Made by a program: the position numbers and the translations under genes. Shown in pieces: positions 1 through 64,000 of a stretch of DNA of 64,000 nt. The notes beneath the pieces were generated by a model. It worked only from the letters and a program-made list of their open reading frames with translations. It made no database searches and had not been told where the DNA came from. This stretch comes from a virus, in the IMG/VR virus record IMGVR_UViG_3300045988_153285, positions 1 through 64,000 of that record. One strand, given 5' to 3'. Each line of letters begins with the position of its first letter. Position 1 is the stretch's first letter.

Positions 1-250
1 CAGTTTCGACTATGTACCTATCTCATAGTCTACTCTACTCGGTTACTCAATATAAACTAGCTTTAATTTATATTTACCCTTTCGATGTCCTCTAAATCTT
101 GTTTTTGACAAGACACGGTATTACCATATCCATATAGGACTTAGGCTCTCTTACCACCTTAGCCTTTTGGCTTAGTTGACCGTTAGCATTACTATTAAAG
201 TAACACACCCCTTGGTAGGGTTTATGGGTTTTACAACGGCAATCCTATTT
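1..250 (-). ncRNA. candidate group I intron, 5' portion (runs off window start), interrupting the tape measure gene
   Basis: All three minus frames are closed in 1-171. The segment is visibly richer in G/C than its flanks, with hairpins at 161-172, 97-113 and 8-30. Exon end ACGGU (255-251) can pair with GCCGU (240-236), leaving a terminal U-G wobble as in a P1 helix. Confidence 0.3.
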
Positions 251-1683
251 ACCGTATTCGAGTCTCTCATTACTTCTGTCCCTGCTATAATTAACGAACT
301 GGCCTGTTCTAAATCATTGTTTGCTGTTGCTAATGACGCACCGCCAACTCTAAGTCCTTCGGTTAAATCAGCTGTGGTTAACGCAAATCTATTACCACTT
401 TCATTTAAAATATCTACTACTTTAGTTGTTTCTTCAGCCTCTAATCTAAAGCCTTTTAAAATAGATACCAATGATGATGCCGCGTCAGATGCACTCATAT
501 CACCAACATTGCTTAATATCAACGCCATTTGACTCATATACTCACTTGCCTGTTCAAAAGTATAGCCAAGTTGACTGAATGTCGTGGTTGCTTCAATAGC
601 ACCGCTTGTAGTTGTTCCTAATGTTATTGCCGTCTCATTTGCCGTTTTCATAAAGTTAGAATAAGTTGCCTCAGTTTCTTCTGTAACCCTTCTCAAATCA
701 CGCATCGCTGTATCTAACTCTAATGCGGTATTAAAAGCGTCCCTCATACTATTCATAACGGCATATACAGCCGAACCACCTATTGCATAACTAAATATAC
801 TTCTCATAGTAGTTGATAATCCACTGGCAGTAGTATTTACATTTCTAAATTCACCTTCTAGTGTTCTAACTGAGCTAGTTGCCTGATTTATAGAAGAAGT
901 AATCTTCTTACCATCTATAATATCTCCACCTTGCAACTGTGATAACATATTTTTCAAGTTATTTACTTCATTCTCAGCTTGTTTTATTTCATTTATCTCA
1001 TTTACATCTATAACATCTATTTTATTTTTTTTAATATTAGCTATTCTTTCTTGTAGTCTAGTAATGCTACTTTGAAGTCTCACAATACCAGAATCAGAAC
1101 TACTTAAATTATTGATAGCATTTCTAAGTTCATTAAACTCTTTCTCGGGTGTATTCGTATCAATTGAGTTTAGCTTTGTTTGAAGATTTGTTAAAACAGA
1201 ATCATCAATAAAACTGTTCCCTTTAGCTACATTTAATTTATTTTGCAATTGCGCTTTTAAATTTTCAAATTGAGATATATTTTCAGTAACTACCTGCTTT
1301 GTTACCTGCCCGTTTCTAATAACTTCGCTAGTGGTTTGTGCTATTCCATCCTTGTATTTATTAATTTCACTTAAACCGTTCTTGTCTGCTATTATGCTAG
1401 TGCTAGATAAATTCTTACTAGACATTCTTGTAAGCTCCGAATTTAAATCTTTGACAGCATCTTTTGCTTTATTTACTCCACTAGCAGTATTATCAAATGT
1501 ACTTCCGTTTACATTATTTAATGTAGATTTTAATTTATTTAACTCTTTACTTATGCCATTAACTACACTTTTAAAATTTCCACCATTTATATTTAAATCA
1601 TGACCTTTTTTTAATAATTGATTTAATTCTTTTTGAAAACCACTTTTATCAAGTTTCGCTGATATTCGTATTTGCTTAGCCAC
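172..1683 (-). CDS. tail tape measure protein, N-terminal part (TP901-type core, apparently truncated or interrupted near 251)
   Basis: 503-aa ORF with a coiled-coil N-half. The C-half reads like a tape-measure core (LGTTTSGAIEATTTFSQLGY, AASSLVSILKGF, LTEGLRVGGASLA, GTEVMRDSNTV). The last ~26 codons look like non-homologous read-through. Confidence 0.75.
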   Translation of the reverse strand: MAKQIRISAKLDKSGFQKELNQLLKKGHDLNINGGNFKSVVNGISKELNKLKSTLNNVNGSTFDNTASGVNKAKDAVKDLNSELTRMSSKNLSSTSIIADKNGLSEINKYKDGIAQTTSEVIRNGQVTKQVVTENISQFENLKAQLQNKLNVAKGNSFIDDSVLTNLQTKLNSIDTNTPEKEFNELRNAINNLSSSDSGIVRLQSSITRLQERIANIKKNKIDVIDVNEINEIKQAENEVNNLKNMLSQLQGGDIIDGKKITSSINQATSSVRTLEGEFRNVNTTASGLSTTMRSIFSYAIGGSAVYAVMNSMRDAFNTALELDTAMRDLRRVTEETEATYSNFMKTANETAITLGTTTSGAIEATTTFSQLGYTFEQASEYMSQMALILSNVGDMSASDAASSLVSILKGFRLEAEETTKVVDILNESGNRFALTTADLTEGLRVGGASLATANNDLEQASSLIIAGTEVMRDSNTVNRIAVVKPINPTKGCVTLIVMLTVN

Positions 1684-1732
1684 TTAAACACATCCTTTCT
1701 TTAAATATAAAAAGAGTGCTTAAAATAGCACT

Positions 1733-2254
1733 CTACTTAACTTCCTTTAATTTATTTTCTAATTCTTCTCTCTTATTTGCATTGTTTATAAGATCTTCCC
1801 AAGATATATTCATCTTGTATTTCTTATTAAACTTATCCCATTTATTTCTTAATTTATCTACATCTCCATTAGTATCTAGAGCGTTAATTATATCAGTCAT
1901 AAATTTAATATTTCTTGTAGTTTGATATATAACATCTTCAGCTACTTCATTTAATAACAACTCAATTTCTCTCATTAGCAATTGTAATTCTCTATCGCCA
2001 TTATCTAATAAAGATTCTAATTCTTTGTCTGTAAGTTCATCTATGCTACTCCCTATATTAGTTAATTCTTTAATAGTATATCTTATAGACTTTAATCCAA
2101 GTTCCGCAACCAATTTATCATTTTCTATCTTAGAATTTTCAGTTATTATATTCATTAATTCTTCTCTTTGATAATCAGTTGGTTCGTACAACTTAAAATC
2201 TTTACTCTCATGTCTAATTTCTTTTTTTTGATGTTTTTTTAATAATTCACTCAT
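1733..2254 (-). CDS. hypothetical acidic protein (positional candidate tail assembly chaperone)
   Basis: 173-aa ORF directly upstream of the tape measure gene and co-oriented with it. Junction motif and RBS lie at 2255-2281. Confidence 0.5.
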   Translation of the reverse strand: MSELLKKHQKKEIRHESKDFKLYEPTDYQREELMNIITENSKIENDKLVAELGLKSIRYTIKELTNIGSSIDELTDKELESLLDNGDRELQLLMREIELLLNEVAEDVIYQTTRNIKFMTDIINALDTNGDVDKLRNKWDKFNKKYKMNISWEDLINNANKREELENKLKEVK

Positions 2255-2281
2255 TATATCTCTCCTTTTATTTGTTAATTT

Positions 2282-2713
2282 TTACAACCAATCTTTTAAA
2301 TCTTTATATATTGCATTTTCTACTTCACTACTAGAATCTATTTCTTCCTGAGTCCATTCATACACTGGTCTTTTTCCTGGTTTTCTACTCCAGTTATATT
2401 TTGCCTCCTCAATATATGTATCAAGTCTATCTCCTCTATTATCACCATTTGCCAATGTTTCATTAGTCATTATATATTCAAAGGAATCACCTGTTTCATC
2501 TACTCTACTTTCTAAGTTGCTCTCATCACCAAAACCTTTGTCATCATATCTTCTTTTATAATATGTAGGTGAATATGAATCATACATTTTTTCAACATTA
2601 CGTTTATATACTTTTTTAACTACTTTATCTACACTTGTAAGTATAGAAGTAGTTAATTCTTCTTCCAAATCTGAAAATAGTTCAAATTCATCATCATATA
2701 TTCTTTTTCCCAT
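2282..2713 (-). CDS. hypothetical protein
   Basis: 143-aa ORF, co-oriented in the structural block. Confidence 0.55.
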   Translation of the reverse strand: MGKRIYDDEFELFSDLEEELTTSILTSVDKVVKKVYKRNVEKMYDSYSPTYYKRRYDDKGFGDESNLESRVDETGDSFEYIMTNETLANGDNRGDRLDTYIEEAKYNWSRKPGKRPVYEWTQEEIDSSSEVENAIYKDLKDWL

Positions 2714-2760
2714 ACATACCTCCTGATTTTATGCATAATAAAAGAGTGGTGTGTTCCACT

Positions 2761-3114
2761 CTAAAATAAACTCATAGTTAAAATTCTATAGTAATTATCA
2801 TCTATTTCTATTAAAGAACTCTTTTTATCTTTAAATTTAATCATAATTTTATGTGTAATATTATTTTTAGCAGTAACCGAACCTGCAATAGCTCCTATAC
2901 TCCCAGCAAGTACACCACCAACCAAAGTTCTTTTTATCATGTTTGCTGTATTTTTATTAGTATCAGAACTTACCACTATATAGTCTTCCACAGTTCTTTT
3001 ACTAATAGGAACATTTACACGTCCGTTTTCTATTATCAACATCTTGTTCTGAACATTGCTTATTTTACACCCTAAATAATCGCCATTTACTACTTTGTTT
3101 TGCATAGATAACAT
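2761..3114 (-). CDS. hypothetical membrane protein
   Basis: 117-aa ORF with one Gly/Ala-rich hydrophobic segment (LVGGVLAGSIGAIAGSV). Confidence 0.5.
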   Translation of the reverse strand: MLSMQNKVVNGDYLGCKISNVQNKMLIIENGRVNVPISKRTVEDYIVVSSDTNKNTANMIKRTLVGGVLAGSIGAIAGSVTAKNNITHKIMIKFKDKKSSLIEIDDNYYRILTMSLF

Positions 3115-3168
3115 ATTCTCCCCTTCATATGATATTGTGTATATTATACCATATTTGAAGAGTTTATG

Positions 3169-4676
3169 TTAATTATTTTCTACATACTTAAATGTAAAAC
3201 CTTTATGGGTTCTTTGTTTGTTTTTTATTGTTGCAGATATAGAACTATGATTTAGTTGGGTTTTAAATAGTTTTAAACTCACTCTCTCCACTTCAGTTAA
3301 AGAGTTAAACACTCCTAATGAAATTCCATATTTAAAAACTTCTACCCTTCTACCTAACGATGATTTTATTTTTTCACCACTTCTTCTTCTTTCTTCTTCT
3401 TTATTATATACACATAAATTTAAATCATGTCCTTTTTTTAGGTATCGTAATATTGTACTTCGACTTAGTCCGAACAATTTTATTAAATCCTCTGTAGTCT
3501 CTGTTTCTCCTCTGTTATTCCAATAATCCCATATCTCTTTTGCTTTATTATTTTTTATAGCATATAAATCAGCCTGTATCCAATTAATATTACTTAAATC
3601 AAATATATCACTCAATTTACTATTTAATATACTATTTTTAATATATTCTAATTCACTCTTACAACAATCAATTCTAATGGTTTCTACACCATGAAGTTTA
3701 TGTTGTTCATCTTTCCATCTGTCTATTTCAATACACTCTTCTAAGGTTTTCTTTGATTTTCCATGAACAACTCCACCTTTATGTCCTAACCCACCATCAG
3801 CTTCGATAACTAAATTTAAACTAGGTATATAAAAATCACTTCTTTTTTGTGACCTTCTACCATATTCTTCTCTTTTTAGATAATTTGGAGAATATTCTAT
3901 TTGGAATTTTACATTTAACTGAGTTAATATATTGTGTATTATTTTTGACGGATAAGAGAATCCATCTCCACAGTTACATCCAATCGATTTTCTTCTTACC
4001 ACATCTACAATACTACATTTTTTATAGTCCCACAGTCTCTGCATAAAAAATTTCCTTTTCTTTGAATCCCATGAGTATTGGTTTTAGCAAACTCTTCGTC
4101 TAATCCAAAATCATCCACTAGCCATTTATGAGTATCCCATGTAGTATTTATTCCTAGGACAGCGGTTTTATTGGCGCAACACGAACAACCAACACCTCTT
4201 AAAAGATTATTTTCTGGAATCCAACCTTCAGTCCAACTACAAACATTACATGTGTATTTGTACCATTTTTCATTTTTAAAATAAATTCTTCCTTGCTTAT
4301 CTGGTTTCTGTTTCTGTTTTCTATACTCTTTATCTACAATAATTATATTACGATTTTTATCTTTTATATTTTCTCCAATTTTTATCTTGAAATCTTTTGT
4401 TACACTTCCTATTATTTTACCTATATTACCTTTTGTAAATGTATATGTTAATGTTTTAAATATTTCTCCGTTATATCTTAAAAATAAAATGTCATCATGT
4501 TCTTTTCGAATAAATTCAAACTCATTATAACCGTATTTAATATGAGTTGTTTTAAAAATAAAACCTTGCCTTATTTCATTCCAACTAATAATTACCTTAT
4601 TTTTAGATAAATTCTTCTTAGGCAATTCATCATAATTTAATATCTCAAACTTCTTATCCATATTCAATTCTCCCAT
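3169..4676 (-). pseudogene. homing-endonuclease-like gene split by a frameshift (zinc ribbons + PD-(D/E)xK-like core + HTH + NUMOD-like tail)
   Basis: ORFs 4005-4676 and 3169-4044 overlap. The first ends inside a CxxC...CxxC ribbon (FLCRDCGTIK) and the second continues it (KKCSIVDVVRRKSIGCNCG). One extra A in the A6 run (T6 at 4018-4023 on plus) would fuse them. The core reads DFYIP..VIEADGGLGH and the tail reads GFTFKY. Confidence 0.55.
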
Positions 4677-4689
4677 CTATTTATGTATG

Positions 4690-4998
4690 TTAAATCACAT
4701 CTAAAAATATTCTTTCACCATTCTTAAATTTACACATAACCCTATTCCCATACAGGTATGCTTCCTTAAACATCTCTTCTTTATCATATAATTCTTCAAC
4801 TAACTTATTAGTCTGACATCCTTCTAAATACTCAAAGTTTATTTCCTCAACATTTCCATTCTCAATATCATCTAACTTTGTATTCCTTATGACAACCAAA
4901 TCTCTTCCCTCTAGCGTGTCCACTCCTACAGCTACACAAAGAACATCTAAAAAATCAATTTTCACCTTATTATATTTTCTCATTGCTAACCACCTCAT
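4690..4998 (-). CDS. hypothetical protein
   Basis: 102-aa ORF, co-oriented. Confidence 0.5.
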   Translation of the reverse strand: MRWLAMRKYNKVKIDFLDVLCVAVGVDTLEGRDLVVIRNTKLDDIENGNVEEINFEYLEGCQTNKLVEELYDKEEMFKEAYLYGNRVMCKFKNGERIFLDVI

Positions 4999-5129
4999 AA
5001 ATTATTTTGTTTCACTTTATGTATTCATTGTACAATATAGTTTTTATATTGTCAACACTATAATTATTATTTTTTATACACTTTATTTTTTATTTTGCAT
5101 ATATTATAATTAATAAGGAGGTGATATTT

Positions 5130-5339
5130 TTGATAAATATAAAACTTTTAGATATAATTAAAAAAGAAGAAAGATCTTTAAATTGGGTAGCAACTAAAAC
5201 TGGAATATCATATAGTACGTTGCATAAATTAAGTAATAATGATACAAAAAGCATTAGTTTCGAGGTATTAGAGAAACTTTGTAAATTGTTTAATGTAGAT
5301 GTTTGTGACATGATAGAAATTAAAAAAGATGAAAAATAA
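5130..5339 (+). CDS. XRE/Cro-type HTH transcriptional regulator (moron on opposite strand)
   Basis: HTH signature reads RSLNWVATKTGISYSTLHKLSNN. RBS AAGGAGG at 5115-5121 with a TTG start at 5130. The ORF-track start at 5121 overlaps the RBS. Confidence 0.7.
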   Translation: MINIKLLDIIKKEERSLNWVATKTGISYSTLHKLSNNDTKSISFEVLEKLCKLFNVDVCDMIEIKKDEK

Positions 5340-5354
5340 ACCAGAAAATACGAT

Positions 5355-5383
5355 AACTCTGTTTAGGCAGAGTTTTTTTTTGC
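5355..5383 (+). terminator. intrinsic terminator of the XRE gene
   Basis: Stem AACTCTG/CAGAGTT followed by a T9 run. Confidence 0.7.
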
Positions 5384-5384
5384 A

Positions 5385-5459
5385 TAATAAAAAGAAAAAG
5401 AAAGGGAATATAATTTAAGAACTTTATGTCAATTCTCTATTATATTCCCTCCTTAAATT
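5385..5459 (-). terminator. long hairpin with T-rich tail on the minus strand (end of the tail-fibre transcription unit)
   Basis: 11-bp stem GGGAATATAAT (5404-5414) / ATTATATTCCC (5449-5459). The minus-strand tail is CTTTCTTTTTCTTTTT. Confidence 0.45.
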
Positions 5460-5527
5460 ATTTTAATTTTCTAATAAAAAGCAACTTTTATTTGTATATT
5501 ATTTATATTTTTACATATGATATTAAT

Positions 5528-5617
5528 GTAATATGCACACTCGTTATGATAGCTTATACACATATTACGATTAGACTCTATTCCTAGAACGAAATTTGGA
5601 ACAGAGTCTATTTTTTA
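5528..5617 (+). ncRNA. candidate small RNA (two hairpins + U-tail)
   Basis: 8-bp stem at 5528-5535/5561-5568 and 13-bp stem at 5572-5584/5598-5610, followed by T6. No ORF. Possible TTGTAT-18-TATGAT promoter at 5492-5521. Confidence 0.35.
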
Positions 5618-5641
5618 CGAACAATATTAATCAATGGCGAT

Positions 5642-7402
5642 CTACATTAATTGTATTATATATGAAAATACCCTATTTGCTCCACCTATGTTTAATGTAA
5701 TAGTTGTAGCATCAATAGAAACTCCTGTTATTGTAGCTTCGGTAGGGGTAGCCACTAAGTTTTTTCTTGAATACTCTGCTAAATATGAGTTTGCACCATC
5801 ACCTAGTGACCCAAGTAGTAAGATATATTCAATTATACTTTGACCGTAATTAAATAAAGTAATTTTAAGTGGAGTGTTTCTCCAGTGTTCAGTATTATGG
5901 TACACCCCATCTAGTTTTAAATTTTTTAATAGAGTATTTTTATTAATATCTATACTTGTTATTTGTGTGGGGGTTGTTGAATAAGTTTCGTGTGATAAAC
6001 CATAATAAAAATTTTTATTTTCATTTAAATTTTTTATATCTAACATTTGTTTGTAGTTTTCATATGACATAAACTCAATTCCATTTAGAACAACTTCGCC
6101 ACCTTGAGCCGTTATTTTAATAGTGTGCCAACCTTTACTAGCTATTTTTAATACTTGTAGATTTTTGTTTAGTATATCAACTTTAGAGTAATTTCCTTTA
6201 CCACTATATGTTGTATATACTGCATTATTTTCTGTTAACTTATTAGCAGTATATACTGCTCCATCTAAACTATTTTTAGGTTGTTGATTTCCGTAATCAA
6301 GTTCAACGTAAAATTTACCAGTTTGAGTTGTTATATAAGCGTATGGTATTATAACTAAATCATCAATTTCAGAATAAAAAGAATATATAACACATTGTTC
6401 GGGTGGTATTCTAGCCACAATACCCTTTCCGTTTATAATTTCGTTCGGTGTTCCTGCACTTGTTTCATTATCAAAATAGGAAGTTCCACAATATACTATA
6501 TTATCTATCGTTGGTCTTGTTAATACTTTTGAACCATCATTAATTCTTAAAGGTTTTTCTATGTTTTCACTAACTAATAGTGCCGATACTTTAGCCCCAA
6601 AGATAGAATATCCTATACCATTGAAATGTGTAGTATCACAGTAGATTGAAGAATCATAGTTTCGCATAAATAATTCGCTATCAATCACAGGTACACAATA
6701 CTTTTTTCCCAATAAATCTAAAGCGTTTCTAAATGTATCAACATCTAAATCACTAGCACTTGCCAATTTTGGAGCTTTTAATATAATAACTCCTTTACCC
6801 CACAAAATTTCCCTTATTATAAGTTGTTCATACCATTGAATAAATTCTTTTAAATTTCCTCGTATATCAGCAGGAACCCAAGAAGCTCTACTATCATTGG
6901 TATCATACATTAATATAGTTAAATCAGAATTATGTTTTTTATTGTATCTTTCGTAACCTGCTTTAACCCAGTCCCCACTATAACCTCTATTTATAACATT
7001 TACCTGTTGTCCAAAGGTAAATTTAAGATTGTTTCTTAGTGCTTCGGGATAAGTTTTACTTGCTATTTCTTGTGAACTAGTAGGTTCTCCGCTAACATGT
7101 GTTGTATCACTTGTAACAGGTCTTTTATTACTCGAAATCGTATCTTGACCATTTGTTAAACTATTCCCCATACAACATATTTGACATGCTTCTTTTTTTC
7201 TTAACTTTCTAAAAAATGATGCATAATTTAATGTTTGTAATGTTCTTATTTTTTCTATATCAATATACTGATTAACTTTATATGATGTTCCGTCTATATC
7301 ACTAACAAGTTTTAACGTTGCAATATTATCCAATTGTTCGTTAACTTTTATTATATCATTATCGTGCTTATTTACTTTTTTAACTAATTTTTCTGTATTC
7401 AT
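5642..7402 (-). CDS. tail fibre/receptor-interacting protein with SGNH (GDSL-like) esterase domain
   Basis: Block I reads CCMGNSLTNG, block III reads MYDTNDS, block V reads DTTHFN. Coiled-coil N-terminus and a beta-rich C-terminal domain. Confidence 0.65.
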   Translation of the reverse strand: MNTEKLVKKVNKHDNDIIKVNEQLDNIATLKLVSDIDGTSYKVNQYIDIEKIRTLQTLNYASFFRKLRKKEACQICCMGNSLTNGQDTISSNKRPVTSDTTHVSGEPTSSQEIASKTYPEALRNNLKFTFGQQVNVINRGYSGDWVKAGYERYNKKHNSDLTILMYDTNDSRASWVPADIRGNLKEFIQWYEQLIIREILWGKGVIILKAPKLASASDLDVDTFRNALDLLGKKYCVPVIDSELFMRNYDSSIYCDTTHFNGIGYSIFGAKVSALLVSENIEKPLRINDGSKVLTRPTIDNIVYCGTSYFDNETSAGTPNEIINGKGIVARIPPEQCVIYSFYSEIDDLVIIPYAYITTQTGKFYVELDYGNQQPKNSLDGAVYTANKLTENNAVYTTYSGKGNYSKVDILNKNLQVLKIASKGWHTIKITAQGGEVVLNGIEFMSYENYKQMLDIKNLNENKNFYYGLSHETYSTTPTQITSIDINKNTLLKNLKLDGVYHNTEHWRNTPLKITLFNYGQSIIEYILLLGSLGDGANSYLAEYSRKNLVATPTEATITGVSIDATTITLNIGGANRVFSYIIQLM

Positions 7403-7477
7403 TTTTTTTAAATTCCTCCTTTATTTAGTTAATTTCCTCCCATGAACATAGAAGGAGGAATCAATAAAATTATCATT

Positions 7478-8545
7478 TTACTTTAATATATTTCTTGATA
7501 AAGGTGTCATATAACATTCACCTGTTTCAATGTTGTTTATATGTATATTTGCTTTTATTAATATCTTATAATTTATATCATCAATATTTAAGCTGTCTAC
7601 TATAGCACCATCTTTTATAAATGCAATACTTGAAGTGAGCTGTTTACCTTGTATCGAGATATCAATAATAGTAGACATTCTAGCTTTTATTACTGGTTTG
7701 CTACCAACTACTTCTTGGTAGAATACTATATGCCCTGTACAACTTTGAACAATTAACTGTGATGAAGAACATCCGCTAACATGAAAGTCATAAGCCGATC
7801 TTACTAATTCACTTGCTACAACTTCAATTGGATTAGTTTCAAATCCTATAGTAGTAGAACCACTTATCTCTATTGGTTTTAATTTTGTATTCCTCACAAG
7901 CTGGTAGTTAACAGTTTCTTCAACTCCATCTATTCTGTTTTGTATAGATTTTTCAAATTCAGTAACAATATTATCTACCTCATTTGTTTTAACTATTACC
8001 TTGTTATCCAAATCTTTTATGGAATTATCAATTAAAGTTTCACCCTGTTCTAATCTATTATTTATATTTGAAATTCTAGTATTAAAATCTTCTAGTTTTA
8101 ACTCAGTTTCTTCTATTATTTTATTTAATTTTATTAATGTATCTATTTGTTCTGCAGCATTTATCATTTCATCTGATATTAAAGTTGAATTTGTTACATA
8201 TAAGAAACTTTGAGTTGTTATATTTTGATCTATATCTCTTATTATTAACTGTCCGATATTTACACCTAATGAATTTATACAACTATCTTTACACACGATA
8301 GTTACTACATTTTCAAAAATAGATATTCCACCTTCTTCAAATTTGTGAATTATAGGGGTATTATTTTCTTGATTAGCCACAACTAAATCAATTTGACAAT
8401 TAGTTAAATCTTTAAGTTGACCATCTTCTATCACTGATATTTTAAGAGTTATATCATCTCCATAATTAAATACTAAATTGCTTTTTAATAATTTGGTTGC
8501 CTTTGTATCTAAAGAAAATGAATAGTGTTTCGATATATCTTGCAT
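7478..8545 (-). CDS. baseplate upper protein (BppU-like) candidate
   Basis: The N-terminal Ig-like segment resembles BppU_N, followed by a long coiled coil. It lies in the tail module. Confidence 0.4.
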   Translation of the reverse strand: MQDISKHYSFSLDTKATKLLKSNLVFNYGDDITLKISVIEDGQLKDLTNCQIDLVVANQENNTPIIHKFEEGGISIFENVVTIVCKDSCINSLGVNIGQLIIRDIDQNITTQSFLYVTNSTLISDEMINAAEQIDTLIKLNKIIEETELKLEDFNTRISNINNRLEQGETLIDNSIKDLDNKVIVKTNEVDNIVTEFEKSIQNRIDGVEETVNYQLVRNTKLKPIEISGSTTIGFETNPIEVVASELVRSAYDFHVSGCSSSQLIVQSCTGHIVFYQEVVGSKPVIKARMSTIIDISIQGKQLTSSIAFIKDGAIVDSLNIDDINYKILIKANIHINNIETGECYMTPLSRNILK

Positions 8546-8649
8546 GTTTTTAAACTCCTTTCTAATATTTTTCTATGCCATTTATCAATTAACAATTCTT
8601 GCAAACTCATAAATAGCAGGAGGAAATTAATCCTCCTATGTATTAATTA

Positions 8650-9429
8650 TTATTTATCTTCTTCTTCAGCATCTACATAATATGTATAGAATAAAGATGA
8701 ATGATTTGGATGCTTTTCAATAGAGAAAGTATAAGTTTGTGTTTGGTTTTCTCTACTAGTTTGCCCTTCTTCTGAAGTTTCCTTTGATAAGGTAGCTTTA
8801 GGGAAATATCTATACTTGTATTTTACAATTTTAAGATTTGTATCAAATATAGGTTTCTTTTGAAGTATAGAGAATACTAGCGCACTACTTCCATCTCCAC
8901 CTACTTCATAATATACATCCTGAGTTTTTCCCATATAGTTATAGGCACTTACAAAGACACTATCTCCTTCTTTTGCTTCTGCTTGAACTATAGTTAAAGT
9001 TGTTCCGCTAATTGTATATCCTGTAGTTTTTTCTAAAGGCTTATTGTTTAAATATACAACTATCTCATCTTCATCATTTGGTGTTTGTGGTAATGTTATT
9101 GTTTTTTCACTAGCAAGAACATAATTCTTTGGATGAACAAACTTTTTAATTACACCAGTTTTTTCTATTGCCCCCCATTTTGCATTTGATAAATTGATAT
9201 CATTTTTTACAGAAACTAATTCAAGAGTAACTTCTTCTTCTCCAGGAATAGTATAAATAACTTGATTCTTTATACCTCCTCTAACTTTAGTTTCTGAAGC
9301 AGTTTGTGATAAGTTTTCACTTTCAAGTGCATCTAAGAATATTTGCACCCCGTCACTATTTGTTATAACCCAATCACTTACTGAAATTTCTAAAAGGTCT
9401 TCGCCAAAATATTTATTTGCTTGTCCCAT
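8650..9429 (-). CDS. structural protein, possible major tail protein
   Basis: 259-aa beta-rich ORF with a strong RBS. A hairpin lies downstream at 8608-8632. The function is positional only. Confidence 0.35.
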   Translation of the reverse strand: MGQANKYFGEDLLEISVSDWVITNSDGVQIFLDALESENLSQTASETKVRGGIKNQVIYTIPGEEEVTLELVSVKNDINLSNAKWGAIEKTGVIKKFVHPKNYVLASEKTITLPQTPNDEDEIVVYLNNKPLEKTTGYTISGTTLTIVQAEAKEGDSVFVSAYNYMGKTQDVYYEVGGDGSSALVFSILQKKPIFDTNLKIVKYKYRYFPKATLSKETSEEGQTSRENQTQTYTFSIEKHPNHSSLFYTYYVDAEEEDK

Positions 9430-9471
9430 TCAATTTCCTCCTTTATTATTTTAATTTTTATTTAACAATCC

Positions 9472-10338
9472 CTAATTATCTGCTTTCTTAAACACGCTAT
9501 CATAAGGATTATTATTTACGTTTAATTTTGATACAATATTAGGAATATCTAAATCTTCACCATTCTTTTTAGTCATACCACTAGCTTTAAAACAGACCAT
9601 GTCTTCCCTATTTAATTGTTTCATTAGGCTATAGAAGTCTGCCATTAATCTGTAATATGTAAAATCTGAAATGTTATCACATCTTACATTAGTAGATACA
9701 AAAGCTAAAATTGCCTCTATATCCATATCACCTTTTCCAGAATTCATTTTTGCATCAATATATTTTTGTGCTGTTTTAGTAGGTGCAACTAATGGTTCAA
9801 ATAATAGATTTTGTTCCATGACAATTTTTCTAAATTCATAAAAATTATAAGAATCAATACATGCTATCAATTCATCATTTTCATCATAAATATCAAAACA
9901 CTGAATCTTATCATTGTATATAACTTTTCTTTTTATAACCATTGTCATCATTTCTATAATTTCGTTTTCAAAATGTTGAAGGCTTAAATTTTTATATACC
10001 TTCTCATTTAAAATCATATTTTTTATATCTTCGCTGCTGCTAATTAAATCCTTTTTTTCTTTATATGTTAATTTATTTATTTCCTTTATTTTTTTTACTA
10101 TTTCACATGAAGTTCTATCAGTATCAATAAAAGATTTCAGATAATCAAATAAATTGTCAAACTCTAATAAACTAATTCCTTCTTGTCTTCTCTTATTGTT
10201 TAATTGGGGTATATCTAAGATTAAGTATTTTGTTGCTAAATCTCTGAACCTTTCATACTCCATTATTTTTATTGGATATAAATCTAAATTATTTTTCATT
10301 TGAATAGGTTTCATGAGATAATTTCTTAAATCGCTCAT
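9472..10338 (-). CDS. hypothetical structural-module protein
   Basis: 288-aa ORF whose start overlaps the stop of the upstream ORF. Confidence 0.55.
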   Translation of the reverse strand: MSDLRNYLMKPIQMKNNLDLYPIKIMEYERFRDLATKYLILDIPQLNNKRRQEGISLLEFDNLFDYLKSFIDTDRTSCEIVKKIKEINKLTYKEKKDLISSSEDIKNMILNEKVYKNLSLQHFENEIIEMMTMVIKRKVIYNDKIQCFDIYDENDELIACIDSYNFYEFRKIVMEQNLLFEPLVAPTKTAQKYIDAKMNSGKGDMDIEAILAFVSTNVRCDNISDFTYYRLMADFYSLMKQLNREDMVCFKASGMTKKNGEDLDIPNIVSKLNVNNNPYDSVFKKADN

Positions 10339-10916
10339 TACTTAACCACCCTACTTAAAGGAACTAAATTAATTGAAAACCTAAGAGAAGTGTATAACAT
10401 ATTACCGTCTTTACTAAGTCTACCTGACTCGGCATCTTCTAATGAAAATTTTAGATTTCCTAACTCTTCAATATAACTTTCATCAGTTATGTATAATTCA
10501 TCAAATATATTTGATATTCTATTAGCTATTTCATATAATCTTAGACCATTTGATATTTCAAAATACTCTGAAGCTGAAATAACATTTACATCTATATACA
10601 TAATGTTGCTACTACCAAAGATAGCTTTAGGGACATTCAAGAAAATACCATTAGACAACGTGATGTCCATATCAGGATTAAATGGTAACAATGTTATTAA
10701 ATCTTTAACATCTTCTTCGGTTAAATCAGGTTGATCTACTTTTTGATTTGAGTAAGTTAATCCCTTTTTACTCAGAGGATTGCGATTATTATAATATACC
10801 AATCTTTTAATCTCTTGGTTTTCAATTATTTTTTCATATGTATATTGTAATATCATACTTACTTTTTTTAATTTAGAACTTACAGTATTTAAATACTTAT
10901 TATTAATATCATTCAT
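10338..10916 (-). CDS. hypothetical structural-module protein
   Basis: 192-aa ORF, tightly packed with its neighbours. Confidence 0.55.
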   Translation of the reverse strand: MNDINNKYLNTVSSKLKKVSMILQYTYEKIIENQEIKRLVYYNNRNPLSKKGLTYSNQKVDQPDLTEEDVKDLITLLPFNPDMDITLSNGIFLNVPKAIFGSSNIMYIDVNVISASEYFEISNGLRLYEIANRISNIFDELYITDESYIEELGNLKFSLEDAESGRLSKDGNMLYTSLRFSINLVPLSRVVK

Positions 10917-10924
10917 TTGCTCAC

Positions 10925-11881
10925 CTACCTAACTAATGATATATCTTTTTCTACTTTAATTTCTTCGTTGACCAAGTATTTTAGCGTTATAAAATCTCCA
11001 TAAACATTACATTTAATTTGAATTTGTGAACTATCTTGACTTATAATTTCAACAGAATCAGAATAGTCTTCTATTTCCCATTCACCATCAGGATTGCTTA
11101 TTGTGTAAGTTTCAGTTTGTCCCTTTCTAATTTTGTCAGCACCGCTTATTGTATATTCTATTGGTTCATCTACAGAAGGTAAATCACCATTGTATGCAAT
11201 ACCATTTTTAATATCATCATAGCCCTCCATATAATCGCCTTTCTTACATGTAAAAGTAAGTAAATTATTATTATATGTAGAAATATCTCCAACCACATAT
11301 ATTCCCATTTTAGAATTCCCAAATATAAACCTAGTGTTAAGCAGTATGTTTTCTGTAATAGAGTTTCTTTGAACTGTTACTTTTATCTTTGTATCAACAT
11401 CGGATAATATTTCGCTAGATGATGAAAATATTTTTACACCATAACTTTCTCCTTCTGCTATACAAGGAATTTCTAAATCTTCGTTTAACTTAATTTTTTG
11501 ATTGCAATGTTGAAAATAATTCACATCATAACCACGTTTATTCATAGGTTTAGACATACATAGATAATAATCGTCTACCCCCGTAACCTCATTTGTATGC
11601 ATTAAGCAACTTCCGATCTTAACAAGATTAGGATAATTTTTAACTTCCCACATAAAATCAGAATCACTTGTATTTTTATTGTTTTTATATTCCATCAACA
11701 CTTTACTAGGAGTGTTGTCAATAAATACTTTTTTTGCTTTACTACTATTAATAAGTACATCAAATTCAGTTACAACATTTTTATTTGCTTCTTCGTATTG
11801 AATCAACATATCATCAATTATAGCTTGTCTACAACTTTTACCATATGTACCGTTAATTTTTCTAATATAGCTTAAATTCAT
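10925..11881 (-). CDS. structural protein with C-terminal Ig-like domain
   Basis: 318 aa. The C-terminal ~80 aa read like a Big_2-type fold (YTISGADKIRKGQTETYTIS). Confidence 0.45.
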   Translation of the reverse strand: MNLSYIRKINGTYGKSCRQAIIDDMLIQYEEANKNVVTEFDVLINSSKAKKVFIDNTPSKVLMEYKNNKNTSDSDFMWEVKNYPNLVKIGSCLMHTNEVTGVDDYYLCMSKPMNKRGYDVNYFQHCNQKIKLNEDLEIPCIAEGESYGVKIFSSSSEILSDVDTKIKVTVQRNSITENILLNTRFIFGNSKMGIYVVGDISTYNNNLLTFTCKKGDYMEGYDDIKNGIAYNGDLPSVDEPIEYTISGADKIRKGQTETYTISNPDGEWEIEDYSDSVEIISQDSSQIQIKCNVYGDFITLKYLVNEEIKVEKDISLVR

Positions 11882-11899
11882 TACAACCCTCCTTTCCGA

Positions 11900-12370
11900 T
11901 TAATAAGGTAATAAAAACTTACCTGTTAATCTATGTTTAGTATTGTAATTTGCTAATTTAGTTGAAAATAAATTTCTTTTGTAAGTAATCATATTTATAA
12001 AACTCGTTCTTTCTGCTGCAGGTGAAAATACTTTGATATCATCACCTAAATATTTTTGCATTGTCTTTAATTTAACTAATTCCTCATCAAAATATTTAAC
12101 TACCATCATATCACTAATTAAATCTTCTTCTATTGCTGTTAAATCAAAATTGAACTGCTCCATAAAATCATTCTTATCTAAGAAATTTATATTTTGTTGA
12201 ACTGCTATTAAAGGCTGTATTTCATTTAAAGAATCCTCTAATAACTCTAAAGTTCTTTGAGATAATATTTCTTCGAACTCTTCCTCTGCAACAGCACCGA
12301 TACAGAAATACTCTTTATCTTGTTTAATTTTTCTGATAAATCTATCAGTTACATTCTCGTAAGGAGTCAT
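11900..12370 (-). CDS. hypothetical head-tail joining candidate
   Basis: 156-aa ORF downstream of the capsid genes. Positional only. Confidence 0.4.
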   Translation of the reverse strand: MTPYENVTDRFIRKIKQDKEYFCIGAVAEEEFEEILSQRTLELLEDSLNEIQPLIAVQQNINFLDKNDFMEQFNFDLTAIEEDLISDMMVVKYFDEELVKLKTMQKYLGDDIKVFSPAAERTSFINMITYKRNLFSTKLANYNTKHRLTGKFLLPY

Positions 12371-12385
12371 AATAACCCTCCTTTA

Positions 12386-13009
12386 TTATTTCTTAGTTGT
12401 CTTTCTAGTTCTAGTATTTTTAGGTTTCTCAACCTTAATTTCTTCTTTGACTTCTTCATCAACAACACCAGTTTCTACTTCTTCTTCAACGACTGGTACA
12501 TTTTCTGTTGGTTGTCCTTCTAATTCAGACTTTCTTAGGCCTTGTTCTAATTCTTCTTTCCTTGCTCTTATATAATTCTCTACCTTATCAGCTATAAAGT
12601 ATTTATTCGTATTCTTTAAATATATTAATTGTGATAAGAACATATCTATTACTGATTTATTTGTTATAGACAAAATTGTACTTATTACATCATCATTTGG
12701 ATTAAGTATCATATACTCAATATCCTCTCTAGTGAAAGACTCAGTTTCTCTTGCAAGATTTATATTTAACATTCTAAATATTTCTTCTTCCATCTCCGGT
12801 TCAAATCTAAGCTTTCTTTTTGTAAATATATTTTTATCTAATCTATGCATATTTCTTATTTCCGCAAATGGTAAATAAACATAATAAGGTTCTCCATCTT
12901 CAGTTTTAGGTGGAAATATCAAATCATTTCCCCTAGGATCAACCGAAGGTGCAAATATTTTATTATCATAATCGTTATAAACATTAATCATATCGTCATT
13001 TTTTAACAT
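12386..13009 (-). CDS. hypothetical protein with Lys/Glu-rich tail
   Basis: 207-aa ORF directly after the capsid terminator. Confidence 0.5.
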   Translation of the reverse strand: MLKNDDMINVYNDYDNKIFAPSVDPRGNDLIFPPKTEDGEPYYVYLPFAEIRNMHRLDKNIFTKRKLRFEPEMEEEIFRMLNINLARETESFTREDIEYMILNPNDDVISTILSITNKSVIDMFLSQLIYLKNTNKYFIADKVENYIRARKEELEQGLRKSELEGQPTENVPVVEEEVETGVVDEEVKEEIKVEKPKNTRTRKTTKK

Positions 13010-13044
13010 ACTCTCATTCTCCTTTTATTATTTTAATTTACAAA

Positions 13045-13066
13045 GGGCAAGATATTTCACTTGCCC
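13045..13066 (-). terminator. hairpin after the capsid gene, loop UGAAAUAU
   Basis: Stem GGGCAAG/CTTGCCC with an 8-nt loop and a short U-tract on the minus strand. Confidence 0.55.
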
Positions 13067-13073
13067 ACTTTTA

Positions 13074-14087
13074 TTATTCAGACTTCTTTAATTTAGCTAT
13101 CTTTTCAAGTTTGTCGATGCATACACCGAATTCAACACCAGTAAACTTAATAGAAATTGTTTCTGAATTGTTATCGCTACTTACTAGAGTCCTCATAGCT
13201 CCCTTAGTATACATCTCTCCGATTTTTCCAGCAAAACCAATAACTAAATCAGCAGGCAATAATGTTTCTCCATTACCCATTTTCTTACCAGCTTTTACTT
13301 GTGCTAAGTTTGTTCCATTATAAATATCTAAAATAGTAGAAACATTTACTTTATCTTTCATTGCTTCAGAATACCAATTTTCCATTCCTGTAACTTTACA
13401 TACAGCTCTCATAGTAGTAGATAAACCTATAGCTGATGGGATTCCCTCAAAGCAATTATCACATAAATAACCTGTAAATTCATCTACAGCAGATTTTGTA
13501 ATAGCACCACTATATTCAACAACGTTATCTCCACCTGCTAATAAAGTATCTATGTAATTCATTATTAAAGCAAATCTCTTAGCTTCGAACTCTTGTAAAG
13601 CAAATACAGCTAATGTTGCAACTCCTAAAGCTCCATCTCTTCTTAAATTAGACATAGGAATTTCAGTTTCAATTTGTAAGTGCTTTTCAACTACATTACC
13701 AACAGTAAAATCAATATATGATTTATCTGCATTACCTGTTCTAGCTGCTGTTTCATGTGCAACTAAAGTATTCTTATAAGATCCTCTAACTTCAACTTTA
13801 TCAAATTCACCATGAGAATTGAAAGTAAACATTTCATTTAATAATTCAGTTGGTGCTGCAAATATTTCAGGTTCTATAATTTTTAATACAACCTCTGCGA
13901 TTTCTTCCTTTGCTTGCGTGCTACCATACTTCCATGCTCTACTAACAACATCGTTCATAGCCGCAGAAAAAGCCTTTTCTTCTTCTGATAAAGCAACTCC
14001 TGAATACACATTTTTAGCCCATGTTAAAGCTTCTCCATTCTCGAAAATATCATTAATTCTTTCTTGTGATAGTTCTATTCTTTCCAT
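13074..14087 (-). CDS. major capsid protein (positional)
   Basis: 337-aa ORF after the scaffold-like gene and a small beta-protein, followed by a hairpin. This is the expected high-expression position. Confidence 0.55.
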   Translation of the reverse strand: MERIELSQERINDIFENGEALTWAKNVYSGVALSEEEKAFSAAMNDVVSRAWKYGSTQAKEEIAEVVLKIIEPEIFAAPTELLNEMFTFNSHGEFDKVEVRGSYKNTLVAHETAARTGNADKSYIDFTVGNVVEKHLQIETEIPMSNLRRDGALGVATLAVFALQEFEAKRFALIMNYIDTLLAGGDNVVEYSGAITKSAVDEFTGYLCDNCFEGIPSAIGLSTTMRAVCKVTGMENWYSEAMKDKVNVSTILDIYNGTNLAQVKAGKKMGNGETLLPADLVIGFAGKIGEMYTKGAMRTLVSSDNNSETISIKFTGVEFGVCIDKLEKIAKLKKSE

Positions 14088-14117
14088 AATTTATATTCCT
14101 CCTTCTATTCCCTTTAA

Positions 14118-14582
14118 TTATTTTGTAACAACGAAACCAAACATAGCGTGTCCTGCTACATTCATTTTTCCTAATGATTTAAGCCCAGTATCAGTCTCTT
14201 GAGTTGCTGTTCCTTTTAACTTACCGTTTTCGACAATTACATATTCACCTGCAGCTCCTTTGTTAGCTTCACCATCTATATCTGCAGATGCTAAACAATC
14301 AGTTGCAAATCTTTCTCCCTTATGTAAAACTCTTAATCCACAATATTCATCTTTTAATATTGTATCTTGTTCAGCATCCCAGTCTGATACAGGATATCCC
14401 ATTGCTACATCTTTAGTAACTTTTACGTCCCTAACAACTACCCCTACCATTTCATCTACAGAAGCAGCTTTCATTAATTTTCCTCCAGCAACTTTAACAA
14501 AATCTCCTCTCTTTAACTCTTCACCAGCTTGATATTGTGCGTCTACATTAACGCCTAAAATAGTTTGTAAATTTTTAATCAT
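14118..14582 (-). CDS. small head protein (decoration/DUF2190-like candidate)
   Basis: 154-aa beta-rich ORF between the scaffold and capsid genes. Confidence 0.35.
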   Translation of the reverse strand: MIKNLQTILGVNVDAQYQAGEELKRGDFVKVAGGKLMKAASVDEMVGVVVRDVKVTKDVAMGYPVSDWDAEQDTILKDEYCGLRVLHKGERFATDCLASADIDGEANKGAAGEYVIVENGKLKGTATQETDTGLKSLGKMNVAGHAMFGFVVTK

Positions 14583-14633
14583 ACTTATTTCCTCCTAAAT
14601 TATATTAATTTTTATTTTGGGTTCTTATCCCAA

Positions 14634-16103
14634 TTATCTTCTCTTACCAGGTTTTCTTATGAAATCTAAAATTGGATTACCAGATTCACCTGAATATTCA
14701 TAACTTGAAGATGAATTTAAATCTGTACTAACCTCAATTTCTTTTGTATTCTCTATTTTTTCTTCTGAAATTTCAGTTTTTGAAACATTTTTTAATACTG
14801 CTTCAGCAATAAATACTTTAACCTTACTCATATCTGCTTCTGCAATAGCTTGTTTAAGTTCTTCACTAGCCTCAATGTCTGCCTCGCTTATGTATCCACT
14901 AGATAACGCAGCTTGGCTACATTCTCTTCTCTTCTTTTCTAACTCTGCTACTGCTTTTTCTTTTTCGATTTCAGCAACAGTTTCTTTAAATACTTCTAAC
15001 TCCGCTATTGTCTTATCTTTTTCAGATAATAATGCTTCCTTTTCGGCTAAAGTTTCGCCTAATTTAACAATAGAATCAACCTTTTCTGATAATTCAGTTT
15101 TTACACCTTCTAATTCTGATACTTCAACAACACTTTCTTTAGGAACAAATGTCATTTTTACATTTTCTTTAGAAACTATTGAAACCTCATTATCTTCTCC
15201 TACTGAATAAACAACCTTTAAATAGTCATCTTCTAATTCATTAGCTCCTTCTTTTTTAAAGTAAGCTATATTTTCTAAAGGATATATAATACTATCATAT
15301 AACCAATAATCTTCTTCTTTTTCTAATTCCCATGCTAATTTACATACTTTTCTTCTAATGTCCCCTAAAGTCAAGGCAGAAACTTCTATATTTTCTTGCG
15401 AAACTTCTGTTTCTACAATTTCTTTATCCTTATCCATCTTATCTCCTCCTTCTTTAAAATTATTTATATCTTGCGCTATAGCACTTGATAACTCATCTTC
15501 AAAATTATCTTCTTTTTCTGCAACTTCTAATTCTTGCACCCCTGCACATTTAAAAGCAGGACTTACCCTACTTCCTAATAAGCAGTTTCCTATGAAATAG
15601 AAATCATCAATAACTTCGATTGTTTTTCCGTTTTCTATTTCATTATGACTTTGAGTGATAACCATTTCCCAACTACTCTTTATCGGATCACCTTTTTCAA
15701 ACCTATCAATTATAACTTTTTTTGCATTTTCAAATCTATTCCATAGAATAGCTTTTCCACAGATATATTCGACATTATCAATTTCTCGTATCTCACAATC
15801 TGTATAAACTCCTAATGCATCAGTATCTAAATAAGTTTTATTTATAACTTCACCATTAATTACTTCATACTTAGTTTTTTTATTGTGCCCCATAAAGTCG
15901 GTTTGGCCATTAACAGTCTTTAATCTTCCAACTAAAGGCATGTTTATCATAGTAGATATTTTGTCTTCTACTCCTTCTCTTTTAATTTTTTTACCATTAG
16001 CATTAGTAGAGAAGTCGCATAATATAAAATCTAATATTAAATTGCCTTTTACATCTTCTGATACTTCAATATTATTACTAGAAAATATGAAATTACTATC
16101 CAT
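14634..16103 (-). CDS. scaffolding protein, possibly with an N-terminal protease-like domain
   Basis: 489 aa. The C-half is highly charged coiled coil (EKEALLSEKDKTIAELE...). It lies between the portal and capsid genes. Confidence 0.45.
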   Translation of the reverse strand: MDSNFIFSSNNIEVSEDVKGNLILDFILCDFSTNANGKKIKREGVEDKISTMINMPLVGRLKTVNGQTDFMGHNKKTKYEVINGEVINKTYLDTDALGVYTDCEIREIDNVEYICGKAILWNRFENAKKVIIDRFEKGDPIKSSWEMVITQSHNEIENGKTIEVIDDFYFIGNCLLGSRVSPAFKCAGVQELEVAEKEDNFEDELSSAIAQDINNFKEGGDKMDKDKEIVETEVSQENIEVSALTLGDIRRKVCKLAWELEKEEDYWLYDSIIYPLENIAYFKKEGANELEDDYLKVVYSVGEDNEVSIVSKENVKMTFVPKESVVEVSELEGVKTELSEKVDSIVKLGETLAEKEALLSEKDKTIAELEVFKETVAEIEKEKAVAELEKKRRECSQAALSSGYISEADIEASEELKQAIAEADMSKVKVFIAEAVLKNVSKTEISEEKIENTKEIEVSTDLNSSSSYEYSGESGNPILDFIRKPGKRR

Positions 16104-16118
16104 TTAATTTCACCTCCT

Positions 16119-17795
16119 TTAAACTTTAACATCATTATTAGACTTGTCTTCTAAAGACTTGTCTTGGTTTTCTGATTTCTTTGAACCATTAGAGTTTTTA
16201 TCTGGATCAGTATTATCTATTAGCTGATTACTATTTGATGTATAACTATTACCATGAGGTATAAATATTTCTTCATCAAATTTATTATCATTCTCAGCCT
16301 TCCTTCTAGATACTTCTTCGTCATAATCTAAACCTAATGCTTCTATTGCAGTTTTGTAACTTAAACCTATCTTAGAATAAACAAGATCAACAAGTTTGCT
16401 GCAGCTATCCAAATCAAGTAATAATGTATTTTGAATATTTATAGTAGGTGCATATTCTGCTGGAAAACCATTTTCATCTAATATAACTTTGTATAACTTA
16501 TTTAATATTCTTTCAAGACCACGATTTATTTTATTGATCGTCTTTAATAAATCTTCATAGTTAATCTTAACTACATTAGCCCCATTTTTACTTTCATTAC
16601 TAGAGAATGTAATTCCACAAGCTCCTAAAACTCTATTACGGTTAGATGAAACTATATCATTATCTGTAGGATCAGCTTTAGGTTCTAGTATTTCTAAACT
16701 TTCAACCAATCCAGTAGAAGTATAAATAACCACATCAGAATCCATAGCTTGAAGTAATGATGCTTGTGCATAACCAACAGCGTTTATGTCTATTTGCCCA
16801 TTATCATCTATACATTCTTTTCTCATCTTTTGATAGAATACCTTCTTAGCCTTTGCTTGTAAATTCTTTCTATCTACATTATCAATAGTTTCCAATGTAA
16901 GAAGTGGTGTAAGTGCTTTAAATAATGGTGTAACTCCATATTTCTTCCCCATGTTATTGATTCTATTTACACCTATTCTTTCAGGATTCAAATATACATA
17001 ATTATCGTTATTTTTATATGCTTCATATACTTCCTCTGGATAATCTCTTTTTACTTCTTCCTGGATAATAGTTTTTATATCCACCTTTTGCTTTGTTTTC
17101 ATTTTTCCGTATTTATTGATACTTCCTTGTAATCTAGATTTTAATTCATTTACATTGAATACGACTAAAGGTTCACCATCTATAGTTCTATCTGTGATTT
17201 CAATTATATCTAAAGGATATTTTACTACCCCATAACCATTATCACTATCACCTTTTAAATACATTATAAAGTTTCCTTCAGTATATACAGACATTACATT
17301 ATCAACTATAAGTTTTTTTATATCTATATTTGAATTAAACTTATTAATGAGCGATCTTATCTCATCTTTCATTTTTGATTCTTTTTTCTTAGCTGACTTG
17401 TTGATTCCTCCCACTAAAGGATAATTAATTGTGAAATTTGTATTAATATTATTTTCTAATATTTCATATGTTTTTCCAATTAAATCAGATTTGTTTAAAT
17501 AATATTGAATTATTCCATTAATTTTTATAATCTTTTCTAAGTTTGTTTGAGTATTTTTAGCCAGGCTAGATATTTGCTCAGGAGTAGTAACGTACTCATT
17601 ATTGTCTTTTATAAGTAATCTATCGTATAAATGACTTAACTTTTCAACATCATATTCAGCTAATTGTAAATAATCATCAAACTGTCCCTGATGCACTTCA
17701 AATTCAGATGCAATGTAATTTCCATCAATATTACTTATAACTATTTTTTGACCTGATTCTAAAACTGGAATATTTGCTTCAATTGTTTTCGACAA
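16119..17795 (-). CDS. portal protein (positional)
   Basis: 558-aa ORF immediately downstream of the large terminase, with an acidic C-tail. Confidence 0.6.
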   Translation of the reverse strand: MSKTIEANIPVLESGQKIVISNIDGNYIASEFEVHQGQFDDYLQLAEYDVEKLSHLYDRLLIKDNNEYVTTPEQISSLAKNTQTNLEKIIKINGIIQYYLNKSDLIGKTYEILENNINTNFTINYPLVGGINKSAKKKESKMKDEIRSLINKFNSNIDIKKLIVDNVMSVYTEGNFIMYLKGDSDNGYGVVKYPLDIIEITDRTIDGEPLVVFNVNELKSRLQGSINKYGKMKTKQKVDIKTIIQEEVKRDYPEEVYEAYKNNDNYVYLNPERIGVNRINNMGKKYGVTPLFKALTPLLTLETIDNVDRKNLQAKAKKVFYQKMRKECIDDNGQIDINAVGYAQASLLQAMDSDVVIYTSTGLVESLEILEPKADPTDNDIVSSNRNRVLGACGITFSSNESKNGANVVKINYEDLLKTINKINRGLERILNKLYKVILDENGFPAEYAPTINIQNTLLLDLDSCSKLVDLVYSKIGLSYKTAIEALGLDYDEEVSRRKAENDNKFDEEIFIPHGNSYTSNSNQLIDNTDPDKNSNGSKKSENQDKSLEDKSNNDVKV

Positions 17796-17808
17796 AATTT
17801 CACCTCCT

Positions 17809-19614
17809 TTATAAATTTATTGAATTTACAAATATTGGTATTGAAGACCAATCATTTGTTCTACTCTTTGGTTTCAAATTCGCTTCTAATAATTTTGCTA
17901 CATAAATACCATATCCCAAACTAGAATATCTATCTTTACGTTTAGTAGATGGTTCTTTCAATTTTATTAAATTATTATCCGTATCTACTCTTTCTAAATT
18001 AACCATTTCATTTATTAGTAATGTTGTTTGCATATAAGGTATTTTGAATTGCAACTGTTCTTCTAATGACAAATCGTTGTAGCCTTTTATTTTGCTCAAG
18101 TATTCACTACACTCGTTCTCATTTATAAGCATCCTTAGTTTTCCTCTTTTTAAATCATCCCTTACATAAACGTGCATATCATTATTAAGTTGTGCATTTG
18201 CTTTTATACTGTAAATAACTTTTGGAGCATTATCCACCATACATCTTTTTGCCATGATTTCATCATTAATACAATTTAATGCTTCATAATTTCTATCTAA
18301 GTCCTTGTCATATAAATTAGTAGCCAAATTGTCAAATATAGATAGACCAAAAGATTGAGTATCTATAACAATATAGTCACAATCAAATTCCTCATATAAC
18401 CTTCTAATTTTTAAAGCTTGAATTTGTGAATGTCCACCTTCATAACTTTCCATATAACATACTTGTTTATCGTAACTTAATCCATTCCTACTAGGTATTA
18501 ACCTTATTACTGTGAATACAGATGCATCATTGTTATTTTTTGCTGAGCTCATACCTGATATATCACATGATACAAGTCTTATTTCCCCTATTTCTTTTTC
18601 TGGATATTTAAAATCTTTTGACTTTATATTAGCATAGAAAGATTTAGGATATATTGCTTTGGGTAAAACCCTATTCTTTTCTAACTCTGCAAATTTAAAG
18701 AATGCCTTCTCAGACTCTCCAAAGAACAAAGATTCCATTTCCATCATCCAGGATATTTCATTGAAATCACTTTCTGACATTTCATCTTCTACTTGTTTTC
18801 TCATCAGAAGTCCTTCTTTAATGGCTAATTGATAAGGTAGAGAACATAAAAAATAAGATTTGCCTTCCATCATTGAATCGAAATAAGCATTAACCTTATC
18901 CCATGACCAATGGTGCTTGTACCAGCAAGAACTTAAATATAACTCTTTATTTCTTTCTTGCAGATGCTTATATTCTGGTTTCTCAAGATATTTAGGTTGT
19001 CTTGGTGCTGTCATAAATTTTCTAAGTACACTATCTATGATATCTTTATCAACCATTCTAAATTCATCTACTACAATTATATTCGCTCTTTTAGATCTTG
19101 CTCCCTGATTTGCAGCTACACACCTAATCCAACTACCATTTCTGAAAGTAACTCTCGCATCATTACTACCTGTTTTAATTTCATCTATTTCTCTTGCTAA
19201 ATTAGGTGAACTATTTTTTAAATCCAAAATCTTCTCTATTATTTCAATACTTTGAGATTTATTACCTGCCGCAAGAATTATCTTACTTTGTGGGAATAAT
19301 ATTGCTCTGGTACAACAAAATATTGACGTTAAGAACGATTTCCCCTGACCTCTCGAAGCAAGATACATAAAATAGTTATAATGCATCATAAAGTATATTA
19401 ATATCTTTTGAAATGTTTTTAAATTAACTCCGAAATAATCACGCACAAATAAATGTGGAAACAATCTATACCATGAAGCCCATAATCCTATTCCATTCAT
19501 CAGCTTCTCTGATTTTGTCATGTTGTCCATGTTTTTATTAAGAACACGTCTTTGTTTGAATATATCTGTTTTGCTTTGTTGTTTATCTTTATTAAAATAA
19601 GTTTGACCAGCCAT
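17809..19614 (-). CDS. terL: terminase large subunit
   Basis: Walker A reads ASRGQGKSF and Walker B reads IIVVDEF. The C-terminal nuclease-like half contains acidic residues. 601 aa. Confidence 0.85.
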
Positions 19615-20540
19615 TATTGATCTTCCTCATCTTCATCTAACTTAACAGTATATTTATTAACTTCTTCTTCGCATTCTTCTAAGAAAGGGTTAACCTTTCC
19701 CATCATTTTGCATAAATTCCCAAAGAACCAAACAACAACATATTTCTTTATCCAATCTTCTTTCGTCCACTCTTCAAGCGGCTCTGGTATAGGTTTTTCA
19801 TTTTCAAATTTTTTAATAAGCGTACCAAATGTTACTTGCTCACTTGCCATACTAGCATTTTCTTGTGCTGGTTTTATATTTGCACTACCCAACAAATCCT
19901 GTAAAGTTTTAATTTCTTTATCTACACTTGCACCATTTGCCCTCTTCTTTTTTATATCTAATCTTTGAAAGCATATCTCCTGGAAAAGAACTTCTTGTGC
20001 GTAACTATCGCACTCATATCTAGCCAACATGTTTCCAAATTCTCTTTCGAGAAAATTATAGTCTGATTCACTATATCCACTTCCCCAAAAATCAACTAAA
20101 TCTCTACCTATTTCTTCCGCAACATCTTCATCATCCTTCTTCTTATCAAAAGGTTCACTATCAATGAAGGTTTTGTTTTTATATTGGGGTAAACTTAATG
20201 CTTTTTGAAAGTATATTTGATAAGGATTACTCTTTTGTGTTTCCGCCTGCGTTTTGGCACTTTCATATAACCCCTTCTCATAATACACATCTAACAATTT
20301 GCATAACTCATAAACTCCTCGAACTTCACTATTGAATATGTTTTTAAATTGATCTGCAAGTGTAATAACACAATTTTTGCAAACAGTCATTCTATTATCT
20401 ATATTATTTTTATATATAACACTGTAAGATTTATAAAAATTAGCTGAATTAATCTTTTTTATATTCCCGCAACAAGTACATAGCTGTTCCTTAATCACTT
20501 TTTCTTTATTTTGCTCATCCGTTTTCTTAGTTCTAGCCAT
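19614..20540 (-). CDS. terminase small subunit candidate (zinc-ribbon N-terminus)
   Basis: 308 aa, with its stop overlapping the terL start. Contains CTCC...CKNC. Confidence 0.45.
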
Positions 20541-20610
20541 CTATCTCACCTCTTTTATTGTTTTTTTGTATTACTCTATAAACACACTCTCGAATATGCT
20601 TAATCGAATA

Positions 20611-20641
20611 ATATAAAAAGCCGAGGATATTTCACCTCGAC
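20611..20641 (-). terminator. intrinsic terminator, loop UGAAAUAU
   Basis: Stem CGAGG/CCTCG (extendable) with an 8-nt loop and a minus-strand tail TTTTTATAT. Confidence 0.55.
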
Positions 20642-20678
20642 TATGTTAATTTTCTGTATAAAATTTCACTTTTAACTA

Positions 20679-20933
20679 CTATTCAACACTTAGCATTGCA
20701 TCTTCATATCCTATATCATAAGCCATTCTTAAAAATTCCTTTATTAAACAATGAATGCAAGTATCCTCATCAGCTTCAGCTAATTCTTCAAGTAAATCCA
20801 CTGCAAGATCTTCTAAAGTAGAGTCTACAATTTCTTTATTCTCTAACATCTCAATTTCAGCTTCAATATCCTCTTTTATTCTTAATAATTCTTCTAATCT
20901 ATTATTCATAACATATTCTCCTTTTATCAACAA
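20679..20933 (-). CDS. hypothetical acidic protein
   Basis: 84-aa ORF. Confidence 0.45.
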   Translation of the reverse strand: MLIKGEYVMNNRLEELLRIKEDIEAEIEMLENKEIVDSTLEDLAVDLLEELAEADEDTCIHCLIKEFLRMAYDIGYEDAMLSVE

Positions 20934-20998
20934 ACCTTAATTTATTTTTTTATGTATTTATCTTTATTTACGAGTATTTCTATTAAGAAAATAATTTA

Positions 20999-21985
20999 TT
21001 ATTTTAAAACTATACACTTAATATCATTAATATCTATTTTCTTACCTTCTTCAAATTCTAAATATGTATAACCATAGTTTTGAGGATTGTAACCTAACTT
21101 TCCGCAATCAGCATAATCATGAGGTAAACACATGCAACTATTTTCTACAACATAAATACCTTGTCTTCTATTTACATTCATCCTGCTATGTTTATGTGTA
21201 TGTCCAAATATAATAACATCATCTACCTCAGCCATATGTCTATTTAAGAAATGTTCTGATACTTTTTCACACATTCTTCCATCAACTCCACTAAAATCTT
21301 TTGGATGACATACTATTAAATTATCAAAAAGCTTAACTTTCCAGTCGTTTATGTATTCAAAGTTAGGTATTGGTTCATACTTAAACTTTTTACCTTTATC
21401 ATAGTAAGTAAAACCATCTTGTATCATCTCTAATAAGTTGGGGTTTAACATCTTCTGAAGTTCTTTCTGTTGCATTTTTATAATATCTCTCGTATATCTT
21501 TCCTCATGATTTCCTCTGATACAAATTATCTTTGTCTTCTCTGGATTAATTATAGTATTTATTTTCTTTATAAATTGATGAGCTATAACTATTTCCTGGT
21601 CTACTGTAGGTCTATCCATAACATCAAAACTACTACACGATTCACAATCAATGATATCTCCAGCCAATATTAGATAATCAATATTTTTATGTTTTCTTAT
21701 TTCATCTAAAACATCATCTCTTTGATAAGGTAAATGTATATCATTCATTACCAAAACTTTAATCTTATCATTGTTTCGCAATTTTCTTTCATTATCATAA
21801 TCTAAGAACTCTTTTAGGCCATAAGAAACCTTTCTAAGATGATCTGCTGAACAGTCTAACCCTAATAATTCAACTATTTCTTCCCATGATTTATCTATTT
21901 CCTTATTTAATTTTGCATTACATAATCTTATTTTATATTCTTGGAAATTTTCATTTTCTCTTCTTAAATAATCTCTCATTCTCAT
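20999..21985 (-). CDS. calcineurin-like metallophosphoesterase
   Basis: Motifs MNDIH, AGDIID, GNHEE and GHTHKH occur in the canonical order. Confidence 0.8.
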   Translation of the reverse strand: MRMRDYLRRENENFQEYKIRLCNAKLNKEIDKSWEEIVELLGLDCSADHLRKVSYGLKEFLDYDNERKLRNNDKIKVLVMNDIHLPYQRDDVLDEIRKHKNIDYLILAGDIIDCESCSSFDVMDRPTVDQEIVIAHQFIKKINTIINPEKTKIICIRGNHEERYTRDIIKMQQKELQKMLNPNLLEMIQDGFTYYDKGKKFKYEPIPNFEYINDWKVKLFDNLIVCHPKDFSGVDGRMCEKVSEHFLNRHMAEVDDVIIFGHTHKHSRMNVNRRQGIYVVENSCMCLPHDYADCGKLGYNPQNYGYTYLEFEEGKKIDINDIKCIVLK

Positions 21986-21997
21986 CTCTCCACTTTG

Positions 21998-22150
21998 TTA
22001 ATTTACTATTATTTCAATTCCACAAATAGGGCAATATATAAATTTTATATCTCCTACTTTCTCAAAATTCCCTAATTCAATTTCTTCATCTACATTTATT
22101 TCTCCACATCTATTAGGACATTTTACCTTTTGAACTCTTTTCTTACCCAT
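21998..22150 (-). CDS. small zinc-ribbon protein (50 aa, below ORF-track cutoff)
   Basis: Hand translation gives MGKKRVQKVKCPNRCGE...YCPICGIEIIVN. Its stop lies inside a junction motif. Confidence 0.45.
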   Translation of the reverse strand: MGKKRVQKVKCPNRCGEINVDEEIELGNFEKVGDIKFIYCPICGIEIIVN

Positions 22151-22230
22151 ACTTTTATCTCTCCACAATCATTTATTTTTGTATTCATTATAAAGCTACC
22201 AATATTATCCCAACATGAGTAACTTTAGAT

Positions 22231-22264
22231 TAAATACAAAATACCCTATCAAATAGATAAGGTA
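22231..22264 (-). terminator. intrinsic terminator closing the large ORF-free segment
   Basis: 9-bp stem at 22242-22250/22256-22264 (one G-U pair) with a minus-strand tail UUUUGUAUUU. Confidence 0.55.
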
Positions 22265-23119
22265 TTAATATATTTATTACACACTCAACCCCGCTAAAAG
22301 TTAGTGTCATTTTTTTCGCCCAACCCGATCAAAAGTAAGCGTTTATTCATGTAAAAATCTTGCAAGACCTGATTAACCCACCAATCAGGAAGTATCCATG
22401 GTATTCCCCACGCCACTGCGAAATATTATCTTGCTTTTTTATTGTCACCACTCCACCTGATAACTAGGGTTGAGTTATTTAGGAACTAGAGTGTTCTCAA
22501 GACCATATCAGATTACTCAACACAACTAATATGACCTATATGTTTTTGTGCCTTAAAGACATAGCTACTAACAGGCTTAACATACAAACCTTTTTGCACC
22601 TATATATTCCCCCTAGTAGCAAGAGAAATATAATTATTGGCAAACCCCTATATGACCTTTATAGGAATTATTGTAGTCGTAGATTTTCAAAAACAGCTCT
22701 ACTTACGCTGAGTTGCACCTTGTGTCCGAGGTGTCTAACTTATGGACTACTCATAAAGAATAACTAGGTGGTTTTTATGTCAGTCGTTCAACAACTCGCT
22801 TTTATTAACGTCTCATAACCATAAAAGAGACAACTATATAAAATAGGTTTTTCTGTTGCCTACCAACGACGTGCAATTAAATCACGTAAATCTCAGTCCC
22901 TACACTCCACTATTTCGACCACGAATAGTTTCAAAGTGTTTTGAAATATTATCTTGCTGAGTGCTAGTAGCATAGACTTACCTTCAGATACAAGATAATA
23001 TCAATTCTGCATTCACTCCATTAGCAACTGCTACTCATCAACTAACTTCGAAGTGAACTATGGCTAATCGCCGTATTTATGTTTAGTCGAGTCATATGTA
23101 CCCGCTATTATATTAATTT
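22235..23119 (-). ncRNA. candidate large structured ncRNA (~0.9 kb), class unknown
   Basis: No credible ORF in six frames. Clearly G/C-richer than its flanks. Many local helices (22368-22389, 22646-22664, 22924-22941 and others). Internal 16-nt repeat GAAATATTATCTTGCT at 22421-22436 and 22943-22958. A terminator lies at the 3' end. Confidence 0.45.
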
Positions 23120-23311
23120 TTATTCTTCGCTTGGTAATTCTTCTGTTTTAGAAATTTGTAATGAAATTCCTTCAACACCTATAAATTCTTCCAGTTTTTC
23201 AGTTAAATTATAAACTTTAACTTCGTCTTTAGAAGTTTCTTCTATGGTAAAAACACCATCTTCACATGTTATACACGCATTCGTAAATTTATAATTAGTT
23301 GCTTTCTTCAT
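23120..23311 (-). CDS. small protein in the YonK position of SPbeta-like phages
   Basis: 63 aa, immediately downstream of the HU gene and the YonO-like gene. The assignment rests on synteny only. Confidence 0.4.
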   Translation of the reverse strand: MKKATNYKFTNACITCEDGVFTIEETSKDEVKVYNLTEKLEEFIGVEGISLQISKTEELPSEE

Positions 23312-23319
23312 AATATCAC

Positions 23320-23595
23320 CTACTCATTAACTATTTCTTTGATCTTACTTGATTGCTTATATGCAACTTTTTTACCTGCTTTTATAATAAGTTTCTCACC
23401 AGTAGCAGGATTATGTCCTTCTCTTTCTTTTGTTTCTTTTACTGATAATGTTCCGATTGTACCAAAAACTACTTTCCCATCTTCTAATAATCCTTCAACT
23501 ACAACTTCTTCTAAAGTTGCAATTAATTCCTTTGCTCTTTCTTGTGATACTCCTACCTTTGTTGCAAACTCTTTTCTCATTTCTGTTAAATTCAT
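23320..23595 (-). CDS. HU/IHF-family DNA-binding protein
   Basis: 91 aa. Contains GTLSVKETKEREGHNPATGEKLIIKAGKKVAYK, the typical HU arm. Confidence 0.9.
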   Translation of the reverse strand: MNLTEMRKEFATKVGVSQERAKELIATLEEVVVEGLLEDGKVVFGTIGTLSVKETKEREGHNPATGEKLIIKAGKKVAYKQSSKIKEIVNE

Positions 23596-23946
23596 TATTC
23601 TCTACTCCTTTGACTCTCTTTTATTTTATTAATTTTTGTTTATCTCACTTCCCTATAAGAAAGGACTGCTCAACCGTACGAACAGTCCAAAATATAAAAG
23701 GGAGATGAGAATTTATGAGATATGCCCCGAAGGGCTTGGTATATTAAAGTATTTCTACTATAAATATCTTGTAACAGGGGACTTAGATATTAGTGTCGAC
23801 TCGTCCCCTAAAAAATACTTGACTTTACAAAGTCTATTTGATAAGATATTATTGATATATTATACTCTTATCATTATATAGAATAAGAGCAATCTCGCAA
23901 TCCATTGATATTACTAGGTTTGCGAGGTGTTAAAAAACAAAAAACA
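23596..23946 (-). promoter_or_regulatory. long structured leader / intergenic RNA upstream of the HU gene
   Basis: Minus-strand helices include GCCC-UUCG-GGGC (23724-23735), AGGGGAC/GTCCCCT, GGACTG/CAGTCC and CTCGCAA/TTGCGAG. Possible TTGCGA-16-TATAAT promoter. A junction motif lies at 23624-23635. Confidence 0.4.
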
Positions 23947-26874
23947 CTATTTTACATGATTTATATCACATCTCTTAACCATAATATATTTATCTCCAAA
24001 TATGTTTATATCACCAAAATTATCTTTTGTTAATATAATTTCATTCTTATTATTTGAATTTTTAAACACTGATAATAATTTAACCTTATGAATACTATTG
24101 TATAATAATATCATAAGAAACATTCCAATCTTTGACCAATCCGATTCTCTTTTTGTTTCACCAAATGCTTTTTGAAGCATAGAATATATTGTTTTCGCAT
24201 TTATTTTAATATTGGAAATATCATTAATAGAAGATTCTCTTTTTCTTCTTAATATTGTTTCCTTGCTCTTAGATTTCATGTTTTTATTACTTCTAAGTCC
24301 ATTTATCGTGCTTGAGTATGATTTGCATATTTTATAGACAACTTCTTGGGGTTCTATCTTACTTCTATCTCCATCTAAGCTCTTAGCTTTTACCATTATG
24401 CCCCCAATAGATTTAGTTCCCCTAGGGTTTCTTGTCCTACATTCATCTAATATTTCTTCTAAATAATCCATAGGAGTATTAAATTTAATTGTATTTCTAT
24501 ATGTATTATCTTGAGCAACATATTCAAAGAATTTAGGAACTATCATTTTTTTAATTTTCTTTTGCTCTCCTTTCACATTTAATTTCGGAACTTTTATGAT
24601 TTCGCCAGTTTCAGAATCAACTTTCTCCTCAAACAAATATTCAATATCAAAATCTATAATTGTTTTACCTTTATATTTCATGTCATTTATATTTTTTAAT
24701 TCCTTTGTCATAGATATATTATCAAAAGATTTTTTAGCCTTATCTAGTTCTATTTGAGATAAACTAGATAACATTGATGATATATCATATAGCTTCTGAA
24801 TCAATTCCTCGTCCATTCCTTTTGATTTACAGTTCCACATATAACTATTTATTATTTGAGACTTATTTATTATCTTTCCTATAAAATTATTGCTTAAAAC
24901 ATCATCTAATTCGGCCAATTCATCAAGTGTATTATGTCTTATTTTACTATCGCCTTTAACCAAGTTTAATGGAGTTTTATACATTTGGCATTTCTCTGCA
25001 ACATCTACAAATGTCTTGTGGGGAATATGTAACAACGTATCAGAATCATAATCAAACCCCTGCCCTCTATCGGGAAAATCGTTGTCGCTAACATTTACAA
25101 TAGTTATGTTGTTACTAAAATTAAACCATTTATATTCATCATGCCATTTGTTTGTTGCCACCATTACATTACCTGAATTTATATGTGGATTTCTAAATGT
25201 GGCCAATTTTTGATTATCTTCATAGAATTTACAATATATTTCTGTCCCTTTAGCTAAACATATGTTATCATATTCCCCTATACTATGTAATAACATTTCA
25301 TAAGGATTTGCTACTATGGTTGAGTATATAGTGTTTTCTAATCTAATTTTCCCTTTTCTAAGTTCATTTATATAGCACTGTATTTGATTTAACCTAAACT
25401 TCTTAAATATTTTTGTATATTGGAAATCACTATTTATAGCTAAAATGTTATTTATCATTTCGCCAGTAGAATAATTATCATTATCTGATTTAAAAACTTC
25501 TTCATTACCCCAATCAATTTCTTCTATATCCTTCTCCAACTGTTCTGCTACTGCTTCTTTTATTGCTATATGATTTTTAAAATAAGCCAAATCAGTCTTT
25601 AATAATCTAACATATTCTAATTCGTGCCACATCAATTCTTTTATCTGTTCTTTTGTAAATGGCATACTGTTAATTATCTGATATGTTGTCCTATTCCAAG
25701 TTCCATAATTACCTTCTTTGTCACTTTTTACAATTCCGAATACATTATCTATATTGTTGAACCATTCTTCATAACACTCTTTATCGTCTTTGAATTTATA
25801 CTTAAATTTCAAAAATTTAATACTAGATGGCGTAGTTACCAATAATATATCTTTATAATCTATCCAACCTCTATACTTATCTTTTATCTTCCCGTCTTTT
25901 ATTTTTCCTTGACTATCCATATATGCAAAGAATTTTTGTAGTTTTGTATTAAATGCACAACATTTAAACATATCGCTTCTTAATAACATCATACCTTTTT
26001 TAGATCTATTTGCAATTTTGAATACAGACTCGTCCAACAACCCCTGTCCATCTGTCATATTATTAACTCTAGTTACCTTTTCATTCTTAGTCTGTAGTTT
26101 TCCATTTACTTCTCTTGTGACGCTTGATTCAACTTCAAACGGTAAACTATCTATGTCATCAATGAGCAATATTGACTTGGGTTCTATATGTATAATATCC
26201 TCGATTCCACTTAATACAAGAGATTGATAAGCATTTAATGATGTTATATCACACTGTTCTCCTTCATCTATAAATAAACCTTTCTTATTTTTGATTTCCT
26301 CTTTAGTCTTATTATGGAGTAACCTGCTTCTATTCATCATTTTTTTATACATTCCCTCTTTTATAAATAAACAAGATCCTGTCCTAGCTTTTGATGCACC
26401 TCTTTTATAGAATATGTATTTTTGACCATCAATAGTAAATCCATTAGTATAAAGGTATTTTCTCATACCCTTTCTGCTCTTTACTAAATATCTTTCTCTT
26501 ATGGGCTTACCTTCTTCATTTAATTTTATTTCTCCTGTTTCAGAATCTACTTTATCTCTCCACTGATTATAATTTTCATCAAAAGTAACATTAACTATTG
26601 CTTTTGTATATTGTTTTTTATTTTTTACGTAAATTTCTTTTGGATAATATTCATCCAGCCTTATCATTTCTAAGCTATACGGTATTGTTGCTGTAAACAG
26701 CCTATCATAAGAAATGTCTTTTGTTGAATAACATCCTTTTTTATTAATTATTAAGCCATCTTTATTTGCTATATCTTCTGTCATAGCTCTATATAAATAG
26801 CAAGCATCTATATTGTATATGTATGTATTCTCTTGTTTTTTAATAATATCCATCTCTTTATTTTCTAATTTCAT
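23947..26874 (-). CDS. YonO-like single-subunit two-barrel RNA polymerase (RdRP/QDE-1-related) candidate
   Basis: 975 aa. FRNPHINSGNV resembles the RNPxxHPGD element of RDR-type polymerases. GFDYDSD resembles the DxDGD metal site. Synteny with HU and a 63-aa gene matches SPbeta yonO-yonN-yonK. Confidence 0.55.
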   Translation of the reverse strand: MKLENKEMDIIKKQENTYIYNIDACYLYRAMTEDIANKDGLIINKKGCYSTKDISYDRLFTATIPYSLEMIRLDEYYPKEIYVKNKKQYTKAIVNVTFDENYNQWRDKVDSETGEIKLNEEGKPIRERYLVKSRKGMRKYLYTNGFTIDGQKYIFYKRGASKARTGSCLFIKEGMYKKMMNRSRLLHNKTKEEIKNKKGLFIDEGEQCDITSLNAYQSLVLSGIEDIIHIEPKSILLIDDIDSLPFEVESSVTREVNGKLQTKNEKVTRVNNMTDGQGLLDESVFKIANRSKKGMMLLRSDMFKCCAFNTKLQKFFAYMDSQGKIKDGKIKDKYRGWIDYKDILLVTTPSSIKFLKFKYKFKDDKECYEEWFNNIDNVFGIVKSDKEGNYGTWNRTTYQIINSMPFTKEQIKELMWHELEYVRLLKTDLAYFKNHIAIKEAVAEQLEKDIEEIDWGNEEVFKSDNDNYSTGEMINNILAINSDFQYTKIFKKFRLNQIQCYINELRKGKIRLENTIYSTIVANPYEMLLHSIGEYDNICLAKGTEIYCKFYEDNQKLATFRNPHINSGNVMVATNKWHDEYKWFNFSNNITIVNVSDNDFPDRGQGFDYDSDTLLHIPHKTFVDVAEKCQMYKTPLNLVKGDSKIRHNTLDELAELDDVLSNNFIGKIINKSQIINSYMWNCKSKGMDEELIQKLYDISSMLSSLSQIELDKAKKSFDNISMTKELKNINDMKYKGKTIIDFDIEYLFEEKVDSETGEIIKVPKLNVKGEQKKIKKMIVPKFFEYVAQDNTYRNTIKFNTPMDYLEEILDECRTRNPRGTKSIGGIMVKAKSLDGDRSKIEPQEVVYKICKSYSSTINGLRSNKNMKSKSKETILRRKRESSINDISNIKINAKTIYSMLQKAFGETKRESDWSKIGMFLMILLYNSIHKVKLLSVFKNSNNKNEIILTKDNFGDINIFGDKYIMVKRCDINHVK

Positions 26875-26916
26875 TAATTTCCCTCACCTTCGATATAATT
26901 ATTTGAATCAATCAGT

Positions 26917-27087
26917 TTATTTATTAGTTATCTCAGTTAAATCTCTTAACAATGTATCATCTAATTTAAACACGAATACGCTCAACCATTTATTATTCCT
27001 ATTTGGTTCTGTCCATAATAGTTCATGTCCTTTTATAACTAACTCTAAAAATACTCTTTTGCTATAAATTTTTTTATACTTGACCAT
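26917..27087 (-). CDS. small DUF5659-like protein
   Basis: RBS AGGAGG lies 7 nt before the ATG at 27087. Similar in pattern to the 39880-40050 product. Confidence 0.4.
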   Translation of the reverse strand: MVKYKKIYSKRVFLELVIKGHELLWTEPNRNNKWLSVFVFKLDDTLLRDLTEITNK

Positions 27088-28456
27088 ATCTAATCCTCCT
27101 GATTTCATCACTTATTATAGTCGTTAATGTATCCTCCATTGTGGACTTACTTATGTTATATTTATTACCTTTAAACTCTATATAATTAGAATAAATTTTT
27201 ATATTATCAAATAAATTGCCCCCTTCTAATAATTCTATTGACTTTGATGGTATACATAATTCAGATTTAATATATACCTTTTTATCTTTTATCTTTTTTA
27301 TTTTGCAATTATATCTTGTAATTATTTTTAGGATATCTTTATAATACTCTTTAATATTGATTATATCTTCTATAACTTGCTTGTTTTTATCATACAATTT
27401 ATTTGCATTATATATAAAATCATCTATAGTTGATAAAATATCCTTCAGATTATTATCCTTAAAAGAAATATCAATATCTTTATTAAATCCATAATATTTT
27501 GAGTATTCACATCTTATTTTTTCTATTGTTCCCCGCCACATGTAATACGTTATGTCAAACCCTCTATACTTTTTTGAGAGTATCTTTATATCGTTATTTC
27601 TATATTTTAATACATACTTTAACTTGTTTGCATCTGTATTTAGTGGTGAATTTGTTTTTAAAAGAATATCTTTTAATTGAACTTCTTTTATTTCTATCAT
27701 TTTCAGTACCATCTTACTTGTTTGTGTCATTATCTTATTTCTATCACTTATTGTAGCTACATCTGTCGCCTTATACAAATATCCTGCTTTTGGATTATAG
27801 TATATCAATGGAGACTCAGAGTAATTTATTTCATCTTCTATAGATTTAACTCTTTTTCTTTCAAATGTTACCTTTTTATTGTTTTTCATATTTATGTATT
27901 TATCTATTTTCTCCTGAATCATATATGTCAAAACTCTATCTTTTTTAGATTCCAAGAGTCTCTTTTCTTTGTTTATTAAAGCATCTATTTCTTCTATATG
28001 GAAATTATCAAAACCTAATATCCATATATCGTTTATCCCCTCTAATTGATATAATTCATGTCTTTTATTATATTGCGTTGATATTGGACTGCATTGATAT
28101 TCTATACAATATCTCTCACCTTCATATTCAAAGTATATATCTGGTCTTTGTTTTGTATTTTTTATGTATTTTTCAACTTCTAAATTTCCAACACCTTTTA
28201 TCTCCTTCAACCTATTGTAAAGCATCTTAATTCCATTTATATGTTCCTCTGTCATAGGCTCATAATACTTATTTCCACTACATTCAGAGCCAATCTCATG
28301 TTTGAAATATGGTATCTTGTAATCACCCTTGCAATATATAACCCTTTCGTTACATTCTGGACATTTTAATATTTCTTTATTAGACCATTCTCTTAATTTA
28401 GCTTCATCATAATCAAAAGAATTAATTGATTTACTTCCTATTATACAACTTAGCAT
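27074..28456 (-). CDS. CoiA-like nuclease-family protein
   Basis: N-terminus reads CPECNERVIYCKG..PYFKHE followed by RPDIYFEYEGERYCIEYQCS (PD-(D/E)xK-like). Confidence 0.5.
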   Translation of the reverse strand: MLSCIIGSKSINSFDYDEAKLREWSNKEILKCPECNERVIYCKGDYKIPYFKHEIGSECSGNKYYEPMTEEHINGIKMLYNRLKEIKGVGNLEVEKYIKNTKQRPDIYFEYEGERYCIEYQCSPISTQYNKRHELYQLEGINDIWILGFDNFHIEEIDALINKEKRLLESKKDRVLTYMIQEKIDKYINMKNNKKVTFERKRVKSIEDEINYSESPLIYYNPKAGYLYKATDVATISDRNKIMTQTSKMVLKMIEIKEVQLKDILLKTNSPLNTDANKLKYVLKYRNNDIKILSKKYRGFDITYYMWRGTIEKIRCEYSKYYGFNKDIDISFKDNNLKDILSTIDDFIYNANKLYDKNKQVIEDIINIKEYYKDILKIITRYNCKIKKIKDKKVYIKSELCIPSKSIELLEGGNLFDNIKIYSNYIEFKGNKYNISKSTMEDTLTTIISDEIRRIRYGQV

Positions 28457-28484
28457 ACTTTTCCTCCTTTTATTTTGTTAATTT

Positions 28485-28748
28485 CTATAATATTATTAAA
28501 AATCTTAAATCATATTCACCTGTTTGTCCTATTATTTCATAATCAATATCAAAAATTTGATCTCCCCAGGACTCTCTAATACTTTCACAAATTCTTATTG
28601 CTAATTCTTCCATCTTCGTATATGTATCATTATCTTTAACATAGCCATCAAATTCATTTATTTTTATGTATTGCCCTTCTATTTCTGCCATTAAATCAAA
28701 CTTAACTCCTAATTCCTCAACGATTCCTCTAATAATATCTTCACCCAT
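28485..28748 (-). CDS. hypothetical protein
   Basis: 87-aa ORF. Confidence 0.45.
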   Translation of the reverse strand: MGEDIIRGIVEELGVKFDLMAEIEGQYIKINEFDGYVKDNDTYTKMEELAIRICESIRESWGDQIFDIDYEIIGQTGEYDLRFLIIL

Positions 28749-28915
28749 TTTAATTCTCTCCTTAATTTTTAATTTTTATAAACTCTCGAATTAAAAATCA
28801 AAAATAACAGTATTTTTCGTGTTTAATTATGTATTCAATAACTTATTCATTTTAATATGTAAAACTTAAAATATCCCAATATTTTCAACCTTTTCTTCGA
28901 GAAAACATATCTATA

Positions 28916-29374
28916 TTATTTATTATTAATATTTTTATTAAATCTTTCTCTTAAAATTACTTTTTCTTCTTCAGACATTTCAACGTATAGTCCTAAATCA
29001 ATATATTTCTGTTTGTCTTTCTTAAACCATTGCTGCTTTCTTAAATTTTTAATACTCCAAGGTTTTATATTTACACCATTTGTCGAAGCTCCTACTTCTT
29101 TTGCAACTATATCTAAACTTTCTTCTGAAAATTGTATTAAAACATCGCCATCTGTACTTAGATTTCTTACCTTATTTACACCTAACTCTATCAGCTTCTT
29201 GCTAAATTGTTCAGAATTACCACGTCTTGGTTTATAATAAGCTAACAAATCATCACCAACTCTATATATCTGTCCGTCCTTTGCACATTGTATATATGTA
29301 TCTTCCTTTATTGGTTCTAAACTGCTCCTATCCCATTCACAACATATTCTATAAGTTTTATAATATTTATCCAT
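28916..29374 (-). CDS. hypothetical protein
   Basis: 152-aa ORF with a junction motif and RBS at 29375-29402. Confidence 0.5.
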   Translation of the reverse strand: MDKYYKTYRICCEWDRSSLEPIKEDTYIQCAKDGQIYRVGDDLLAYYKPRRGNSEQFSKKLIELGVNKVRNLSTDGDVLIQFSEESLDIVAKEVGASTNGVNIKPWSIKNLRKQQWFKKDKQKYIDLGLYVEMSEEEKVILRERFNKNINNK

Positions 29375-29438
29375 TTTTCCACCTCTTTATTTTTGTTAAT
29401 TTATATTTATGCATTTAAATCGCATTATAATAATTTCT

Positions 29439-29545
29439 AAGCGTTTTTATTTTTAGACGATAAATTATACCTATAACTACTAAACTCTATTCTTACAGCC
29501 TGTAATTCACTTTTTCTTCGAGTATATCAATGTATCTCTTATCGT
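29439..29545 (+). repeat. copy a of a dispersed ~30-100 bp intergenic element
   Basis: Exact 25-mer TTTTATTTTTAGACGATAAATTATA at 29445-29469 equals 37550-37574. Similarity continues for about 70 nt. Confidence 0.7.
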
Positions 29546-29581
29546 TTATTTAATTATCAACTTAACCTCCTTTCTATATCC

Positions 29582-29610
29582 ATTATATAACATATAAATC
29601 TCCTTGTCAA
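29582..29610 (-). promoter_or_regulatory. sigma-A-type promoter TTGACA-17-TATAAT
   Basis: Consensus hexamers on the minus strand. Junction motif at 29615-29626 just upstream. Confidence 0.6.
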
Positions 29611-29635
29611 TCTATTTTGTTAATTTATATTAAAA

Positions 29636-29662
29636 TATTTTCAAGGGGCTTATTTGCCCCAT
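29636..29662 (-). terminator. hairpin after the TubY-like gene
   Basis: GGGGC-AAAUAA-GCCCC on the minus strand, with a weak U-tract. Confidence 0.45.
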
Positions 29663-30325
29663 TTATCTATTTCCAAACAGTAATTTATGCAACTTTCTTC
29701 CAAATCCTTCTTTATAAGAAGCTTTTTCTATTTCTTCTTTTGTCACACAACTCATTTGTTTTATTTCTTCCAAAACTTTATTTTGTTGTTCTATTTTATT
29801 TTCAATAATTTTATTGTTTTCTGAAACTTTATCTAAATAAGAATCAAGTTTTTCATCTATCATCTCATCTAAAGTTGTGCATAATTCTTGTTTTAAATCA
29901 TCATTAACTTTATATTGAGCTTCCAACATTAACTTTAACTCATTTCTTATATCAACCTGGATTTGAGATCTGAACATCTCTAATTGATTTTGCATTTCTA
30001 ATTTGATTGCTTCTGAAAATACTTCTACAGCTAAAGGTTTATCATTTGGAATTAAACCTTCTTCAGTAAATATATCTTCTCTCTCGCAATATTTTTGTAT
30101 CTGCTGGATAGTCAAACCATCTTCTCTTAACTTTAATATAAACTCAAACTTCTTTAGCGAAGGCTTTGTAAATTTTCTCATTTTATTACTATATTCTAAA
30201 TCTAATATTTCACTAAAAGCAGTCATATAATGTCTCACTGTAGAAACTGGCAAATCAAACATTTCAGCTACCTGGGTAGCAGAATATCTAATATTATCCT
30301 CACCTTTTATTATATTATCACTCAT
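29663..30325 (-). CDS. MerR-type HTH + coiled-coil protein, TubY-like partition modulator candidate
   Basis: N-terminal HTH (YSATQVAEMFDLPVSTVRHY) and a long coiled-coil C-half. Divergent from tubR across the centromere-like repeats. Confidence 0.5.
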   Translation of the reverse strand: MSDNIIKGEDNIRYSATQVAEMFDLPVSTVRHYMTAFSEILDLEYSNKMRKFTKPSLKKFEFILKLREDGLTIQQIQKYCEREDIFTEEGLIPNDKPLAVEVFSEAIKLEMQNQLEMFRSQIQVDIRNELKLMLEAQYKVNDDLKQELCTTLDEMIDEKLDSYLDKVSENNKIIENKIEQQNKVLEEIKQMSCVTKEEIEKASYKEGFGRKLHKLLFGNR

Positions 30326-30339
30326 CAACATCACCTCAT

Positions 30340-30700
30340 AAAACTAAAGTAAACTATATCTAAAGTTTACCATAATAGATATAAAAGTAAATACTCTTCT
30401 TTAATTTAAATACATTCAACTTTACTTTTACTTCACTTAATATATAAACAACTTCATATTAACCTTACTTTACATATATAAAACTTTATATTTACTTAAC
30501 TTTATTATAATATATATCTACCTTTACTTTAGTCTTACAAAATATTTTTTAGTTCTTTTAAGTTTGTTTTGCTTTTTTAAATTTTTTTATAGTTTGTTTA
30601 AGTTTTTTATAAAGTGTTTTAGTTATTTTTACTTTTTATTAGTAATATTATAGTTTTTTACGATCATATTATAGTGTGTTTTAATAATTTAAACTTGTAT
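30340..30700. repeat. centromere-like iteron field (tubC-like)
   Basis: AAAGTAAA-type repeats at 30346, 30362 and 30384 are followed by inverted TTTACTT repeats at 30419-30433, 30463, 30491 and 30521. A second array of TAGTTTGTTT-like units spans 30550-30690. Confidence 0.6.
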
Positions 30701-30723
30701 TTACCTTTTTATTATGGTAATAT
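30695..30723 (+). promoter_or_regulatory. tubRZ promoter TTGTAT-17-TAATAT (TG-extended)
   Basis: Hexamers read directly from the sequence. Confidence 0.5.
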
Positions 30724-30732
30724 TTAGTTGAG

Positions 30733-31029
30733 GTGGTTGAGTTGGGTGGAAATTTCACAGAAAATGATTATAAAATAATGAAAGCTATCTTAGATAAAAA
30801 CGATAAGCAAAAAGGATTACGTAGAAATAAAGCTACTACAATAGAGGAGATACAGGGAAAAACAAATTTATCATCTACAAAAATAAGAAACACTTTAAAT
30901 TCATTTATCCAACATGGTTTTGTGTGTGAAGGAATTAAGCAAGGGAGAACAAAAACATATATGATGACTGAAGAAGGTTTAATAGAATTAAATAGTTTAA
31001 GAATGAATATATTCGGAAAGGTGGAGTAA
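30733..31029 (+). CDS. tubR: TubR-like winged-helix centromere-binding protein
   Basis: 98 aa, immediately upstream of tubZ. HTH-like segment reads TTIEEIQGKTNLSSTKIRNTLNSF. Confidence 0.6.
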   Translation: MVELGGNFTENDYKIMKAILDKNDKQKGLRRNKATTIEEIQGKTNLSSTKIRNTLNSFIQHGFVCEGIKQGRTKTYMMTEEGLIELNSLRMNIFGKVE

Positions 31030-31032
31030 TAA

Positions 31033-32094
31033 ATGAAAAAATCAAGCGTACTAGCTATAGGTTGTGGAGGAGCAGGTAATAGACTTCTTAATGAATTTTT
31101 AGAGTTAGATAGAAGATATACGGGTATTTTTATGAATACTAATATGGCGGAAATGGAAGATTTGAAACATTTTGATAGAGAAAGAAGATGTTTTTATATA
31201 CCAAATGCAGATGGTACAGGTAAGGATAGAAAATTAGCAGAACAATATATAAAAGATGAAGCTGCTAAGTTTGTTGAGATGATTAAAAAATTTACTAATC
31301 AAAATCATATAATATTCTTAACAAGTGCAAATGGGGGTACTGGATCAAAAGCTTCTGTTATGCTTCCAAGATTGATAAAAGCAGCTTGTCCTGATAAAAC
31401 AATATCTTTAATAGCAACTTATCCAAATATAGATGAATCTGATATAGATTTTGAAAATAGTTTAGATTTCTGGGAAGAAGTTAAAACTTGTAGAAAAAGA
31501 AAATTCATAGACAACGTTAGATTTATAGATAATAATAAACCATATAGTGAAGATGAAATAAATAAGCTTGCTATGAAAGAGTTAGATGATAGTTTTAACA
31601 TAATGGAAGGAAAATTAGATAGTTCTGATGTTACTAGATATCATGTAAGCAATGGTTATAATGTAGTTCTTAGATTAGATTCTGATGTATCTTCAATTAA
31701 AAGAGTTATTGATATGGCATTATCTAAAAGTGTGTACTATATTCCTGAAAATTTAGAATGTGATGTTTTAATAGGGAATATAAATAGTAAATCACATTCT
31801 TTGGCTGACATTAGAGAGAAAATTGAATGCTATGACTTCTCTAAATTCAACACAAAAACAGAAGGAGATTCTTTATTACTTATAGGTGGATGTATAATGC
31901 CTACTGAAGCAATAGAGTTAGTTCAAGAGAGCTTAGAAGATTTAAAAAATAGAAGAAATAGAAGACAACGTGAAGAAGACATTGTAATCAAAAGAAATAA
32001 AAAGGAAACTGTGAAAAAAGAGAAAGAAACTTCATCAAGAGTAACTTCTGAAGACCTAGATGCTATGTACGAAGATGATTCTTTCTGGGATTAA
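31033..32094 (+). CDS. tubZ: TubZ tubulin/FtsZ-like GTPase (plasmid/phage partition motor)
   Basis: T1 loop reads AIGCGGAGNR and the tubulin signature reads SANGGTGSKAS. The C-terminal tail is charged. Confidence 0.8.
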   Translation: MKKSSVLAIGCGGAGNRLLNEFLELDRRYTGIFMNTNMAEMEDLKHFDRERRCFYIPNADGTGKDRKLAEQYIKDEAAKFVEMIKKFTNQNHIIFLTSANGGTGSKASVMLPRLIKAACPDKTISLIATYPNIDESDIDFENSLDFWEEVKTCRKRKFIDNVRFIDNNKPYSEDEINKLAMKELDDSFNIMEGKLDSSDVTRYHVSNGYNVVLRLDSDVSSIKRVIDMALSKSVYYIPENLECDVLIGNINSKSHSLADIREKIECYDFSKFNTKTEGDSLLLIGGCIMPTEAIELVQESLEDLKNRRNRRQREEDIVIKRNKKETVKKEKETSSRVTSEDLDAMYEDDSFWD

Positions 32095-32101
32095 TTTAAT
32101 T

Positions 32102-32130
32102 AGACGGGTATATCCCGTCTTTTATATTTT
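32102..32130 (+). terminator. intrinsic terminator after tubZ
   Basis: AGACGGG-TATAT-CCCGTCT followed by TTTTATATTTT. Confidence 0.7.
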
Positions 32131-32245
32131 CATAAACATTTTTTGTAAATAATAGTAAACATTTCTGATTATTCTTCATATACTATCATATAAGCATTGA
32201 TAAACAATGTGCATCATTGATTAAGTTGTAAAAAGGAGAAAGTAT

Positions 32246-32413
32246 ATGCCAAAAAGATTAATAATCCCAATTGAATTTAGTGCTAATAAGGAGGATGAAA
32301 TATCTATGTATCTAAAATTAAAATCATTTACCAATCCAGCTTCAATAATAAAAGACATATTGAAGGGTAATTTAAGCCCATCTATACTATCTGAAGACAA
32401 AAAACAACCATAA
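32246..32413 (+). CDS. small hypothetical protein (55 aa, below ORF-track cutoff)
   Basis: RBS AAAGGAG sits 7 nt before the ATG. Hand translation gives MPKRLIIPIEFSANKEDEISMYLKLKSF... Confidence 0.45.
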   Translation: MPKRLIIPIEFSANKEDEISMYLKLKSFTNPASIIKDILKGNLSPSILSEDKKQP

Positions 32414-32642
32414 TCTAAAAATACGTAGACTATGGCTAAATAACTACTTTCAAAACTTGTTTTTACAAGTAGTTTATGCAAAACAACTTTAAAAGATGAC
32501 TATTTATCTAAATTTCTATAAAATTACTACAGCACAAGCTACAGCAAAACAAGCTAAATATCCTAATGCAAACCCAGTTATCATAAAAGCACCTCCGATA
32601 AATTTATACTTTATAGTATTAACAAATTTTTAAATATTATAC

Positions 32643-33068
32643 ATGGAGGATCAAATGGAAATTGGAATCACTTTAAATAATAAATTAATTTATAATAAAA
32701 ATTTTTCAAAAAAAGATGAATTAAAAGCCAAAGAAGAACTTGCTAGATATATTTTAAAGGACAAAAGGTTAACTAAATGTGCCGTATTTTTAATAGCTGG
32801 TTTAAATTATACTACCGATGCAATGGCTGATATTAATCAAACTATGTCTAAAGTAGATGCTGCAGGCTTTATGTTTTTAGGAATTATACAACGGATAGGC
32901 TTTTGGATTTGTCTTTTAGGATGTTTATTAGAAATCCTATTAGCAGTATTCAAAGAAGGTCGTGGTAAAAATGCTATATTGCCAATAGTATTGAAATGGT
33001 TGGGAATATTTGCTACATTCTATTTTTTACCAGCATGTTTTGAATTAATAAGAGATTTATTTGCATAG
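32643..33068 (+). CDS. polytopic membrane protein (VirB2/TrbC-pilin-like topology)
   Basis: 141 aa with hydrophobic helices in the C-half. Alternative start at 32655. Confidence 0.4.
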   Translation: MEDQMEIGITLNNKLIYNKNFSKKDELKAKEELARYILKDKRLTKCAVFLIAGLNYTTDAMADINQTMSKVDAAGFMFLGIIQRIGFWICLLGCLLEILLAVFKEGRGKNAILPIVLKWLGIFATFYFLPACFELIRDLFA

Positions 33069-33080
33069 GAGGGAATTTCT

Positions 33081-33311
33081 ATGATTGAAGATGTTACAGA
33101 TAGCATTGGACTAGGATTTAAACATATGATAACTGATTTTTTTAAATGGATATTTGGTGGAGTATTAGCTAATTCTTTTTGGATATGCTTGATTATTTCA
33201 ATGATCTGCTTAATATTGTATATCTCTGGATTGAAAAAGGCGGGTAAGTATTGCACAGTTTCATTTGTGATTTATATAGTTATAGAAGCTTTAGGAAGTG
33301 CTTTTTTATGA
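33081..33311 (+). CDS. small two-TM protein (VirB3/PrgI/ConC-like position)
   Basis: 76 aa. Its stop overlaps the ATG of the following ATPase (ATGA). Confidence 0.4.
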   Translation: MIEDVTDSIGLGFKHMITDFFKWIFGGVLANSFWICLIISMICLILYISGLKKAGKYCTVSFVIYIVIEALGSAFL

Positions 33312-35626
33312 AGAGTATTAAACTAAGTAAGTATTTTGAATTGGTAAAGCCAGAATATGAATATATTCAAGTTATTCCTCACAAAAGCATAAGAAACTAT
33401 AATAGTGGGAATATAGCTAAAGCTATAGCTCATACATTCAAAAGGGCTGATAAGTTAATTAAAATAGAACAGAAAAAACTATTTTTTAGGACAAACTTTA
33501 AAATATCCTATGTAATAGATGTAAACAAGGATAATGCTAACTTTTATTTTATAGTACCTAAACCTTTTACAAATTTAATAGTTGAAAAAATATATGAAAT
33601 ATGGAGTAAAGCTACTGTAAAGATACTAGATAGCGGAATACAAGGATTTTCACCTAATGCTGAATACTTTGAACTGAGCTATAAAAAAGAAGATGCTCTA
33701 AGTCTAAATACTGATTTTAGAAGTAATGAACCTTTAAATTCTCTGCTAAATGTTATGGATATTATGAAAGATGATGACAGAGTAACTATTATATATAACT
33801 TTGTATCTAATCCTCAATTCAATTGGATAGATAGATACAACAACACTATGGATAAAATAAAAGCAAAGAAATCTATAGATAAAAATATATTTAACTTTAA
33901 CGCAATTATGAGAAATGGGCTTATTTACATGCTAGATACAATAAATGCAATCATAGGAGTTATAAATGATTTTACTGGTGGGAATCATGAAAGCTCTAAC
34001 GAAAGTATATATAATGCAGTTTTGGGCATTTTAGAAAAGCAAGATAAATTAAGTATTGCCACAAAAAAGAAAAAGGATTCTACTGTAATAAATACTCAAA
34101 TAGGGGTTATAAGTGATAGTGTAGATTATACTAGGAAGAGTAACAACATCAATGTTATCACTCAATCATTTAGAGCAATTGATGGTGATAATGAATTAAT
34201 TGCTGATAAGGTTAAGAAACCTTTTTATTTAGAACAAACTAATTTTAACACTAAACTTAGTACAATTTCTACCGATGAAGGAGCTAACTTTATACAAATA
34301 CCAGCAAGAACGTTACTAACACAACACAAAATAAATCACATATCAATAGAGGAAACGAGAGTCCCCGAAAGATTAAAAGAGGGTTATATATGTTTAGGTA
34401 AAAATAAAAATAAGGGCACAATATGTTCAGTTTATTTGGAAGATGATTATGATATAGGATCTTTACCTTTGATGTTATTAGGTCGGCAAGGTGGAGGAAA
34501 GTCTACTTATTTAGCTAACTACTGTAAATATGCAATGAGCAGAAATGAAAGCATATTTGTATTAGACTATATTAAAAATTGCGAAATGAGTAAAGATATA
34601 GAAAAAGTAGTACCAAAAGATAAATTAGTAATCTTAGATTTCTCAAAAGCTGATAATTTACAAAGTTTTGCCTATAATGAATTAAAATTCAAAGAAGATA
34701 CTTTTGAAAGTAGATATGAAATAGCTAATAAGAAAAGTCAATTAACTTTAGAACTTGTCAATTCCATTAATTTAAATGGTGATCCTTTTAGTCCGAAGAT
34801 GGAGAGATTTCTAATGAGTGCATGTGATATAGTTTTCACTATTAAAGAAAATGCCACATTTAAAGATATTATAAGATGTTTAACAGACTTTAAATATAGA
34901 GAACATATCATTGAGTCAATTCAAGATGATTATAGAAAATATTTTGAAGAAGATATTTCAACATTAGAGGAGTTAGATGAATGGTCAAAACCAACAAAAG
35001 ATAGTCCATCAGAAAAGATAGGGACTAGAGAGAGTAAAATTGAAGGTATTTTAGACAGAATGACCTTATTAAAAAGAGATTTTTACCTAAAAATGATGTT
35101 TAATAAATCTCCTGATAAGAATGTTGACTTTGTTGATCTAATGGAGCAAGGGAAAGTAGTATTGATAAGATTACCACAAAGCAAGTTTAAAAAGTATGTT
35201 AAGAATGTTATTTGCACTTTTTTAATAACTAAATTATGGACAAGTGCAGAAATAAGAGGAGAGATGTATAAGAAGCCAACCCGAAGCCACATTATTATTG
35301 ATGAGCTTAGTCAAATTCATACTGCTGAAATGTATTTAGATAGCTTGATAACAGAAACTAGAAAATATGGTTTCAAATTAGTTTTAACAGGACAAAGATT
35401 ATTCCAATTAAGTAAGGAATTTGTTGAAGATTTAAAAAGTGCTGGTTCTAGTTTTATGTTATTAAAAGGAAGCTTAAAAGAAGATTTCAATTATTTTAAA
35501 GAAGAAATTGGAGAGAATTTCACTTATGAAGATTTAGATAGCATGGAGCAATATAGTAGTTTAAATTTAATTCAATATAGTGAAGGCTTTTCTAGTTTTA
35601 TTACTAAATTACCAAAGCCTGTATAA
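33308..35626 (+). CDS. VirB4/TraG-like P-loop ATPase (AAA_10/DUF87-like)
   Basis: Walker A reads LGRQGGGKST and Walker B reads HIIIDELSQ. TRKYGFKLVLTGQRLFQL resembles the VirB4 motif. 772 aa from the ATG at 33308. Confidence 0.55.
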   Translation: MKSIKLSKYFELVKPEYEYIQVIPHKSIRNYNSGNIAKAIAHTFKRADKLIKIEQKKLFFRTNFKISYVIDVNKDNANFYFIVPKPFTNLIVEKIYEIWSKATVKILDSGIQGFSPNAEYFELSYKKEDALSLNTDFRSNEPLNSLLNVMDIMKDDDRVTIIYNFVSNPQFNWIDRYNNTMDKIKAKKSIDKNIFNFNAIMRNGLIYMLDTINAIIGVINDFTGGNHESSNESIYNAVLGILEKQDKLSIATKKKKDSTVINTQIGVISDSVDYTRKSNNINVITQSFRAIDGDNELIADKVKKPFYLEQTNFNTKLSTISTDEGANFIQIPARTLLTQHKINHISIEETRVPERLKEGYICLGKNKNKGTICSVYLEDDYDIGSLPLMLLGRQGGGKSTYLANYCKYAMSRNESIFVLDYIKNCEMSKDIEKVVPKDKLVILDFSKADNLQSFAYNELKFKEDTFESRYEIANKKSQLTLELVNSINLNGDPFSPKMERFLMSACDIVFTIKENATFKDIIRCLTDFKYREHIIESIQDDYRKYFEEDISTLEELDEWSKPTKDSPSEKIGTRESKIEGILDRMTLLKRDFYLKMMFNKSPDKNVDFVDLMEQGKVVLIRLPQSKFKKYVKNVICTFLITKLWTSAEIRGEMYKKPTRSHIIIDELSQIHTAEMYLDSLITETRKYGFKLVLTGQRLFQLSKEFVEDLKSAGSSFMLLKGSLKEDFNYFKEEIGENFTYEDLDSMEQYSSLNLIQYSEGFSSFITKLPKPV

Positions 35627-35643
35627 TATATTATTTTAAAATA

Positions 35644-35676
35644 AAATCCCCACTACCATAGTGAGGATTTTTTTCT
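35644..35676. terminator. bidirectional hairpin between convergent genes
   Basis: Stem AAATCCCCAC/GTGAGGATTT (one mismatch), flanked by A-run and T-run. Confidence 0.6.
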
Positions 35677-35705
35677 ATTTTATTGACTAATGGAATATTA
35701 TTTAA

Positions 35706-36932
35706 TTATAACTCAATCATATACTTATTCACATCATATTTTCCATAAGGCAATCCCTTTTGGGTATATTTTTTTATGTCATCTACAAATCCCATCTTTA
35801 TTCTGTCATCAATGTATCTAAGTAGAGCTGCTATGTAGTCCATACTTTCTAATCTACAATATTTTATTATGTCATCATAATCTATTCCAAGTTCTCTTAA
35901 TCTACTAACTATTTCTTCATCAGTAGTATATTTATCTAGCCCTCTAGCTTTTTCTCTGCTAGTGGTATTGAATACTAAATTCACACCTTCATTTATAAAG
36001 CTATATTCTTGAATAAATTTAATTGATTTTAATTCTTCTAGAGCTATTTTTAATTGCTTATTAGAATAATATATCTCATCTTTTGTGATACAATCTAGAC
36101 CTATATAGTCACATAAGGTTTGAAATTTAATATATTTTTCATATCCCCTAGACCATTGAGTGAGTATTAGCTGCAGTTTCTTTGCAACACTACTTTTTAA
36201 ACTTTTATAAATATCGTAATCATATATCTTTAAAAAATTATTGCATAGATTTTTATAGAAAAAGTCATCAATTTCAACACTTTGATGTTCTTCTATCTTA
36301 GCAGGATCTAATAATTTCTTATTTGCCATTTTACGTTTTGAAACACTATAAGACTTATAATTCTTTAATATTCTTGAACTTTCACACCCATCAAAATCTA
36401 TTACATATTCTCCTACCTCCTGATCTCTTATTGCTAGAGTAGAGTATATGGTGCATTCATTTAAGCATAATATAGATTTTTCTAACCTTTCTTTTGTGGC
36501 CTTCCCAAATCCGCTCAACCCCATTTCTTTCGCTAATCCTCTATATGTGAAGTTTATTTTCTGTGGCATATTAGTTATGGAATGCTTAGAAGTCAATACC
36601 TCACCATTTTCATCTACGGTTTTAGAAGTCAATACCTCAATCTTATCATCCATATTTTTAGAATGAATTTTAAATAATGCCATCAATACATCTAGTTCAT
36701 ATATTGTTGGACATAGATATTTAGCTCCACCTACAACCTTCAATGCAACTTCTTGACCATCCCTAATCCAAAATCTTTTTATTTCAGGAACTCTCTTTCT
36801 TTTTAAAGATATAAATGGCAACGTCATTAAATTTGATTCATTAAAGCTTTGACTTTTCTTCATATTAATAACTTTTCCACATGATAAATCCTCATTTTTA
36901 CTTGTTTCTACAATGTTTTCCACATTATTCAC
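35706..36932 (-). CDS. plasmid replication initiator (Replication-initiator-protein-A-like)
   Basis: The N-terminus LMTLPFISLKRKR... is typical of RepA/RPA-type initiators. An internal 18-bp direct repeat lies at 36586-36603 and 36622-36639. Iterons lie directly upstream. Confidence 0.6.
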   Translation of the reverse strand: MNNVENIVETSKNEDLSCGKVINMKKSQSFNESNLMTLPFISLKRKRVPEIKRFWIRDGQEVALKVVGGAKYLCPTIYELDVLMALFKIHSKNMDDKIEVLTSKTVDENGEVLTSKHSITNMPQKINFTYRGLAKEMGLSGFGKATKERLEKSILCLNECTIYSTLAIRDQEVGEYVIDFDGCESSRILKNYKSYSVSKRKMANKKLLDPAKIEEHQSVEIDDFFYKNLCNNFLKIYDYDIYKSLKSSVAKKLQLILTQWSRGYEKYIKFQTLCDYIGLDCITKDEIYYSNKQLKIALEELKSIKFIQEYSFINEGVNLVFNTTSREKARGLDKYTTDEEIVSRLRELGIDYDDIIKYCRLESMDYIAALLRYIDDRIKMGFVDDIKKYTQKGLPYGKYDVNKYMIEL

Positions 36933-36957
36933 ACCCCTTTATCAACAGTTAACAATT

Positions 36958-37092
36958 ACTTGTGGTACTCAGTTCAAATGCTAGTGGTATTGACTTCTAA
37001 TCCTTGTGGTATTGAAATCAAAAGACTGTGGTATTCAATGATAATGCTAGTGGTATTGAAATTATCCACAGTGGTATTCACTTCTAAAGAAT
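36958..37092. repeat. six 22-bp iterons (GTGGTATT core), candidate oriV
   Basis: Cores at 36962, 36984, 37006, 37028, 37050 and 37071, spaced 22, 22, 22, 22 and 21 bp. Confidence 0.75.
37062..37070 (+). promoter_or_regulatory. consensus DnaA box TTATCCACA
   Basis: Exact 9-mer between iterons 5 and 6. Confidence 0.55.
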
Positions 37093-37547
37093 CTTCTGTA
37101 TCAATTTATATAACTAATTTCCAGCATCCTTGTTACACGTTTATAGTTACTTAGTATTTTATTACATTTGTATTTAGAGTTTAGTATTAGGTTTAAAGTA
37201 ATAGTAACACAAATACCTCTAGCACTCAATACCTCACCCAATTCATTTCTATAATTTTCAAAAGATCTAATTCTTATTGTATATTTAAGTTGCATACTTA
37301 ATTGCATATATACAGTATACAACTATATTAAATAAAACATGTAAATATAAAGCACTATTTTCTCAATAAGAAATCAGTAGGGAATAGTAGAGAAGTAGTA
37401 ATGATATATAAATTTCTTATATTTCTTATATTAGGACTTGTACAATTGGACATGCTGCAATAATGAAAATCATACCCCTAGCGCAAATCTTTCAGATACG
37501 CCCTACTAAGGGACTTTGCTTATAAGCCTTTATTTGCCTTTCTAAAG

Positions 37548-37650
37548 GATTTTATTTTTAGACGATAAATTATATCTATAATAAATTTAAATTGATTCTA
37601 GGACGTATTATGGCTTTTCTTTTCGAATATCAAAACAACGACTAACGTGT
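37548..37650 (+). repeat. copy b of the dispersed intergenic element
   Basis: See 29439-29545. Confidence 0.7.
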
Positions 37651-38172
37651 ATCGGTAAAATGTTATTAAATTTGTCAAAACTAGCTATTTATCTATATTT
37701 TAATGAGATTTATTAAAGATCATAATTGACGATATTTGATTGCAGGAAGTGTTACTCGATAGAAACCTAGTGTTTATAAGGGTTTTGAGGATATAAATAG
37801 TGCATATTTTAAGATTATTGATGGGTTTTAAGTTTGTGAAATAGGGGATAAGTGGCTTAAAATAAGGGTTTTTACGATAGCATTTACGATAACATTTTGG
37901 ATTTTTAGTCGAAGTTGATATTTAAAAAGTGGTGTAAAAATTGAATAGTTAGCTCACATTCCCCACAACCGATCAATCCAAAAAATGAAAATGTACCCCT
38001 CCAAACCCTTTATTTTAGCGGTAAGTCATTATAATTATATATTATAGGTAGTTAAGACAATGGTAAAATATCATATAATGTAGTAATTAAAACCATATAA
38101 AGAACTAAAATATTATGTTGAATAGCTGTGATTTCTTGGCTTTGGTTCGTTTTAAAGCTTTGAGAAGTAAGC

Positions 38173-38406
38173 AAACACTTATACGTACAACTCAAGTACA
38201 ACTAATCAATACAAACTCAATCTAATCAAATAACAATCCAATCACAACCAATCCAATCTATACATCATACACCACTTAATCATTACTTATCTTATTATCT
38301 ATCAATATCCAATCACACTATATCAATCACACCATACCAACCAATAAAAATACCAATAGAAAAATAAATAATAAGATCATCAACCAACTAACACATATTT
38401 TATAAA
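38173..38406 (+). other. G-depleted C/A-rich tract with CAATCACAC-type repeats
   Basis: I count only 4 G in ~235 nt and none in 38197-38358. TCCAATCACA occurs twice and ATCAATCACAC once, plus CCAATCCAATC. Confidence 0.6.
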
Positions 38407-38469
38407 GGCAGTTGCCGACTGAAACTAAGAAAATAATATAAAAAATATTATAAAAATTAACAAAAAAGT

Positions 38470-38498
38470 TTGACAAATAACTACTTATAATATATAAT
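38470..38498 (+). promoter_or_regulatory. consensus promoter TTGACA-17-TATAAT
   Basis: Read directly from the sequence. Junction motif at 38454-38465. Confidence 0.65.
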
Positions 38499-38538
38499 AA
38501 TAGTATAGTAATTAATAAATCAATTGGAGGAGTTAACA

Positions 38539-38751
38539 ATGACAAATAATCAAATTGAATTAAAAGTGCAAGAATTAACGAACACATATTACAGCTATTC
38601 ACAATTAGAGGACTACTTAATAAATTCTGCTGATGATATAGGGTACAACGATAAAAATATTTATTTATCAAATGGTTGGGAAGAAATAGAAATAAATTTT
38701 AAATACACATTAACCGAAGATTATGACGTTATAATCCATTCTATAAATTAA
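38539..38751 (+). CDS. hypothetical protein
   Basis: RBS GGAGG before the ATG at 38539. The stop lies inside a junction motif. Confidence 0.5.
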   Translation: MTNNQIELKVQELTNTYYSYSQLEDYLINSADDIGYNDKNIYLSNGWEEIEINFKYTLTEDYDVIIHSIN

Positions 38752-38773
38752 CAAAGTAAAAGAGGATAGAACA

Positions 38774-39049
38774 ATGAATAAATTATTATTAACAATAAGA
38801 TCTAAAAGAGATTATCACAATATCAACAAGCTACTAACTAAATACATCAAGACGCAAGACAATAGTATTATAGATAAGATAATGGCTACTGTAATAGCGA
38901 CAACAGCCCAATATAAAGCTTATAGCTTAGAAGGTATAAATTATTTATATAATACGTTAACAGTAGTTACAAATGCACTAAGTAATAAATATAAGGCATT
39001 AGCTACACAATTACAAATACAATTCATGAACTTCATAATAAACTATTAA
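38774..39049 (+). CDS. hypothetical protein
   Basis: 91-aa ORF with an RBS. Confidence 0.5.
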   Translation: MNKLLLTIRSKRDYHNINKLLTKYIKTQDNSIIDKIMATVIATTAQYKAYSLEGINYLYNTLTVVTNALSNKYKALATQLQIQFMNFIINY

Positions 39050-39072
39050 AATAATAAAGCGAGGTAATTAAA

Positions 39073-39444
39073 ATGGAAAGATTAATTAAAATCTTATTAA
39101 CAATATCAATTATATTAGGAGCTTTAATAACTACAGCAGCAATATCAACAATTAACTCAATAGATAGAACTGAAACAGGAATATCAATAAACTTTAATGA
39201 TGGATCTGGGTACTACATAGAAACAGCTAACAAAGAAGAAATACAAACAACTTTTGAAGTGACTAATGTATTATATGAATCAACTAATGATTTCTATTTA
39301 GAACCGAATGAAATTGCATTAATACTAAGCAATAATGATTATACAATAATCAATACAGAAACAAATAGAGGATATTATAATAATAAAAATGATATAGATA
39401 TTTCTACACTAAGTATAAACAATTATGGCATAAATATAGAATAA
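39073..39444 (+). CDS. hypothetical exported/membrane-anchored protein
   Basis: N-terminal hydrophobic helix reads LIKILLTISIILGALITTAAI. Confidence 0.5.
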   Translation: MERLIKILLTISIILGALITTAAISTINSIDRTETGISINFNDGSGYYIETANKEEIQTTFEVTNVLYESTNDFYLEPNEIALILSNNDYTIINTETNRGYYNNKNDIDISTLSINNYGINIE

Positions 39445-39459
39445 ATAACCAATAAATTA

Positions 39460-39487
39460 TTGACTTATTCTGTAAAAGTAGTATAAT
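39460..39487 (+). promoter_or_regulatory. promoter TTGACT-16-TATAAT
   Basis: Here the junction motif (39498-39509) lies downstream of the -10 element, in the leader. Confidence 0.55.
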
Positions 39488-39526
39488 AGAATTATAAAAA
39501 TTAACAAAATAAAGGAGTAAATAATT

Positions 39527-39766
39527 ATGAAAGATTTACAATTATATGAATTATTAAAAGATGCTTACGAATCAACAACTAAAAACTATAATAGATTTAA
39601 AAAGGTAATAGAGTCTACTAAATGGGATAATACATTTACAGCAGACGGCGAACACTATTTCATTAAAGATAATCTCACATTAACAATAGAAAATACAGAT
39701 CCATTTAAGGAAGCCTGGAAACCTACTGTATGGATTGGATCAGATTATTATAGTTTAAGCAATTAG
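39527..39766 (+). CDS. hypothetical protein
   Basis: 79-aa ORF. A terminator-like hairpin lies at 39764-39785. Confidence 0.5.
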   Translation: MKDLQLYELLKDAYESTTKNYNRFKKVIESTKWDNTFTADGEHYFIKDNLTLTIENTDPFKEAWKPTVWIGSDYYSLSN

Positions 39767-39879
39767 GCCTAAAAGGTCTTTTTGTTGTTTATATAGATAT
39801 TCTAATAAAAAGGAGATGATTAAGTTGAATGTGTTATAAAAATTAACAAAATAAATATATAGATAGGAGAAATAAGAGA

Positions 39880-40050
39880 ATGAATAAATTATATGTAATT
39901 AAAACAATAACAATGTACAAGCATCTATGTAACAAGGGTATATATCCAATTGAGATAGAACCGAACATTTACATACCTAAATTTGTTGTATGGAAATACG
40001 AGAATACTCCAGAGCTTCATGCAGCAATGAGGGAATTTAAAAATAATTAA
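39880..40050 (+). CDS. small DUF5659-like protein (56 aa, below cutoff)
   Basis: Hand translation gives MNKLYVIKTITMYKHLCNKGIYPIEIEPN...VVWKYENTPEL. Pattern resembles the 26917-27087 product. Confidence 0.4.
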   Translation: MNKLYVIKTITMYKHLCNKGIYPIEIEPNIYIPKFVVWKYENTPELHAAMREFKNN

Positions 40051-40104
40051 TTAATCAATTAAGCTAAAAGTCAAAACTAAAAACTAAAAGGAGAATTAAA
40101 AAGC

Positions 40105-40995
40105 ATGAAATTAGAAGATATAACGGAAAACTTTACAATGATACCAAATGAGGTTATTAAATTAGAAAATGAATTAACTACTAAAGAATTATTAATATTA
40201 ACTATTATATTAACTACTAGAGCAGGAAATAAAAATATATGTATATTTAATTTACAATCTATTTATAGTACGTTAGGAATAAAAAGTAATAATACAAAAA
40301 CTAAAAAAGAAGTAAAGGATATATTGCAGTTATTTAAGGATGAAAATATACTACAGTATTTCACCGATATATTTTGCACTGAAGAAATAGATAACATATT
40401 AAACTATGATAAAAACAATTTAATTTATGCACATATCATTGACTTAGATTCTGAAGGATTTACTTACATATTAGATCAAGAAATTAAATACATATTAGAC
40501 CATTCTAAAGAAAACAAACTAGATACAAGTATAATGTTAAAAATATGTTTATATATTCTTAGCTTTATAAATGAAAATGAACAAGATGAATATTATAAAC
40601 TAGCTTTTCCTAAAATGACCACAATAGCTGAAAATGTAGACGTAACAGAAAAAACAGTATTAAAACATGTCAACGCCTTAAAAGAGTTGAAAATATTAAA
40701 TTTTGACTATGCAGGATTTAAGGAAATGAGAGACGGAAAAATAAAAAATGGAAATATGTTTTATTGTAGATATGAAGATAGTAAAATATTACTTGAGCAG
40801 TTAGAAAGAGAAAGAAGTACAAAAGGATTTATAAAACAAAATAAATTACAAAAAGATAAAAGTAATCTAAAGAGAAGAATAACACAAGAAATAAATTACA
40901 TAAATAAAAAGATAGAAAATAATACAGCTGATGAGATAGAAAGAGAAAAGATAAAACTACTAAAAGAAGAGTATAGCAAACTTGAAAATCGCTAG
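40105..40995 (+). CDS. wHTH DNA-binding protein (RepA_N/DnaD-like candidate)
   Basis: The N-terminus FTMIPNEVIK...LTTKELLILT is typical of such initiator/organiser proteins. A second HTH reads TIAENVDVTEKTVLKHVNAL. Confidence 0.3.
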   Translation: MKLEDITENFTMIPNEVIKLENELTTKELLILTIILTTRAGNKNICIFNLQSIYSTLGIKSNNTKTKKEVKDILQLFKDENILQYFTDIFCTEEIDNILNYDKNNLIYAHIIDLDSEGFTYILDQEIKYILDHSKENKLDTSIMLKICLYILSFINENEQDEYYKLAFPKMTTIAENVDVTEKTVLKHVNALKELKILNFDYAGFKEMRDGKIKNGNMFYCRYEDSKILLEQLERERSTKGFIKQNKLQKDKSNLKRRITQEINYINKKIENNTADEIEREKIKLLKEEYSKLENR

Positions 40996-41086
40996 GTTTT
41001 CAATGATTCATATTTATAAATTAGTGATGTTGTTATTTATTTATGTTGATAATTAGTAATATTGTTACACTATACTGTGTTATTAA

Positions 41087-41309
41087 TTTCTTCTACAATT
41101 TGAATTTTGAAGTATTAAAAATTTCTACAATTTGAGTTGATGAGTATAAGAAATTAATAAAATGAAGTTTTAGTCTGTAAACCTAGTAAAATAGCCACTT
41201 TTGAGGGAATTATAAAAATAAATATATTATTAAAACCTAGTAAACAAGCCATTTATAACAGATAATAGACTAAAACTTCAAAATATAAGAAATTAATAAA
41301 ATAAAGTTT
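41087..41309. repeat. nested direct and inverted repeats in an intergenic region
   Basis: TTCTACAATTTGA x2, AAACCTAGTAAA..AGCCA x2 and TATAAGAAATTAATAAAAT.AAGTTTT x2. Inverted pair GAAGTTTTAGTCT (41164-41176) / AGACTAAAACTTC (41267-41279). Confidence 0.65.
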
Positions 41310-41355
41310 TCAAGCAAAATAATAAAATCTAAAAGTAAAGAAAGGAATAAAAGAC

Positions 41356-42330
41356 ATGAGAGAATTTAAAGTGAATAATTGGTTAGGGCTAACAAAAGAA
41401 GGAGAATATGTTACAATAGATCAAGTGACAGATATACATACAGATTACTATTGTCCATCATGCGGTGAAATTTTACATGGCAGAGCTTTAGAGTCTGAAT
41501 TAGTCGAAAGACATTTTTACCATTTACAAAATAATAACTTAGAAAGTTGCAACTGTGAACAAGCCTATAAAAGATATTGGAAAGATAAATTTATTTCAGT
41601 TGGTGAAATTATGACATTACCATTTTTAAACGAGATAACTTGTATTGCTAAAGAAATTGATCATAAGGTTAATAGTGATTTAACAGCAGATATTTACATA
41701 AAGTCATCTAATGATGATAATATAGTGATATTGTTTGAAGATAGTAAACAAGTTGAAAATAGTAATTTAAATTATACAATTTTTTATTTAAATTTTATGG
41801 AGCTAAAAAGAGATTTAACAAATATAAACGAGTGTTTAGTATTACTACATAGTGAACAAATTAACAAAATAAATATTGAATTTAAAAATAAAATCAATGA
41901 TATTGCAAGCATTTTTACAAGATTTTTAAAAATTGATTTTTCAGAATGTGCGGTTAATATAAATAAATGTGTAGGTATAAAAAAGGAATTTGAATTATTG
42001 GGTTATAAAGACGAGTGTATTATTATGGATTGTTTAATAGATTCTTTGAAAAAGAGAACAATAACTATTTGTAAATATAAAAATATAAACATAACAAAAG
42101 ATGAAGTAAAAGCGGTCGAATTTTTAATTAATAAATTAAGATCAATTACAAAGTACAATATATCTTTAGATGTAAAAATGTTAAAGTCTATGAAATACAA
42201 AATATATAATAAAGGTTATTATAATAATAGTTGGACTAAATCAGTTTATTTTGACTTAATAAAGCCAATAGGAGCAGAATTTAACTCATACATAAATAAA
42301 ATTGAAAATATTCTAAATAACAATGAATAA
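41356..42330 (+). CDS. CoiA-like N-terminal domain protein
   Basis: YYCPSCGEILHGR...RHFYH resembles the N-terminus of the 27074-28456 product. Confidence 0.35.
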   Translation: MREFKVNNWLGLTKEGEYVTIDQVTDIHTDYYCPSCGEILHGRALESELVERHFYHLQNNNLESCNCEQAYKRYWKDKFISVGEIMTLPFLNEITCIAKEIDHKVNSDLTADIYIKSSNDDNIVILFEDSKQVENSNLNYTIFYLNFMELKRDLTNINECLVLLHSEQINKINIEFKNKINDIASIFTRFLKIDFSECAVNINKCVGIKKEFELLGYKDECIIMDCLIDSLKKRTITICKYKNINITKDEVKAVEFLINKLRSITKYNISLDVKMLKSMKYKIYNKGYYNNSWTKSVYFDLIKPIGAEFNSYINKIENILNNNE

Positions 42331-42470
42331 ATTAACAAAATTAAGTATGCAATATAAATATAAGTCTATAATATTCATAAAAGGAAGCACTAACAAGAAA
42401 CGAAATAAAGTTAGTGCTTTCCTTATTCTAATAAAAATTAACACAATCTAATATAAATTAACAAAACAAA

Positions 42471-42499
42471 TTGACAAAAGAATAAGTAAATGTTTTAAT
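42471..42499 (+). promoter_or_regulatory. promoter TTGACA-17-TTTAAT (TG-extended) driving the ORF-free unit
   Basis: Read directly from the sequence. Confidence 0.45.
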
Positions 42500-42505
42500 A
42501 TAATT

Positions 42506-42999
42506 AAAATTTAAAAATATTATTTTATATAAATTAATAAAAATATAGGAAGTCCTATAAGGCAACTGGAACACAGAAAAACAGTATAAATAAACTGTGG
42601 TTGGCCACCGACTAAAAAGAAGGCTCGGATATAAGTATTACTTACTATATGCTTATAACCGTCAAACGGGTACATATGACCGTTAAATAAATTATATGGG
42701 TTTGGTTAGCTTAGGTTAGAAATAACGGACTTATAATAAGCTTTAAAGCGTATTCTATGGGCTAAGAGTAGAATGTTAAAGTTATAAGATAACAAAGTAA
42801 GTAATATTACTAAGATACAATAGCGATATACAGTAGTATTTTTGTTTGCCTCGAAAAACAGGGGTAAACTATACCCAAAAATGTGTCCAAGCTCAACCAG
42901 TAGTATATAGCTTCGCTACCTAATTGCAAGTAAAAACTATATTTTATTTATATAAATTAATAAAACAAAGAAGAAGTTTAACGACTTCTTTTTATTTTG
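42506..42999 (+). ncRNA. candidate structured ncRNA (~0.45 kb) with its own promoter and terminator
   Basis: No ORF and G/C-richer than its flanks. Bracketed by junction motifs at 42531 and 42954. Terminator stem at 42971-42977/42984-42990 followed by a T-run. Shares CGGGTACATATGAC with the minus strand of 22235-23119. Confidence 0.45.
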
Positions 43000-43038
43000 T
43001 CTAATATTTGATATAATATCCATTAGGAGGTGTTTTGA

Positions 43039-43302
43039 ATGGTTATAAATAAAAACAATGGAAAAATAGTAATAGAAGAATATAGAGAGTTTAACGGGTT
43101 TATAACGGGCATTAAAACAATTAAGGCTTATAACATTACTGTGTTGGATCTTGAAGGTATAGAAAAGTTAAAAGGTAAATTAAGAGTGCAGCAATTAGAG
43201 AATAGAAAGAATTATAAATTTTCTCACAATAGTACCAACAAGGATTTGGTTGAATATGTATTGAATGAATTGAAGAAATACAAGTATATTACTATAAAAT
43301 AA
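43039..43302 (+). CDS. hypothetical protein
   Basis: 87-aa ORF with RBS AGGAGG. Confidence 0.5.
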   Translation: MVINKNNGKIVIEEYREFNGFITGIKTIKAYNITVLDLEGIEKLKGKLRVQQLENRKNYKFSHNSTNKDLVEYVLNELKKYKYITIK

Positions 43303-43332
43303 GGATTTTAAGCTGTTTTAAGCCTGAATTTA

Positions 43333-43362
43333 AAGCGTTTAGCATTTAGAGGATAAATTATA
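43333..43362 (+). repeat. copy c (partial) of the dispersed intergenic element
   Basis: Reads AAGCGTTTAGCATTTAGAGGATAAATTATA, compared with 29439-29469. Confidence 0.5.
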
Positions 43363-43447
43363 TTATTAAAAACAAAAACTAAAATTATACTGTTTTAATG
43401 AGATTTACAAGCTATAAAAAATTTAAAATATAAATTAATAAAATAGG

Positions 43448-43476
43448 TTGACAAATATTAAATAAGTCATTATAAT
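43448..43476 (+). promoter_or_regulatory. consensus promoter TTGACA-17-TATAAT
   Basis: Junction motif at 43432-43443 lies 4 nt upstream of the -35 element. Confidence 0.65.
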
Positions 43477-43515
43477 ATAATTAAAGATTGAAATTGATTT
43501 AAGGAGTTGTTGAGA

Positions 43516-45339
43516 ATGTGTAAAATATTATTAAATGAAAAATTAAATGGTGTAGAATTATATTTTGAGGAGAAACCAGCAGGAACAGTATTAACAGATT
43601 TAAAAGCTAATGGTTTTAGATGGAATGGTAAAAAGGTTTGTTGGTATGCTAAACAATCAGAAGAAACTTTAAAGGTTGCTAATACATACAGTGAAGGATC
43701 AAAAGAAGTTGCAACAGCTTCATTAAAGAAAATTAACAAAATAGATTTATTTGAATTAACTACTTATACAGAAGTAGAAAGAGAAAAGAATTATAATACA
43801 AAGGAAATAGCAAAGAAAATAAGAACACACTTAAAAGCTAGATTTAAATTTGTTAAATTTTCAGTTACTTCTAAAGATAGAATAAGAGTAGAAATAAAAT
43901 CAGCACCATTTGAAAAAGATACTATTTATTTAAAGGCTATTCAAGAATACGTTGATAAATTAGTAGAATCATACAATTTTTGTACTTGTTATGATCCATA
44001 TGGTGACTATGGTTCAAGTTATAATTTTTATTTCTTTGGTTGTAGAGTTGATTATGATTATATTCAAGTTGAAGCAACACAAGAAATAATTGAAGCTATG
44101 AAACAGTTTGATATTAAAGTAGCCGAAGCCGAAGAATTAAAAAGAGTTGAAGAAGAAAGACAATATCAAGAATATTTAAAAGAACAAGAACAAGCGAATA
44201 AAGAAGCAGAAAAAAGACAAAAACAAATAAAAGCCGATAAAGAATATATTAATAATAATATTGAAGTTGTTGATCTAGAAGAAGGAAATCAATATTTTGT
44301 TAAAAATGCTTATTTTGCAAATTTAAATAAAAATAACACATTAGAAAGATATCAAGAAGAAGTTTCTAAAGGTGACTACTATTTAAATACTTTAAAAGTA
44401 ACTAGAGAAGTTCACTTCAAAGATTTAAAATCATATAATCTATACATAAATATGTTATTACATGATTTTGATTTTATTGACGGTACTGGTGGAAGTTATA
44501 CAGATGATTTAAGAATTAATTCAATGACAGACTATTATAATATGACTAGCGAAGAACAAAAAACTATTGAATGGCTTTTAAAGGGCGTAGCAGTATATAT
44601 TGATAATGAGTTAATGTTTGTTATAGATGCTCAGGGTTATTGTTATGCTAGATATGTTGGATTAATTGGAGAAAATACAGTTACTACAAAGGAATATACT
44701 TGTAAACAAGTTGTAGCAGTTGAAGAGGTAGAAGAAAGAAAAATTGAAGCTGAAGAAATTCAAGAGGTTTATAATAATGTAATTAATAATACTTTTGATA
44801 ATTGGTATGATACTAGAAAAGCAATAGCAGCAGCTATAAGAAAAAATCCGTTATTGACTTTTGATAATACAGTGGTACAACAAATCAAAGATGAAAAAAT
44901 TAAAATTGATTTATATAAAGTGCTAAAGGAAGTCGATACGATTCAAGATCAGTTTAATGAATCAGGATTAAGCAAGGGCGATAAATTAACCATTGTAAGG
45001 GGTTCAATGATTGGCGGGGCTTCTATATCACATATTATATTAGAAGGTTTTACAATGGAAGAATATGCACAATATAAAGACAATGTAAAAATAACTATGA
45101 ATGTTAAGGGTAAAAAAGGTTTATATTTAACTAATGTGCATGATAAAGATATTGTAATATATAAAGGTTGGATTGATATACCTACTAGCGTATTATATGA
45201 AGATACAAGCAATGGAAACTTTAACGGAATGGCTACAAAATACGGAAGTTATGACGAAAGAGCAATAAGTGATATTATGAGTTATTTACAAGAAAAAAAT
45301 ATATTGCCAATAATAAATACATTCAAGCCAATATTTTAA
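43516..45339 (+). CDS. large hypothetical protein (polyvalent-protein-like N-terminal modules)
   Basis: 607 aa from the ATG at 43516. The N-terminus NGVELYFEEKP...GFRWNGKKVCWYAK and a KFSV...-type module recall plasmid/phage polyvalent proteins. This rests on weak recollection only. Confidence 0.5.
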   Translation: MCKILLNEKLNGVELYFEEKPAGTVLTDLKANGFRWNGKKVCWYAKQSEETLKVANTYSEGSKEVATASLKKINKIDLFELTTYTEVEREKNYNTKEIAKKIRTHLKARFKFVKFSVTSKDRIRVEIKSAPFEKDTIYLKAIQEYVDKLVESYNFCTCYDPYGDYGSSYNFYFFGCRVDYDYIQVEATQEIIEAMKQFDIKVAEAEELKRVEEERQYQEYLKEQEQANKEAEKRQKQIKADKEYINNNIEVVDLEEGNQYFVKNAYFANLNKNNTLERYQEEVSKGDYYLNTLKVTREVHFKDLKSYNLYINMLLHDFDFIDGTGGSYTDDLRINSMTDYYNMTSEEQKTIEWLLKGVAVYIDNELMFVIDAQGYCYARYVGLIGENTVTTKEYTCKQVVAVEEVEERKIEAEEIQEVYNNVINNTFDNWYDTRKAIAAAIRKNPLLTFDNTVVQQIKDEKIKIDLYKVLKEVDTIQDQFNESGLSKGDKLTIVRGSMIGGASISHIILEGFTMEEYAQYKDNVKITMNVKGKKGLYLTNVHDKDIVIYKGWIDIPTSVLYEDTSNGNFNGMATKYGSYDERAISDIMSYLQEKNILPIINTFKPIF

Positions 45340-45341
45340 TT

Positions 45342-45372
45342 AAGGGCTGAAATATGCCCTTGAAAAATATTT
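45342..45372 (+). terminator. intrinsic terminator, loop UGAAAUAU
   Basis: AAGGGC-TGAAATAT-GCCCTT. Confidence 0.55.
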
Positions 45373-45394
45373 TAATATAAATTAACAAAATATA

Positions 45395-45423
45395 TTGACA
45401 AACGATTTATAAAGTAATATAAT
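45395..45423 (+). promoter_or_regulatory. consensus promoter TTGACA-17-TATAAT
   Basis: Junction motif at 45379-45390. Confidence 0.65.
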
Positions 45424-45466
45424 AATAATTGTAGATGAGAAATAAATAATTTATGAGGTGATTAAA

Positions 45467-45940
45467 ATGTGTAAACAAATGGTTTTAGTATGTAAATTAA
45501 ATAAGGTAGATTTTTCAATAGCTGATAAGGAGCTAGATAAATACATAAGTGGATTAAAAGAGATCAGTTACAAAGAAAAGCATAATGGAACAACAGAAAT
45601 TGCAACTTATGCAAATGAGGAAAGAACGAAGGTGTTTGAAGTAAATACTCATTGGTACAAAGATATAAATAAATATGATCTTTCAGTTTATGAATTAGTT
45701 GAAAGTAGAGAAATAAAAGTGACTAAAGTTAATGGAGATTATTTCTATACTAAGATAAATGGAAGCGAAGAAGATGTAATAAATCATTATAATGATAGTA
45801 ATTTTCTAAGCAGTGATTTATCAGAACAAGTAAAGGAAATAGAATTTAATACAAATGATAATTTACTACCAGGAGAGAAGGAAAGAAAAGTTATTTATAA
45901 CTTTGTATATGATAACAAAGCAGAATGTTATTTATATTAA
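45467..45940 (+). CDS. hypothetical protein
   Basis: 157 aa from the ATG at 45467. Confidence 0.5.
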   Translation: MCKQMVLVCKLNKVDFSIADKELDKYISGLKEISYKEKHNGTTEIATYANEERTKVFEVNTHWYKDINKYDLSVYELVESREIKVTKVNGDYFYTKINGSEEDVINHYNDSNFLSSDLSEQVKEIEFNTNDNLLPGEKERKVIYNFVYDNKAECYLY

Positions 45941-46005
45941 TAAAAGAGTTTGTTAGTATCTCATCAAAAACTAATTATATAAATTAACAAAATAGAGGTG
46001 GAAAA

Positions 46006-46218
46006 ATGGATAATTTAATTTTAACTTTAAAGGTATTAGCGAAAATGGCGTTTATATGGGGAACATGTGGAATAGTTTTATTTTTGATATTAGCAACTAT
46101 AACAGCTATTACAGGATCTAAAACATGGTTAAGGGAATTATTGTTCGGAAGACCAATACATAAAAAGAAAAAGAAAAGACTTGAAATGATTAATATAGAG
46201 CTAGATGAAGTAGCTTAG
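46006..46218 (+). CDS. small membrane protein
   Basis: 70 aa with two hydrophobic helices and a KKKKKR tail. Confidence 0.5.
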   Translation: MDNLILTLKVLAKMAFIWGTCGIVLFLILATITAITGSKTWLRELLFGRPIHKKKKKRLEMINIELDEVA

Positions 46219-46264
46219 AAAATAAATAGAATATTAGTTTTATTAAAAATTGGAGGATTGAAAA

Positions 46265-46486
46265 ATGAAAAATTTAGAAATGATAACTAGTTATAAAGGG
46301 TTTAATTTATGTAAAGAAGATAACTTTTATTTCATAACAGGAATAAGCGAAAATTACTTAGATATTTCAGGAGAGAAAGAAGAATTAATAGCAGAGCTTA
46401 AACGTTGGAGAAATGAAATAGATTTTGATAATGCACATATGTTGGATATAGAAACATTTTTTATAAATATATTAGAAAACAGATAA
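46265..46486 (+). CDS. hypothetical protein
   Basis: 73-aa ORF with RBS GGAGG. Confidence 0.5.
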   Translation: MKNLEMITSYKGFNLCKEDNFYFITGISENYLDISGEKEELIAELKRWRNEIDFDNAHMLDIETFFINILENR

Positions 46487-46535
46487 AAGAATAAGTATAA
46501 AATAATACTTTTATATGTGAATGGAGAGTTTGAAA

Positions 46536-46742
46536 ATGATTATAGAACAAAAAATAATATTAAATTGTAGTAATACAAAACAAGGAAAAGATAAAGGCTG
46601 TATGATAAGGTTATTAAGAGTTAATCCAAATGGAGAATATGGACGTTCAGAATATCAAGGAGTAATTACAGAAGAACAAAGGCGCTCAATAGAAAAAATT
46701 TTAGGTATATCAGAATATAACGATTATAGAAGAATTATATAA
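46536..46742 (+). CDS. hypothetical protein
   Basis: RBS GGAGAG sits 7 nt before the ATG at 46536. Confidence 0.45.
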   Translation: MIIEQKIILNCSNTKQGKDKGCMIRLLRVNPNGEYGRSEYQGVITEEQRRSIEKILGISEYNDYRRII

Positions 46743-46793
46743 ATGAATTGTTTTATTTATATATAAAAATTAATAAAAATATGAGGTAGAATT

Positions 46794-46991
46794 ATGGAAT
46801 TAAATAAATCAATGTTAGAATTAAATTTAACTGATTTTAATAAAGCAATAATTAAAAATTTAGGCAAAGAAGTTTGGAGAAAAATCAACAGTGATTTAGA
46901 TACAAGTTGCGTATTACTTGCAGGTGGATCAGAGAAGTATAAAAATTTAGTTTATAACTATTTAGGTAATAAAGGTTATATAAATAATTAA
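46794..46991 (+). CDS. hypothetical protein
   Basis: 65-aa ORF. A terminator-like hairpin lies at 47001-47017. Confidence 0.45.
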   Translation: MELNKSMLELNLTDFNKAIIKNLGKEVWRKINSDLDTSCVLLAGGSEKYKNLVYNYLGNKGYINN

Positions 46992-47075
46992 AATAAGTTT
47001 GCCGAGTTTATCGGCTTCTTATATGAGTATATAAAAATTATATATTGATATGAGAATATATTAAGAGGTGAAAAT

Positions 47076-47312
47076 ATGAAACGAATAGGTAAATTAACAA
47101 AATATAGAGTAATATGCAATACGCTTGATGTATTAGTTAGAAATAATATAGATAATAGATTTAATATTATACAAGAAAAATTCAATAGGAGAGAATCTGA
47201 AACTATTCAGGAGCTTTTGAGTGTTATAGATGAGTTGTTATGTTCTACAGAAGATTATGATGTTAAACAGTGTTTAATAGCATATAGAGACAGATTGAAG
47301 GTAATAATATAA
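47076..47312 (+). CDS. hypothetical protein
   Basis: 78-aa ORF with an RBS. Confidence 0.45.
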   Translation: MKRIGKLTKYRVICNTLDVLVRNNIDNRFNIIQEKFNRRESETIQELLSVIDELLCSTEDYDVKQCLIAYRDRLKVII

Positions 47313-47328
47313 TATAGGAAGTGGTTGT

Positions 47329-47574
47329 ATGAAAAGATATATAGTAAATAACACAAAAGTATATGAAGCAGATCCAGCAAAAGAAATGAGATTTATAAAA
47401 AGATTGGCTAAACTCGACTATATAATTGTATACGATAAACAAATAATAGAGCAAGAGAATAAAATATTGCTTATACCTAACCGATTAACATTGTTAGAAA
47501 CTTATGATATTATTAAGAGAGTGTATCCTATTAGTTATGTTGTAAAAAATTTCAAAGAAATAGGTTTAATATAA
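47329..47574 (+). CDS. hypothetical protein
   Basis: 81-aa ORF. Confidence 0.45.
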   Translation: MKRYIVNNTKVYEADPAKEMRFIKRLAKLDYIIVYDKQIIEQENKILLIPNRLTLLETYDIIKRVYPISYVVKNFKEIGLI

Positions 47575-47605
47575 AAAATAATTTAATAAAAATTAACGAA
47601 ATGTG

Positions 47606-47635
47606 TTGACAACGATAAGAAGAATATGGTAATAT
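47606..47635 (+). promoter_or_regulatory. promoter TTGACA-18-TAATAT (TGG-extended)
   Basis: Junction-motif variant at 47590-47601. Confidence 0.55.
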
Positions 47636-47677
47636 ATAGGTATAGTAAGTAATAAAAAATTTAAGGAGATTTGAGAA

Positions 47678-48268
47678 ATGAATAATGAATTTATTATAAA
47701 AAGAGGAATGATATTTTATGCAGATCTAGGAATTAGCGAAGATAGTGTTCAAGCTGGGCTTAGGCCGGTAATTATCGTGGGAAATGGCTTACAATGCAAA
47801 TTCGGGCCGATTATAACAGTAATTCCAATAACTTCAAAGATAGCGAAGAAACGTTTAATGACACAAACATTATTAATTAATGAAATTGGTTTAAATAGAG
47901 AAAGTATGCCAATGGCAGAACAAATTACAACAATATCAAAGGACAAATTAGTTAGTTACATAGGTAGATTAAGAAAAAGTACAATGGAGGAAATTGATAA
48001 AACAATAGATGCAGCGTTAGCATTAACAGATATAAGAGAAAAAGAAATAGAAAAACAAGTTGAAGAAGTTAAGAGATGGGAAAACAATATAAATGATCTA
48101 AAAGATATAGTTCCAAAGACTGCTTTAGAACAAATAAAACTAAGATATAAAATAGAGTTAAATAAATTAGATAATATATGTAATTCAAATAGGAAGAGTA
48201 TAAATAATTATTATATAGCAAATATAAATACATTTTCAAATGAGATGAGTATGGTAGCAACAAGATAA
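47678..48268 (+). CDS. MazF/PemK-family toxin domain with ~80-aa coiled-coil C-terminal extension
   Basis: IKRGMIFYADLG...GLRPVIIVGN...VIPITSK...AEQITTISKDKL matches the PemK pattern. 196 aa, against the usual ~115. Confidence 0.7.
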   Translation: MNNEFIIKRGMIFYADLGISEDSVQAGLRPVIIVGNGLQCKFGPIITVIPITSKIAKKRLMTQTLLINEIGLNRESMPMAEQITTISKDKLVSYIGRLRKSTMEEIDKTIDAALALTDIREKEIEKQVEEVKRWENNINDLKDIVPKTALEQIKLRYKIELNKLDNICNSNRKSINNYYIANINTFSNEMSMVATR

Positions 48269-48294
48269 AAAGAATTTATGGGGGCGGATGTAAA

Positions 48295-48903
48295 ATGGAT
48301 ATACAAAAAATTGTAAAAGAAGAAATATTCCCTATGTTAGGCGAAGGGAAAATAGATGAAGCAGAAAAGAAACTAAGAAGATTAATGTTAACTTTGACGG
48401 ATAAGAATTGCACAGAAGACCATAGAATAGTTTTATGTTCTCTTAGCAGAATAAAGTATATTACTGGTGATATTGATAATGCAAAATATTATATAAATAG
48501 ATTCATAGATATTCTGCAGCATGATAATGAATATGCAGAAACATATAAGGATGGTTATTGTAATTATATAAATTTATATGCTGAGATATTTAAAGATAGT
48601 ATTGATATAGATGAAAAAAATAAGATAAACAATATAAATTTAGATAATGCTATAAATAATAACGATACAGCAAGGATATATACAGCTAAAGCAAATATAG
48701 CATTTCTAAGAGATGATATAGAAGAAATAGAAAATGTCCTTATGGACATACATAATTATGAAAAATCTAAACTAATAGATGAAAATAAGCTAATTAGCGC
48801 AGAGGTTTTAAATGATCTTTGCAATTTAAAAATAGAAATATACAAAGAGTTAAAGGAAAAATATCCTAATTATGTACAAGAAGATTATAACTATGCTTAC
48901 TAG
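48295..48903 (+). CDS. TPR-like helical repeat protein
   Basis: 202 aa with TPR-like units (LSRIKYITGDIDNAKYYINRFIDIL, ARIYTAKANIAFLRDDIEE). No HTH seen. Confidence 0.45.
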   Translation: MDIQKIVKEEIFPMLGEGKIDEAEKKLRRLMLTLTDKNCTEDHRIVLCSLSRIKYITGDIDNAKYYINRFIDILQHDNEYAETYKDGYCNYINLYAEIFKDSIDIDEKNKINNINLDNAINNNDTARIYTAKANIAFLRDDIEEIENVLMDIHNYEKSKLIDENKLISAEVLNDLCNLKIEIYKELKEKYPNYVQEDYNYAY

Positions 48904-48959
48904 ACAATTTCCTCTTTAGAGGGGTTGAATATATATATATAATTTTTGGAGGTACATTT

Positions 48960-49124
48960 ATGAAAAAAACAATTGGAAAAGGAATTATTCTAGGAGCAGC
49001 TATAACAATAGCAATAGGTGTAATAGGAGGTGCAACAATGATGAAACCTAGAATATTAAATCCATGGGGAGGTACAAATGATAAAGACGGGATTGAATTA
49101 GCAATATTGAATCCTTGGGGATAA
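48960..49124 (+). CDS. secreted pro-peptide candidate with duplicated ILNPWG, the second copy at the extreme C-terminus
   Basis: 54 aa by hand translation: MKKTIGKGIILGAATITIAIGVIGGATMMKPRILNPWGGTNDKDGIELAILNPWG. RBS GGAGG sits 7 nt upstream. Confidence 0.5.
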   Translation: MKKTIGKGIILGAAITIAIGVIGGATMMKPRILNPWGGTNDKDGIELAILNPWG

Positions 49125-49199
49125 TTGGAAGAGTGGGCATCTTAATTGGTGTCCACTTAAAATTGTATAGATTAATATAATAAAGGAGAATGAGAAAAT

Positions 49200-49976
49200 A
49201 TGAACAATAATGTAGAAAAATTTTTAAGTGAAGTATTTGGAGAAGTTAGAGTAGAAAAAGATAACTTAAAATTATGGTTTTGCGCTAGTGATATAGCAAA
49301 AGTATTAAATTATAGCTCAACACAAAAGATTACCGATAAAGTTGATGATGAAGATAAAGATTACCGAACTTGGGTAACCCTTGGAGGAAAACAAAATATG
49401 ATTTGCATAAACGAATCAGGCTTATATCAAGCGGTATTAAGTATTACTAAAAAGGATAAGGAGAGATACGAAAAATCAAGAGAGTTTAAAAGATGGATCA
49501 CAGGAATAGTTATACCTGCTATAAGAAAAGATGGAGCTTATATTCAGGATGAGGAAAAAGTTTCTCATGGAGAATTAAGCGAGGAAGAATTTATTTTAAA
49601 AGCTATGACAATAATGCAGAATAAAATTGATAGGCTATCAAGAGAAAATGCAGAGATGAAACCAAAAGTAGAATATGTTGATAAAATACTATCAAGTACG
49701 GATGCAGTTACAACAACTCAAATAGCAAAAGATTATGGATTATCTGCAAGACAATTGAACGATATATTAAAAGAAGAAAAAATTCAATACAAACAAAATT
49801 CTCAATGGCTACTATATTCTAAATATGCAGATAAAGGATATATGAAATCTGATACATTTAGATATGATAAACATAATGGTGAAGTTGGAACCAAGATAAA
49901 CTCTAAATGGACTCAACAAGGTAGATTATTTATACACGAAGTATTGAAAGGTAGAAACATAAAACCGGTAGCATAA
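49200..49976 (+). CDS. phage antirepressor (Bro-N + KilAC/ANT domains)
   Basis: Bro-N region reads WFCASDIAKVLNY...NESGLYQAVL. KilAC region reads TTTQIAKDYGLSARQLNDILKE. Confidence 0.8.
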   Translation: MNNNVEKFLSEVFGEVRVEKDNLKLWFCASDIAKVLNYSSTQKITDKVDDEDKDYRTWVTLGGKQNMICINESGLYQAVLSITKKDKERYEKSREFKRWITGIVIPAIRKDGAYIQDEEKVSHGELSEEEFILKAMTIMQNKIDRLSRENAEMKPKVEYVDKILSSTDAVTTTQIAKDYGLSARQLNDILKEEKIQYKQNSQWLLYSKYADKGYMKSDTFRYDKHNGEVGTKINSKWTQQGRLFIHEVLKGRNIKPVA

Positions 49977-50042
49977 TACATATAAATAGTTTTAGGTGGC
50001 TAATCTATAAAACCACCTTCAAATATAAATTAACAAAACTCA

Positions 50043-50071
50043 TTGACTGAATTTGAAAAGTATGGTAATAT
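50043..50071 (+). promoter_or_regulatory. promoter TTGACT-17-TAATAT
   Basis: Junction motif at 50027-50038. Confidence 0.55.
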
Positions 50072-50109
50072 ATAAATATAGAAATTAAGAAAAATGAGAG
50101 GTCAAAAAA

Positions 50110-51054
50110 ATGAGTATTATAATTGATAGATTTGAAAGAGAATTAATAAGATCCGAAGCTTCTGTTGATACAATAGCAGCATATAAAAGTGATTTGAAAA
50201 AATTTCATGAATATATAAGAGAAAATGTTTTTTACAGCGATAGCAGTTTCGATGAATCTCTTTGTGCTATTACCTATGAGGTTTTAGAAGATTTTATTTA
50301 TTGGCTTGAAGATAGAGAATATTCAAGAGCAACAATTAACAGAATGGTCGCATCACTAAAAGCATTTTATAAATACTATTCTAAGCATAGCGGATTTAAT
50401 CCTGCTATTGGACTTAAAGGATATAAGAATGTGAATAGTAGACGTAGAACTGTATTATCAAAAGAACAAGTAATTAAAATAATAAACCAAACACAGATAA
50501 AAAGATATGGTGAACCTTATATGTTATTTAATGCACAAAGAAATAGATTTTTAATAGCTTTACTTGCAACAACTGGACTGAGAATAGGAGAAGCACTTAA
50601 TATTAAGTTCGGAAATATAGAACACTACGATGGATATAAAATGGTTAATATCGACATACATAAAGGAAAAACTAAACTTAACAAAAGAGTTCCTATTTGT
50701 GAAAAAATATTGCCATACTATGATTTATATATAGAAGAATATAAGAAAAAATTTAAGATAAGTGATGAAAAATATTTAATTGTTGCTGGAAGATCAGGAG
50801 GACAATTGTGTTCAAAATCTAGTAATGTGATGATAAAAAAATATTGTAAAGAATTAGAGATAGAAGATGTGACAAACCATTGTTTTAGACATTACGCTAA
50901 TACATCACTGGAAGAACTTGAAACACCAGATTCAATAAGAAAAAAAATATTAGGGTGGAGTTGCAATGGTGATATGGGGAATAGTATATATTCGCATGAT
51001 ACAGAAAAAAAAGATAAGATAATGGCGAAGTATTGCAATAAAATATTAGAGTAG
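50110..51054 (+). CDS. tyrosine recombinase (XerC/D-like; integrase or dimer resolvase)
   Basis: TGLRIGEAL (Arg), HCFRHYA (HxxR) and GNSIYSH (Tyr). Confidence 0.8.
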   Translation: MSIIIDRFERELIRSEASVDTIAAYKSDLKKFHEYIRENVFYSDSSFDESLCAITYEVLEDFIYWLEDREYSRATINRMVASLKAFYKYYSKHSGFNPAIGLKGYKNVNSRRRTVLSKEQVIKIINQTQIKRYGEPYMLFNAQRNRFLIALLATTGLRIGEALNIKFGNIEHYDGYKMVNIDIHKGKTKLNKRVPICEKILPYYDLYIEEYKKKFKISDEKYLIVAGRSGGQLCSKSSNVMIKKYCKELEIEDVTNHCFRHYANTSLEELETPDSIRKKILGWSCNGDMGNSIYSHDTEKKDKIMAKYCNKILE

Positions 51055-51061
51055 GGTTTTC

Positions 51062-51367
51062 CTACTCTTCTAATAAAAACATGTGAGAACAACCTTTATT
51101 AATATGATTTTTACGGCAAGTCTTTCGTAACTCCTTCGTGGGCATAATAACACAATTATTACAATTGTATTGAATTATTTCACTAGGACAGGTTTTTAAG
51201 TTTTTACAAACTTCAATAAATCTGTCACGTTCATTAGATCCACGATATCTGAAATTATTTGTTTCTAATCTACTTATGTAAGTTTGAGATACTTTTGATT
51301 TAATAGCTAGTTCATCTTGTGTAAGTTTATTTTTCGTCCTATGTTCTTTTAAATTTAATTTTATCAT
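51062..51367 (-). CDS. XRE-family HTH regulator with Cys-rich C-terminus
   Basis: HTH reads LTQDELAIKSKVSQTYISRLE. The likely start is the ATG at 51367. The ORF-track N-extension is hydrophobic junk. Confidence 0.65.
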   Translation of the reverse strand: MIKLNLKEHRTKNKLTQDELAIKSKVSQTYISRLETNNFRYRGSNERDRFIEVCKNLKTCPSEIIQYNCNNCVIMPTKELRKTCRKNHINKGCSHMFLLEE

Positions 51368-51608
51368 TCTTATTCCTTTCTTAATATTTTTATTATATTT
51401 AATAATATTAAAAAATGAAAGAAAAACAAAGCAATACAAATACAAAAAATGAAGAAATATGGAAGAAATAAACGACAAATATTACTATACGGAATAAAAA
51501 TGTGAGAAAAATGTTATATAATGTTATTGTAGACAAATGGTTGCCTCATTTGATATAATAGCAATAAGAAAAGAGAGAACATGTGTTCTTTAGAAAGGGG
51601 AAATTAGG

Positions 51609-51821
51609 ATGGGAGAATTAAGTTTATTAGACTTAAAGGTATTATTAATAGAAAAGGAGGTATTCGATATTGAGAGAAATGGAGAAAAAATGTTTGATGT
51701 TGGCTCAGATGAATTATGGGAAGAAATACATAAAGAAAAAATTATAAAAGCCGAGTTTTTCGGAGATGAAAGTATAGTATACATAAAGTTACAAAGCAAT
51801 GAATTAATATTATTGTTGTAG
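51609..51821 (+). CDS. hypothetical protein
   Basis: 70-aa ORF. Confidence 0.4.
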   Translation: MGELSLLDLKVLLIEKEVFDIERNGEKMFDVGSDELWEEIHKEKIIKAEFFGDESIVYIKLQSNELILLL

Positions 51822-51978
51822 AATAAGCACAGTTAAGTGCTAACATGTAAGTAAAATTAACGAAATATAAACATAAATCACTCCTTTTAGGGTATAATAC
51901 ATATATAAAATAATAAAAAAGATTGATTAAACTGTTGTTTTTATATATAATTATATTTATAGAAGGAGTGTTTTTATC

Positions 51979-53319
51979 ATGGAAAGTTTAGAAAAATTAA
52001 AAGAGAGAATATTAGAATCTGTAGAAGATAATATTAACAATAAAAAATTATTAAAAGAGTTGAGAGAGGAATTTATAAAGAAAAAATTACCTTCAGCCAT
52101 ACCAAACCAATTGTTTAGTGAGTCTATAGATGAAGATCACTTAGATAAAAATGTATTGATTGCTATAACAAAAGTATTTAAGAATGAATTAGACTCTGAA
52201 AAATTTAAACTATCTAATTACTTTAGTGAAGGTGAAATATTTAGCTACAACAATGAGATAGAAGTTAAAGAAAAAATAGATTATGTATTGTTTAAAGGAA
52301 TCAGACAGATAGATGGCAAGAACTTTTTAGGTGTTATTGATGGTAAGCAAGCAGTTGAAATGAGAAAAAATTCACTATATTCCTATAATAAGTTATTTCA
52401 ACGTGCGCCTAAGGTGGTCAGAACATCTTCTGGAAGAACTATAAAGAAAATTGATGCGAATAAAGAAAATATATTAGATATGGAAAAAGAGTTTTCAGAA
52501 GAAAAAATGACACCAACATCTATTCATTTTGCTATATTAGTTAATAATACGGCAGGAATAAGCGAAAACTTTAAATTTAAAAAAATGTATGAAAATATAG
52601 GTGATATGTGGATTAAGCCGAACTTTGATTTTGAATCTGAAACTTATTTACCATTAATGTGTGTTGATGGGTGGCATAGATTAACAGCTATGTGCAATGC
52701 AGTTGAAAAAGCTGAAGCAGAAGGAAAAACAATAAAGGCTGAATTAGGATGTTTTGTTCATATTTTTGATAATGAAGCAGCTATTAGACACTTTATAGTT
52801 AGTACATTTAAACGCTGTACGACTAATCTAGATTATTTAAATGCAATTACTCCTAATGATGACAATATATTTATAGATGAATTTATAAAAGAATGCAAAT
52901 GGTTAAATGGACATACAGCATTAACTAAGCAAGAAATGAAATTAGAAAATAATTATACTGAAAAAAGAATATTAATAGATTCATTTAAGAAAACTAATAT
53001 AGAGATGAATGATGATCTAAAGAACACAATAAGTCGAGAAAAAGTGGCAAAAGTAATCGATGAAACATTAGATTATGTATTAAAAGAATTATATGATAAC
53101 AATTTAGAAAAAATGATTAATACTATTTATTTGAATAGAAATATATTTAAAATGTATATAAAGTTTGCAGCAGAAGTTAGAGATAAAAAATATGGAATGG
53201 ATATTTATAACCTGATTCAGTATATAGAAAATAATTGCGAAAAAATTACAAACACATTTAATGAAAAGTATATAGCAGATAGTAGTATAGATTTAATTCT
53301 GAGCGAGGTGATTAAATAA
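51979..53319 (+). CDS. DGQHR/DndB-like (ParB/Srx-fold) domain protein
   Basis: CVDGWHRLTAM with upstream FQRAPKV resembles the DndB-type QR...DGQHR arrangement. Confidence 0.45.
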   Translation: MESLEKLKERILESVEDNINNKKLLKELREEFIKKKLPSAIPNQLFSESIDEDHLDKNVLIAITKVFKNELDSEKFKLSNYFSEGEIFSYNNEIEVKEKIDYVLFKGIRQIDGKNFLGVIDGKQAVEMRKNSLYSYNKLFQRAPKVVRTSSGRTIKKIDANKENILDMEKEFSEEKMTPTSIHFAILVNNTAGISENFKFKKMYENIGDMWIKPNFDFESETYLPLMCVDGWHRLTAMCNAVEKAEAEGKTIKAELGCFVHIFDNEAAIRHFIVSTFKRCTTNLDYLNAITPNDDNIFIDEFIKECKWLNGHTALTKQEMKLENNYTEKRILIDSFKKTNIEMNDDLKNTISREKVAKVIDETLDYVLKELYDNNLEKMINTIYLNRNIFKMYIKFAAEVRDKKYGMDIYNLIQYIENNCEKITNTFNEKYIADSSIDLILSEVIK

Positions 53320-54461
53320 TGAAGACTTTTGAGGAATTAATAAAGAGCGAAAGAAATAAATTGGAAAATAAAAATTTAAAATTTGATGAGTACGAGAACA
53401 ATAAGATAAACTGGTTAAACGATGATGAGAATAACGGATATATAGCAGAAAAAACAAAGATAACTTATTATAGATTGTTAGATGTGCATGTGCATAGTTC
53501 GGAAATAGCTAATAACAAAGATTTAAGAAAATTTACAAGTGTAGAAATAGAAAACCTAGTTAAAGGAGCAATAACTAATAGTAGTACAACTAAACGTGCT
53601 ATATTTGCAGCTATAAATAATTATATGATATATAACGTTGAAAGAGGATTTATAAGCTACAATCCATGTGACTCAATACCAACAACTGATTTATTTGAAG
53701 TAAATAATAAAGCATTAAAAGAACAATACATGCCGTTAGATGAGTTCTATGCATATGTAGATGAATTATCTGCTGATAATGTTGAAAAAATGGTATATGT
53801 ACTAATTAGATACGGTGTACCAGTAAGTGATGTACCTAATGTCAAATGGGAAGATTTGAATGAAGAAGAAATGGTATTAACAACTATTGTTAAGAAAAAA
53901 GCAGTGTCATTACCTATAGATGAAGATTTTATAAGAAAAGCAAGGTTGTGTAGGGCATGTTCAGAGTATGAAGATGGTGGCTATATGATAAAAACAGTAG
54001 ATGGAAGACTTTCTTCTGTAAGTAGAATATATGGAATAATTGATAGGGTTAGTAAAGCTAGCGAAGTTGCAAGACCAGATATGGGAATGTTATTTAAAAA
54101 TAGAAGATATGATCTCGCATTAGAAATTTATGAAGATGAAGGACAAATAGAATCAAACGATCTAAAAGAAATATTAGATATATTAGGTTTATCAAGTGGA
54201 AATTCTAGTTTAACTACATTTAGAAAAGAATTAGAAAATATCTTTGGTTTAGAAGTTAAAACAAAAAACAAAAGAGCTATTGATGTTATAGATATTAATA
54301 CAGGTGAAATAATAAAGACTTATGAATCTATTAGAAATGTGGTAAAAGATAGCAAAGAAACTTTCGGATTCTATATAGATAAGAGTGTTGTTGGGAAAAC
54401 ATGCAAAGGTGAAAGAGAAGGCATGAGAGGATTAACATTTAGATATTCAGAGCAGGGGTAA
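53319..54461 (+). CDS. catalytically degenerate tyrosine-recombinase-like protein with NUMOD-like C-terminal DNA-binding tail
   Basis: SAM-like core-binding region (TKRAIFAAINNYMIYNVERGFISYNPC). The box I Arg is replaced (IRYGVPVSDV). I could not recognise HxxR or the Tyr. The tail reads GLTFRY. The start overlaps the upstream stop (TAATG). Confidence 0.4.
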   Translation: MKTFEELIKSERNKLENKNLKFDEYENNKINWLNDDENNGYIAEKTKITYYRLLDVHVHSSEIANNKDLRKFTSVEIENLVKGAITNSSTTKRAIFAAINNYMIYNVERGFISYNPCDSIPTTDLFEVNNKALKEQYMPLDEFYAYVDELSADNVEKMVYVLIRYGVPVSDVPNVKWEDLNEEEMVLTTIVKKKAVSLPIDEDFIRKARLCRACSEYEDGGYMIKTVDGRLSSVSRIYGIIDRVSKASEVARPDMGMLFKNRRYDLALEIYEDEGQIESNDLKEILDILGLSSGNSSLTTFRKELENIFGLEVKTKNKRAIDVIDINTGEIIKTYESIRNVVKDSKETFGFYIDKSVVGKTCKGEREGMRGLTFRYSEQG

Positions 54462-54606
54462 AACCTGTTCTTTTATTATATAAATATAAATTAATAAAAT
54501 TTGAGAGAAAAGTGTTTACTTTTATTTCAAACTATGATATTATAATGACATAAGCTAAATATAAATAAATTTGAATTCTATTAGAAAATAAAGGAGAATT
54601 GTAGCA

Positions 54607-54759
54607 ATGTTAAAGAGATTTCAATGTGAAGAATGTGATAGTTATGATTATTTAGATCGTGAAGGTAGTGGAGAAGATGAGTATGGAGAATACGAAGCTT
54701 TTAGTTGTGAATGTGGCCATATAACACACATATATTATGAAGAAGATGATTCAATATAA
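54607..54759 (+). CDS. small zinc-ribbon protein (50 aa)
   Basis: Contains CEEC...CECGH. Translated by hand. Confidence 0.4.
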   Translation: MLKRFQCEECDSYDYLDREGSGEDEYGEYEAFSCECGHITHIYYEEDDSI

Positions 54760-54791
54760 AAAGTTAAATTTATTTAAAAGAGGTGGATACT

Positions 54792-55085
54792 ATGGGGGAT
54801 AAACTAACAATGCAAGAAAGAAGTAAAATAAAAAGATTTTTAATTTACTTATATCAAAATAATAAATATGATGACCAAAAGTATTGTACGAATAAGAAAA
54901 GATTATTGGAATGTATAGATTTAGTCGAAAATGAGTCTATTTTTAAAAAGGAAGATGCTTTAGATTTGAGGTTGTTTTTAGATAGTGCTGTTATAGACTT
55001 TAAGAAAACAAGAATTGGATCATTAATAGATGATGATGTATTTAAAAATGCATATAATAAAATATTCAATATGTATTTGGCATAA
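54792..55085 (+). CDS. hypothetical protein
   Basis: RBS followed by the ATG at 54792. Confidence 0.45.
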   Translation: MGDKLTMQERSKIKRFLIYLYQNNKYDDQKYCTNKKRLLECIDLVENESIFKKEDALDLRLFLDSAVIDFKKTRIGSLIDDDVFKNAYNKIFNMYLA

Positions 55086-55115
55086 AATATGTATTTTAGG
55101 AGGAATAAAAGTTAT

Positions 55116-55475
55116 ATGGATAAAATAGAATTAATAAAATATTTGGCGGACAATATTTTAACTACAGATTTATTAGAAGGATGGGCTAAAGATGAAATTA
55201 AAGAATTGAAAAAATTAAGAGATGGAAATTTTAATATAATGAATAAACATATTTATGAAATATCGAACTATTGGTATGATGAAGAAATTATGGATAATCA
55301 TTATGGATTTTTATATCTTCAAAGTGATAGAGAGTATAGTCAAGATGAGTTTTGGAGATTATGTGAGGAAATAGGTAAAGAACACGGAAATGATAATGTA
55401 TATGATATTCTTATAAGTAAATATGGATTCGAGCGTATGGAGATTACATCGAAGTATGAATATGAAGAAGAATAA
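55116..55475 (+). CDS. hypothetical protein
   Basis: RBS AGGAGG followed by the ATG at 55116. Confidence 0.45.
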   Translation: MDKIELIKYLADNILTTDLLEGWAKDEIKELKKLRDGNFNIMNKHIYEISNYWYDEEIMDNHYGFLYLQSDREYSQDEFWRLCEEIGKEHGNDNVYDILISKYGFERMEITSKYEYEEE

Positions 55476-55553
55476 GATAAAAAGATTATTTTAAGACTAT
55501 TTATATAAAAATAGTATATAATAATATAATAACAAAAGATGAGGAGTTTTATT

Positions 55554-55886
55554 ATGAAATATGATTTTAAGGTTAACTTAACAGAAGATTTATATAAAAT
55601 ATTTTTAGAAAGCGAATCAGATTTTAATTTAAATAAATTTAATAGTATCAAAGAAGAGTTTGAGGAATTTAGAATATTATATAATGATTCACCAGAAGAT
55701 GATGCGATGATATACACAGCAGCATTTAATGAACATAGCGATCATTATCAAATCTTATTAGTCGGTATGAAAGAAGAAAAAGGGACTATATTGTGCTACT
55801 ACTATGTAGGTGACGATAAAAATGATGTGTGGTACAGACAGGGTAGAAATGACTTTAAAAAGATTTTGAGATTTAAAATAAAGTAA
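55554..55886 (+). CDS. hypothetical protein
   Basis: RBS GAGGAG followed by the ATG at 55554. Confidence 0.45.
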   Translation: MKYDFKVNLTEDLYKIFLESESDFNLNKFNSIKEEFEEFRILYNDSPEDDAMIYTAAFNEHSDHYQILLVGMKEEKGTILCYYYVGDDKNDVWYRQGRNDFKKILRFKIK

Positions 55887-55914
55887 AATTATGATTTTTA
55901 AGGAGGCAATAATT

Positions 55915-56238
55915 ATGAAATTTAAAAACTCAGATGAATTACTGAAAATGATATTAAATAATAAGTTAAAGGTGGAAATGAAATTAAAGGAGGGTATTAC
56001 ACAAAAATTCCCTTACTTTAATTTAGGAGTAACTTTTTATGAAGGAAAGGAGAAATGGGTTGAATGTAAATTCGAAGACTATGCAAGTTTCTCACCAATT
56101 TCAGCGAAGTATAAATTAAATGTAGTTCCAATTGATAAGAATTTCAATAAGAGAGATTATTATTTTAGTGATCTATATGACACATTGAACCTGGAAGATC
56201 CAGAAAGAACAAAAATAAGAGTGAAATTAATAAATTAA
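55915..56238 (+). CDS. hypothetical protein
   Basis: RBS AGGAGG followed by the ATG at 55915. Confidence 0.45.
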   Translation: MKFKNSDELLKMILNNKLKVEMKLKEGITQKFPYFNLGVTFYEGKEKWVECKFEDYASFSPISAKYKLNVVPIDKNFNKRDYYFSDLYDTLNLEDPERTKIRVKLIN

Positions 56239-56268
56239 CTATTTTATAATATAAATTAACAAAAATGA

Positions 56269-56298
56269 TTGACAACAATTAGAAAGTTATGGTAATAT
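56269..56298 (+). promoter_or_regulatory. promoter TTGACA-18-TAATAT
   Basis: Junction motif at 56253-56264. Confidence 0.55.
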
Positions 56299-56332
56299 AA
56301 ATTTGCAAGATAGATCAAAAGGAGTTGAGAAT

Positions 56333-56920
56333 ATGAAAAATAAATTATTTGTTTTGTTAAGTGAGTCATCTGGTGGCAAAGATACATTATTAAATATGAT
56401 AGTAAAAAATGAATTTTTAAAACCTGTTATTTCTACAACAACAAGAAGAATGAGAAGTAATGAAGAACAAGAGCGTGAATATCATTTTATAACTAAAGAA
56501 GAATTTATGTTGATGGAAGCAAAAGATGAATTCCTAGAGACTACGAGTTATCTAATTCCTTCAGAGGGAATAGTCAAATACGGATTAGCAAAGAAAGATG
56601 TTGTTTTGAGTAAAAGCAGCTACGGAGTAATATTGAATCCAATAGGTCTCCAACAAGTAGAAGAACAATTAGGAAAAGAGAATGTTGTTAGTATTTATAT
56701 ACATAGAAATGATAAAGATAGATTTATAAGTTATCTAAATAGAGAAGAAAAAAGGTTTGATTTAATATTGGATGATGCGTACGAAAGATATAAGAGAGAT
56801 TTAAAGGACTTCGCAGGAATAGAAACAAAAGTGGATTATGTAATTAATAATGATGGTTATTCAGAAGATATGTTATTACAATTCTTAGAGATATTAAATG
56901 CAGAAAGTTATAAAAATTAA
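56333..56920 (+). CDS. guanylate-kinase-like nucleotide kinase
   Basis: SESSGGKDT (P-loop-like) and ISTTTRRMRSNEEQEREYHFITKEEF match the GMP-kinase pattern. Confidence 0.65.
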   Translation: MKNKLFVLLSESSGGKDTLLNMIVKNEFLKPVISTTTRRMRSNEEQEREYHFITKEEFMLMEAKDEFLETTSYLIPSEGIVKYGLAKKDVVLSKSSYGVILNPIGLQQVEEQLGKENVVSIYIHRNDKDRFISYLNREEKRFDLILDDAYERYKRDLKDFAGIETKVDYVINNDGYSEDMLLQFLEILNAESYKN

Positions 56921-56941
56921 AATAATAAAGGAGAAAATGAT

Positions 56942-57124
56942 ATGATTGAATTGTTAAAATTATATGGAATGAGGGAAAGAGCTTTGAAGAGAGCTAGAGA
57001 TTTGGAGGTGTTGCTTAATATAAGGAAAGAACAAGATGTTGAATTAGAATTTAATATATTAGTTAGAAAAATACATAAGTTAGATGATGAAATATTTGAA
57101 GCTGAAAGAAAATTACAACAATAG
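56942..57124 (+). CDS. hypothetical coiled-coil protein
   Basis: 60-aa ORF. Confidence 0.4.
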   Translation: MIELLKLYGMRERALKRARDLEVLLNIRKEQDVELEFNILVRKIHKLDDEIFEAERKLQQ

Positions 57125-57139
57125 AGTGATGGTGGAGAT

Positions 57140-57376
57140 ATGTATATAAGTTTTGGTCAAGCTATGGCAAAGCCTAATAGGGTTGTGATTTTAGAGGGCA
57201 TAAATGCAGAAAGAGTTGCAGCTAAAGATAAGAAAAATAAATTTAGAATTGATAAGATCAGAAGAAAAATTCCAATGAATTTTACAAAAATCAATACTGT
57301 GTTACATAGAGAGTTAAATAGCATTGAATACATAGAATTTTGGAAAGGCATCAGGATAAAAGAAGTTATAGATTAA
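57140..57376 (+). CDS. hypothetical protein
   Basis: 78-aa ORF. Confidence 0.4.
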   Translation: MYISFGQAMAKPNRVVILEGINAERVAAKDKKNKFRIDKIRRKIPMNFTKINTVLHRELNSIEYIEFWKGIRIKEVID

Positions 57377-57426
57377 TAAAATCATGTTTTTAATGGAAAT
57401 GAAATAAATTTATAAGGGAGATTATT

Positions 57427-57891
57427 ATGGGAAAATGTATAATATGTAATTGCGAAACAGAAGATTTTAGATGTTGTGTAAGAGAGGAAAATGGAGAATA
57501 TTTTGATGATTTTCAGTGTGGAGAATGTACTGATAAAATAGTTGAAAAAGAAAGAATAAAATGGGAAAGTGATTTTAATAATAAAGCGTTACCATATTTC
57601 ATAGAGAATAATTTTAAGGTAATAGTTGAAGGTAATGATAAAATAGAAGAATTTCCTATAAAAGATTCAGATGTGATGTACTGTGTAAATATAATCAGAA
57701 AAAGAATGGAAGAAAGAGGATATTATGAAAATTGGATAGATGTGCATTGGGAAGAGTGTAATGGAGTAGATTTTGAGGTTGTAGATTATTTATGTTATGC
57801 ATTACCCGAAGATGACGAAGGTGGCGAGTGGATTAGTTATCACTTGAAAATTGTTGGTAATAACAATATGAGATTAAAGAAGATATGTTAA
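57427..57891 (+). CDS. hypothetical Cys-rich protein
   Basis: CIICNC...CC...CGEC at the N-terminus. Confidence 0.45.
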   Translation: MGKCIICNCETEDFRCCVREENGEYFDDFQCGECTDKIVEKERIKWESDFNNKALPYFIENNFKVIVEGNDKIEEFPIKDSDVMYCVNIIRKRMEERGYYENWIDVHWEECNGVDFEVVDYLCYALPEDDEGGEWISYHLKIVGNNNMRLKKIC

Positions 57892-57984
57892 TAAATTGAA
57901 TTACATAAAAGACGAATTTTATTAGAAAAATATCTGTGAAAAACGGAGTAAATAGAAGTATGAGTGAGAATGGAGGAGATTAAA

Positions 57985-58347
57985 ATGAAAATTCTTTACA
58001 CTGTAAATCTAAATAATTACTATTCAAAACATTTTAATACATTTTATTGGAGAGAGTTAATTATTGATAAAGATGGTTTAGTAGAAAAAACCGTAGATGA
58101 GTTTAGAGGTTATTTAGATTATAAATTGTTTGATAAAGAAGATGAGGCAAAAGCTCATAAAGAGGCTAGAGAATTGTTTCAAGGAGACTTAGATAAAATA
58201 ATTTATGATATAGAGATTGTTAATAATATTGCAGAAGCTATAAAAATAATAGAAAACAGTAAATGTATTCAAACTATAAGGTTAAAAGATACAACATATA
58301 AAGTTAAAGAACACGATTTTACATTATCAGTAAATATAAGTAATTAA
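57985..58347 (+). CDS. hypothetical protein
   Basis: RBS GGAGGAG followed by the ATG at 57985. Confidence 0.45.
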   Translation: MKILYTVNLNNYYSKHFNTFYWRELIIDKDGLVEKTVDEFRGYLDYKLFDKEDEAKAHKEARELFQGDLDKIIYDIEIVNNIAEAIKIIENSKCIQTIRLKDTTYKVKEHDFTLSVNISN

Positions 58348-58392
58348 AAGAAATATTTTAAAAGAATCTAAAATTAACAAAGGAGAGATAGT

Positions 58393-59161
58393 ATGCAAAT
58401 AAATTTGATTAAAGGTGATTGTTTAGAAAAGATGAAAGATATATCTGATAAGAGTATAGATATGATTTTATGCGATTTACCATATGGGACAACTAAAAAT
58501 AAATGGGACTCAATCATTCCTTTAGATAAGCTGTGGGAACAATATAATAGAGTTGTTAAAGATAATGGAGCGATAATATTGTTTGCACAAACTCCATTTG
58601 ATAAAGTTTTAGGATATAGCAATTTAAAAATGTTAAAATATGAATGGATATGGGAAAAGACTTCGGCCACTGGTTATTTAAACGCCAAAAAGATGCCGAT
58701 GAAAGCCCATGAGAACATATTGGTATTTTATAAAAAATTACCTACATATAATCCACAAAAGACTACTGGACACAAAAGAAAAGTGAGTAAAGCAGAACAT
58801 AAAATTAATTGTGTTAAAACAACTAATTATGGAGTTCATGATTTGACTACATATGATAGCACAGAAAGATATCCAAGAAGTGTACAAGTTTTTAAAACTG
58901 ATAAACAAAAAGAGGCTTTACACCCCACTCAAAAAACCAGTAGAGTTATTAGAGTATCTAATTAAGACTTATACCAACAAAAATGAAACTGTACTGGATA
59001 ACACAATGGGTTCAGGATCTACAGGCGTAGCTTGTGTAAATACAAAAAGAAACTTTATAGGCATTGAATTAGAGGACGATTATTTTGATATAGCAAAAAA
59101 CAGAATTGATACATATATAGAAGATAATAAAATAGAAAATATTGAATTAAATATAAATTAA
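58393..59161 (+). pseudogene. beta-class N6A/N4C DNA methyltransferase split at an A6 run
   Basis: Motif IV (CDLPYG) is in ORF 58393-58965 and motif I (DNTMGSGSTG) is in ORF 58853-59161. HPTQK|PVELLEYL is restored if the A-run at 58931-58936 were A5. Confidence 0.75.
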
Positions 59162-59220
59162 TAAAATAATAAAATAAGTGATTTATTAAAAATAAATTAA
59201 AATAAAAAGGAGATAGACGG

Positions 59221-60165
59221 ATGAAATATTTTGAATTATTTGCAGGGACAGGTATAGGAGGACTAGCATTAGATAGAAATGGATTTAAAAATGTAGGATA
59301 TTCCGAATATGATACGTATGCCATTAAGAATTATGAAGCTAATTTTCCAGGAAGAGTTAACTATGGAGATATAACAAAAATTAATGAAAAAGAATTACCT
59401 AATTTTGATCTATTAATAGGTGGCTCACCATGTCAAGATATAAGTATAATGCGAAAAACTTGGACGGAAGGTAATACAGAAGGGTTGCAGGGGAATGAAA
59501 GTAAATTATTCTTTGATTATGCGAGAATATTAAACTATAAATTACCAAAATGGTTTATATTTGAGAATGTTCAGAATTTAACTACATGTAATAACGGGGA
59601 AGACTGGGATATAGTCAAAACCGCTTTAGAGAGAAATTATTTTATAAAGTATAAAATATTAGATACTAAAAATTATAATATACCTCAAACTAGAAGAAGA
59701 ATATACATACTTGGACAAAGAAAAGATTTGGGAGAATTTAATTATGAATTTCCTAAACCATTGAAATTAAACAAAACAGTATTTGATCTATTAGAAAGAA
59801 ATGTTGATGATAAATATTATTTAAGTGATAAAATGTATGACTATGTTATGAAAGAAGGTACTGGGAACTTTAAGCAAAAGCCTGAGACTGATCTTGAAAT
59901 TGCTAGACCTCTTACAGCTACTATGCATAAAATGCACAGAGCTGGAACGGATAATTATTATCATACTAACTATAAGCCAAATAATAAAACAAATTTAAGA
60001 AAATTAACACCTAGGGAATGTGCTAGACTACAAGGTTTGGATGATACATATAAAATAGTAGTTAGTGACACAAGGGCTTATAAATTAATGGGAAATGCTA
60101 TGAGTCTAAATGTTATTGAAGCAATAGTTAAAGAATTATTGGAATACATAAATAAATTAAAATAA
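59221..60165 (+). CDS. DNA cytosine-5 methyltransferase
   Basis: Motifs FAGTGIGG, SPCQDIS, ENV, QTRRR and GNAM. Confidence 0.9.
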   Translation: MKYFELFAGTGIGGLALDRNGFKNVGYSEYDTYAIKNYEANFPGRVNYGDITKINEKELPNFDLLIGGSPCQDISIMRKTWTEGNTEGLQGNESKLFFDYARILNYKLPKWFIFENVQNLTTCNNGEDWDIVKTALERNYFIKYKILDTKNYNIPQTRRRIYILGQRKDLGEFNYEFPKPLKLNKTVFDLLERNVDDKYYLSDKMYDYVMKEGTGNFKQKPETDLEIARPLTATMHKMHRAGTDNYYHTNYKPNNKTNLRKLTPRECARLQGLDDTYKIVVSDTRAYKLMGNAMSLNVIEAIVKELLEYINKLK

Positions 60166-60247
60166 AAAATATTAGAGAGAGCTAACAAAATAAATTGATA
60201 AAATTAATCTTTTATAGAAAATAATAAACTAAAAGGAGGAAATAAGA

Positions 60248-60970
60248 ATGGTTTATATGGGAAGTAAGAATAGATTAGCAAAATGTTTAGTGCCAATAAT
60301 ACAAAATTATATAACAGAAGATACAAGAGGATATTTAGAACCATTTGTAGGTGGTGCAAATATGATTGATAAGATACAATGCAACAATAAAATAGGTTGC
60401 GATATACATAAACCATTAATAGCATTATTGAACAAAGCAAAAGATGATAGTGAATCTTTGCCAACGAATATAACAAAAGAAGAATATGAGGACGTTAAAA
60501 ATAATAAGGAGAGTTACGAAGATTGGTATGTAGGATTAGTCGGTTTCTGTTCTAGTTTTGGCGCTAAGTATTTTGGTGGATATGCAAAAGCTAATGATAA
60601 GAGAAACAGACAATTAGAGATGATAAATAATTTAAAGAAACAATCACCTAATTTAAAAAATATAGAGTTTAAATGTTGTGATTTTCTTGATTTGCCAAAA
60701 GAAGATATAAAAGGATATGTTATTTATTGCGATCCACCATATAAAGGGACAACCAAGTATAAGACAGAAGAATTTCCATATGAAGAATTTTATGAATGGT
60801 GCAAAGAAATGTCAATACATAATACAGTTTTAATTAGTGAATATAATATGCCCGATGATTTTGAATGCATATGGGAGAAAGATCTTAAAACTTCTTTGGG
60901 TAGTGGTGTTAATAAAGAGAGTGATAGAAATAGAACTGAAAGATTATATACATATAAAATAACTAAATAA
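60248..60970 (+). CDS. Dam-family (alpha-class) N6-adenine DNA methyltransferase
   Basis: GSKNRL, EPFVGGANM and CDPPY. Confidence 0.8.
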   Translation: MVYMGSKNRLAKCLVPIIQNYITEDTRGYLEPFVGGANMIDKIQCNNKIGCDIHKPLIALLNKAKDDSESLPTNITKEEYEDVKNNKESYEDWYVGLVGFCSSFGAKYFGGYAKANDKRNRQLEMINNLKKQSPNLKNIEFKCCDFLDLPKEDIKGYVIYCDPPYKGTTKYKTEEFPYEEFYEWCKEMSIHNTVLISEYNMPDDFECIWEKDLKTSLGSGVNKESDRNRTERLYTYKITK

Positions 60971-61015
60971 AATCAACCTTTTATAAAAAATAAATTAAAA
61001 ATGGAGGAATTATAA

Positions 61016-61588
61016 TGAGTGCAACTAACCGAGGAGCAGAAAGAAAGGCGTATGATTTTTATGCTACACCAATAGATGTTGTTTTAAACTTTTTGGAAAA
61101 ACAAAATATATCAAAATTAAATCAAGGTGGGGGGGGTAATTCTTGAACCATCTGCAGGGAATGGAAATATAATAAAAGCATTGAATACATATTATAAAGA
61201 TAGAAAAATAGAGGCTTGCGAAATTAGGCAGGAAGAAGAATTGGGATTAAAAGAGATTTCAGATGAAGTAATTATAGGGAATTTCTTAGAATTAGACATT
61301 GATAAGAAATATGATGTTATAATAGGTAATCCACCTTATAGTTTGGCAAGGGAGTTTGTAGAAAAATCTTTAAACAGCTTAAAAGATGATGGCGTATTGA
61401 TATTTCTTTTAAGAACAGCTTTCTTGGAAAGTAAATCTAGGTATGAATTTTGGCAAAAGAATCCTTTGAGTGGATTGTATACATTAAGTAAGAGACCAAG
61501 TTTCACAGGGAAAGGTACTGATGCAACATCTTATAGTTGGTTTGTTTGGGATAAAGGTTCAGATAAACAAACAATTAAAGTTATATAA
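61016..61588 (+). pseudogene. gamma-class N6-adenine DNA methyltransferase interrupted at a G8 tract (out of frame as sequenced)
   Basis: The ATG at 61016 gives MSATNRGAERKAYDFYATPIDVV...NQGGGGNS-stop. The frame with LEPSAGNGN and GNPPYS resumes at the G-run 61128-61135. G7 would give one ORF. Confidence 0.65.
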
Positions 61589-61600
61589 GGAGAATTTTAA

Positions 61601-61774
61601 ATGTATAAATGTAATAATTGTGGAAATGAGAAATATTTCGAAGAAACTAATATTATTAAAATTTTTGTATTACAAGATGAAGATGGTAATATAAACACTT
61701 CAAGTGATAAATTTTTATATAACCAAAATGTGATTTGTTCAAAATGTAAAAGAGTAATAGAGAATAAATCTTAA
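61601..61774 (+). CDS. small zinc-ribbon protein (57 aa)
   Basis: Contains CNNC...CSKC. RBS AAGGAG. Confidence 0.45.
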   Translation: MYKCNNCGNEKYFEETNIIKIFVLQDEDGNINTSSDKFLYNQNVICSKCKRVIENKS

Positions 61775-61803
61775 AATAATTATATATAAATTAATAAAAT
61801 AAA

Positions 61804-61832
61804 TTGACAACTCATTTCCGAAATGTTATCAT
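61804..61832 (+). promoter_or_regulatory. promoter TTGACA-17-TATCAT (TG-extended)
   Basis: Junction motif at 61788-61799. Confidence 0.55.
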
Positions 61833-61893
61833 GAATAGTAGTAATTAACAGATAAGGAGTGAGTTGTAAAAAAAATTAAAGAGGTAGAACAGT

Positions 61894-62535
61894 ATGGAAT
61901 TAGGGAGATATAAACATAAAATAACTGAGAAAGAATTTAAAAGTGCAACTAATGTGTGCAAAAGGTTGGCTAGAGAATATTATGAAAAGAATGATAGATA
62001 TACATACGAAGAATATTTAAGTACGGCATATTATGGGTTATCAAGGGCTATTAAATATTATGATAGCAGGAAAGCATCGTTTATTAGATTAATTTATATA
62101 TGCTGTGAACAAGATTTAGCAATGATGATTAATACAATAGATAAAAAATATAATCAAAATAAAAGAGAATTTGAACCTAAAATAGTTGCAGATTATAGTT
62201 TGAATGAGGTTATTAAAACAGAAAAGAGCTTAAACAACACCGACAATACATTAGAAGATCTCATTGGAGATAAAAGAGTAGATTATACATATATAGAGGT
62301 AAAAGATTATATACATACAATATTCAATAGTTTTTATGAAAATATAAATCCTAAAATGAAAAGATTTAAAGTTAATAAAGATAGAGATATAAGATTAATA
62401 GAGTTGATTGTAAAAGGCTACACAGTAATGGAGGCTAGTAATATTATAGGTATTTCTAATCAGTTGGCAAATAGTATAATAAAGAAATTTAGAAATTATG
62501 CCATAGAAAATAACTTGAAATATAATATAAATTAA
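61894..62535 (+). CDS. sigma-70-family (ECF/phage-type) sigma factor
   Basis: Region 2-like segment reads YLSTAYYGLSRAIKYYDSRKASFIRLIYICCEQDL. Region 4 HTH reads GYTVMEASNIIGISNQLANSIIKKF. Confidence 0.6.
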   Translation: MELGRYKHKITEKEFKSATNVCKRLAREYYEKNDRYTYEEYLSTAYYGLSRAIKYYDSRKASFIRLIYICCEQDLAMMINTIDKKYNQNKREFEPKIVADYSLNEVIKTEKSLNNTDNTLEDLIGDKRVDYTYIEVKDYIHTIFNSFYENINPKMKRFKVNKDRDIRLIELIVKGYTVMEASNIIGISNQLANSIIKKFRNYAIENNLKYNIN

Positions 62536-62577
62536 CAAAATAAAAGATAGGTTTTATTGAAAGCAAGGAGGTATAAA

Positions 62578-62793
62578 ATGAAGCAGCAGGAATATTATGT
62601 GACGTTAAAGTTAAAAATTGAATCTGATCCAATCCAGGAAGAAGACTTATTAACTAAAGAAATAATCGATGATAGATTTAAACAAAGAATGAGTTGTATA
62701 TTTGATGAGGAGACTATTGAAGTTAAGGAATTTAAAAGCAAGTTAAAAGTTAAGGAGGTGGAAAATAAAAATGAGCGAGAAACAGATTTATAG
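62578..62793 (+). CDS. hypothetical protein
   Basis: RBS AAGGAGG followed by the ATG at 62578. Confidence 0.45.
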   Translation: MKQQEYYVTLKLKIESDPIQEEDLLTKEIIDDRFKQRMSCIFDEETIEVKEFKSKLKVKEVENKNERETDL

Positions 62794-62860
62794 ACATTAC
62801 CAACAAGGGTTTATTTCAAATGAAGAATTAAAGAGTTGGATTAAAAAAATAAATACATAA
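62771..62860 (+). CDS. possible 29-aa overlapping mini-ORF
   Basis: RBS GGAGGTGG sits 9 nt before the ATG. Very short. Confidence 0.25.
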   Translation: MSEKQIYRHYQQGFISNEELKSWIKKINT

Positions 62861-62901
62861 TAGTTGAATTATAAAAATTAACAAAATAAAGGAGAAGGTA
62901 A

Positions 62902-63057
62902 ATGACAAAATGTTATTTTTGCGGAGAAGAAATGATGTGGAATATTGATTACACAAAAGAAGATTATGGCATGGAAGGAACAGGGCTTATTGTTAGTTTA
63001 AGTTGTTCGAATTGCGGTGCTAGTTGTGATTTTTATGAAGGGGAGGAAGAAGAATAA
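62902..63057 (+). CDS. small zinc-ribbon protein (51 aa)
   Basis: Contains CYFC...CSNC. The stop abuts the next ATG. Confidence 0.45.
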   Translation: MTKCYFCGEEMMWNIDYTKEDYGMEGTGLIVSLSCSNCGASCDFYEGEEEE

Positions 63058-63948
63058 ATGAGAGTTTTAAGTTTATGTGATGGAGTTTCGGGAGGACAAC
63101 AAGCATTTGATATGCTTGGAATAAAATTTAATGGAGTAGAAAATACGTACTATGCGAGTGAAATAGCCGAATATAGTATAAAAGTTACACAGAAAAATTA
63201 TCCTACAACCATACAACTTGGAGATATGACAGCATTGACAAATGATTTTTTTGACAGTTTGGGTGAAATTGATATTTTACTTTCAGGCACACCATGTAAA
63301 TCGTTAAGCCGTACTCACATAGGTAATTATAATGAAGGCTTAGATGGATCTTCTAAATTATTTTGGGATTTTGTAAGAATAAAAGATTATATAAAACCTA
63401 AATATTTCTTATTTGAAAATGTAGAAAGTATGAAAGACAGTGATAGAGATATAATTACAGAGGCACTAGGTGTTGAACCAATTATGATTAATAGCAGTTT
63501 ATTTACTGCGCAGGATAGAAAAAGATATTATTGGACTAATATACCTATATTACCATTACCAGAAGAAAGCTCATCGGTATTAAAAGATATAATGATACAT
63601 AATCCAGAAGAGAAATTGTTTTATAAGCAAGATTTTGAATTTCATGGCTGGGATAAAAAACAGATAGCAACTTTAAATTTAAAATGCCATGACATAGGTA
63701 AAAGAGTTTATAATCCAAATATGAAATGTGCTACTTTAACTGCTGTAACAGGTGGATATCAAGAAAAGAAGGTTTATGATAATGGAAGGTGTAGAAAATT
63801 AACTCCATTAGAATATGAAAGGTTGCAGGGTATGAAAGATAATTATACTGAGGGTATAGCTAATTCAAAAAGATATTGTGCTTGTGGTGATGGATGGACT
63901 ATACCTGTAATAGCACATATATTAAAGGGTTTAAAAGAATACATATAA
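63058..63948 (+). CDS. DNA cytosine-5 methyltransferase (second, divergent)
   Basis: Motifs LCDGVSGG, GTPCKSLS, ENV, QDRKR, TPLEYERLQG and GDGW. Confidence 0.8.
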   Translation: MRVLSLCDGVSGGQQAFDMLGIKFNGVENTYYASEIAEYSIKVTQKNYPTTIQLGDMTALTNDFFDSLGEIDILLSGTPCKSLSRTHIGNYNEGLDGSSKLFWDFVRIKDYIKPKYFLFENVESMKDSDRDIITEALGVEPIMINSSLFTAQDRKRYYWTNIPILPLPEESSSVLKDIMIHNPEEKLFYKQDFEFHGWDKKQIATLNLKCHDIGKRVYNPNMKCATLTAVTGGYQEKKVYDNGRCRKLTPLEYERLQGMKDNYTEGIANSKRYCACGDGWTIPVIAHILKGLKEYI

Positions 63949-64000
63949 TAAAAAATAACAAAATTAAAATATTAATAAAACTAACATTTTATCAGGAAAA

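Follow-up and report, generated by a model that had tools for sequence, protein, structure and literature searches.

Positions 47606-49158 of the 64,000-nt stretch of viral DNA analysed here (the window) hold a compact module comprising a promoter, a gene for a 196-aa MazF toxin, a gene for a 202-aa all-helical protein, a gene for a 54-aa propeptide bearing the hexapeptide ILNPWG twice, and a hairpin. The three ORFs (47678-48268, 48295-48903 and 48960-49124) and the other parts of the module lie on the + strand, and the genes are separated by gaps of 26 and 56 nt, with positions and strands exactly as an earlier note on this DNA had claimed. The carrier is a phage-plasmid-like phage of gut Clostridia (~120-140 kb), and an SPbeta-like affiliation could not be demonstrated for it. 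Plasmid-type genes lie nearby, namely TubZ and the MrpR-like and Xer-like recombinases. The antirepressor (Ant, with Bro-N and KilAC domains), tyrosine recombinase and XRE HTH gene that the earlier note had placed downstream are all present, and their adjacency is what favored its description of the area as lysis-lysogeny territory; that description is only weakly supported, however, because Ant is no conserved neighbor of the module, being absent in three related loci (L005, L011 and L019). The conserved neighbors are instead a 446-aa protein and the MrpR-like recombinase. Ant was also considered as the output gene, by analogy with aimX, and was rejected since it is missing beside the module in several lineages.

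The first gene encodes a MazF/PemK endoribonuclease core (residues 1-118; 47678-48031) that is recognized by Pfam (PF02452, E 1.5e-17, residues 8-112), by PHROG 1936, a “MazF-like growth inhibitor” (E 1.2e-23), and by comparison with Bacillus subtilis MazF (4mdx, E 8e-17, residues 5-118), and whose Foldseek matches to the MazF proteins of S. aureus, B. subtilis and B. cereus have normalized TM scores of 0.75-0.79. Of 11 lineages compared, 10 retain the catalytic Arg (B. subtilis R25), and the Thr48 position carries T or S throughout, so that the toxin, with its catalytic core intact, looks active from its residues. An apparent split of the MazF gene in L002 is merely a run of Ns in the scaffold. 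As anticipated, the core is followed by an extra C-terminal tail of ~78 residues (residues 119-196 plus the stop codon; 48032-48268), which AF2 models as a helical hairpin (helices 100-141 and 147-170, pLDDT 82-86) running out into a disordered end (residues 180-196, pLDDT below 50). The tail is specific to this family: its motifs EVKxW..., ..ELNKLxxIC.. and ..YY are conserved, together with one invariant Cys across lineages, a structure search found no counterpart in the PDB, and a tail-only profile search for standalone tails or other tailed toxins returned the same family only. No MazE-type antitoxin is evident upstream, in agreement with the earlier note; the upstream ORFs at 47329-47574 and 47076-47312 match no Pfam or PHROG family. 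The first of these, of 81 aa, was weighed as a hidden MazE and discarded, because it has no family match, is separated from the MazF gene by the promoter, and is absent upstream of MazF in L011, L016, L021 and L024.

The operon is apparently driven by a sigma-A-type promoter with an extended -10 element (TTGACA, 18 nt, TGgTAATAT; 47606-47635), which has 10 of 12 consensus matches with the TG present and stands ~40 nt from the MazF ATG. A promoter scan of the window, which is 27% GC, returned 33 sites against 35 expected in shuffled sequence, making the promoter non-significant by itself. The same arrangement (TTGACA plus TGnTAnnAT) also occurs ~40-60 nt 5' of the MazF ATG in L001, L005, L010, L011, L015 and L021, with a weaker version in L016, even though MazF identity among the loci compared is only ~35-50%; the promoter call therefore derives from positional conservation in diverged loci and not from the generic scan, and on this footing the proposal of a single promoter ahead of three genes holds. 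A second conserved element, an AT-alternating stretch (TTGAATATATATATATAAT; 48925-48943), was recognized by alignment and by ATATATA counts just 5' of the ribosome-binding site of the propeptide gene. In 11 of 14 modules, the last 44 nt before the peptide ATG include ATATATA; of the 150 SD+ATG sites in the window, only 6 have it in the 30 nt that precede them. This element could be an internal -10/promoter (TTTAGA at 48915-48920, 17 nt, TATAAT at 48938-48943) or an operator.

The three-gene unit is closed by a stem-loop with an 11-bp stem and no clear U-tract (49131-49158; RNAfold, -19.6 kcal/mol for 70 nt including the stem-loop), which is predicted to serve as a weak terminator or 3'-end stabilizer. 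An equivalent hairpin lies 3' of the peptide gene in L001, L005, L010, L011, L015, L016, L019 and L024, with compensatory changes in L005 (GGTGAACA/TGTTCACC) and the form of a canonical terminator in L016. The operon boundaries are conserved across lineages. As a separate observation, the short stretch that separates the ribosome-binding site of the peptide gene from its ATG contains UACAU, the cleavage site of Firmicute MazF, in four modules (those of the window, L001, L010 and L015); the placement of this motif may be a coincidence, as UACAU counts on the sense strands of the whole window are neither significantly enriched nor depleted (z 1.5-1.7).

The second gene (48295-48903) encodes the 202-aa protein, which the earlier note had taken for a TPR-like protein lacking an HTH. 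Structure prediction supports that assignment: the AF2 model (pLDDT 90.4, pTM 0.81) contains 9-10 helices in antiparallel pairs, and the top 50 Foldseek matches in the PDB are all TPR or TPR-like (probability 0.87-1.0, TM ~0.3-0.56, best E 5.6e-3). RapI (4i1a) and the pLS20 Rap-Phr* complex (6t46) are among them (E 0.018-0.05, TMq 0.44-0.51) as generic structural matches only. The sequence models do not support it, the best Pfam TPR model being TPR_6 at a non-significant E of 0.08, and the family profile matches TPR proteins in the PDB only at E >= 0.0085. The modeled resemblance to TPR proteins is, then, generic and weak in E-value. Two family profiles searched against PDB sequences recovered no Rap, Rgg, NprR, PlcR, PrgX or AimR chain, AimR is absent from the structural and sequence matches of the protein alike, and no Pfam, NCBIfam or PADLOC family could be assigned. 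The absence of an HTH is borne out by Pfam, NCBIfam and PHROGs, and a protein lacking a DNA-binding domain would be expected to act by protein-protein contact. Type II antitoxins normally have a DNA-binding domain for autoregulation, and the 202-aa protein is without one. TPR grooves are classic binders of short peptides, and the predicted fold is of the TPR type able to hold one. The family is rare, with 28 representatives among 1.84 billion proteins, and its full-length members are almost all ~180-220 aa. A pattern scan based on an alignment of diverse members met with no segment of sufficient conservation. The RRNPP_detector signature (PMC10075063) calls for a receptor of 250-500 aa with a TPR HMM match at E < 1e-5 and an adjacent propeptide of 10-100 aa that is either exported via Sec (as called by SignalP) or of SHP type; the module has the adjacent small propeptide (54 aa, 56 nt downstream), but its receptor is too short at 202 aa and its TPR match (E 0.08) too weak. 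Among 23 diverse family members, two touch TPR_P4H, with a best E of 5.2e-5 that also falls short of that threshold.

The third gene (48960-49124) reads as had been described, with a Lys-rich, hydrophobic N-terminus followed by two copies of ILNPWG, the second of which forms the extreme C-terminus. Its 54-aa product consists of MKKTIGK, 21 uncharged residues, KPR, the first hexapeptide (49053-49070), the spacer GTNDKDGIELA, and the second hexapeptide (49104-49121) with the stop codon immediately after it. Residues 1-28 (48960-49043) are a predicted Sec-type signal or anchor, with a net charge of +3 in the N-region; most lineages have an N-region of +3 to +5 and then 18-27 uncharged hydrophobic residues, the signal-peptide calls being judged by eye and simple statistics. 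The motifs at or near the C-terminus are lineage-specific and come in one, two or four copies, including a single ILNPWG, ILNPWS/N, VLNPWS/N, two copies each of ILDRWG and GVQAWG, four copies of RIDNPLG, KDAWVTY, HSPWG... and GPSDRG. Paired copies take up the same substitutions (I to V in one case, NP to DR in another), although position 6 of the motif varies between copies in some alleles. At the codon level, the two ILNPWG copies have two synonymous and no non-synonymous differences, the repeats of L019 show 23 pairwise codon differences of which none is non-synonymous, and four of the five core codons differ silently in L010. These counts argue firmly that the repeats are under purifying selection, and with the retention of the ORF in relatives they place the 54-aa ORF far beyond chance. 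Two further alleles are instructive: one of 37 aa stops exactly after motif copy 1, and that of L027 ends in AWA|GPSDRG-stop, with an AxA signal-peptidase motif directly ahead of the terminal hexapeptide. Taken as a whole, these features support the view that the small ORF behaves as a signaling propeptide. L018 has no convincing peptide ORF, and in place of a Sec-type propeptide L017 (...SRWGMFFLWF) and L024 (MLALALAVAITLWI) each offer just a very short hydrophobic ORF behind a strong ribosome-binding site.

The trio recurs in ~12 diverged lineages (the window group, L011, L015, L016, L017 as a tail fragment, L018, L019, L021, L022, L023, L024 and L027) in which receptor identity is ~23-44%. 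Wherever the sequence ahead of a TPR-family gene is available, a long MazF of 188-223 aa is encoded 3-33 nt 5' of that gene, and the gap from receptor to peptide gene is 34-56 nt, the window having the 56. Among 44 viral MazF loci, a TPR-family gene was found beside all four tailed toxins and beside none of the 40 tail-less ones, and by this comparison the tail is strictly linked to the TPR-like gene. Co-conservation of the three genes, which the earlier note had posed as a test, is thus upheld, and the in silico tests bore out the interpretation given there in all the parts they could reach. Megablast of a 4.2-kb region and tblastn of the TPR-like protein against deposited phages and plasmids returned nothing, so the module is known from metagenomes and two draft genomes only. 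The arrangement was likewise not found in the curated libraries or literature searched, which agrees with its description as new.

Closely related genomes add a second line of evidence. The DNA of L001 and L010 is 97-100% identical outside three divergent stretches, which comprise the C-terminal half of the TPR-like gene (63-73% nt, 52% aa), the mature-peptide codons (85-87%), and the promoter with the MazF start (77-85%). Between the window and L001, the differences fall in TPR residues ~48-107 and in the mature-peptide region, with MazF 95-98% identical. The window and L005 both encode ILNPWG, and between them the TPR-like protein (82% and 87% identical) shows no greater divergence than MazF (89% and 73% identical). 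Judged from this handful of recombinant genomes, receptor and peptide evidently co-diverge. Where MazF keeps 95-98% identity, that of the TPR-like protein drops over much of its length (to 69% and 52%), which implies that an interface with the toxin would lie in residues 1-47 and ~108-150, or that there is none.

Beyond the gene content, fold classes and co-conservation described above, a working scheme can be proposed. We put at roughly 55% the reading, by analogy with known systems, that the module is a peptide-gated toxin operon, with the TPR-like protein as peptide receptor and MazF as its most probable target. The propeptide would be exported via its Sec-type N-terminus and trimmed outside the cell to a peptide of 5-7 residues with the core ILNPW(G), two copies being released per precursor. 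The peptide would build up as carrier or infected cells become denser, be re-imported, and bind the groove of the cytoplasmic 202-aa protein. That protein most probably contacts the co-encoded MazF via the family-specific helical tail, where it would act as an antitoxin or regulator replacing MazE and, as such, neutralize the toxin; the single pointer to this contact is the strict co-occurrence of tail and TPR-like gene. Occupancy by the peptide would then switch the complex, making MazF RNase activity density-dependent. Our guess is that the peptide releases MazF, after Rap-Phr, where the target is freed by the peptide, and phi3T arbitrium, where MazF is active at high peptide and lysogeny is favored. 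The biological output may be a lysis-lysogeny decision or plasmid maintenance.

The leading alternative, which we regard as unlikely, is that receptor and peptide signal elsewhere, as in Rap systems, with a host response regulator, sporulation factor, phage repressor, Ant, or the replication/partition machinery as candidate targets. The tailed MazF would then be a co-transcribed addiction or host-takeover toxin, restrained by its own tail or by an unrecognized antitoxin. Such a target would suit the strong divergence of the receptor with no compensating change in MazF, the L016 locus, in which receptor and peptide are kept beside a MazF that lacks the catalytic Arg, and the position of the module amid regulatory and maintenance genes (Ant, XRE, recombinases and TubZ); HTH-less Rap proteins are, moreover, known to act on diverse non-adjacent targets (PMC9765709). 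The tailed MazF is nevertheless the only invariant neighbor of the receptor in ~12 lineages, where the others come and go, the tail is found solely in the TPR-family context, and genes spaced 3-33 nt apart between a shared promoter and hairpin are arranged as an interacting pair would be.

It is improbable that the small ORF is instead a single-pass membrane protein (an anchor, immunity or holin-like protein) and the TPR-like protein a peptide-independent antitoxin or chaperone, in which case the phage-plasmid would simply carry a type II or tripartite TA addiction module of unusual composition. A hydrophobic stretch of 18-27 residues is long for a signal peptide, motif copy 1 begins only ~3 residues past it, the ORF weakly matches the small membrane protein family DUF3042 (E 0.0056), L018 seems to lack it, and the plasmid-type neighbors would suit an addiction role. 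Against this, selection is centered on a short C-terminal motif in 2-4 copies with silent differences only, and this motif has been swapped wholesale between lineages with the hydrophobic part retained. The allele that ends right after a single motif copy and the signal-peptidase motif directly before the L027 hexapeptide are likewise more readily understood for a propeptide, and the islands of receptor divergence coincide with the motif changes. Finally, the K/R-rich N-terminus predicts a C-terminus outside the cell, away from the cytoplasmic TPR-like protein.

Equally improbable is an EDF-like arrangement, in which the re-imported peptide binds MazF or its tail and boosts its activity or displaces the antitoxin, the TPR-like protein being a plain antitoxin: most motifs do have a central or terminal Trp beside N, P or G (ILNPW, ILDRW, GVQAW, KDAW and HSPW), but those of some lineages are Trp-free (RIDNPLG and GPSDRG), TPR grooves are the usual partners of short peptides, and the peptide changes follow those of the TPR-like protein and not of MazF, which is 95-98% identical from one peptide type to the next. 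EDF is a short linear peptide (NNWNN in E. coli, with a central Trp) reported as a density signal modulating MazF, and EDF peptides (NNWNN and others) have been reported to bind MazF and raise its RNase activity (PMC3668371, PMC5930309), which speaks for such an arrangement. The present signal would share with EDF its linear form and length of 5-6 residues. EDF, however, is excised from the housekeeping protein Zwf, with neither a propeptide gene nor a receptor devoted to it, and its reported binding partner is MazF itself. The toxin operon described here, in contrast, lacks MazE and includes the gene of a TPR-like protein along with a dedicated propeptide gene that co-evolves.

The preferred reading, a peptide-gated toxin operon, has close parallels in Rap-Phr. 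Shared features include a cytoplasmic TPR-type receptor that has no DNA-binding domain and would act by protein-protein contact, a small gene directly downstream for a propeptide (here of predicted Sec type) with the signal, or here the putative signal, in its last 5-6 residues, several mature-peptide copies per precursor, as known for multi-copy Phr propeptides (PMC9765709; PMC10075063), rapid co-diversification of receptor and peptide into specificity types, and a frequent presence on phages, plasmids and phage-plasmids (PMC9765709; PMC10075063). Unlike Rap, which is ~375 aa with an N-terminal three-helix bundle and 7-9 TPRs, the receptor here is ~200 aa with 4-5 helix pairs, has no detectable sequence homology to it and no TPR HMM match, and is invariably partnered by a tailed MazF upstream in the operon, Rap targets being encoded elsewhere; the hosts, moreover, are Clostridia and not Bacilli.

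Arbitrium is likewise phage-borne, and its propeptide, with a C-terminal hexapeptide signal and peptide types that differ between phages, is matched here in architecture only. Its phi3T pathway also ends at a MazF toxin: AimX is an antitoxin of the MazF encoded by the host, and lysogeny requires that this toxin be active at high peptide (10.1101/2023.04.27.537455). AimR of arbitrium (~380 aa) combines an N-terminal HTH with TPRs and controls aimX transcription, such that the route runs from receptor to promoter to antitoxin. In contrast, the present module has no AimR homologue, HTH or evident transcriptional step, its proposed control is post-translational, its MazF is phage-encoded and structurally extended, its gene order is toxin, receptor, peptide, and deposited phages yielded no match to it in nucleotide or protein searches.

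SHP-type pheromones are exported without a Sec signal, and the short hydrophobic ORFs of L024 and L017 recall them, by resemblance only, but the receptors here are much shorter than those of Rgg/ComR systems and have no HTH. Type II and tripartite TA systems (toxin-first higBA; toxin-antitoxin-chaperone) resemble the module in pairing a MazF/PemK toxin with a small cytoplasmic partner a few nt downstream, on a plasmid-like replicon and beside multimer-resolution and partition genes. They differ in that the partner here is TPR-like, has no DNA-binding domain and is not of the AbrB, RHH or PHD type, the toxin has a dedicated tail, and the third gene encodes a predicted secreted peptide and not a chaperone. 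MazEF itself shares the MazF/PemK fold with its catalytic Arg and Thr, by sequence and structure, but not MazE (AbrB/SpoVT or RHH), which is missing here.

The evidence points to an undescribed coupling of a toxin to cell-to-cell peptide signaling. Phage peptide communication is known almost solely from arbitrium and Rap-Phr of Bacilli, and the module would extend phage-borne peptide signaling to gut Clostridia. Since the TPR-like family fails both receptor filters (250-500 aa and a TPR HMM match), such systems can be missed by screens. Peptide control of MazF has been debated since EDF, and arbitrium made the link concrete via the host MazF; a toxin, receptor-like partner and signal that are inherited together and co-evolve provide a compact system in which to test the link from peptide to toxin. 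The natural specificity variants (ILNPWG, VLNPWN, ILDRWG, GVQAWG, RIDNPLG and GPSDRG), along with receptor chimeras, offer material for mapping specificity. Possible uses are orthogonal peptide-gated growth switches and a better understanding of the persistence and fate decisions of large phage-plasmids in gut communities.

More tentatively, and at slightly less than even odds, the lineages may represent a class in which a TPR-like receptor of ~200 aa is the antitoxin of a tailed MazF and a secreted, lineage-specific peptide of 5-7 residues gates the endoribonuclease directly and post-translationally. If so, phages and phage-plasmids would communicate by a hitherto unrecognized type of system that dispenses with a transcription factor, a genetically encoded “quorum-sensing toxin-antitoxin” in which the arbitrium-AimX-MazF axis is collapsed into one operon.

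The trio of genes at window positions 47606-49158 combines an apparently active MazF toxin bearing a private tail, a private TPR-like partner that lacks an HTH, and a co-evolving propeptide of exported type, all within one operon. The ORFs encode a 196-aa MazF (47678-48268, + strand), a 202-aa TPR-like protein (48295-48903, + strand) and a 54-aa propeptide (48960-49124, + strand), in agreement with the earlier note. Gaps of 26 and 56 nt separate them, and a GGAGG-type ribosome-binding site lies 5' of each. The TTGACA plus extended -10 promoter upstream of MazF keeps its position across loci. Downstream of the peptide gene, most of the examined loci have a stem-loop, which shows compensatory changes when the window is compared with L005 (L numbers denote related loci in other genomes or contigs). 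Directly 5' of the propeptide ribosome-binding site is an alternating AT element (TTGAATATATAT(T)AT; 48925-48943, + strand), found at the same position in L001, L005, L010, L011, L016, L019 and L021-L024 (11 of 14 modules vs. 6 of 150 comparable window sites), which could serve as the -10 box of an internal promoter or as an operator. Between that ribosome-binding site and the propeptide start codon, the window (48953-48957, + strand), L001, L010 and L015 carry UACAU, the cleavage motif of the B. subtilis, S. aureus and C. difficile MazF toxins. Cleavage there could let the toxin feed back on the signal; over the whole window, the motif is neither over- nor under-represented (z 1.5-1.7).

Comparison of relatives indicates that the three genes are one conserved unit, whose tailed MazF and TPR-like gene always go together. 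A long MazF (188-223 aa) lies 3-33 nt 5' of every TPR-family gene for which enough upstream sequence is available, namely in the window group, L011, L015, L016, L017 (as a tail fragment), L018, L019, L021-L024 and L027. When viral contigs were scanned independently for relatives of MazF, 4 of 44 loci proved to carry the tail, and a TPR-family gene follows in all four, vs. none of the 40 tail-less loci. The co-conservation on which the earlier note had made its proposal depend is therefore borne out, although L018 has no convincing peptide ORF. A second phage setting in which MazF relatives recur has no relation to the TPR module: in L029-L058 (many IMG/VR contigs, about 900-5350 in each), a tail-less MazF of about 160-205 aa (longest ORF) sits between an upstream ~455-aa protein and a downstream ~810-825-aa protein whose gene overlaps the MazF stop codon.

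The PemK/MazF identity proposed for the first gene is upheld by three concordant lines of evidence: an end-to-end alignment pairs residues 5-118 with B. subtilis MazF/EndoA (E 8e-17), Pfam returns PemK_toxin (E 1.5e-17), and the predicted fold overlays on structures of Firmicute MazF (target-normalised TM 0.75-0.79). Of 11 lineages, 10 retain the catalytic Arg and all have Thr or Ser at the position of the catalytic Thr, and the toxin is apparently active. In L016 (2347-2979), the long MazF has an insertion and GTHANGSNITA replaces GxRP, so that the catalytic Arg-Pro motif is absent; the tail, the TPR-like gene and a single-copy propeptide are retained despite this loss, and the protein may be an inactivated toxin or one of altered chemistry. 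The extra C-terminal tail (residues 119-196) is indeed present and conserved in the family, with motifs, including one invariant Cys, shared by very diverged relatives. In the AlphaFold model, which is only moderately confident overall (pLDDT 67), the tail forms a long hairpin of two helices (100-141 and 147-170, pLDDT 82-86) that gives way to a disordered end. No counterpart of the tail was found in solved MazF structures, and its profile matched nothing outside the tailed-MazF family. Likewise, no MazE-type gene is present upstream, as had been suspected: the two upstream ORFs match no Pfam or PHROG family, the 81-aa one does not adjoin MazF in L011, L016, L021 or L024, and only about 40 nt separate the promoter from the start of MazF.

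The claim that the middle protein is TPR-like and lacks an HTH stands on its predicted structure, whereas sequence models give no significant TPR match. The best Pfam hit is TPR_6 (E 0.08), NCBIfam and PADLOC searches returned no match, PDB profile searches with the family gave only faint TPR matches (E at least 0.0085), and TPR_P4H is touched by two of 23 diverse members. The AlphaFold model is confident (pLDDT 90.4, pTM 0.81) and all-helical, with antiparallel helix pairs; each of its best 50 PDB structure matches is TPR or TPR-like, including designed CTPRs, LapB, kinesin light chain, LGN, RapI and the pLS20 Rap-Phr* complex, although these matches are weak (best E 5.6e-3; TM about 0.3 to 0.56). 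Neither an HTH nor a signal peptide was detected, and the predicted description as a TPR-like, HTH-less, cytoplasmic protein stands. Membership in Rap, AimR or any RRNPP subfamily was considered and rejected, given the insignificant sequence and weak structural matches. No homology to validated receptors was found, and the protein does not fit the RRNPP_detector signature, which calls for a receptor of 250-500 aa and for TPR HMM detection (PMC10075063). The family is rare and stand-alone, with 28 members among 1.84 billion representative proteins in an exhaustive HMM search, and almost all full-length members have about 180-220 aa.

The earlier note had read the small ORF as a propeptide carrying ILNPWG twice, the second time at its C-terminus, and its layout, the motifs of relatives and silent codon differences all agree. 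The precursor runs from a K/R-rich N-region (net +3) through 21 uncharged hydrophobic residues to KPR-ILNPWG-GTNDKDGIELA-ILNPWG-stop, and relatives keep this layout with different motifs. For example, L005-7 encode a 37-aa allele that stops right after a single ILNPWG; L001, L008 and L012 have ILNPWS and then ILNPWN, as does L013 except that its first copy is ILNTWS; and L002, L003, L010 and L014 have VLNPWS and VLNPWN. L011, whose receptor (the TPR-like protein) is 44% identical, has ILDRWG and ILDRWG-TI, L015 has GVQAWG twice, and L019 and L020 carry four tandem copies of RIDNPLG. Other precursors end in AKDAWVTY (L016), HSPWGIVIPK (L022) or VAWA-GPSDRG-stop (L027), the last with an AxA signal-peptidase motif directly N-terminal to the final hexapeptide. 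Changes are concerted across all copies of one precursor (both copies change I to V, or both NP to DR), and differences between the DNA of the copies are almost exclusively silent: two synonymous and no non-synonymous in the window, four of five core codons silently different in L010, and 23 of 23 pairwise codon differences among the four L019 copies. This pattern shows selection on the amino-acid sequence of each copy; the small ORF is therefore translated, with the repeated 5-7-mer as its functional part, and it has the features of a genuine gene for a signalling propeptide. In some alleles the copies are not the same at position 6 (S vs. N), and thus the conserved core in this clade is [IV]LNPW; the mature peptide would be a 5-7-mer with this core. 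The residue before second copies is always Ala (ELA/I, NVA/I, NIA/G), which we take to resemble Phr processing sites. In L024 (3153-3197) and L017 (961-1041), the Sec-type propeptide is replaced by a very short hydrophobic ORF with a strong ribosome-binding site (MLALALAVAITLWI and MLDFLVSLVSDDPGAGSRWGMFFLWF, respectively, each followed by a stop), reminiscent of SHP/XIP-type pheromones. No convincing peptide ORF was found in L018, which may be an 'eavesdropper' or a peptide-independent variant.

Receptor and peptide appear to diverge together while the toxin does not. Between L001 and L010, the peptide changes from I to V in both copies and the TPR-like C-half is only 52% identical, vs. 100% for its N-half and 97% for both MazF core and tail. 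The DNA, otherwise 97-100% identical, diverges in three stretches: the TPR C-half (63-73% nt), the mature-peptide codons (85-87%), and the promoter and MazF start (77-85%), the last independent of peptide type, since the ISED and VGEG variants of the MazF N-terminus are both seen with one type. Between the window and L001, which differ at peptide position 6 and in the linker, MazF core and tail are 95% and 96% identical and the TPR-like halves 69% (N) and 83% (C), with divergence at receptor residues of about 48-107 (62-77% nt) and in the mature-peptide codons. The window and L005 share ILNPWG, and there MazF (core 89%, tail 73%) is at least as diverged as the receptor (N-half 82%, C-half 87%). 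This is the pattern expected of receptor-ligand specificity diversification, and the evidence is strong, not conclusive, because few genomes are compared and these are mosaics produced by recombination. The pattern hints at an orientation in which the C-terminal repeats meet the N-terminus of the peptide and the N-terminal repeats its C-terminus.

The element is AT-rich (G+C 27%), and tape-measure, tail-fibre, portal and large-terminase genes (172-19614, minus strand) mark it as a tailed phage. It encodes a 353-aa tubulin/FtsZ-family GTPase (31033-32094, + strand; PF00091, E 1.4e-10); a TubZ partition system is known from Clostridium botulinum phage c-st. MrpR-like and Xer-like tyrosine recombinases are both encoded in the window. 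Relatives form separate contigs of about 118-140 kb. Draft genomes supply two of them: Paraclostridium bifermentans (GCA_015557425.1, contig JADNOG010000009; TPR-like protein WP_195515397.1) and Clostridium cuniculi (WP_133014953.1, with MazF WP_133014952.1). The GTPase and the separate contigs suggest maintenance as a phage-plasmid, and gene content and relatives together are therefore read as those of a large temperate phage of Clostridia, probably a phage-plasmid. No nucleotide match was found among deposited phages and plasmids, and no deposited phage or plasmid searched encodes the TPR-like protein. Also present are a 610-aa protein with an LPD29 'large polyvalent protein-associated' domain (43507-45339, + strand; PF18847, E 3.5e-10), kept at the same position in L001, and three clustered DNA methyltransferases (59221-63948, + strand), two C-5 cytosine (PF00145, E 8e-76 and 1.2e-31) and one N6-adenine of D12 class (PF02086, E 5.4e-22), presumably for anti-restriction self-methylation of the phage.

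The suggestion that the module lies in lysis-lysogeny territory fared less well. The Bro-N and KilAC antirepressor is 3' of the module in the window, L002/3 and L016, but the flanks are variable and it is absent there in L005, L011 and L019. Kept in very diverged lineages, in differing gene order, are a 446-aa protein (PHROG 5732) and the MrpR-like recombinase (window 51979-54461, + strand; L016 1-2095; L024 1-1718; L021 1-807). Both are downstream of the module in the window and L011, while in L016, L021 and L024 the recombinase is directly upstream of MazF, adjoined by the 446-aa protein in L016 and L024. Such neighbours suggest a region for maintenance or multimer resolution rather than a classic lysogeny switch. 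An IS200/IS605-type pair (Y1 transposase and TnpB/Cas12f-like OrfB) is inserted just 3' of the 446-aa gene in the 84%-identity relatives L005 (10740-12292) and L007 (6042-7594).

In the mechanism we propose, the peptide would be secreted, trimmed, re-imported and bound by the TPR-like protein in RRNPP style; that protein would grip MazF through the tail, in place of MazE, and peptide occupancy would switch the grip, so that high peptide releases MazF. Release at high peptide is favoured by analogy, because Rap releases its targets on Phr binding and, in phi3T, a high arbitrium peptide level leaves MazF active, as lysogeny requires (10.1101/2023.04.27.537455). The pay-off may be a lysis-dormancy decision or plasmid-type maintenance. 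Pairing of peptide and receptor is likely, and physical coupling of the TPR-like protein to MazF is reasonably probable. Against a direct grip, the receptor can diverge widely while MazF is unchanged, L016 retains receptor and peptide beside a MazF without the catalytic Arg, and antitoxins usually have a DNA-binding domain. We give the whole peptide-gated toxin model a probability of roughly 0.55; that the module represents a new class, with the receptor itself as the antitoxin, has a substantial chance of being true, at somewhat less than even odds.

Rap-Phr is close in logic, with its HTH-less TPR receptor, downstream Sec-type propeptide, multi-copy precursors, specificity diversification and carriage on mobile elements, as is arbitrium in having MazF as an end-point. 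The module nevertheless lacks the AimR and HTH of arbitrium, the three-helix bundle of Rap and the MazE of mazEF. The only other claimed link between a peptide and MazF is that of the extracellular death factor (EDF) peptides (PMC3668371, PMC5930309). RRNPP(A) surveys and the other literature searched make no mention of a MazF- or antitoxin-linked receptor, and public copies of the TPR-like protein are annotated 'hypothetical protein', in keeping with the earlier impression of an undescribed arrangement.

Comparison across relatives shows the finding to be genuine and robust: the TPR-like proteins appear to be a new family, minimal in size, that resemble peptide receptors and are tied to an extended MazF, and the module would join cytoplasmic-receptor peptide signalling to a toxin module. 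Its interest is high because peptide control of MazF, long debated, would become directly testable, with natural specificity variants already in hand.
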